A DNA stretch of 31,225 nt from Candidatus Acetothermia bacterium (GTDB taxonomy: Bacteria > Bipolaricaulota > Bipolaricaulia > M55B111). The stretch lies in contig JBKGZT010000009.1 in assembly GCA_046543235.1 (NCBI GenBank), positions 1 through 31,225 on the forward strand. Direction: 5' to 3'. Made by a program: the position numbers and the translations under genes. Shown one piece after another: positions 1 to 31,225 of the stretch (position 1 is its first letter; every line of letters starts with the position of its first letter). The notes beneath the pieces were generated by a model. It did not search any database, was not told the DNA's origin, and was given only the letters and a program-made list of their open reading frames with translations.

Positions 1-51
1 TTTCAGTCAAAGCTGAACATCGAGGCGAGCGGGGGTGGTTCCAGCACGTAG
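1..51 (+). CDS. Probable 3' end of an upstream gene (partial, ...FQSKLNIEASGGGSST*)
   Basis: Frame 1 is open from the window edge to TAG at 49-51 and is followed by a hairpin. The product cannot be identified. Confidence 0.35.
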   Translation, partial: FQSKLNIEASGGGSST

Positions 52-61
52 ATCGGAAAGG

Positions 62-97
62 GGGATTTCCCCGCTGGGGAAATTGATCCCTGGTTTT
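62..97 (+). terminator. Hairpin, possible intrinsic terminator
   Basis: ATTTCCCC-GCT-GGGGAAAT at 65-83 with an outer GGGAT/ATCCC pairing and a short T tract, just after a stop codon. Confidence 0.4.
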
Positions 98-386
98 GTC
101 GAACGGTTTCCAAAGCTAGTTTTACACAAAATGCTACACTATGGGAAGACTTTCTTAATAAATAATTCACAACTAATTGATAATCTAAGATTGGAAGAAT
201 TAAGCGGTTCTTTAACAGAAGTCAGACATAGCAGATATTGCCTCCTTCTCATGGTAGATCTTCTATCCCTGTCTAATTCCAGGGGGCGGACGCCCCCTGG
301 ATGTTCATAGATTGAACTTCCGTCGGCCTTCCTTGCGTCCTGCCTTCAAAAAAGGTAATCTCAATAAAAAGTACCAAGGGGTCCCA

Positions 387-1007
387 ATGAACACCACCGT
401 ATTGGCCGCACTTCTGGCATACGGATGTTGTTTTCTCCTGTACCAAAACCTCTACCTTTACCTCACTCGAAAATATCCGAATAGAACGAAAAAAGGGCGA
501 ATCAACTCCTGCACCGCCTCGTGGTTAAGGGAAACCAAGGAACACAACCAGTACTTGCTGGCGGTCCATCAGATAAGAAACATGATCATGAGCATTACCT
601 TCCTCGCTTCGGCCAGTATTTTGTTGATCGGTTTCCTGCTCACCTACGGGCTGACCGACCTGCCGGAGGTAAACGGCCTCGTAACCACAGGAGCGCTCGA
701 CTTTCCGGGTTGGCTCGCCTTCTTTACCCTGACCTACTCATTTCTGAACCTCTTGCTCGCCCTTCGACATCTGAACAACCTGACCGTGCTCATCCGCGCC
801 GACCGGGAAAAGCTGGAAGCAATCGAGGACAGTCCGGCACCTTCCTACCTCGAAAAGCTATTCGTCAACGGCAGCCAGAGGTACATGATCGGCAGGCGGG
901 GGTTCCTCTACGCCATGGTCGTCCTTTTCTGGTACGTGAACGTCTGGCTGTATATCGGGCTAATCGTCCTTCTGACGGTTCTCCTCTCCTACCAGCACGA
1001 CTTTTAG
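387..1007 (+). CDS. DUF599 family membrane protein
   Basis: Motifs LLAVHQIRNMIMSITFLASASILL and GRRGFLYAMVVLFWYV resemble DUF599, with several TM helices. ATG at 387 (after AAGGGG) is preferred over TTG at 312. Confidence 0.8.
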   Translation: MNTTVLAALLAYGCCFLLYQNLYLYLTRKYPNRTKKGRINSCTASWLRETKEHNQYLLAVHQIRNMIMSITFLASASILLIGFLLTYGLTDLPEVNGLVTTGALDFPGWLAFFTLTYSFLNLLLALRHLNNLTVLIRADREKLEAIEDSPAPSYLEKLFVNGSQRYMIGRRGFLYAMVVLFWYVNVWLYIGLIVLLTVLLSYQHDF

Positions 1008-1023
1008 TCCAGGAAACTTCTGA

Positions 1024-2550
1024 CTAAAGAAACAAAAAAAGAGCTATCAGCAAAAACCCGGTAAAAACGGACACAAGTGAGTTTTCAAGGTTGAAGATAA
1101 AGGCTGGGGGATCGATTTCCTTTAGTGGTTTCCAGATGCCTGCCAGGAACAGACCGCCAACCAGGACCACCCCAACCGAAGTAATTACGTCCCTGAATTC
1201 CAACAACTCGACGAACCGCTCCGGCCCCGGTACCACGAAAACCACCCCGCCCGAGAAGGCGACCAAAAGGGCAAAGAGGATCAGGAGGAAATCGCTTTGG
1301 GCAAATTCTCTGCCGGTATCCTGTCGTAGCAGCGCATAACCCAGACGCAGGTAGTAAGCCGCAGTAAGGACGCTAATCCCCAGTACCAGATACCAAGAAG
1401 CTCCAGGAAGGGAATTATGCAGAACCTCCTTGCTGAAAAAACCGTTGAAGGGAACGACGCCCATGACGGAAAGAGAACCGACGACCAAGCCGAGCTTGCT
1501 GGCAAGCGGCAGGGGAGAGCCGCCTTTAATAAACATATCTCTTTTTCCCACCCCCGCATGGCCAATCGACAGGAAAAGCAGGGCTTTCAGCAGACCGTGG
1601 AAAAACAGGTGAAGGGCGGCGGCTGTAACTCCCAGACGCGTTCCAGAAGAGACCCCGATCAGGATCAGACCGACCTGAGAAATCGTGGAGTAGGCAAGGA
1701 TTTTCTTCGGAATTTGACTTATCAGCGCGAACCCCGCCCCGCCCAAGCCCGTTAGTCCACCGATTATGAGGAGAGGAGTCCCGATCCCCCCGATTTCGGA
1801 CAGTCGAACTATACCAACCAGCCCGAACTTGGTAGCTATCCCGGCCAGCAGCGCGGAAACGACCGTCCCGCTGTAGGTATAGGCATCGGGAAGCCACATG
1901 CTGAACAAAAGCACCCCACCCTTGACGGCCAGCCCGGTTGCTAAGAGGCCCACCCCCAGCAGCGTGCTGAACTCACCGCCCCGGGCGAGCGTGGAGGCCA
2001 GCTCCTCTATCCCGAGAGAGCCCCCATTCATGTAGATGATTCCCAGACCGATAAGGTAGAGGCTCATGGCCAAAGAGGAAAGCAGGAGGTACTTGATCCC
2101 GGCATATATTCCGTAGGTTTCTCGCTCGTAACCTATCAACAGGATGGAAATCAGCGACATTAGCTCGATGGTTACGTAGATGTTAAACAGGTCGTGGGAA
2201 AAGGCCAGGGAAAACGCCGTGGCAAAGAGGAAGTTAAAGAGGCCGTAAAAGGTGGCCTCCTTTTCCTCGTCCGAACTGAGATAAATCAGCGCTATGACGT
2301 TCAGTACTACCGCCAGCCCGGCGAACAGGACGGTGATCTGATCTAACTTAAGCTCTATTCCCAGCCTGCCCCAGTTTCCCAGATGGGTGACGGCGGAACC
2401 CGAATTAAAATAGGAGGCCACAGCAATGGAAAGACCGGCCGTTCCGCCAACCCAGCCCAGAAAACTGAAAGGCCTCCTGAACCTATGAAAAGTCAGGCTC
2501 AGTATTCCCGCGGTGAGGTAAGAAGTAACGCCGATGAGAAGAGGGATCAT
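1024..2550 (-). CDS. mnhD: Mrp/Mnh Na+/H+ antiporter subunit D (MbhH-like, Proton_antipo_M family)
   Basis: 508 aa, about 14 TM. Motifs DLFNIYVTIELM, AGIKYLL, K-GG-LFSMWLPDAY, KKILAYSTISQVG, HGLLKALLF and PFNGFFSKE. Confidence 0.92.
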   Translation of the reverse strand: MIPLLIGVTSYLTAGILSLTFHRFRRPFSFLGWVGGTAGLSIAVASYFNSGSAVTHLGNWGRLGIELKLDQITVLFAGLAVVLNVIALIYLSSDEEKEATFYGLFNFLFATAFSLAFSHDLFNIYVTIELMSLISILLIGYERETYGIYAGIKYLLLSSLAMSLYLIGLGIIYMNGGSLGIEELASTLARGGEFSTLLGVGLLATGLAVKGGVLLFSMWLPDAYTYSGTVVSALLAGIATKFGLVGIVRLSEIGGIGTPLLIIGGLTGLGGAGFALISQIPKKILAYSTISQVGLILIGVSSGTRLGVTAAALHLFFHGLLKALLFLSIGHAGVGKRDMFIKGGSPLPLASKLGLVVGSLSVMGVVPFNGFFSKEVLHNSLPGASWYLVLGISVLTAAYYLRLGYALLRQDTGREFAQSDFLLILFALLVAFSGGVVFVVPGPERFVELLEFRDVITSVGVVLVGGLFLAGIWKPLKEIDPPAFIFNLENSLVSVFTGFLLIALFLFL

Positions 2551-2909
2551 GACGTCTCCTCCTCGAACTCCTCCCTGACGAAGCCCTCGATCTTGCCGAC
2601 GTCCAGCGTATGGTAACGTTTCACCAGGACCATGGTAAACAACAGTGAAAGCGCAAGAACCCCGAAGTTAATCACGATCGAGGTCAAAACAAGGGCCTGC
2701 GGAAGCGGGTCGGCGTACTGGACTCCGACTTCCGGACCTATGGGTGCCCTGTCGCCGGTCCGGTATACCACCAGGACGAAAAACAGGATCGTCGCCGTAT
2801 TAACTATATTCAGACTTAACAGCTTCATCAAAAGGTTCCTCTTAAGGATGAGCCCGGCGGAACCGACGACAACGATGACTATCGAGATCGCGGCGACAAA
2901 GTCGCTCAT
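2547..2909 (-). CDS. mnhC: Mrp/Mnh subunit C (MbhG-like)
   Basis: Motifs KRNLLMKLLSLNI and ADPLPQALVLTSIVI. Start is ATG at 2909 with a GGAGG SD and an ATGA overlap with the upstream stop. The ORF-track start at 3017 is too long. Confidence 0.92.
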   Translation of the reverse strand: MSDFVAAISIVIVVVGSAGLILKRNLLMKLLSLNIVNTATILFFVLVVYRTGDRAPIGPEVGVQYADPLPQALVLTSIVINFGVLALSLLFTMVLVKRYHTLDVGKIEGFVREEFEEETS

Positions 2910-3610
2910 ACCTCCCCCCTGTGTTTCACGAAGAAATGGAGGATGGCCCAGGTCCCGATAAACACTTTCAACCCGATAGCCATGTTGACCGCGATAATTA
3001 CCCCGACACCGGACCAATCATCGTACGCCGCTCCCGGGTAAAAAATCCCGGCAATTCCAACAAACAGAGCAAATACCAGCACCAGGTATTCCACCCGCTT
3101 CATCGCGTCTTCCTGAAACCTCCTCCCGGTCTCGTCGGCACCCTGTGAGAGCGCGAGCAAGAGAATCCCGCTCCCCCCGATTACACCCGCAGCAAAACCG
3201 CCACCAGGCCCCAGGTGAGCGCTAAAGGCCAGGTAGAACCCAAATACCGCCAGAATCGGGTAGAGAAAGGAAGCCGACGCGGTAACCACGTGGGATTCGA
3301 TGAGCTTAGACTTCCCCGAACCGGCCGGGGTTTCCAGATCCGAGAAGATGGTGATACCCAGGACCGCCGTGGAGAATATCATCAGCTCGAACAACGTGTC
3401 GTAAAACCGAAAGATACCGTAGACACCGAAGACTGCGTTGGAGACGTTCTCGAGCTCGAATCCCCTCTGAAGATAGAGTCGGCCGACCCTCTCTCCGGCG
3501 GGTTCACTTCCGATGAAGAGTGCCAGGACGGTGAGAACGCCGAAGGAGGATACAAGACCTATCACGACCAACTTTCGCACCGACGGAGAAAGCCTGCCCA
3601 TTCTCATCAC
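2906..3610 (-). CDS. mnhB: Mrp/Mnh subunit B (MbhE+MbhF-like)
   Basis: Motifs NAVFGVYGIFRFYDTLFE and AHLGPGGGFAAGVI. Confidence 0.9.
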   Translation of the reverse strand: MMRMGRLSPSVRKLVVIGLVSSFGVLTVLALFIGSEPAGERVGRLYLQRGFELENVSNAVFGVYGIFRFYDTLFELMIFSTAVLGITIFSDLETPAGSGKSKLIESHVVTASASFLYPILAVFGFYLAFSAHLGPGGGFAAGVIGGSGILLLALSQGADETGRRFQEDAMKRVEYLVLVFALFVGIAGIFYPGAAYDDWSGVGVIIAVNMAIGLKVFIGTWAILHFFVKHRGEV

Positions 3611-4524
3611 CTGAAGTACTTTTTATGAAGTCCGTCAATTTGTCCCGACCGATCCAGGCCTCTCAGATAATCGTTCAAGTCCTCGAGAAGCTCCTCCTCC
3701 CCGGCCGGTACCGCAAACCCGTATTCGACCTCGCCTATCGCGACTATCTCGCTGTCGTCCCTCAATTCGGCGTCTATCCGGTAGAGGGCGTTAGAGATCC
3801 GCCCCGAATCCGCCACGAAAGCGCCGATATCCCCTCCATTATATGCTTTCACGACCTCCTCAAGCGAGTCAAATTTGACGACCCTATCCGGATCCAGCTC
3901 CTGCACCATTGTAATTCGCCTAATTTCTCCAACCCGAAACGGCCCCTCTTCCTCGAGCCCCACGTCCCCGGGTTCCTGGTTTACCACGAAGTCGAGTTCC
4001 GGCAGGACTCCGGTCCGACCCCCTTCGTCCCGAGAGTTGACGACCTTGGCCAGCTGGGCTTTGTGAAAGGGCTCCGTATTTCTCAGGCCATCATAGGGCA
4101 AAAAGCCGGGGAAATAAGCACCGGCAATCAGGTCAGCCCTCCTTCCTCCGATCAGCCCGGTCAATTCTCCCGGAGCCACGAACTCGACCTCCAGATCCAG
4201 GCTGATTTCCTCGGCAAAACCCTCCAGGATTTCCAGTTCGATCCCCCGTAATTCACCCTTTTCCTGGAATAGGAAAGGGGGCACCTCCGCGGCAACCACA
4301 TGCAGCTTCCCCTGATCACTCAAGGCAAGTACGTAGATAAACGTGACGAAGGCCACACCTATAGCCCCCTCCGTTACCGCTACGTCCGGCGCACCCACGA
4401 GAAAATAAACGGCGGAACTCATCAGGCTGAACACACCGAGGAGGATAACAGCGTTTAACAGTCTCTCCTGAAAGAGAACCGCGAGGGCGAGGGCGAGGAG
4501 GAGCAGGGTAAAGAGTACCAGCAT
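3607..4524 (-). CDS. DUF4040/MbhD-like Mrp subunit fused to a C-terminal family-3 (PBPb) solute-binding-like domain
   Basis: Residues 1-70 have 3 TM helices with GAPDVAVTEGAIG (DUF4040). Residues ~72-305 carry PPFLFQEKGELRGIELEI, ADLIAGA, FDSLEEVVKA..G.IGAFVAD, YGFAV and LLEDLNDYLRGLDRSGQIDGLHKKYF, typical of SBP_bac_3. Confidence 0.85.
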   Translation of the reverse strand: MLVLFTLLLLALALAVLFQERLLNAVILLGVFSLMSSAVYFLVGAPDVAVTEGAIGVAFVTFIYVLALSDQGKLHVVAAEVPPFLFQEKGELRGIELEILEGFAEEISLDLEVEFVAPGELTGLIGGRRADLIAGAYFPGFLPYDGLRNTEPFHKAQLAKVVNSRDEGGRTGVLPELDFVVNQEPGDVGLEEEGPFRVGEIRRITMVQELDPDRVVKFDSLEEVVKAYNGGDIGAFVADSGRISNALYRIDAELRDDSEIVAIGEVEYGFAVPAGEEELLEDLNDYLRGLDRSGQIDGLHKKYFR

Positions 4525-4526
4525 TT

Positions 4527-4838
4527 TTACTCCTCCCCGTCCCGGTCAGGGGTCTTCGATGGCTCCACCTTGGAAAGGAAGGCGGACTTCGCGATGGAGT
4601 GAGTTACTATCGGTCCCGTGACGAAGAAAAAGAAGGCCAGCAGGGCAAGGAACGAATCGGAAAAACTAAACCCGTTTCTGAGCAAGAAACCCAATAGAAT
4701 AATAATTACCCCCACGGTGTCCGAGGCGCCGCTCGCCTGGAGGCGAGAGTAGATGTCGGGCAAGGCAGCTATTCCGTAGGACCCGATAAGGGTTACCAGT
4801 AGACCAAGATAAATCAGTATCAGGGAAATGACGTTCAT
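4527..4838 (-). CDS. mnhG: Mrp/Mnh subunit G
   Basis: Motifs GIAALPDIYSRLQASGASDTVG and TGPIVTHSIAKSA. Confidence 0.92.
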   Translation of the reverse strand: MNVISLILIYLGLLVTLIGSYGIAALPDIYSRLQASGASDTVGVIIILLGFLLRNGFSFSDSFLALLAFFFFVTGPIVTHSIAKSAFLSKVEPSKTPDRDGEE

Positions 4839-5086
4839 ACTTCACGCTCAATATATCTGGCTATTATGACTATCCCGAGAAAACTCAGGATCGCGTAAAT
4901 CAACGCGAGATTGACAAATACCGTTCTGCCCTTAAACACACCTTCTACCGCCAGCAAGATAACTATCTTCGCGCTAACAGAACTATACCCCAGCAGGCGA
5001 TTCAGGACGTCAGGACCGCGGAATAACCTGTACAGCGTGAGGACCAGGCTAATCCCGACTAACACCTGGATCGTGATCCTTAACAT
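4835..5086 (-). CDS. mnhF: Mrp/Mnh subunit F
   Basis: Motifs YRLFRGPDVLNRL and LALIYAILSFLGIVIIARYI. Confidence 0.92.
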   Translation of the reverse strand: MLRITIQVLVGISLVLTLYRLFRGPDVLNRLLGYSSVSAKIVILLAVEGVFKGRTVFVNLALIYAILSFLGIVIIARYIEREV

Positions 5087-5089
5087 CCC

Positions 5090-5605
5090 TTATCCCTGCA
5101 ACTCCTTCAACGGCTCCTCGAAGTCGGAGCGAATCTTATCTACCATTTCCTCGTACTCGTCCTGCCCCTTGAGGTCAATATGATGTACGTAGACCAGGTT
5201 ACCCTCGGAGAGTATGGCAATGGTTATCGGCGTCAGGGTGATAGAGTTCAGCAAGAAAAGCTTGCCGGAACCGGACTTCAGCCCGGTATCGTAGACTACA
5301 ATCCGCCCTTCGACGCCACCGGTCACTATAAGGTAGCAGGTGCGGACGGTGGACCTTCCTATTTCGTAGAAAAGACGGAAGAAGAACCGTAACCAAAGCA
5401 GCGGGCGTCCCAGTGATTCGATCGGCGTATCTATCGATAGCCCGAACCTGCGAAAGAGAAAGAGCACGAGCCCCACGACGAATATTCCGCCGACCAGGTA
5501 GACGAGGCCCAGATCGCGGAAAAGCACCACCCAGAGCAAGTATAGCGTGGCGGACCCAAACAAGTAACTCAGCAAGATTTTGATGTTCTTGGGGAGTCTG
5601 CTCAT
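5090..5605 (-). CDS. mnhE: Mrp/Mnh subunit E
   Basis: Motif LLNSITLTP...VYVHHID. First gene of the operon. Confidence 0.9.
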   Translation of the reverse strand: MSRLPKNIKILLSYLFGSATLYLLWVVLFRDLGLVYLVGGIFVVGLVLFLFRRFGLSIDTPIESLGRPLLWLRFFFRLFYEIGRSTVRTCYLIVTGGVEGRIVVYDTGLKSGSGKLFLLNSITLTPITIAILSEGNLVYVHHIDLKGQDEYEEMVDKIRSDFEEPLKELQG

Positions 5606-5700
5606 TTCGAGTTATTATAAGAGTTAACCGAAGATAAGTCGAACGGAAGACACGACTCAACTTTTTTATGATAGGGTTAATCCAGGCAACGATCAGTTTG

Positions 5701-5792
5701 GCCGACTAAAAAGTTCTGGCTCGGTTCCTCAAACTCCTTAGTCAACGCTCAGTCAGATATATGCGGACCTTCTCCAGAGCTTTTTAGTCGGC
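5701..5792. repeat. 19-bp inverted repeat enclosing a 54-bp spacer
   Basis: GCCGACTAAAAAGTTCTGG (5701-5719) and CCAGAGCTTTTTAGTCGGC (5774-5792) are 18/19 complementary. Confidence 0.8.
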
Positions 5793-5933
5793 AATCAGAT
5801 TACCGTGGTAGAGGTAAAAGATCTGAGACGAGTTATCCTGTACTTGAGCCCCTTACAATGGCCTACGTCGAGCTTCCCGGAAAACCAAAGCTCCACTTAA
5901 AAGAGACCCCATTCAAAAAGGAGATATAGTTAT

Positions 5934-5962
5934 TTGACGAGAACTGGAAGCTGTGTTATAAT
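5934..5962 (+). promoter_or_regulatory. Sigma70-type promoter of the lacI/sugar operon
   Basis: TTGACG-17 bp-TATAAT with an extended -10 TG. Confidence 0.8.
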
Positions 5963-5965
5963 GGG

Positions 5966-5981
5966 TTTGAAGCGTTTCAAA
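5966..5981. promoter_or_regulatory. LacI-family operator (probable autoregulation)
   Basis: Near-perfect palindrome TTTGAAGCGTTTCAAA with a central CG, lying over the predicted transcription start. Confidence 0.75.
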
Positions 5982-6022
5982 GGTCGAAACAAACGGGAGA
6001 AATAGTAGCGGGGCCGATAGAC

Positions 6023-7105
6023 ATGAAAGAAGAGGTCTCACGGAAGGATAACGTGACGATCAAGGACGTCGCGAAGGAAGCCGGAGTCGCTACCTCGACG
6101 GCTTCCATGGCGTTGAACAACAAACCCACCATTAGCACCAGGACGAAAGAAACAGTACTCGAAGCCGCTCAGAAGCTCGGCTACCACCCGACTGCCGCCG
6201 CTCGCGCCCTCGTCGACGGCAAACCAAGCAACCTGGGTCTTCTGATTCCGGTAAAGGTCGACAACCTCTTCTTTTCGACCGGCTTCTTCCAGAAGCTGAT
6301 CTCCGGGATGAGCAAGGCAACCAAAGAAGCGGGAAACATCATCTCCCTCCAGGTCGTCGAAACCCGCGAGGAGACAGCGGAACAGATCACCAGGGCGTGG
6401 AAGACCAAGAACATTAGCGGTTCCATAATTACGCACCCCACAACCGAAATGCCGTACTTGGACGTTATAGAGGAATACGACTACCCCGTGGTATTTCTGG
6501 GCGAACCCCCGAGGGACTTCCCTTACGTGGATAACGACAACTTCAACGCGGCAAAGACGGCGACAGGTCACCTGATAGAACACGAACACGAGAAGATCGG
6601 CTTTCTAGGCGGGCCGGATGACCTGATTGCCTCCGGGGCGAGAGAGCGGGGGTACAGGACGGCCATGGAGTCGGCGGGGATCAAAGTCCAACCCGAATAC
6701 ATCTGGAGTGCCGAGCATACCGAACAGAGCGCATATCGGGAGGTAATGAAGAGGGGAGAACAACTGGACTTCACGGCGATCTGTATCTCGGTAGAAGAGC
6801 AGATGCCCGGCGTCTACCGGGCCCTGAGGGACCTGGAACTCTCGATTCCGGACGACGTCGCCCTGATCACGCTGGGGGACTCCCAGCTCGCAAGACATAT
6901 CAACCCGCCGATGACGGTCCTAGATCTGCATACCGAGAAGCTCGGTTACTTAGCGGCGAAGAAATTGAATCAGGCCATTAACGGGAAACAAGAGACCACC
7001 AGGAGAAAAGTCGAAACGGACTTAATCACGAGAAGCTCCTGCGGTTGTAATTCAAATCAAGGAGGTGGTAAAAACATAATCCAGGTGAATTCAGGTAGGT
7101 CCTGA
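6023..7105 (+). CDS. LacI family transcriptional regulator
   Basis: N-terminal HTH VTIKDVAKEAGVATSTASMALN, hinge LGYHPTAAARAL, and a sugar-binding domain with IPDDVALI...LITRSSCG. Confidence 0.95.
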   Translation: MKEEVSRKDNVTIKDVAKEAGVATSTASMALNNKPTISTRTKETVLEAAQKLGYHPTAAARALVDGKPSNLGLLIPVKVDNLFFSTGFFQKLISGMSKATKEAGNIISLQVVETREETAEQITRAWKTKNISGSIITHPTTEMPYLDVIEEYDYPVVFLGEPPRDFPYVDNDNFNAAKTATGHLIEHEHEKIGFLGGPDDLIASGARERGYRTAMESAGIKVQPEYIWSAEHTEQSAYREVMKRGEQLDFTAICISVEEQMPGVYRALRDLELSIPDDVALITLGDSQLARHINPPMTVLDLHTEKLGYLAAKKLNQAINGKQETTRRKVETDLITRSSCGCNSNQGGGKNIIQVNSGRS

Positions 7106-7160
7106 TCGCAAGACTATTTAGAACGATTTCACACACTTTCAAAAAGGAGGGAGTATAAGA

Positions 7161-8483
7161 ATGAGAAACAAAAAGCTCTCGACAGTACTGATTCTAACCG
7201 TAGTGCTTAGCCTTGGTCTGGTATTTTCAGGTGCCGTAACGGCGTTCGGAGAGGATGATAAGGTAACTTTTGTTACCAGCTTTGGCGGAGATGAGCTGGA
7301 TGTATTTAAAGACTTGATGGATCAATTTACTGAAGACACAGGAATTGAAGTAGAGGTGCAGGCGGTAAGCCGTAACATGAGGACTGCACTCGGTTCACGC
7401 GTCGAGGCAGGTAATCCACCCGACATGGCCAACCTGCCGAATCCGGGATTGATGAAGAACTTCGCCCGAAAAGACCAAATCGCCCCGATCGAATGGTTCA
7501 AGGAGACGGATCTGGCGGACAAGCAGGCCGGCGGATTTTTAGCCTCCGGCACTTATAACGATACGCTTTACGGCGTCGTGCCGGGCGCAAGCCTTAAGAG
7601 CCTGGTCTGGTACAACAAGAAGGTATTCGAGGAAGAAGGCTACGAGGTCCCTGAGACGTTGGGCGAGCTCCTCCAGCTCCAGAACCAAATGGTGGAGGAC
7701 GGCTACACTCCGTGGGCCTTCGGCCTGGAAAGCGGAGACGCAACCGGTTGGCCGGGCACGGACTGGATCGAGGACATAATGCTCCGCTCCGCCGGACCGG
7801 AAGTCTACGATAAGTGGGTAAACCACGACATCGCCTGGACGAACCCTCAGGTAGCGCAAGCATTTAGGATCTTTGATCTTTTCATCAACGACGAGATGGT
7901 AATGGGCGGAAGGGAGGGCGCTTCGACGATCGACTTCGGCGACTCAGTACAGTACATACTGCCGACCCAGGAAATGGACGAACCGAGGGCACTGATGCAC
8001 AGGCAGGCGACCTTCATCCAGGACTTCCTCGAGGACGCCCACCCGGACGCCGAGGTAGGTGAGGACTACGACACGTTCATCTTCCCCTCCTTCGGGAAAG
8101 GATCGCCCCCGATACTTGTAGGTGGGGATATATTTATCTCCTTCAGAGACAAGCCCGAAGTCAGGGAATTGATCAAGTACTTCGCCTCGGCTGACATCCA
8201 GCAAACCTGGGTCGAGGAAAACCCGGGCCGCCTTGCCGTAAACGTGGACGTTCCGCTCTCCGCTTACCCCAACGACACGCTCAGAAACGCTGCACAGGCT
8301 CTCAAGGAAGCGGAGACGGCGAGGTTTGACGGTTCCGATTCCATGCCGGCGGCAGTCGGTTCCGGCGAGTTCTTCACGGCAATGAACAACTTCGTCCAGG
8401 GCAAAACCTCACTGAACGAGGTCCTCGAGTCTCTGGAGACCAGCGCGGACGATGCCTATGACACGGGCGAAGCCACTGACTAA
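7161..8483 (+). CDS. Carbohydrate ABC transporter substrate-binding protein (AglE-like, alpha-glucoside type)
   Basis: Signal peptide. Motifs AGNPPDMA, KSLVWYNK, GLESGDATGWPGTDWIEDIMLR and RFDGSDSMPAAVG. Strong SD AAGGAGG. Confidence 0.9.
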   Translation: MRNKKLSTVLILTVVLSLGLVFSGAVTAFGEDDKVTFVTSFGGDELDVFKDLMDQFTEDTGIEVEVQAVSRNMRTALGSRVEAGNPPDMANLPNPGLMKNFARKDQIAPIEWFKETDLADKQAGGFLASGTYNDTLYGVVPGASLKSLVWYNKKVFEEEGYEVPETLGELLQLQNQMVEDGYTPWAFGLESGDATGWPGTDWIEDIMLRSAGPEVYDKWVNHDIAWTNPQVAQAFRIFDLFINDEMVMGGREGASTIDFGDSVQYILPTQEMDEPRALMHRQATFIQDFLEDAHPDAEVGEDYDTFIFPSFGKGSPPILVGGDIFISFRDKPEVRELIKYFASADIQQTWVEENPGRLAVNVDVPLSAYPNDTLRNAAQALKEAETARFDGSDSMPAAVGSGEFFTAMNNFVQGKTSLNEVLESLETSADDAYDTGEATD

Positions 8484-8503
8484 GTTCTAAATAATCGGTA
8501 GCC

Positions 8504-8535
8504 AGGAAGGCGGGGTTTTCCCGCCTTCCTTTTTT
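8504..8535 (+). terminator. Stem-loop after the SBP gene (partial terminator or mRNA stabiliser)
   Basis: AGGAAGGCGGG-GTTTT-CCCGCCTTCCT followed by a T run. Confidence 0.8.
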
Positions 8536-8554
8536 CATTAAGGGAGGAAAAACT

Positions 8555-9826
8555 ATGAGAGATCGCAAATTCGTCTCGTTTCTCTTCGTTGGGCCGGCTC
8601 TCCTGATAGTGGGATTTTTTCTTTTCTATCCCACTATAATTACTACTTACACCAGCTTTTTGGGAACGGTAGATATGCAGGGGGCATTTCCTTCCGGAGG
8701 CTTCGTCGGGGTACAAAATTACGTGGATATCTTGAGTTCGACAAATACGCTCATCGCCTTCCGCAACACGATGCTCTGGCTGGTAGTTATGACTACCTTT
8801 ACAATCGGCTTCGGCCTGATCCTGGCCGTATTGCTCGACAGGGTACCCTACGAGTCGGTGGCCAAATCGCTGATCTTCATGCCTATGGCCGTTTCATTCA
8901 CAGCGGCTTCCATCATCTGGAAGTTTGTCTATGCTTACCGCCCACCCGGCTTTGCCCAGATAGGGCTCTTGAACTCACTGCTTGACAGCATCGGGGATTT
9001 TGCCTCTCGTTCGGGCGTTAACGGCGCCCTGAACATCACGTTTACCGGACTCGCGATAATATCCGCGGTCCTCGGCTTGCTCGCCTTACTAAAAGGGCTC
9101 TGGAAGACGGTAAATACCTGGAAGGAGGACCGCAGGATAGATTGGATAGGCTGGGCAGTCGTCGTCGGTTTTCTGCTCCTCGCCGCCTGGTATTCTCTCG
9201 GTTTGGCGGGTGCTCGCGAGGGATCATCCACGATGGGAATCGCCGGGCAGTTCTTACTGGTCTTTGGCCTTGTAACCCTGGGAGCCGCGGCGTTAAGGGA
9301 TAACTCGTTTGGACCCCCATTGATGGGTTCCCTGATTTTGCTCGGTCTGGTCGACTTCACCCTCTCGCAGGTCGGGTTCCAGCCGACCACCTGGCTGATG
9401 GACCGGCCCTGGACGAACAACCTGGCTCTGATAGTCATGGGAATATGGGTCTGGACCGGATTCGCCATGGTGATGCTTTCCGCCGCCTATAAAGGTATAC
9501 CCCAGTCGATGATCGAGGCAGCCAGAGTCGACGGGGCAAACGAGCTTCAGGTGTTCTGGCACGTCACCATACCGTACATGAAAACGACGATAATAGCTAC
9601 CACGACGACGATAGTCATCTTCGTCTTGAAGATATTTGACTTCGTCTGGGTAACTACAAACGGGGAATACGGCACGGACGTCCTGGCGAGCCTGATGATC
9701 CGGCAGATGTACAGCTTCTATAACTACGAGCGAGCCAGCGCCCTGGCCGTAGTACTATTCGTGCTAACCGTCCCGTTTGTGATAATAAACATCCGCCGAT
9801 TCCAAGCTCGGGAGGCAATAAGATGA
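8555..9826 (+). CDS. Carbohydrate ABC permease (MalF/AglF-like) with an internal hydrophobic insertion
   Basis: Motifs KSLIFMPMAVSF, QIGLLNSLL, the EAA loop IEAARVDGANELQVF and KIFDFVW. Confidence 0.92.
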   Translation: MRDRKFVSFLFVGPALLIVGFFLFYPTIITTYTSFLGTVDMQGAFPSGGFVGVQNYVDILSSTNTLIAFRNTMLWLVVMTTFTIGFGLILAVLLDRVPYESVAKSLIFMPMAVSFTAASIIWKFVYAYRPPGFAQIGLLNSLLDSIGDFASRSGVNGALNITFTGLAIISAVLGLLALLKGLWKTVNTWKEDRRIDWIGWAVVVGFLLLAAWYSLGLAGAREGSSTMGIAGQFLLVFGLVTLGAAALRDNSFGPPLMGSLILLGLVDFTLSQVGFQPTTWLMDRPWTNNLALIVMGIWVWTGFAMVMLSAAYKGIPQSMIEAARVDGANELQVFWHVTIPYMKTTIIATTTTIVIFVLKIFDFVWVTTNGEYGTDVLASLMIRQMYSFYNYERASALAVVLFVLTVPFVIINIRRFQAREAIR

Positions 9827-10680
9827 TTCAAAAATTACTGCGACTTTTCTCTAGGGTACCGCTTCACGTAATAGTAATATTGCTTTGTATAGTCTGGCTC
9901 CTACCCACCCTGGGTATATTCGTCAGTTCCTTTAGGCCATCAAACGACATAATGACCTCCGGCTGGTGGGAGGTTTTCCTGGACCCCGCCGACCCGGGGA
10001 ACTACACGATTGATAACTATAAATCAGTCCTATTCGGCAACAATATCTGGCGCTCTTTCATAAACAGCTTTATAATCGCGATCCCGTCGACCTTCCTCTC
10101 CCTATTCTTTGCGGCCCTTGCCGGCTACGCCTTCGCATGGCTGCACTTTCCCGGTAGAAATATCCTGTTCCTCACGATCGTCGGCCTGATAGTCGTGCCG
10201 CTCCAGATGACCTTTATCCCTATACTGAAAATCTATTCAAATACCGGGTTATATGGAAGCTACGTAGGCATATGGCTTGCCCACGCCGGCTATGGCATGC
10301 CGTTAATGATCTACATGATGCGTAACTTCATGGGCGGGTTACCAAAAGAACTATTCGAGTCCGCGTTCATCGACGGCGCATCCGTATGGACGGCTTTTAC
10401 GCGATTGGTCGTTCCGCTCTCGAAGCCGGTGATAGCATCTCTGGCGATATTCCAGTTCCTCTGGATCTGGAACGATCTGATAGTCGCGCTAATTTATATG
10501 CCGGAACCGTCCAAGGCACCGATAACCCTGACTATCGCCAACCTGGTCGGATCCGAAGGTCAGTCCTGGCACCTGCTACTACCAGCCGCTTTTGTCTCGA
10601 TGGTATTACCCCTGGTAGTCTTCTTCTCCTTACAGAAGTACTTCGTCCGCGGTCTGACTGCAGGCGCAGTAAAGGGGTAA
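9823..10680 (+). CDS. Carbohydrate ABC permease (MalG/AglG-like)
   Basis: Motifs ELFESAFIDGAS, FQFLWIWNDL and LQKYFVRGLTAGAVKG. Confidence 0.95.
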   Translation: MIQKLLRLFSRVPLHVIVILLCIVWLLPTLGIFVSSFRPSNDIMTSGWWEVFLDPADPGNYTIDNYKSVLFGNNIWRSFINSFIIAIPSTFLSLFFAALAGYAFAWLHFPGRNILFLTIVGLIVVPLQMTFIPILKIYSNTGLYGSYVGIWLAHAGYGMPLMIYMMRNFMGGLPKELFESAFIDGASVWTAFTRLVVPLSKPVIASLAIFQFLWIWNDLIVALIYMPEPSKAPITLTIANLVGSEGQSWHLLLPAAFVSMVLPLVVFFSLQKYFVRGLTAGAVKG

Positions 10681-10702
10681 TGGAGGGAAAAGGAGCCAAA
10701 TA

Positions 10703-12196
10703 TTGTTCATCAGTTTCTTAAACCCTCAGGGTAACTTCGATCCGGAAGACAGCTACTGGATGGAGCACCCGGACTTCGGAGGCCAGCTCGTCTACGTCAA
10801 GGAGACGGCGCTGGCCCTGGCCGAACTGGGGCACAGGGTGGATATAGTCACCAGGCAGTTCGACGACCCGGATTGGCCCGAGTTCTCGGAGCGGATAGAC
10901 CGTTACCCGGAATCCGATAATGTCAGGATAGTCAGAATTCCCTGCGGGCCGGACGAGTTCCTGCCAAAAGAACGACTCTGGCCCCACCTGGGAACGGACT
11001 GGCTGGACGGGATCATCGGCTTCTACGAATCGGAGGATGAATTTCCCGATGTAGCTACGACTCACTACGGCGACGGTGGGCTGGTCGGCGCCTTGCTGAA
11101 GGATGAGACCGGCATTCCTTATACCTTCACCGGCCACTCCCTCGGCGCCCAGAAGATGGACCGGTTCGACGTTTCCCGTGATAACCTGGAGGAACTGGAC
11201 GATCGATTCAACTTCGCCAGAAGAATTTTTGCCGAAAGGGTCGCGATGAACCGGGCGGACAGGGTAATCACCAGCACCAACCAGGAACGATACAATCAGT
11301 ACGGTCATCCGGCCTACGAGGGCGCCCTCTCCGTCGAGGACGACGAGAAATTCTCCGTGATCCCTCCGGGTGTCAACAGAAGAGTCTTCAACGAGGAAGA
11401 GGGCGAAGAGGACGAAAGGGTATCCAGGCGAATTCGGTCCGTGTTGACCAGGGATTTACCACCGGACAGGCGGGATCTGCCGCTGGTGATATGTTCCAGC
11501 CGGCTTGACAGGAAGAAAAACCACCTGGGACTGGTTAGCGCCTTCGTTCGTTCGGAAAAGCTGCGGGATCTGGCCAACCTGGCGATAGTGGTCCGTGGGG
11601 CGGACAACCCCCTCGAAGAACGGGAAAAATACGAAGGAGAGGCGAAGGAAATACTCGACGAGCTGGGGGCCACCATCCAGGAAAACGACATAACGGACGC
11701 CGTGACTTCCTTCCCCCTCGAGAACCAGAAAGAGCTGGCAGCGGCTTACCGGTGGGCAAAGGACAGGAGGTCAGTATTCGCCCTGACCGCCCTTTACGAA
11801 CCGTTTGGCCTTGCCCCGCTCGAGGCCATGAGCTGTGGCCTTCCCGCCGTCGTTACCGACCAGGGCGGCCCAACTGAGAGCATGGTTGATTCCGATACAG
11901 GGGAAGAATTTGGTGTGCTAATCGACCCCAAAGATCCGGAAGGGATAGCTAGAGGGTTACTCAGATTACTGGACTCCAAGGAGGCATGGGAAAGATTTAG
12001 CCTGGCCGGCAAGGCCCGGGTACTGACTCGCTACACCTGGGAAGAAACTGCAAGAAGCTATTTACGGGTTCTGGAGAATATCAGTGACCAGGCTGATGCA
12101 GGCGAACCTGAACTACTCATTCCGGACTACTTTAGAAATCCATCCCCGGAAACGGATATAGAGCTAGAACGGCTGGCTGGTCTTTATTTTGCCTAA
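10703..12196 (+). CDS. sps: Sucrose-phosphate synthase (GT4, single-domain Halothermothrix orenii type)
   Basis: FLNPQGNFDPEDSYWMEHPDFGGQLVYVKE, TTHYGDGG, FTGHSLGAQK, SSRLDRKKNH and ALYEPFGLAPLEAMSCGLP closely match H. orenii SPS motifs as recalled. TTG start with AAGGAG SD. Confidence 0.88.
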   Translation: MFISFLNPQGNFDPEDSYWMEHPDFGGQLVYVKETALALAELGHRVDIVTRQFDDPDWPEFSERIDRYPESDNVRIVRIPCGPDEFLPKERLWPHLGTDWLDGIIGFYESEDEFPDVATTHYGDGGLVGALLKDETGIPYTFTGHSLGAQKMDRFDVSRDNLEELDDRFNFARRIFAERVAMNRADRVITSTNQERYNQYGHPAYEGALSVEDDEKFSVIPPGVNRRVFNEEEGEEDERVSRRIRSVLTRDLPPDRRDLPLVICSSRLDRKKNHLGLVSAFVRSEKLRDLANLAIVVRGADNPLEEREKYEGEAKEILDELGATIQENDITDAVTSFPLENQKELAAAYRWAKDRRSVFALTALYEPFGLAPLEAMSCGLPAVVTDQGGPTESMVDSDTGEEFGVLIDPKDPEGIARGLLRLLDSKEAWERFSLAGKARVLTRYTWEETARSYLRVLENISDQADAGEPELLIPDYFRNPSPETDIELERLAGLYFA

Positions 12197-12209
12197 ACTC
12201 GATTTTTTC

Positions 12210-12237
12210 ACCATAAGAAAAGTACCTTATGGTTTTT
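12210..12237 (+). terminator. Probable intrinsic terminator of the sugar operon
   Basis: ACCATAAG-N8-CTTATGGT followed by TTTT, 14 nt after the sps stop. Confidence 0.55.
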
Positions 12238-12292
12238 GGACGTAATTACTTCAACGTAACGAAACCGAGTGTATGAGATAACTTGTAATAGA

Positions 12293-12446
12293 CGATAGCC
12301 GAGGCTTTCGAGCCTCAGGGTTAAAAAAGGTTAAAACTTTGACGGATTTTATCATGCAAAACCCGGGTTACTCAGCTGAACCTGAAAAACCGGTAAAACT
12401 TGGCAATTCCCGCCATTACAACGAGGCTAGAAAGCCCCGTCTATCG
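12293..12446. repeat. ~154-bp imperfect palindrome (possible structured RNA or MITE remnant)
   Basis: 24-nt arms 12293-12316 and 12423-12446 are 21/24 complementary. An inner stem pairs 12339-12353 with 12392-12406. Confidence 0.65.
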
Positions 12447-12521
12447 AAGAATTATTGTGGTGAAAAGTTGGAGTTAGGATTAAGTTAAAGAAAAAGAGCA
12501 TACCAAGAGGAGCTGATAGCC

Positions 12522-13175
12522 TTGCTGGGTGACGAGCTGGTAATTGAGGAAGTACATACGGAACGGGCTAGCGAAATATCGGAAGTCCTGAGGGAGAAAT
12601 TCTCAGAGGAAGAGAAGTTAGTAGTCACCATCGCCGGAGAATCCGGCTCCGGTAAGTCGGAACTGGCCTCCGAGCTCGCCCGGATCAACCGGGAACACGA
12701 CCTCGCCACCGGGATTCTCCAGCAGGATGATTACTTCGTCTTCCCGCCGAAGACCAACCACGAGATGCGGAAGAAGAACATCGACCAGGTCGGGACCTAC
12801 GAGGTAAAACTGGATTTCCTCGACTCCAACCTGCGATCGTTTAAGAAAAACGTCGACTCTATCTACAAACCCCTGGTGGACTACGACGCCGACGAGATCA
12901 CGGCCGAGGTCAAGGAGGTAGGAGATTTCCGGGTCCTGGTCGCGGAAGGGACCTACACGACCAGGTTGAAGTTTGCCGATTTCCGGATCTTTATAGACAG
13001 GGATTACAAACAGACCTACGATGCCCGGAAGAAACGGGGTCGCGATAAACTGGAGCCGTTCGTGGAGGACGTCCTGGAGAGGGAACACAAGATAATCTCC
13101 GCCCATAAAGAAGACGCCGACCTGGTCATTTCGCCGGACTACCAGGAGATAAGACTGGAGACCAGCTCGAACTAG
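12522..13175 (+). CDS. Uridine kinase/phosphoribulokinase-like P-loop kinase
   Basis: Walker A TIAGESGSGKS, QQDDYF and VLVAEGTY. TTG start after a GAGGAG SD. Confidence 0.8.
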   Translation: MLGDELVIEEVHTERASEISEVLREKFSEEEKLVVTIAGESGSGKSELASELARINREHDLATGILQQDDYFVFPPKTNHEMRKKNIDQVGTYEVKLDFLDSNLRSFKKNVDSIYKPLVDYDADEITAEVKEVGDFRVLVAEGTYTTRLKFADFRIFIDRDYKQTYDARKKRGRDKLEPFVEDVLEREHKIISAHKEDADLVISPDYQEIRLETSSN

Positions 13176-13208
13176 CTATCCGAAAACGAGCCGGCGCGTA
13201 AGCCCGTT

Positions 13209-14309
13209 TCAGCTACCGGCTATTCTACGCGCGACTCGTTTTACCTTGTCGAGGTTCCGGGACAGAAACCTCCTGTAAGCTTTACAGAGGTACGAACGAT
13301 CCTCCGGCCCTCCCGGAAGGCCCCGGTAGCGCTGACAGCCGCCGTGACAGTAGACGAGGTAATCACAGTCCCGGCATTCGCTCGGCAAATCGGTCTTGCC
13401 CCGAGCAAAATTCTGAAACTCTTCCCTTTTTTCGATCTCCTCAAGCGTCGTTTGCTTCAGGTTGCCCAGCTTCCAACTCCTTTCGACGTAGAAATCACAG
13501 GGATAGACGTCCCCGTTATGTTCAACTACGAGATACGAGCCGCAATTCTCGTCGATCTTGCAGTAACCGGGGGTCTCGCCCAGCTCCACGCTTACAAGCG
13601 ACTCGAAGTAGCGGACGCTAAACCGGGGCGGAAAGTTCCCAGTCCAGATTTCGAATACCTCGTCCAGAAAATTCCCCACTTCTTCAGGAGATGGTGTGAA
13701 CGAGGCCAACTCCTTACCTTTAGCCGTCTCTTTTACCTCTATCGCCGGTATAAACTGAAGATGGCGGAGGTCGTTCTGAAGGAAAAAGTTCAAGATGCGT
13801 TTTGGTTGTTTTACCGTTCTGCTGTTTAAAACCGTGAGGATATTAAAGGGAACGTCCCCAGCCTCCAGCAGCTCAATCGCCTCCATCACGTCCACGTAGC
13901 TTCCGCCACCATCCGGGTATTTTCTGAAAGAATCGTGCAGGTCCCTGGGCCCGTCCAGGCTTATACCCACAAGGAAGTTATACCGGCTGAAAAAATCAAC
14001 CCACTCCTCCGTCAGCTCGACCCCGTTGGTCTGAACCGTGTTCGTCACCCGCTGTCCTCCCGTGCCGTATTTCTTCTGCAGCTGGATTACATCACGAAAA
14101 AAATCCAGCCCCATAAGGGTCGGCTCTCCTCCCTGCCAGGAAAACGTCACCGGCTCCCCGCTGGCCATGGCCTGTGAGATCATTTCTTCGGCCGTTAAAA
14201 GGTCCATCCTGGTGTTGCCGGGATAAAGTTCATTCTTCTCGAGATAAAAACAGTAATCGCAGGCCAGGTTACAATCCGGCCCTGACGGCTTAACCAGAAG
14301 GTTTCTCAA
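13209..14309 (-). CDS. Anaerobic sulfatase maturase (radical SAM/SPASM, anSME family)
   Basis: KPSGPDCNLACDYCFY, WQGGEPTLMG, QTNG, GISLDGP, SPASM motif C..C..VVEHNGDVYPCDFY and CxxCxxxxxCHGGC. GGAGGT SD with TTG start. Confidence 0.93.
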   Translation of the reverse strand: MRNLLVKPSGPDCNLACDYCFYLEKNELYPGNTRMDLLTAEEMISQAMASGEPVTFSWQGGEPTLMGLDFFRDVIQLQKKYGTGGQRVTNTVQTNGVELTEEWVDFFSRYNFLVGISLDGPRDLHDSFRKYPDGGGSYVDVMEAIELLEAGDVPFNILTVLNSRTVKQPKRILNFFLQNDLRHLQFIPAIEVKETAKGKELASFTPSPEEVGNFLDEVFEIWTGNFPPRFSVRYFESLVSVELGETPGYCKIDENCGSYLVVEHNGDVYPCDFYVERSWKLGNLKQTTLEEIEKREEFQNFARGKTDLPSECRDCDYLVYCHGGCQRYRGLPGGPEDRSYLCKAYRRFLSRNLDKVKRVARRIAGS

Positions 14310-14419
14310 CTATTACCTCCTTCCGGATTTATACTGGGTTAAATTAAGCTTCTTATAACCGATTTTAAAGGGAGAAACATTGAAATTGAGTACTTATCAC
14401 TCGGGTTTACGCCAAAATC

Positions 14420-14611
14420 CTACAGGAAAGAAAAGGGCAAAGCGAACCAAGAGTGGAAAATAATAAGACGGCGGGGAGGAATCCCGTCGTAAGTCCCCAC
14501 GTAATCGTCGCTGAGTTCCAGTCCGTCGTCGGTGAGCGTAACCGTCCGGTCGAAGTAACTCCAGTTGGTATTCGGATGGTTTAGGTGGTTAAAACTACCC
14601 CATCGACGAGC
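14420..14611 (-). pseudogene. Possible gene remnant without a start codon
   Basis: Open frame reading WGSFNHLNHPNTNWSYFDRTVTLTDDGLELSDDYVGTYDG with genome-typical GAC/TAC/ACC codons, in a GC-richer patch of an AT-rich spacer. No upstream ATG, GTG or TTG in frame. Confidence 0.35.
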
Positions 14612-14892
14612 TAAAAACTGAAAACCAAGTTGCGGAATTAAATTGATTTTTCCGGATGTATATTTTATTAAGAAGGATAGAGAAGTATCAAGCTATACCC
14701 TTTTATATCTGCGCCGAAACGTGGTGGTACGGAGGTAAAACCGGCGCGGTTTGTTGCTATTTAGGCCGAAAAGTTTTAGCATAAAATAAAGCAACATTAC
14801 ACACTTGTGTTGAGTCTCGAGGAAGCAAGATTAAGCTTCCCCGGGGGAATCTTTGGACCAAACCCGACAAGGGTTTCAGGAGGGATAGCCCC

Positions 14893-15933
14893 ATGCGGCT
14901 TAAAAAGTTAAGGCTGGTTTTCGTTCTGACTCTGGCGGTTGGTTTGGTAGGTTTCGGCGCGGCGAGCGCGGAACTGGGGACGAAGCAGAAGCCGGTACAG
15001 TGGCTCTTTCCACCTTCCACTAACGCGACCGTGATAGAGGACGTAGCAAAAGAGATCGCGAGGGACCTGTTCGAGATAACGGATATCTACATCGAACCCC
15101 ACGTAACGGCCGATTACGCGGCCCTGATCGAAGCTGTAAAGGCAGCGGACGGGGACACGATGGCCACCCCGACGACGGACCAGTATACGCGGCTCTACCA
15201 GGAAACGGATGGAGGGGTTCATCCCCGGTTGGCCGCAGTTAGGTACGGGTACCCGTACTACTTCGCCAGCGTTTACGCTCCGCGAGACGAGATGGACTAC
15301 CATCCGACTACGGAAGGCGCTCTGGAAGCCCTGAAAGGAAAGACCTGGATCTATAACGACGTGGGAAGTACCTCCGGCTACGTCGTTCCGAAAAAGGTTT
15401 TTGAAAACCACGACGTAGAGATCGAAGACACTGTGGAGAGCGGCGGCCATACCGCGTCTCTTACCGCCCTGCTGGAAGGTAGGGGGGACTTTGCTACCTC
15501 TTATGGTTCCCCTCCCACCCCTCCCGACGGCGTTTACTTCGACTGGGAGTACGGCGACGATCCGGAAATCTGGATCTGGAACCACGAGCTGGACAAGCTC
15601 TATCCGGAGGAAGTCAGGGGGAAGATTTACGATACCAGACAGGCAGCCGGTGATACCGGCATGTACGACTACTGGGAGGTCATAAAGGAAATCGGCGTAG
15701 TTGCTACCTTTGGGCCGATGCCCAACGACGCCCTGACCTTCGTGGATGACTTCCCGAAGGAGATGGAGGACAAGATCGTCGAAGCAGTCGTCGAACACAT
15801 CAGGACGGAAGAAGGTTCCGAACTCTGGGGTGACTCCAACTTCTACGAGTGGACCGACGTCGAGAGGATTACCGATGACTACTACGACGGTTACAGGGAG
15901 CTCGTCGGATACCCCGTTCCAGATGACGAATGA
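14893..15933 (+). CDS. phnD: Phosphate/phosphite/phosphonate ABC substrate-binding protein
   Basis: Signal peptide. Motifs DYAALIEA, DVGSTSGYVVP, GGHTASL and MPNDALTF. Confidence 0.88.
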   Translation: MRLKKLRLVFVLTLAVGLVGFGAASAELGTKQKPVQWLFPPSTNATVIEDVAKEIARDLFEITDIYIEPHVTADYAALIEAVKAADGDTMATPTTDQYTRLYQETDGGVHPRLAAVRYGYPYYFASVYAPRDEMDYHPTTEGALEALKGKTWIYNDVGSTSGYVVPKKVFENHDVEIEDTVESGGHTASLTALLEGRGDFATSYGSPPTPPDGVYFDWEYGDDPEIWIWNHELDKLYPEEVRGKIYDTRQAAGDTGMYDYWEVIKEIGVVATFGPMPNDALTFVDDFPKEMEDKIVEAVVEHIRTEEGSELWGDSNFYEWTDVERITDDYYDGYRELVGYPVPDDE

Positions 15934-15952
15934 CTGATAATTAGAACCTACT

Positions 15953-15995
15953 GAGAGGGTGGGCCCTAGCTCGTCCGCCCTCTCTTCTTTCTTTT
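15953..15995 (+). terminator. Stem-loop after phnD
   Basis: GAGAGGGTGGGC-N8-GTCCGCCCTCTC followed by a pyrimidine/T tract. Confidence 0.75.
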
Positions 15996-16017
15996 CACCC
16001 ATGGAGGGGAGAAATAC

Positions 16018-16779
16018 TTGGCTCAACTTGAAATCAACAACCTGACCAAAGTTTACCCACCGGACGTTCGGGCCCTCAACGACGTTTCTTTCGAGGTCGA
16101 ACAGGGCGAATTCCTCGTGGTAATAGGTCTCTCCGGTTCGGGTAAGTCCACCCTGCTCCGCTGCATTAACAGATTAATCGAGCCGACGGAGGGCAGCATC
16201 AAGTTCGAGGGGAAAGAAGTAACCACCGCCGCCAGCAACGAACTAAAGCAAATACGGAAGGATATTGCCATGGTCTTCCAGCGGTTCAACCTGATAGAAC
16301 GTTCTCTGGTATTGACAAATGTCCTTACCGGACAGCTGGCCGAACTCGGCTTCTGGCGAAGCATGCTGGGGAGATTCCCGGAAGAGATGAAGCAGTCCGC
16401 CCACGAAAGGCTAAAGACGGTCGGCATACCGGAGCAGGCCTTCAAACGGGCCGACGAACTGAGCGGGGGCCAGCAGCAGAGAGTTGGTATAGCCAGGGCG
16501 CTGATGCAAAATCCGAAACTGCTCCTTGCCGACGAACCAGTATCTAGCCTGGATCCGGCTACTTCCGGAACCATCATGGATTACCTGGCGGAGATTAACG
16601 ATCAGGGTAAGACAGTCATAACCAGCCTGCACTTTCTGGATCTGGTCAGAAAATACGGAACCAGGGCCATCGGCCTGAAAGAGGGAAAAATCGTCTACGA
16701 TGGCCATCCAAAAGATATCGACGACCAGAAGTTCAAGGAGGTATTCGGTGAAGAAGCCGAGAAAGTCCACATTTCCTGA
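16018..16779 (+). CDS. phnC: Phosphonate ABC transporter ATP-binding protein
   Basis: Motifs GLSGSGKSTLLRCINRL, LSGGQQQRVGIARAL, LADEPVSSLDP and SLH. Confidence 0.95.
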   Translation: MAQLEINNLTKVYPPDVRALNDVSFEVEQGEFLVVIGLSGSGKSTLLRCINRLIEPTEGSIKFEGKEVTTAASNELKQIRKDIAMVFQRFNLIERSLVLTNVLTGQLAELGFWRSMLGRFPEEMKQSAHERLKTVGIPEQAFKRADELSGGQQQRVGIARALMQNPKLLLADEPVSSLDPATSGTIMDYLAEINDQGKTVITSLHFLDLVRKYGTRAIGLKEGKIVYDGHPKDIDDQKFKEVFGEEAEKVHIS

Positions 16780-17827
16780 CCTCCTCGATAGGGCCAAGCC
16801 GCTAATTCTGGACTGGCTGCTCTGGGGTTACCTGGCCTATACCGTGATATTCCTGCTCGACAACTACTGGTATACCCAGTACGTCGACTGGTACGGCAGC
16901 CTGACACTTGAACCCTGGGGCTGGGCTCTGACGGTTCTCGGTACCTTGGGTTGTGCTCTGGCCAGCGAGAAGTTCGGTATTAGTGTCGGTCTAAAGTCAA
17001 TTCGTGGTGAAGAAAGGGTTCCAACTAAGTCTTGGGCGCTGACGAACTGGGGGATCACGTCCATCATTCTGGTGGTCTTTACCTTCTGGGTCGGCTGGTT
17101 AACCACGGACATGGAGCTCGGGTTAATTGCCCGCCGGGCGACAAAGACCTCTCATCTCTGGCGGGGCCTTTTCCACCCTGATTTCACCCATCTCATAAAT
17201 ATCGACCCGGAACTCAACAACACCATACTGGGAAGCCTGATCAATACCCTGTTTATGGCCTACCTGGCGACGGTACTGGGAGGCTTACTGGCCGCGCCAC
17301 TCGGTTTCCTCGGTGCCCGTAACATCATGGGTGGAAGCTGGTTCAGAAAAGTGATATTTTACTTAACCCGGGCCTTCTTCAACGTGGTACGGTCGGTGGA
17401 AAGTCTACTCTGGGCGATAGTCTTTGCGATCTGGGTAGGCTGGGGACCGGCTGCCGGTACCTTTGCACTATTGATCCACTCGATGGCGGCTCTGGCAAAG
17501 CTCTTTTCCGAACAGGTAGAATCGATCAAGAAAGGGCCGATAGAGGCAGTACAATCCACGGGCGCTTCTTTTTGGCAGACCATACGTTATGGCGCTTTGC
17601 CACAGGTAATCCCTCAGTATACGGCCTTCCTCTTATACAGGCTTGATATCAATGTCAGGATGGCAACCGTAATTGCCCTGGTCGGAGGCGGGGGAATCGG
17701 ACGGTTCTTCTTCTATTACAAGAGCCAGCTGGACTGGAACCAGGTGGGTGCGGTAACCATAGTTATCGCCGCGGTCGTCTGGCTGCTCGACTACATCAGC
17801 GGCAAGGCGAGGGAGAAGATAGTATGA
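16748..17827 (+). CDS. phnE: Phosphonate ABC permease with an N-terminal extra membrane domain
   Basis: Motifs AKLFSEQVESI..GPIEAV.STGA and YRLDINVRMATVI. GTG at 16748 follows an AAGGAGGT SD and is preferred over 16700. Confidence 0.9.
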   Translation: MKKPRKSTFPDLLDRAKPLILDWLLWGYLAYTVIFLLDNYWYTQYVDWYGSLTLEPWGWALTVLGTLGCALASEKFGISVGLKSIRGEERVPTKSWALTNWGITSIILVVFTFWVGWLTTDMELGLIARRATKTSHLWRGLFHPDFTHLINIDPELNNTILGSLINTLFMAYLATVLGGLLAAPLGFLGARNIMGGSWFRKVIFYLTRAFFNVVRSVESLLWAIVFAIWVGWGPAAGTFALLIHSMAALAKLFSEQVESIKKGPIEAVQSTGASFWQTIRYGALPQVIPQYTAFLLYRLDINVRMATVIALVGGGGIGRFFFYYKSQLDWNQVGAVTIVIAAVVWLLDYISGKAREKIV

Positions 17828-18660
17828 AGGAAAAAACGGAAATTCCGGAAAGAAGTTCCTGGCCTTTCTGGCGGAATCTGATTGCAGCGATCTTCTTTGT
17901 AGTCGTCTTTATAGCAGCCTTAAACAGGATCAACCTGGACCTCACCTTGCTGGTAAAGAACTTTCCCAGTACCCTGAAACTCTGGTCGGCTTTTGCCAAG
18001 CCCGACTGGTCAGTCCTCGGGGAGGGGGCAGTCCTCCTCGTTAAGACCCTTTACATGGCATTCATGGCTACGGTCCTCGCTCTGCCGTTCGCCATCGTCC
18101 TCTCATTTCTGGGGGCGAAAAACCTGATGAAATCAACTTTGGCCAAAGCGGTCTATACCGGGGTCAGGGGTCTGGCCAGCATTATCCGCTCCATACAGCC
18201 GATCATCTGGGCGATAATTTTCGTCGTCTGGGTTCGTACCGGGCCGTTTCCCGGAGTTCTGGCTCTCTGGGTCCACTCCGTCGCGGACATGACCAAACTC
18301 TTTTCCGAGCGTGTTGAAAGCATCGACGTGGGGCCCCTGGAAGCGATCAGGTCCACCGGAGCAGGCAAGCTACTCGTCCTTGTTTACGGTGTCATTCCGC
18401 AGATTATAAATCCATACCTGTCATTTACCCTTTACAGGCTCGACATCAACGTCCGAATGGCGACGATCATCGGGATAGTCGGGGGTGGCGGAATCGGGAT
18501 GCGCCTCTACAGCTATATAAACAAGTGGAACTTCCCGAAGGCCGTCGTCATGACGATGCTGATCGTACTCATGGTCTGGGGGATTGACTACCTGTCAAGT
18601 CGATTGAGGGAGAGAATAGAAACCGGAGGAGGAGAGAAGACCGAGGGGTATACGATATAA
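17824..18660 (+). CDS. phnE: Phosphonate ABC permease (second copy)
   Basis: Motifs KLFSERVESIDVGPLEAIRSTGA and YRLDINVRMATIIGIVGGGGIG. Confidence 0.93.
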   Translation: MKEKTEIPERSSWPFWRNLIAAIFFVVVFIAALNRINLDLTLLVKNFPSTLKLWSAFAKPDWSVLGEGAVLLVKTLYMAFMATVLALPFAIVLSFLGAKNLMKSTLAKAVYTGVRGLASIIRSIQPIIWAIIFVVWVRTGPFPGVLALWVHSVADMTKLFSERVESIDVGPLEAIRSTGAGKLLVLVYGVIPQIINPYLSFTLYRLDINVRMATIIGIVGGGGIGMRLYSYINKWNFPKAVVMTMLIVLMVWGIDYLSSRLRERIETGGGEKTEGYTI

Positions 18661-19019
18661 ACAAGCTCCTTTTTACCTTTACCCCGAAATTCCTCCGTAA
18701 TAGACAGAGCATCGGCACCAACCCGGCCGAGGGGTAGTTTAATTGCTGCTTAAGTGGCCGTATAATTTTTCAGTTATTAGAAGAGATCTTATTTTAACCG
18801 ACCGGGTCAGGAACTCCGTTAAATTGGAAAGGTTTGTAACGACTAAATCCTATAGTAGGGCATAGGGACCTTTTTCCTTAAATGTAAAAGACCCGGCGGT
18901 CAATCCAGCACTTAATGCGGAATTTGAGTTGTATCAGTTCTTAAAACGTGCCGGATGGCAAAGTCAGCCGATCCCCGGGACGAACCCCGGGACTTCTCGG
19001 CATATTTCGGTGATCCTGA

Positions 19020-20843
19020 ATGAACCAGGCAGTCGAGAACCAAGAGAAAAACGACCTAAAAGAAGAGAAGATAAACGGGAGAGAACTTTACAACGCGTTC
19101 GCCAAAGGCGCGGAAAAGGTCATAGAAAGAAGAAAGTCCCTCGACGAGATAAACGTCTTTCCCGTCGCGGACAGCGATACCGGAAAAAACATGGCCCAGA
19201 CGCTGCGTTCGGTTGCCCGGGCATCCAGCCCGGAATCCTCCGTAGGAACCGTAACCAGCGAAATGGCTCAGGCCGCTTTACTGGATTCGAGGGGAAACTC
19301 CGGCATCATCCTGGCCCAATTCTTGAACGGGATGAGCAAGGCCACGCGGAACCGCGACCAACTCCACCTGGACGAATTCGCACGTACGATGAAAGTGGCC
19401 GCAAATCACGCTTACGAGGCCACAAACCAGCCGGTCGAGGGCACTATACTAACAGTGATGAGGGAGTGGGCCAGCTCGTTTCACGAATTCGCTTCCAGTA
19501 AAAAGGACCTAATGGAGTCCTTCGACTACTCTCTCGAGACCGCCAGGGAATCACTGAAGGAGACGAAATCCCGCCTAAAGGAGCTAAGAGAAGCCGACGT
19601 CGTGGACGCCGGGGCAAAGGGGTTCGTCCTTTTCCTGGAGGGAGTCTCTTCGTTCTTCAAGGAAGGGAGCACTGCTTCCTTTTCCCGGTTCAAGGAGCTG
19701 GATGATAGTGCACCCGACCACCCCGTCGAGAGGAGCCGCGACGTAGATGGCCCTCGGTACTGTACCGAGGTAGTGCTTACCGGGGACGAACTCGGAAACG
19801 AAGAGCTGAAGGAAAAAGCGGTAAAGTTCGGCAATTCCCTCGTCGTAGCCGGCGGAGACGGTCAGTACCACGTCCACCTCCATACGGACCAACCCGGCGA
19901 GATGGTATACGAGCTGGGCAAAACCGGAACGGTAGCGGACCAGAAAGTGGACGACATGAAAAAACAGCACCAGGCCGCTTACGAGAGGACATCCGAAATA
20001 GCCCTGGTCACTGACTCCACCTGTGACCTACCCGGGGAAGTTATCGACCACCTTCCGATCTATACCGTTCCGCTCAAAGTCAGCTTCGGCGATGACCAGT
20101 TTACGGATAAGGTCACGATTAAACCGGACCAGTTTTACCGGATGCTGCAAGAGCTCAGTGACGAAGAAGAGTTTCCTACCAGCTCTCAGCCATCGATCGG
20201 GGACTTCGTCGATACTTACTCTTTTTTGCTCGAGCACTACGATTCTATCTTATCCGTCCACCTCTCCGGTAAGCTGAGCGGAACTTACGAAGCAGCAGTC
20301 GAGGCCGCGGATCGGGTAAACGAGGAAAAGATACAGGTTGTGGATTCAAAGCAGCTTTCGACTTCTCTTGGGTTGATAGTCCAGGAGCTGGCGCATGATA
20401 TAGAATCCGGCTCCGGAATGGACCAACTAGTTCAAAAAGCTCGAGAGCTGAGCGAGAGAAGCAGGATTCTCGTCAGCGTGAAGAACCTAAAGTACATGGT
20501 GCGTGGAGGACGGGTGAGCAGATTAAAAGGTTTTTTGGCCCGAATCCTCAATTTCAAGCCGATCATCTCGGTGGAAGACGGTGAGTCTGCTCTTCACGGA
20601 AAACCGCTGCTGCGGAGAACCAATTACAAGCAGATACTGGACATGATGGAAGATGCCGACCAAAAGAACGGGATAACCAACTACGCCATCGGGCATGTCA
20701 GCGCGGAGGCGGAGGCGGAGAAACTGTCGGAGATGATAGAGAACCGGCTCGGCTTCGAGCCGGATTACACGATGGATATCTCCCCGTTGATAGGATCGCA
20801 CGCCGGTATTGGCGCGGTTTCCGCCTCTTACCTGACCGAATGA
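19020..20843 (+). CDS. DAK2 (FakA-like)-DegV (FakB-like) fusion protein
   Basis: DAK2/FakA motifs LDEINVFPVADSDTGKNM, SRGNSGIILAQF, PVEGTILTV, VVDAGAKG, YCTE and HVHLHTD. DegV motifs IALVTDSTCDLP, PTSSQPS, LSGKLSGTY and GSHAGIGAV. Confidence 0.92.
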   Translation: MNQAVENQEKNDLKEEKINGRELYNAFAKGAEKVIERRKSLDEINVFPVADSDTGKNMAQTLRSVARASSPESSVGTVTSEMAQAALLDSRGNSGIILAQFLNGMSKATRNRDQLHLDEFARTMKVAANHAYEATNQPVEGTILTVMREWASSFHEFASSKKDLMESFDYSLETARESLKETKSRLKELREADVVDAGAKGFVLFLEGVSSFFKEGSTASFSRFKELDDSAPDHPVERSRDVDGPRYCTEVVLTGDELGNEELKEKAVKFGNSLVVAGGDGQYHVHLHTDQPGEMVYELGKTGTVADQKVDDMKKQHQAAYERTSEIALVTDSTCDLPGEVIDHLPIYTVPLKVSFGDDQFTDKVTIKPDQFYRMLQELSDEEEFPTSSQPSIGDFVDTYSFLLEHYDSILSVHLSGKLSGTYEAAVEAADRVNEEKIQVVDSKQLSTSLGLIVQELAHDIESGSGMDQLVQKARELSERSRILVSVKNLKYMVRGGRVSRLKGFLARILNFKPIISVEDGESALHGKPLLRRTNYKQILDMMEDADQKNGITNYAIGHVSAEAEAEKLSEMIENRLGFEPDYTMDISPLIGSHAGIGAVSASYLTE

Positions 20844-21619
20844 CCCCGCTCCCGGGCCCCGCGATAATCGTACTGGCCGTCTTCCTTTACATGACGGCCT
20901 TTTATCTGATAGCTCAGTTCAAATCGGATTATTCCGTCGTCGACATAGGATGGGGGCTTGGATTCGTCCTTGTCGGCACTCTATCCCTTTCGCTTGCCCC
21001 CGAAATCACCTTACGCGGGATTCTCGCTACCGGTTTAACTGCCATCTGGGGGTTGCGGCTCGGTTATCACGTCGGCTCCAGAAACTGGGGAAAAGAAGAG
21101 GACTTCCGCTACCAGGAAATGCGAGAGGAGTGGGGCGACAGGGCCTACCTGGTAAGTTACTTCAGGATATTTCTAGTTCAGGGCCTGCTCATGCTCGCAA
21201 TAGGATACCCCCTGATACTGGTTAATTACTTCACGAAGCCGGGGCTGGGAGTTCTGGATTTCCTCGGGGTCGCCATCTGGTTGGCTGGATTTGGGTTTGA
21301 AACCATCGGCGACTACCAGCTCAAGCAATTCATAAAGAACAGGAAAAACGAGGAAAACAGGATCATGACGGATGGCCTCTGGAGGTACACCCGCCACCCG
21401 AACTATTTCGGCGAGGCCCTGTTGTGGTGGGGAATCTACCTGTTGACTTTCTCCGTTCCGTTTGGGTGGACCGGGTTCGTCAGCCCCATTGCGATCGGCT
21501 ACCTGCTACTTTTCGTCTCCGGCGTTCCGCTCCTGGAAGAACATTACGCCGACGACGAGGACTACCAGAAATACGCGGAAAGGACGAATAAGTTCTTCCC
21601 CTGGTTTCCAGGTGAATAA
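20840..21619 (+). CDS. DUF1295 family (steroid 5-alpha-reductase-like) membrane protein
   Basis: Motifs VVDIGWG, WGLRLG, EDFRY, GDYQLKQF and GLWRYTRHPNYFGEALLWWG. Confidence 0.92.
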   Translation: MTPLPGPAIIVLAVFLYMTAFYLIAQFKSDYSVVDIGWGLGFVLVGTLSLSLAPEITLRGILATGLTAIWGLRLGYHVGSRNWGKEEDFRYQEMREEWGDRAYLVSYFRIFLVQGLLMLAIGYPLILVNYFTKPGLGVLDFLGVAIWLAGFGFETIGDYQLKQFIKNRKNEENRIMTDGLWRYTRHPNYFGEALLWWGIYLLTFSVPFGWTGFVSPIAIGYLLLFVSGVPLLEEHYADDEDYQKYAERTNKFFPWFPGE

Positions 21620-21842
21620 CACCTTCAATTCAGCCCCTTCACCGTCGTTAATCCAGACTGATAACGGGTTGACCGGCTAAAAAGCTAGGTTAGGAGAAGT
21701 AGAAGATACAAGTCGAAGCCTTTTCACTTTTACAAGATTTCACCTTAACTAACCAATAATCTCCTCATCGAAGGAATTTCCGTTCTTCTTTGGACCTCTG
21801 AACCCTTCTCTCGAGACAATTGACGATAGGTTATTCCCGAAT

Positions 21843-22095
21843 TGTGGAAAACCGTGTGGACAACTTGTGAAAAACTTCCGATATAAAAAGAAAAACTGTG
21901 GAAAAACCCTGTGGAAAAGAGAATCGAACCTTTTTCCACATACGTTTTCCAGAACTTTTAAGACCTATCAACATTCCTTTCACAACGTTTTGCCCAGCTT
22001 TTTTCTTCCTATCATACGTCCAGAACGGTGGTTTTCCACAGTCAGCGATTTACCTATTACTACTACTAAAATAAAAATATGAAATACAAAAAGAA
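21843..22095. other. Putative chromosomal replication origin (oriC): DnaA-box array, DnaA-trios and AT-rich tract
   Basis: TGTGGAAAA at 21843, 21897 and 21910; TGTGGACAA at 21855; TGTGAAAAA at 21866; TTTTCCACA at 21932 and 22032; weaker boxes at 21945, 21965, 21976 and 21988. TAT-TAC-TAC-TAC-TAA at 22055-22069 is followed by an A-rich stretch. Confidence 0.8.
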
Positions 22096-22251
22096 GAAGG
22101 CTAAAGTGGAACCCTGTACTACCACCAGAACCTGTATAACCTCGGTCTTCCCGTAACCTAGAGACCTTGCCGGGTGGTTTCCCCACTGGGGAAATGAAGT
22201 ACAATAAGGATTTGCCCCCAAAGGCCTGCACGTAGAAGAACTGAGCAAGTC

Positions 22252-22283
22252 AAAAGGACGGCCACCCTTTCGGGTGACCGCCC
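22252..22283 (-). terminator. Intrinsic terminator of hsp20
   Basis: Minus strand reads GGGCGGTCACCC-GAAA-GGGTGGCCGTCC-TTTT. Confidence 0.85.
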
Positions 22284-22294
22284 CCAACCTGTAA

Positions 22295-22735
22295 TTAATC
22301 TATCCTTATCTCCATTTTCTCGTCCCCTTTTTCCTTCAATGGGGCCCGTATTTTTAGCAAGCCGTTTTCGAAATGAGCTTCGATCTCGTCGCTTTTAGTT
22401 AGTTCCGGCAAGGGGAGCACTCGTTTGAACTCTCCGTGCCGTCTCCCTTTGGCTATGTAGTTTCTATCCTTGCTCTGAGATTCCCTTTCTATTTGACCCG
22501 TGATTTCCAGTTTCTTCCCGTCTTTGCGTACCTCCACTTCGTCCTTGCTTAAACCCGGAGTTTCGATTTCGTAGAATAACGAGTCCTCTTCCTTGTAGAT
22601 GTCGGTACTGCCGAAACGCCGCGATCTATTTTTCTTCGAACTTTTTCTCAAGTCATTGAGTATATTGTTGATCATACCGTCAAAGCTCTTTCTGCGATTC
22701 TGGTTTCTGTCTAGCCAGCTTGCTGGTACTCTCAT
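22295..22735 (-). CDS. Hsp20/alpha-crystallin small heat-shock protein
   Basis: Motifs TDIYKEED, ETPGLSKDEVEV, RRHGEFKRVLPLP and AHFENGLLKIRAP. GGAGGTG SD. Confidence 0.95.
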   Translation of the reverse strand: MRVPASWLDRNQNRRKSFDGMINNILNDLRKSSKKNRSRRFGSTDIYKEEDSLFYEIETPGLSKDEVEVRKDGKKLEITGQIERESQSKDRNYIAKGRRHGEFKRVLPLPELTKSDEIEAHFENGLLKIRAPLKEKGDEKMEIRID

Positions 22736-22769
22736 CTGAATTGCACCTCCGTGATGCTGTCCGATTAAA

Positions 22770-22796
22770 TTAGCACTCTTACCTTGACTCTGCTAA
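22770..22796. promoter_or_regulatory. CIRCE-like element (HrcA operator)
   Basis: TTAGCACTC-N9-CTCTGCTAA. One arm is perfect and the other matches 6/9 of the consensus TTAGCACTC-N9-GAGTGCTAA. It lies between the promoter and the hsp20 SD. Confidence 0.8.
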
Positions 22797-22800
22797 TTCC

Positions 22801-22828
22801 ATTATAGCTCCCGGCGGGGCCGTTTCAA
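22801..22828 (-). promoter_or_regulatory. Sigma70-type promoter of hsp20
   Basis: Minus strand reads TTGAAA-16 bp-TATAAT. Confidence 0.7.
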
Positions 22829-22939
22829 GGGTAACTTCGAGAAGGTACGAGGGTAAGAGGGGGATGAGGCGGGTGAAAGGTTCATCGGCGACCTCGAACG
22901 CTTTCGAACTCAGACGTTCTACGTTTTTATTAAACCTAT

Positions 22940-22976
22940 TTGCAAAAAAATGTTTTTTTCGTTATGATACGTTTCA
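22940..22976 (+). promoter_or_regulatory. Promoter of the glycerol operon with an overlapping LacI/cre-like palindrome
   Basis: TTGCAA-17 bp-TATGAT at 22940-22968, with TGATACGTTTCA at 22965-22976. Confidence 0.65.
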
Positions 22977-23032
22977 GGTTTGTGTAATTGCTTATTATTA
23001 ACACGATTTCAAAACTCCGGGGCGATATTTGA

Positions 23033-24487
23033 ATGAGTGATAGATACGACGTTTTAGTGATCGGTGCTGGTGTGATAGGCTGTGGGATTGCCCGCGAGCT
23101 GTCGAGGTACGATCTAGAAGTAGGGGTTCTGGAGAAGAGACCTGACGTGGGCTGGGGGACGACGAAGGCAAATAGCGGCATAGTTCACGCAGGTTACGAC
23201 GCAAAGCCGGGTACTGTCAAGGCGTCCTTCTCCGCTCCAGGAAACAAGAAGTACGGGGAATGGGCTGAGGACCTCTCGGTTCCGTTCAAGAGGATTGGAT
23301 CTTTCGTCTCCGCAAAGGACGAAGGCAGGATCGGGAAACTGGATAAGTTGTTTCAGCAGGGTGAGGAGAACGGGGTTGAGGACCTGGAGATAATCACGGA
23401 TAGGGGGAGGATAGAGGAGCTGGAGCCAAACATAACGGAGGAAGTTGAGGCGGTATTGTACGCACCGACAGCCGGGGTTATAGCTCCGTACAAACTGACG
23501 ATTGCCTTGTTCGAGAACGCCCGTGAGAACGGAGTCGAATTCCATTTTGATTCTCCCGTTGTAGACGTCGAGAAAGACGACGAAGTCGACGGATCGGGCT
23601 TTGAGGTAAAAGCCGGTGGCTCCGCTTACGAGGGCGACTTCCTGATCAACGCGGCCGGAATTCACTCCGACGAAATAGCTGGCCTGGTTGGCGATGATAG
23701 TTTCTCCATACACCCGGCCCGGGGTGAGTACCATTTGCTGGATAGCGAGATAGGTGAATACGTCAGGAGGATTAACTTTCCCCTTCCTTCGAAAGAAAGC
23801 AAGGGGATACTGGTGACGCCCGCTGCTGAAGGAAGCATCATATTCGGGCCAAACCATCAACCCCTGGAGGAACCTTCTGTTGCAACTACGAAAGCCGGCC
23901 TGAACGAAGTGCTCGACGGGGCGAAGAAGCTGTTTCCTGAGATCGATACCGGGAAGATAAGAACGAACTTCGCTGGCCTGCGAGCCAAGGCCGACTCGGA
24001 TGATTTCGTGATCGGCGAATCCGATGCCGCGGATAAATTCATCAACGTAGCCGGCATCCAGTCGCCCGGCCTTACGGCGGCGCCGGCAATCTCGGAGCAC
24101 GTCGTCGGTTTACTTGAGGAGTTAGGCCTGACGCTTACTGAAGATCCCGATTTCGACCCAGAAAGGGAGCCAATCCCCAGGTTCGCGGAGATGAGCCTCG
24201 AGGAAATTTCCCGGTATACCGACGAGTACGGGGCTGCAAAAGAGGTAGTCTGTCGCTGTGAAGAGGTGACCAGAGCGGAGATCGAGGAAGCGATCGATCG
24301 AGGTGCGAGTACTCTGGACGGGATTAAGTTCAGGACGAGATCCCGTATGGGTAGCTGTCAGGGCGGTTTTTGTACGCCCAGGCTGATCGAAATTCTATCG
24401 GATAAGCTTGGCATTTCACCAAAGGAAGTAACTAAGAAGGGAGATAACTCTAATCTGTTGACCGAAGAAACAAAGAAGGTCGAGTAA
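23033..24487 (+). CDS. glpA: FAD-dependent oxidoreductase with a C-terminal BFD-like [2Fe-2S] domain, probable glycerol-3-phosphate dehydrogenase large subunit
   Basis: Motifs IGAGVIG, TTKANSGIVHAGYD, GIQSPGLTAAPAI and VCRCEEVT...RTRSRMGSCQGGFC. Co-located with glpK. Confidence 0.82.
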   Translation: MSDRYDVLVIGAGVIGCGIARELSRYDLEVGVLEKRPDVGWGTTKANSGIVHAGYDAKPGTVKASFSAPGNKKYGEWAEDLSVPFKRIGSFVSAKDEGRIGKLDKLFQQGEENGVEDLEIITDRGRIEELEPNITEEVEAVLYAPTAGVIAPYKLTIALFENARENGVEFHFDSPVVDVEKDDEVDGSGFEVKAGGSAYEGDFLINAAGIHSDEIAGLVGDDSFSIHPARGEYHLLDSEIGEYVRRINFPLPSKESKGILVTPAAEGSIIFGPNHQPLEEPSVATTKAGLNEVLDGAKKLFPEIDTGKIRTNFAGLRAKADSDDFVIGESDAADKFINVAGIQSPGLTAAPAISEHVVGLLEELGLTLTEDPDFDPEREPIPRFAEMSLEEISRYTDEYGAAKEVVCRCEEVTRAEIEEAIDRGASTLDGIKFRTRSRMGSCQGGFCTPRLIEILSDKLGISPKEVTKKGDNSNLLTEETKKVE

Positions 24488-24489
24488 CC

Positions 24490-25746
24490 ATGAACTTGAA
24501 TACAGAAAATATAAAGAAGGACATCGTGGTGGTCGGTGGCGGTCCTGCCGGTATGGCAGCCGGTCTCCGTGGCGCCGAAGAGGGCGCCGAGGTGATGATC
24601 GTTGAACGGGATATAGAACTGGGTGGAATCCTCAACCAGTGTATTCATAACGGATTTGGTGTCGAGATTTACGGGGAAGAGCTTACGGGACCGGAGTACG
24701 CGGAGAGGTTCACGAGCCAGATAGGGGAAAGCTCGGTTGATGTCAGGCTAAATACTTACGTACTCACTATGAATCCGGACAAGTCAATGACGCTGCTGAG
24801 TCCGGATGGACTGCTCGAGGTCGAGGCGAAAGCCGTGGTTCTGGCGACCGGGGCAAGGGAGAGGTCGCGGGGAGAAATTCGGATACCGGGCGATCGACCG
24901 GCCGGAGTAATGCCGGCTGGCACGGCCCAGGAACTGATAAATAAGAAGGGTTTCCTGCCGGGCAAGAAGGTATTTGTCCTTGGTTCCGGAGATATCGGTC
25001 TAATAATCTCCAGGAGGTTGACCTGGGAAGGGGCCGAGGTCGTCGGCGTTGCCGAGATAATGGATTACCCGACTGGGTTGAACAGAAACGTAGTTCAGTG
25101 CCTTCATGATTATGACATCCCGCTCCACCTGAGCCATACGGTGACGGATATTTACGGTTCCAACAGACTTGAGGGGATAGAGCTTTCGCGGGTAGACGAG
25201 AACCTGCAGCCTATTGAGGGTACGGGGAAGGACATCGATGTTGACTTGCTGCTGCTATCGGTCGGGCTGGTACCGGAGAACGACTTTTTTAAAGAGACCG
25301 GAGTTACGCTATCCCGGAAAACCCGTGGGCCGATAGTGGACGAGTGGTTCCAGACCGACGTCCCGGGTATCTTTGGCTGCGGAAATTCCGTTCACATAGA
25401 GGATCTCGTGGACTGGGTAACCATGGACGGTTACAGGGCAGGCGACGGTGCGGTAGCTTACGCCGGCAATGGAGGTTTGCCGAATTCGGAAAAGGACGTA
25501 GTTCCTGGAGAGAACGTTGACTACGTGGTTCCTCAAAAGGTTAGCGCGGAAGACGGCTTCCGCTTCGCCCTGCGGGTTGAGAAGCCGATGGAGAATGCCG
25601 ACATCGCGATCAAGGGTACCGATATCTCCTTCTTCGAACAGATAGTAACTCCGGGGGAAATGGAGGTCAAAGAAGTGGAAGAAGGGAACCTGGAGGGACT
25701 TCAGGATCTGGACGAGGTCGAGATAGAAGTTACGAGGAGGTTCTGA
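24490..25746 (+). CDS. NAD(P)/FAD-dependent oxidoreductase (partner subunit of the G3P dehydrogenase)
   Basis: Motifs GGGPAGMAA, LGGILNQCIHNGFG, LTGPEYA, ATGARER, GSGDIGLI and GIFGCGN. Confidence 0.88.
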   Translation: MNLNTENIKKDIVVVGGGPAGMAAGLRGAEEGAEVMIVERDIELGGILNQCIHNGFGVEIYGEELTGPEYAERFTSQIGESSVDVRLNTYVLTMNPDKSMTLLSPDGLLEVEAKAVVLATGARERSRGEIRIPGDRPAGVMPAGTAQELINKKGFLPGKKVFVLGSGDIGLIISRRLTWEGAEVVGVAEIMDYPTGLNRNVVQCLHDYDIPLHLSHTVTDIYGSNRLEGIELSRVDENLQPIEGTGKDIDVDLLLLSVGLVPENDFFKETGVTLSRKTRGPIVDEWFQTDVPGIFGCGNSVHIEDLVDWVTMDGYRAGDGAVAYAGNGGLPNSEKDVVPGENVDYVVPQKVSAEDGFRFALRVEKPMENADIAIKGTDISFFEQIVTPGEMEVKEVEEGNLEGLQDLDEVEIEVTRRF

Positions 25747-26141
25747 TGCCGAAAAAAGAGTATACCTGCGTCGCCTGTCCCAAGGGCTGTACGGTGGAAG
25801 TGGAATTCGAGGGTGACGAAATCAAGGACATTTCCGGCTACAGCTGTGCCAAAGGAGAAGAGTACGTAAAGAGCGAGTTCCACGACCCTCGGAGAATACT
25901 GACTACGACGGTGAAGATAAAAGGAGCAAAATACCCGAGAATCCCTGTAAGGACGGAAACCGGCGTCCCTAAGGACGAACTTGACTGCTGTCTCGATAAA
26001 TTGAACGACGTCGAGCTGGAAGCTCCAGTGGGAGTGGGGGATGTCGTCATAGAAGACGTCTGTGGGACGGGTATTCCCGTAGTTACGAGCAGATCTCTGG
26101 ATAGGATAACGGAAGAGGAGAAAGAATTAGCTCGGGTATAA
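25746..26141 (+). CDS. DUF1667 family CxxC metal-binding protein
   Basis: Motifs TCVACPKGC, GYSCAKGEEY and PRRILTTTV. Typical third gene of this cluster. Confidence 0.88.
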   Translation: MPKKEYTCVACPKGCTVEVEFEGDEIKDISGYSCAKGEEYVKSEFHDPRRILTTTVKIKGAKYPRIPVRTETGVPKDELDCCLDKLNDVELEAPVGVGDVVIEDVCGTGIPVVTSRSLDRITEEEKELARV

Positions 26142-26162
26142 GGGAACCTCTCCGATTTTTTC

Positions 26163-26187
26163 AGTGGCCCCTTTAGGGGGTACTTTT
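26163..26187 (+). terminator. Weak hairpin or terminator between DUF1667 and glpK
   Basis: AGTG-G-CCCC-TTTA-GGGG-G-TACT followed by TTT. Confidence 0.4.
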
Positions 26188-26264
26188 GCTGATTACCTGA
26201 ATTATCGCTGATTTTGTAGGATTCGTTTTTTCGATTATTGACCCATAGAGGTGGTGTCCGAGGT

Positions 26265-27755
26265 ATGAACCAATTCGTCGGCGCAATCGACCAGGGTACG
26301 ACCGGAACGAGGTTTATAGTATTCGACCACGAGGGCAATCAGATTAGCTCCGCTTACCGCGAGCACGAGCAAATTTACCCCAAGCCGGGCTGGATCGAAC
26401 ACGACCCGGATGAGATTTGGGAAAAGTTGCGGGTAGTGGCCGAGGAAGCTCTCGAAGATGCTGGTTTGAAGGCCGAGGATCTGGTTAGTATAGGTATTAC
26501 GAATCAGCGAGAGACGGTCTTCACCTGGAACCAGAAGGGAGAACCGCTGCACAACGGGATCGTCTGGCAGGACCGCCGGACTTCCGATAGATGCGAGGAA
26601 CTCGAGGGAACCCAGGTTGGAGAAGTGGTAAGGGCGAAGACGGGCCTCCGTCTGGATCCATATTTTTCCGCCACGAAAATCGAGTGGCTGCTGGAAAACG
26701 TTGATGGTTTAAGGAAGATGGCGGAAAGCGGGGAAGCCATGTTCGGGACGATCGAGAGCTGGCTAATCTGGAAGTTGACCGGCGGGGAAGTCTACGTTAC
26801 CGACCACACGAACGCGTCCAGGACGATGCTTTTCGACATCGAAGAAAAGGACTGGGACGGGGAGCTGATGGATTTCTTCGGCGTTCCTAGGGAGAGCCTA
26901 CCGGAGCCGGTGGAAAACGTAAAAAGGTACGGAGAAGTCAGCAACCTGGAGACTTTGAATGGGGTACCTATTGGCGCCGCCCTGGGGGATCAGCAGGCCG
27001 CAATGTTTGGTCAGGGATGTTATGATCCGGGAGAAGGCAAAAACACCTACGGTACCGGTTCGTTCCTGCTCGTCAACGTCGGGGATCGGCCCTGTTTTAG
27101 CGAGAAACTGCTTACCACGATTGGGTTTTCCGTCGACGGAGAAACCAACTACGCCCTGGAGGGTTCAATTTACTCGACCGGCGCTACTATACAGTGGCTC
27201 CGGGATGGTCTGGATATCATTGAGGAAGCGGCCGAAAGCGAGGATCTTGCTAGAAGCCTTGACGGTAATGATGGAGTATACCTGGTGCCCGCGTTCGCCG
27301 GTCTGGGTGCCCCGCACTGGGATTCCAACGCAAGGGGGACGATAGTTGGTTTGACCCGTGGCAGTGACGAAAGGCATCTAGCCCGTGCCGGACTGGAATC
27401 CATCGCCTACCAGGTGGAAGACGTACTGAGAGCCATGAGAGAAGAAGCCGATAGGGAGCTCGAGGAACTCAGGGTCGATGGAGGAGCGGCCGAAAACGAC
27501 TTCCTTTGCCAGTTCCAGAGCGATATTTCGTCCCTTCCGGTGGTAAGAACCGGCGTTTTCGAATCCTCCGCACTTGGGGCGGCTTACGCTGCGGGTTTGG
27601 CATTGGATTTCTGGGAGGACCTGGACGAGCTGAAGGAATTGATAAAGAAACACGGGACTCAGAGGTTTGACTCCGACATGGCTCCTGGTAAAAGAGAGAA
27701 ACTTTACGATCGCTGGAAGGAGGCCGTCAGGAGGGCGAAGAATTGGGATCGATAA
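26265..27755 (+). CDS. glpK: Glycerol kinase
   Basis: Motifs AIDQGTTGTR, GITNQRET, IVWQDRRT, DPYFSATK, TDHTNASRT, GDQQAA, KNTYGTGSF, YALEGS and RVDGGA. ATG at 26265. Confidence 0.97.
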   Translation: MNQFVGAIDQGTTGTRFIVFDHEGNQISSAYREHEQIYPKPGWIEHDPDEIWEKLRVVAEEALEDAGLKAEDLVSIGITNQRETVFTWNQKGEPLHNGIVWQDRRTSDRCEELEGTQVGEVVRAKTGLRLDPYFSATKIEWLLENVDGLRKMAESGEAMFGTIESWLIWKLTGGEVYVTDHTNASRTMLFDIEEKDWDGELMDFFGVPRESLPEPVENVKRYGEVSNLETLNGVPIGAALGDQQAAMFGQGCYDPGEGKNTYGTGSFLLVNVGDRPCFSEKLLTTIGFSVDGETNYALEGSIYSTGATIQWLRDGLDIIEEAAESEDLARSLDGNDGVYLVPAFAGLGAPHWDSNARGTIVGLTRGSDERHLARAGLESIAYQVEDVLRAMREEADRELEELRVDGGAAENDFLCQFQSDISSLPVVRTGVFESSALGAAYAAGLALDFWEDLDELKELIKKHGTQRFDSDMAPGKREKLYDRWKEAVRRAKNWDR

Positions 27756-27793
27756 AACCTTCAAATAATTTTTTGTGGTTTGTTTCGTTTTTC

Positions 27794-27822
27794 TTGAAAT
27801 AGAGTTTGATTTATGTTATTTT
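27794..27822 (+). promoter_or_regulatory. Possible promoter of the ugp-like operon
   Basis: TTGAAA-17 bp-TATTTT with an extended TG. Confidence 0.45.
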
Positions 27823-27999
27823 GATTTTGTCAGTGATCGTTTTTATGTGTCCAGAACTACATATTATCCACCTTTTTCTTGTAGGAGGTGGTAATTAAGG
27901 CAGGTACGAAGTTTTTATGAGAAGAAGGAATAACAAACCCGCAAATTTGGTCATTAAAAAAGAGCGCATTGATTTTATCTACCTAAAGGGGTGGTCAGT

Positions 28000-29328
28000 T
28001 TGAAAAGTAAACTACTCGTTACGTTACTTGTTTTTGCCTTGGTATTTTCTAGTGTTGCTGTAGTAGCATCGGAGAATCTTGAACGTTATAAGGATGTGGA
28101 TGGCACCGTCACTCTTGACTTTTATTTTCCCGTAGGGGTGGCTGGTCCTTTAGCGGAAGTAATTGATGAGATGACGGAAGAGTTCAACGAGGAGCAGCCG
28201 AAAATTGAAGTAGAACCTACTTACGCAGGTAATTATAACGACACAATGGCGAAGGTTCAGTCTGCAGTTCAAAGCGGTAATCCCCCGGATCTTTTTGTTG
28301 TAGAGATATCGGAACTCTTCACTTTACTAGGAATCGATGGAATAATTCCACTTGATAAATATATTGAAAAAGAAGGAGGAGAAGAGTTTACTGATCAGTA
28401 CTTTTCAGCGTTATACGGTAATGCCCGCGCTGACGGTAAAATATGGGGCCAGCCTTTCCAGAGAAGCACACCAATTTTGTACTGGAATAAAGACCTGTTC
28501 CAAGAAAGTTCTGAGGAGCTAAAGGAAAGAGGTTTAGATCCGAATAGGGCTCCGCGCACCTGGTTCGAATTAGAACAGTATGCGGAAGTGCTTACTGAAA
28601 GAGAGGATGGAGAAACCGAAACCTGGGGAACAATTATACCTGGTGGCTGGAACGACTGGATTTTTGAATCTTTCGTTCATCAGAATAATGGCCCCAGACT
28701 TATTGGGTCAGAAGGGGAAACTTCGAATTTTGACTCTTTAGAAGTTCTTCAGGCTTTAACATTCTGGTACCGTCTAACCAATGAATTGGAAGTTAGTCCT
28801 CCGTTAAGACCGTGGAACCAGACCCCTACGGACTTTACTGCTGGTGAAGCCGCAATGATGTACTACTCCACTGGTGGTTTGCCGTTAGTTAGAGATCAGT
28901 CAGATTTTGATTTTGGTGTAGCGTTTCAACCTATGCATGTCCAGTATGGAGTGCCAGTAGGAGGTGGAGATTTCCATATATCTAGCAATATTCCACCAGA
29001 AAATCAAGACGCAGCTTGGGAGTTCATCAAATTCATGACTAATCCGGAGAATGCTGCGTTTTGGAGTAGGGAGTCTGGATACATTTGTATAAATAAAGAT
29101 GGATTAGAGTTGCCCGAAATGCAAGAATATCTAGAGGAATACCCTGCTGCTCAGGTTGCTGCTGACCAACTCGAATATGCCCATCCAAAAATCATGGCAC
29201 CGGGATTTCAGGAAATCAGGAAACAGTTTACTTCTCATCTAGATAGCATGATGGAGGGTCAAACGACACCTCAAGAAACCCAAGAAAGTCTTCACGAAGC
29301 AGTTCAGGAAATTTTAGAGAAATATTAA
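28000..29328 (+). CDS. ABC substrate-binding protein, UgpB (glycerol-3-phosphate)-like
   Basis: Signal peptide. Motifs FYFPVGVAGPL, YAGNYNDTM, PFQRSTPILYWNKDLF and VPVGGGDF. The likely start is TTG at 28000 after an AGGGGTG SD; the ORF track gives 27991. Confidence 0.88.
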   Translation: MKSKLLVTLLVFALVFSSVAVVASENLERYKDVDGTVTLDFYFPVGVAGPLAEVIDEMTEEFNEEQPKIEVEPTYAGNYNDTMAKVQSAVQSGNPPDLFVVEISELFTLLGIDGIIPLDKYIEKEGGEEFTDQYFSALYGNARADGKIWGQPFQRSTPILYWNKDLFQESSEELKERGLDPNRAPRTWFELEQYAEVLTEREDGETETWGTIIPGGWNDWIFESFVHQNNGPRLIGSEGETSNFDSLEVLQALTFWYRLTNELEVSPPLRPWNQTPTDFTAGEAAMMYYSTGGLPLVRDQSDFDFGVAFQPMHVQYGVPVGGGDFHISSNIPPENQDAAWEFIKFMTNPENAAFWSRESGYICINKDGLELPEMQEYLEEYPAAQVAADQLEYAHPKIMAPGFQEIRKQFTSHLDSMMEGQTTPQETQESLHEAVQEILEKY

Positions 29329-29349
29329 TAAGATTCTGCTAGATTGGGT

Positions 29350-29389
29350 AGGGGTGGTTCGGATGCTCCGAATCACCCCTTAATTTTTT
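29350..29389 (+). terminator. Stem-loop after the UgpB-like gene
   Basis: AGGGGTGGTTCGGA-TGC-TCCGAATCACCCCT followed by a T-rich tail. Confidence 0.75.
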
Positions 29390-29405
29390 CTGTGAGGAGT
29401 GAAGA

Positions 29406-30287
29406 GTGAAAATAGGAAAACACAAATATTTAACGGCTTTTTTGTTTCTATTACCCTCTTTAACATTCTTAGGAATATTCACTTATTATCCGATAATTGA
29501 TTCTTTTAGACTTAGTTTCTTTCGTTCGAATCCCTTCACCCCCAACCCTGAATTTATAGGTTTACAGAACTACATAGAGTTTTTTCATAATCCCACATTT
29601 TGGCGCGTGGTACTAAATAACGTCATTTTCACCGTAGCGACTATTATTCCAACTATTTTTCTTGCCCTTTTACTCGCGATTCTCATTAATGAAGTGGTAT
29701 TAAAAGGCCCTTTCAGGATGGCCATCTTTCTGCCGAAAGTTATACCTTACGCCGCTGCAGCCATGATTTGGGTTTTTCTTTATGATCCTAGTCTTGGTCC
29801 TATAAACCGTGTACTGCAGGCAGTAGGTATACCCTCTATAGGTTGGCTTGGGGATCGACGTTATTCACTACTTGCGATCATCATAACTATGATTTGGAGG
29901 AACGTAGGGTATTACATGTTAATTTATCTTGCGGGTCTTCAATCAATCCCGAAGGACCTCTACGATGCTGCTCGAACGGATGGAGCGTCTTGGTTATCCC
30001 GTCACTTGCACGTCACAATTCCTTTAATGGGACCTTCTACGCTTTTTGTCTTTGTGGTCTCAATAATCCAATCCTTCAAAGCTTTTACCCAAATTCAGCT
30101 TATGACAAGGGGAGGTCCAGGTTACAGTTCGAGTATACTAATATACTATACCTATGAATTTGCTTTTAAATTCTGGGAATTAGGCAAAGCTTCTACTCTA
30201 ACTTCGATTATGATATTGTCTTTGCTGTTTCTTGTTTTAATCGTTTTCGGATATTATGGTCGCCGAGTAACTTATCAGGCGAGATGA
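29406..30287 (+). CDS. ABC permease (UgpA-like)
   Basis: Motifs WRNVGYYMLIYLAGLQSIPKDLYDAARTDGAS and MTRGGP. Confidence 0.93.
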   Translation: MKIGKHKYLTAFLFLLPSLTFLGIFTYYPIIDSFRLSFFRSNPFTPNPEFIGLQNYIEFFHNPTFWRVVLNNVIFTVATIIPTIFLALLLAILINEVVLKGPFRMAIFLPKVIPYAAAAMIWVFLYDPSLGPINRVLQAVGIPSIGWLGDRRYSLLAIIITMIWRNVGYYMLIYLAGLQSIPKDLYDAARTDGASWLSRHLHVTIPLMGPSTLFVFVVSIIQSFKAFTQIQLMTRGGPGYSSSILIYYTYEFAFKFWELGKASTLTSIMILSLLFLVLIVFGYYGRRVTYQAR

Positions 30288-30300
30288 AGAGGTGGTGTAA

Positions 30301-31125
30301 ATGAAATCCCGTACAGGTAAGTGGTTTAGGTATTTGTTCTTAACGATAGCGTCACTTGCAGTGCTTTTCCCCTTCTATTTGATGACTATTATGGCTTTTA
30401 AGGCATCCGATGAAATACTTGCTGGTAATTATCTCCTTCCGACTTTACAGCCTTCCTTCAATAATTTTATGAGAGTTTTTGCTGCTGCTGATTTTTTCAC
30501 TTATTTGATAAATACAGTCCTGGTGGTAACGGGCATTTTGGCCTTGCAATTGCTTCTAATTATCCCAGCCGCATATGTATTTGCACGAATTGACTTTCCC
30601 GGTTCGGGTTTCGTATTTATTCTATACGTAATTCAAATCATGCTTCCCCTGCAGGCGTTAATTGTGCCAAATTATCGTATAATGAACACTTTTGGGCTAG
30701 TTGACACTAGGCTAGCACTGATTTTACCTTTCGTAGGGAGTGGATATTGTGCTTTCCTGTTAAGGCAGTCATTTAAGCAGGTCCCACAATCTTTAATAGA
30801 TTCTGCTATAATAGATGGATGTGGCCATTTTAATTTAATTCGTAAAGTTTTCTTACCATTATCCAAACCCACAATCGCTGTATTTTCTCTCATCAGTATT
30901 GCTACTCACTGGAATGATTACTTATGGCCATTGATTATTACCGATAGTTCTAAAGTGAGAACTCTGACCATTGGGTTAGGAATGTTTGTCCAACATGAGT
31001 CGGGTGCCGACTGGGGTATGTTGATGGCCGCTACTTTATTCATAACATTACCACTCATTATATTCTTCTTGGTCATCCAACGATCATTTATTGAAAACTT
31101 TATGACCTCCGGTTTGAAGGGGTGA
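30301..31125 (+). CDS. ABC permease (UgpE-like)
   Basis: Motifs FLLRQSFKQVPQSLIDSAIIDG, HWNDYLWPLI and FMTSGLKG. Confidence 0.93.
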   Translation: MKSRTGKWFRYLFLTIASLAVLFPFYLMTIMAFKASDEILAGNYLLPTLQPSFNNFMRVFAAADFFTYLINTVLVVTGILALQLLLIIPAAYVFARIDFPGSGFVFILYVIQIMLPLQALIVPNYRIMNTFGLVDTRLALILPFVGSGYCAFLLRQSFKQVPQSLIDSAIIDGCGHFNLIRKVFLPLSKPTIAVFSLISIATHWNDYLWPLIITDSSKVRTLTIGLGMFVQHESGADWGMLMAATLFITLPLIIFFLVIQRSFIENFMTSGLKG

Positions 31126-31164
31126 GGAGTTCGTGTTATACGTAGTTGAGGGATTTGGTGGAAG

Positions 31165-31225
31165 ATGATCGAGGGATTAATACTTGATCTGGATGGAACC
31201 GTTTACCTTAGCGACGAACTGATTC
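31165..31225 (+). CDS. HAD-IIA (NagD-like) phosphatase, 5' part only
   Basis: MIEGLILDLDGTVYLSDELI contains HAD motif I DxDGT. The gene runs off the window. Confidence 0.75.
   Translation, partial: MIEGLILDLDGTVYLSDELI

Follow-up and report, generated by a model that had tools for sequence, protein, structure and literature searches.

A Family 3 Solute-Binding-Protein Domain Fused to the MbhD Subunit of a Predicted Group 3 Mrp Antiporter in Bipolaricaulota

Organization of the Mrp Operon and the Fusion Gene

The window analyzed here, i.e., the whole stretch of 31,225 nt from a Candidatus Acetothermia bacterium (Bipolaricaulota), carries a group 3 Mrp operon whose genes are closely coupled in the order mrpE-F-G-[mbhD-SBP]-[mbhE+mnhB]-C-D (Table 1). 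Domains of MrpE, F, G, MbhD/E, MnhB, C and D are all present and the operon has no mrpA N-terminal pump gene, in line with the definition of group 3 given in the excerpted text of PMC8415708. No hydrogenase or other redox module was found in it, and the flanking genes encode a DUF599 protein and a LacI-family regulator on the other strand. Judged by gene content, the operon product is a group 3 Mrp cation/proton antiporter of the stand-alone type, with predicted antiport activity. The gene order was identical in all six loci inspected from other families. The stop codon of mrpF and the start of mrpG overlap by 4 nt, while mrpC begins in an ATGA overlap with the stop of the preceding gene and, in its 120-aa form, aligns end to end with its relatives. 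In the mbhE + mnhB product the MbhE match (18.1 bits, residues 18-92) is below its cut-off of 27, as is that of NCBIfam NF009219 (96.1 bits) below its own.

Table 1. Coordinates of the Mrp operon genes and of features of the fusion gene in the window.
Feature	Position	Strand	Evidence and remarks
mrpE, 171 aa	5090..5605	-	First gene of the operon; Pfam MNHE, 77.6 bits
mrpF, 83 aa	4835..5086	-	Pfam MrpF_PhaF, 49.6 bits
mrpG, 103 aa	4527..4838	-	Pfam PhaG_MnhG_YufB, 68.3 bits; TIGR01300, 67.4 bits (cut-off 63.1)
Shine-Dalgarno-like GGAGGAG	4530..4536	-	In the 3' end of mrpG; 5 nt upstream of the fusion-gene ATG; read from the sequence
mbhD-SBP fusion gene, 305 aa	3607..4524	-	ATG start
MbhD/DUF4040 part	4312..4524	-	Residues 1-71; three TM helices, APDVAVTE motif, PF13244 match
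SBP_bac_3 / type II binding-protein-fold domain	3610..4311	-	Residues 72-305; PF00497 match, AF2, Foldseek
Fusion-gene stop TGA	3607..3609	-	Overlaps candidate starts of the next gene; read from the sequence
mbhE + mnhB fusion, 234 aa	2906..3610	-	MnhB, 67 bits, residues 110-221; arrangement as in MbsE
mrpC, 120 aa from ATG 2909	2547..2909	-	Oxidored_q2, 67.2 bits, scored on the longer ORF
mrpD, 508 aa	1024..2550	-	Sole antiporter-like subunit of the operon; Pfam Proton_antipo_M, 155.4 bits

The fusion gene sits between mrpG and the mbhE/mnhB gene, i.e., in the position of mbhD. The original prediction described a soluble extension of about 235 aa following a three-TM MbhD subunit without a stop, and proposed a profile search of the ORF with both families. 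Both scored above their gathering cut-offs, PF13244 (MbhD/DUF4040) at residues 7-70 (58.8 vs. 27.2 bits) and PF00497 (SBP_bac_3) at residues 77-304 (40.5 vs. 26.4 bits), and the two parts are continuous with no stop in between, so that the extension is confirmed. None of the NCBIfam models matched the fusion protein at its cut-off, the best reaching 44.6 bits against 272. Among solved structures, MbhD of MBH (6cfw chain D, 96 aa) and MbsD of MBS (6u8y chain D, 94 aa) match residues 3-70 with E-values of 1.1e-6 and 4e-5, respectively, and share the APDVA..E motif with the fusion protein. These chains end about 9 to 20 residues past the aligned TM3, whereas the fusion protein runs for 234 further residues; given the length of the solved chains, the additional residues are a real extension. 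Translational coupling, also proposed earlier, agrees with the signals at both ends of the gene. Upstream, the mrpG stop (TAA, 4529-4527) and the Shine-Dalgarno-like motif closely precede the ATG at 4524-4522. Downstream, the TGA at 3609-3607 overlaps two candidate starts of the next gene (GTG at 3610, ATG at 3607), for which a further ATG exists at 3601.

No Rfam families or tRNAs were detected in the window, and no RNA dataset was listed among those containing the stretch. ABC systems elsewhere in the window have binding proteins of their own.

The MbhD Part, the Junction and Membrane Topology

In the AlphaFold2 (AF2) model, the MbhD part forms three helices (residues 2-17, 22-42, and 46-71). 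By homology, an MbhD-type subunit is the equivalent of MrpA TM17-19 and NuoJ TM1-3. E52 aligns with E69 of 6cfw_D, the homologue of MrpA E706, which identifies it as the putative Na+-site glutamate, carried by the third MbhD helix. In the excerpts available for the Mrp complexes of Anoxybacillus flavithermus and Dietzia, the helix of the key glutamate of the MrpA C-terminal domain (E706 and E656, respectively) lines a Na+ cavity next to MrpF, an arrangement matched by the E52 helix; Na+ affinity is influenced by both the MrpA-C/MrpF cavity and the end of the E706 helix, where P721 affects the Km for Na+ (PMC7419157; PMC7733839). According to the same excerpts the MrpA helix goes on into TM20-21, whereas in the fusion protein the chain exits into a globular domain, probably cytoplasmic. 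Helix 46-71 of the model runs straight into strand 73-78, the SBP β-strand 1 starting at residue 73. The junction is the best-conserved segment (majority fraction 0.93), and in 193 of 195 proteins the APD motif and the first SBP glycine motif lie 49-50 residues apart. Such a near-invariant junction favors either a single origin or a strong structural constraint.

The distribution of charged residues suggests on which side of the membrane the domain lies. Across 39 proteins, the mean number of lysines and arginines per protein was 1.82 in loop 1 and 2.79 after TM3, versus 0.21 in the N-terminus and 0.10 in loop 2. In addition, helix HL of MrpA is cytoplasmic and TM16-25 come after it, as far as the excerpted text of PMC7419157 and PMC7733839 describes, and thus TM19 ends inside. 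On both grounds the C-terminus most likely faces the cytoplasm, as had been proposed, with the domain at the end of the E52 helix. SBP_bac_3 domains are normally extracytoplasmic, as stated in the excerpt of PMC8050422, and one could imagine that this one lies outside like an ordinary family 3 binder and senses external solutes. However, this appears extremely improbable: the bias amounts to 4.6 vs. 0.3 basic residues per protein, the homologous MrpA helices TM17-19, when counted from the cytoplasmic HL, put the C-terminal end on the inside, and the next subunit, MbhE, must begin on the same side as in MrpA. The protein also has no signal peptide, its N-terminus being the MbhD membrane domain (the side of the SBP domain itself being deduced).

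Fold and Binding Cleft of the Soluble Domain

The AF2 model (mean pLDDT 80.9) shows the three membrane helices followed by a two-lobed type II binding-protein fold. Foldseek matched it to family 3 binders, namely Thermotoga maritima ArgBP (6svf), Escherichia coli GlnBP (1wdn) and AncQR (4zv1), with E-values from 2.6e-16 (ArgBP) to 3.6e-15 and TMt values of 0.74-0.76 (GlnBP 0.76). AncQR was also the best sequence match of the domain among solved structures (E 7.9e-7). The type II periplasmic-binding fold anticipated for the C-terminal part is therefore borne out by the predicted structure, both lobes and the hinge being present in the model with TMt values of 0.74-0.77 to GlnBP and ArgBP. The domain probably descends from an amino-acid-binding protein. 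Lobe 2 contains a low-confidence acidic insertion (residues 186-206), and its middle is the least conserved part (majority fraction 0.31, 31% gaps). The domain has a pI of 4.38 and a net charge of -25, while other family members reach a pI of 9; this acidity is unspecific, since the proteome as a whole is acidic, with a median pI of 4.83 over 685 long ORFs.

The clamp of amino-acid binders consists of Thr/Ser and Arg, which hold the α-carboxylate, and Asp, which binds the α-amino group. Cleft positions were located through sequence alignment and the GlnBP contacts, not through coordinates. On this mapping the clamp Arg corresponds to L142 and the Thr to Y137, and only the Asp (D239) is retained; the remaining GlnBP-type polar contact positions are mostly hydrophobic. 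The Arg equivalent is Arg in none of 45 close relatives, and the Thr/Ser + Arg + Asp combination of the amino-acid-binding subfamily is absent. It thus seems that the amino-acid clamp has been lost in this lineage. Consequently, the original prediction is supported in part: the fusion, the fold and the likely cytoplasmic side stand, but the label "amino-acid-binding" is not supported for this protein. Several positions that are cleft-facing in canonical binders are invariant or almost so in the Bipolaricaulota group (G135, G172, and D239 in 45/45, R242 in 44/45). In the lineages without a lobe 1 Arg, the third residue past the Asp is basic (44/45 and 27/34 with R, 36/38 with K/H/R); Atribacterota-type proteins have E in this place (69/70). 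Since this D..basic motif persists in Thermotogota forms without lobe 2, it need not be a ligand site.

Distribution and Origin of the Fusion

A match extending past MbhD was found in about 113 of the 184 species genomes of the same phylum (best E ≤ 2e-28; counted from the table), and any match in 135 of them. The named relatives belong to Bipolaricaulota, and proteins named Thermotogota and Atribacterota also carry it, bringing the phyla to three. Both Pfam families were detected in 50 of 51 homologue clusters and, among 48 representatives of more distant clusters, in 44 (E ≤ 0.01), with 27 of the 48 scoring above the SBP_bac_3 gathering threshold; such recurrence is well outside what chance would give. 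Furthermore, 53 metagenome loci encode the Atribacterota-type fusion. An assembly chimera or a lost stop, confined to this genome, would leave no such trace and can practically be dismissed; the original prediction had named restriction to this assembly as grounds for rejecting the fusion, and its recurrence removes that concern. Nothing spoke in favor of an artifact; in a single relative (G031) the two parts occupy adjacent frames. Logan contigs from two runs of one study also cross the junction, each spanning positions 3400-4900 unbroken with 1-2 base differences and no indels, although either run may be the source sample and the contigs are thus weak independent support.

The Atribacterota-type proteins (P0070 group, 290 aa) have the same junction (50 residues in 71/72) and the fusion occupies the same operon position, as in locus L062 with E-F-G-[MbhD-SBP]-MbhE-MnhB-C-D-D. 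They differ from the window protein in a far stronger SBP_bac_3 match (97.7-106.2 vs. 40.5 bits), a full lobe 2 (median span 74 residues) and a clamp in which Thr + Arg are kept in 60/70 and Asp in 70/70. This makes it plausible that a cytoplasmic domain placed here could bind a ligand, and ligand gating appears more plausible for these forms than for the protein studied here. Regulation may be the ancestral role of the domain. Shorter extensions had been suspected in Thermotogota and do exist: these forms have almost no lobe 2, with a median of 16 residues of its span vs. 65. Such a short form was still modeled confidently by AF2 (pLDDT 89.4), with a best TMt of 0.60 to binding proteins vs. 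0.77 for the window form. It follows that a function common to the whole family cannot be Venus-flytrap closure. A genome scan with a single Marinitoga protein gave one match only, which was spurious (32 residues, Pollutimonas), and fused proteins 535-2000 aa in length were not encountered, which is weak evidence.

Concerning origin, the SBP part alone scored 25-35 bits against Atribacterota-type fused proteins and 45-63 bits against unfused multi-domain proteins. In an MbhD tree (71 columns, 123 rows) the fused label, assigned by a regular expression that may have overlooked some fused rows, changed 14 times, with at least five changes forced by starred branches, vs. 38.7 in shuffles.

Possible Roles of the Domain

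Several readings of the domain were weighed. We tentatively favor, at somewhat short of even probability, a degenerate cytoplasmic brace or allosteric cap that acts mainly independently of ligand. The third helix, with E52, would be joined at fixed length to the first β-strand of a cytoplasmic binding-protein-fold domain, whose lobe 1 would rest against the Na+ module from the cytoplasmic side, next to the MrpA-C/MrpF cavity (a presumed docking), where it could stabilize or bias the E52 helix and hence cation access. The wide conservation, the likely cytoplasmic side, the rigid fixed-length junction, the degenerate site, the variable or missing lobe 2 and the position next to elements that influence Na+ affinity count for this reading. 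However, the clamp kept in Atribacterota-type proteins counts against it, and the invariant or almost invariant cleft positions (G135, G172, D239, and R242) would fit a remodeled ligand site too. On that account, which is the original prediction with another ligand, the lobes would close on an effector other than a standard α-amino acid (e.g., an osmolyte, anion or cation) and the junction would pass closure to the E52 helix, gating Na+(K+)/H+ exchange. We regard such a sensor as possible but somewhat doubtful. Its support comes from the two lobes and hinge, modeled with TMt values of 0.74-0.77 to liganded GlnBP and ArgBP, from the near-invariant residues just mentioned, and from the basic residue found precisely in lineages without the lobe 1 Arg. 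The host, too, is likely a salt-in halophile: its low median pI and the occurrence of the window DNA in hypersaline lake and mat metagenomes indicate that ion homeostasis matters to it. Against a sensor speak the clamp Arg missing in all 45 close relatives, the polar contacts mostly turned hydrophobic by motif mapping, the variability of lobe 2 with its disordered insertion, and the D..basic motif in proteins devoid of lobe 2.

Canonical gating by a cytoplasmic α-amino acid, bound as in GlnBP or ArgBP, is very unlikely here. The best sequence and fold matches are indeed amino-acid binders and the equivalent of the α-amino Asp is kept, but the Arg and Thr replacements argue against it, and it suits the Atribacterota forms rather than this protein. 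A docking platform, with lobe 1 or the cleft recruiting a cytoplasmic regulator or redox module to the Mrp complex, would have a parallel in MBH, where the redox module joins the Mrp-like module from the opposite side compared with complex I, according to the excerpts of PMC7419157 and PMC7733839. However, no conserved partner gene adjoins the operon, either in the window or in the loci inspected, and we consider recruitment improbable.

In a bolder and rather unlikely extension, MbhD-SBP proteins would constitute the first branch of the Mrp/complex I superfamily to be gated by a ligand, their cytoplasmic Venus-flytrap, attached to the helix of the Na+-site glutamate, reading the amino-acid or osmolyte pool and switching cation/proton exchange, with the clamp intact in Atribacterota and remodeled to fit a different effector in the present halophilic Bipolaricaulota lineage.

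Relation to Known Systems

Mrp antiporters are ancestors of the complex I membrane arm, and no agreement has been reached on how Mrp couples and gates the movement of ions. The fusion places a soluble domain, through a link of fixed length, on the end of the helix equivalent to NuoJ/ND6 TM3 with its key glutamate. It also provides an experimental handle, as the domain could be deleted, locked or loaded while antiport is watched, and a graded series over three lineages, i.e., an intact amino-acid clamp in Atribacterota, a remodeled cleft in Bipolaricaulota and a single lobe in Thermotogota. Should the domain be only a brace, it would enlarge the known diversity of Mrp just modestly. Its likely cytoplasmic location is in itself unusual for a family 3 binding domain.

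The closest counterpart of the operon is the group 3 Mrp of Pyrococcus furiosus (mrpEFGBB'CD), which likewise has seven genes with E-F-G first, a single MrpD, no mrpA or redox module, and MbhD, MbhE and MnhB parts between G and C (PMC8415708, excerpted text). Its MrpB combines MbhD and MbhE, whereas here MbhD is joined to the binding-protein domain and MbhE to MnhB, and the excerpted text describes no soluble domain for the archaeal complex. The earlier statement that characterized Mrp, Mbh and Mbs complexes have no such domain agrees with our literature search, in which no published complex of this kind and no description of the MbhD-SBP fusion was found; the component families are already known. 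A soluble module of another type does occur, the MrpE homologue of the Anoxybacillus Mrp having a cytoplasm-exposed ferredoxin-fold domain, as described in the excerpt of PMC7419157.

Family 3 binders share the fold and the Asp with the fusion domain, but the latter is most likely cytoplasmic, has no ABC partner in an operon of Mrp subunits only, and shows Leu for the clamp Arg and a shortened, variable lobe 2. MltF and GlnPQ also carry SBP_bac_3 domains as covalently attached modules of larger machines, and the binding module of MltF has a regulatory role. These modules are extracytoplasmic, however, and their partner is an enzyme or an ABC permease rather than a subunit of the Mrp/complex I type. 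Finally, the likeness to ligand-gated transport proteins of the GluR0 type is one of principle only; the fold search with the short form also retrieved GluR0 cores.

Organization of the fusion gene and its operon

The gene of the fusion protein is a single ORF that starts with ATG and runs uninterrupted for 305 codons. Pfam assigned residues 7-70 to MbhD (PF13244; 58.8 bits, gathering score 27.2) and residues 77-304 to SBP_bac_3 (PF00497; 40.5 bits, gathering score 26.4). The ATG lies 2 bases after the mrpG stop codon and is preceded 5 bases upstream by GGAGGAG, while the TGA overlaps candidate start codons of the downstream gene. This fits the translational coupling noted for this gene, and the genes of the Mrp operon appear, on sequence grounds, to be arranged for it.

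Coordinates of the mrp operon and adjacent features in the window
Feature	Position	Strand	Basis
MNHE/MrpE	5090-5605	-	Pfam
MrpF	4835-5086	-	Pfam
MrpG	4527-4838	-	Pfam
MbhD-SBP_bac_3 fusion	3607-4524	-	Pfam
MnhB, preceded by weak MbhE match	2906-3610	-	Pfam
MrpC, NuoK-like	2547-2909	-	Pfam
Pump subunit, MrpD type	1024-2550	-	Pfam
DUF599 membrane protein	312-1007	+	90.9 bits
LacI-family regulator and following genes	6023-12196	+	
Glycerol-type genes	23033-27755	+	

Hydrogenase or other redox genes were absent from the operon flanks among the window genes examined. By the definition in PMC8415708, the gene content places the operon in group 3 Mrp, the stand-alone mrpEFGBB'CD kind. Compared with the arrangement described there, however, the small parts are joined differently: MbhD is the only membrane part of its protein, and MbhE is fused to MnhB, like MbsE. 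The DUF599 gene is convergent and directly downstream of mrpD. A LacI-family regulator gene runs divergently from the operon; after it come a sugar-type ABC importer and a sucrose-synthase/GT4-like glycosyltransferase, genes with a possible role in compatible-solute metabolism.

Distribution of the fusion

A word-indexed protein search with the fusion protein (E<=0.001) returned 51 proteins with identities from 100% to 36%, 50 of which carried both Pfam families; the NCBI names Candidatus Bipolaricaulota, Bipolaricaulia or Acetothermia appear on the rows of seven. An alignment of 33 of these close relatives (A1), run as a profile against 184 species genomes of the same phylum, matched in 135. 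The best match extended past the MbhD part at E<=2e-28 in 113 of them (counted from the results table), and the MbhD part alone was matched in the remaining 22. Some match was present in 47/71 genomes that are >=90% complete and <=5% contaminated, and two families of the phylum gave none (0/18 and 0/9 genomes). The order E-F-G-[MbhD-SBP]-[MbhE+B]-C-D was found in all six loci taken from other families of the phylum. In addition, window positions 3400-4900 were spanned without indels by contigs of other runs from one hypersaline study, the source sample possibly among them. The fusion is therefore not limited to this assembly, and an artefact such as a chimera or a lost stop codon is virtually excluded. 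In the related genome G031 (G031:C8:2653-3449), two adjacent frames match the profile, one over the MbhD part (positions 3-79) and the other over the binding-protein part (83-278), so that the gene there is either split or frameshifted.

Beyond the phylum, 376 proteins passed E<=0.001 when 1.84 billion cluster representatives were searched exhaustively; among the 48 that were scanned, both families were present at E<=0.01 in 44, and the SBP_bac_3 gathering score was exceeded in 27. Several short forms (231-249 aa) were named Thermotogota, Thermotogaceae or Kosmotogaceae in cluster look-ups, one being the Marinitoga litoralis protein WP_205097533.1, so that the shorter Thermotogota extensions suspected in the original prediction do exist. 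The Atribacterota type (P0070 group, 290 aa) includes two rows named Atribacterota and one named Candidatus Nealsonbacteria; both families occurred in 58 of 120 rows among the matches listed for P0070, and a metagenome scan yielded 53 loci with this form. Its sole annotated locus (L062) reads E, F, G, MbhD-SBP, MbhE, MnhB, C, D, D, with the fusion gene in the same place. Another protein, P0098 (338 aa), has about 90 extra residues ahead of its MbhD part (MbhD 99-161, SBP_bac_3 179-336), perhaps because of another fusion or a wrongly called start.

The sequences are thus public, under automatic names such as 'transporter substrate-binding domain-containing protein', 'hydrogenase subunit MbhD domain-containing protein' and 'ABC-type amino acid transport substrate-binding protein', and no NCBIfam model covers the fusion protein. 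A published description of the MbhD-SBP fusion was not found in a literature search outside subscription journals and supplements, in agreement with the claim that described Mrp, Mbh and Mbs complexes have no such domain. The papers found on Mrp antiporters, solute binding and MbhD, and on Mrp of Bipolaricaulota and Atribacteria, contained nothing on it; no link between DUF4040 and a substrate-binding domain was found, and PF13244 was absent among the matches listed for PF13244/PF00497. The hydrogenase-linked Hun complex, described in an Atribacteria preprint, is distinct from the MbhD-SBP operon.

Predicted structure and membrane orientation

The AlphaFold2 model built from A1 (mean pLDDT 80.9, pTM 0.70) has helices at residues 2-17, 22-42 and 46-71, and one residue later a beta-strand (73-78) begins the alpha/beta domain. 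Its sole low-confidence region is a 21-residue acidic insertion in lobe 2 (residues 186-206, window 3910-3972), limited to the 305-aa forms nearest the window protein in A1. Foldseek against the PDB ranked amino-acid-binding proteins first, including T. maritima ArgBP 6svf (E 2.6e-16), GlnBP 1wdn (TM-score 0.76 on target) and AncQR 4zv1, so a type II binding-protein fold is indeed predicted for the C-terminal part. The model of P0121, a Thermotogota-type short form (A3; pLDDT 89.4), shares the three helices; its soluble part, 156 residues long, matches the same proteins only about half-way (best TMt 0.60). In an alignment of 187 fused proteins, the lobe 2 span has a median of 65 residues in the close Bipolaricaulota group; it is longer in the Atribacterota type (74) and much shorter in Thermotogota-named clusters (16).

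Helix HL marks the cytoplasmic side of the Mrp complex (PMC7419157) and MrpA TM16-25 come after it (PMC7419157, PMC7733839). Counted from HL, TM19, which corresponds to the third MbhD helix, should end in the cytoplasm. Averaged over 39 diverse fused proteins, K+R residues number 1.82 for loop 1 and 2.79 for the 12 residues past TM3, whereas the N-terminus has 0.21 and loop 2 has 0.10. In mitochondrial complex I, the loop between ND6 TMH3 and TMH4 lies on the matrix side, which agrees with this orientation. Since homology to MrpA TM17-19 and charge agree, the soluble domain is most likely cytoplasmic, as the original prediction had proposed from topology.

E52 of the fusion protein aligned to E69 of MbhD in 6cfw, which PMC7419157 equates with MrpA E706; in the same paper, mutations of P721, where the E706 helix ends, alter the Km for Na+. 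Judged from the alignment, the equivalent helix is the one whose end carries the soluble domain. Between the APD motif and the first glycine motif of the soluble domain, the spacing is 49 or 50 residues in 193/195 proteins having both, across all groups, and the junction is the best-conserved segment of the close family. The equivalent of E52, the Na+-site glutamate, is present in 44/45 Bipolaricaulota-type and 70/70 Atribacterota-type proteins; it is Gln or Ser in 20/38 proteins of Thermotogota-named clusters (A2, A3).

Possible ligand site and role

In amino-acid binders such as GlnBP and HisJ, lobe 1 contributes a Thr/Ser and an Arg that hold the ligand carboxylate, and lobe 2 an Asp that holds the amino group. 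Alignment placed Y137, L142 and D239 of the fusion protein at the Thr, Arg and Asp positions, respectively. Arg was found in 0/45 members of the close group (the anchoring motif is missing in 4), while the Atribacterota type has Thr and Arg jointly in 60/70 and Thr with His in another 7. The Asp is kept in 45/45 and 70/70 proteins of these groups and in 183/187 overall. Three residues after it, R occurs in 44/45 close relatives and 27/34 other representatives, K, H or R in 36/38 Thermotogota-type proteins, and E in 69/70 of the Atribacterota type; the conserved basic residue thus coincides with the groups missing the lobe 1 Arg. Within the close family G135, G172 and D239 are invariant, and the majority fraction is lowest in mid lobe 2 (0.31, with 31% gaps), compared with 0.61-0.66 in lobe 1 and 0.86 in MbhD.

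The amino-acid-binding label is therefore not supported for the fusion protein: the fold and D239 fit it, but the lobe 1 residues, here and in the close relatives, do not, and a canonical amino-acid sensor appears quite improbable. A sensor remodelled for a non-amino-acid effector is a real possibility and the close rival of the reading that we tentatively prefer, in which the domain would sit on the Na+ module at its cytoplasmic face, as a brace or allosteric cap that needs no ligand. We take the latter as the most likely role because every form keeps lobe 1 at a constant spacing from the E52 helix; lobe 1 may dock on neighbouring subunits. It is unlikely that the domain serves as a platform on which a partner protein docks. 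The SBP_bac_3 family is described as extracytosolic in PMC8050422, which makes a cytoplasmic location unusual; with homology and charge pointing to the cytoplasm, an outward-facing receptor is barely credible.

In the preferred reading, the ancestral event would have joined MbhD to a working amino-acid-binding domain, a state that the Atribacterota forms still resemble. The Bipolaricaulota lineage, the fusion gene included, would then have lost the amino-acid clamp, and the Thermotogota forms nearly all of lobe 2, lobe 1 at its fixed distance being the trait common to all.

Source genome and habitat

The source genome (1.32 Mb, 97 contigs, 87% complete) encodes an acidic proteome, with a median pI of 4.83, 61% of proteins below pI 5 and D+E of 16.4% (685 ORFs >=250 aa), and the window DNA is present in hypersaline lake and microbial mat metagenomes of one study. 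The organism is probably a salt-in halophile among Bipolaricaulota. A second Mrp cluster lies on another contig (C40, 1-3177), so that the cell has an Mrp besides the fused form. This cluster comprises a pump gene resembling MrpA/NuoL (480 aa or more), an ordinary 180-aa MbhD+MbhE protein that lacks a soluble domain, MnhB, MrpC and the first part of MrpD. Elsewhere in the window, the glycerol-type genes (FAD-dependent DAO/BFD oxidoreductase, pyridine nucleotide-disulphide oxidoreductase, FGGY kinase) lie in a stretch of strong positive GC skew (0.18-0.22), and G+C drops to 0.38-0.43 in the final 3 kb.
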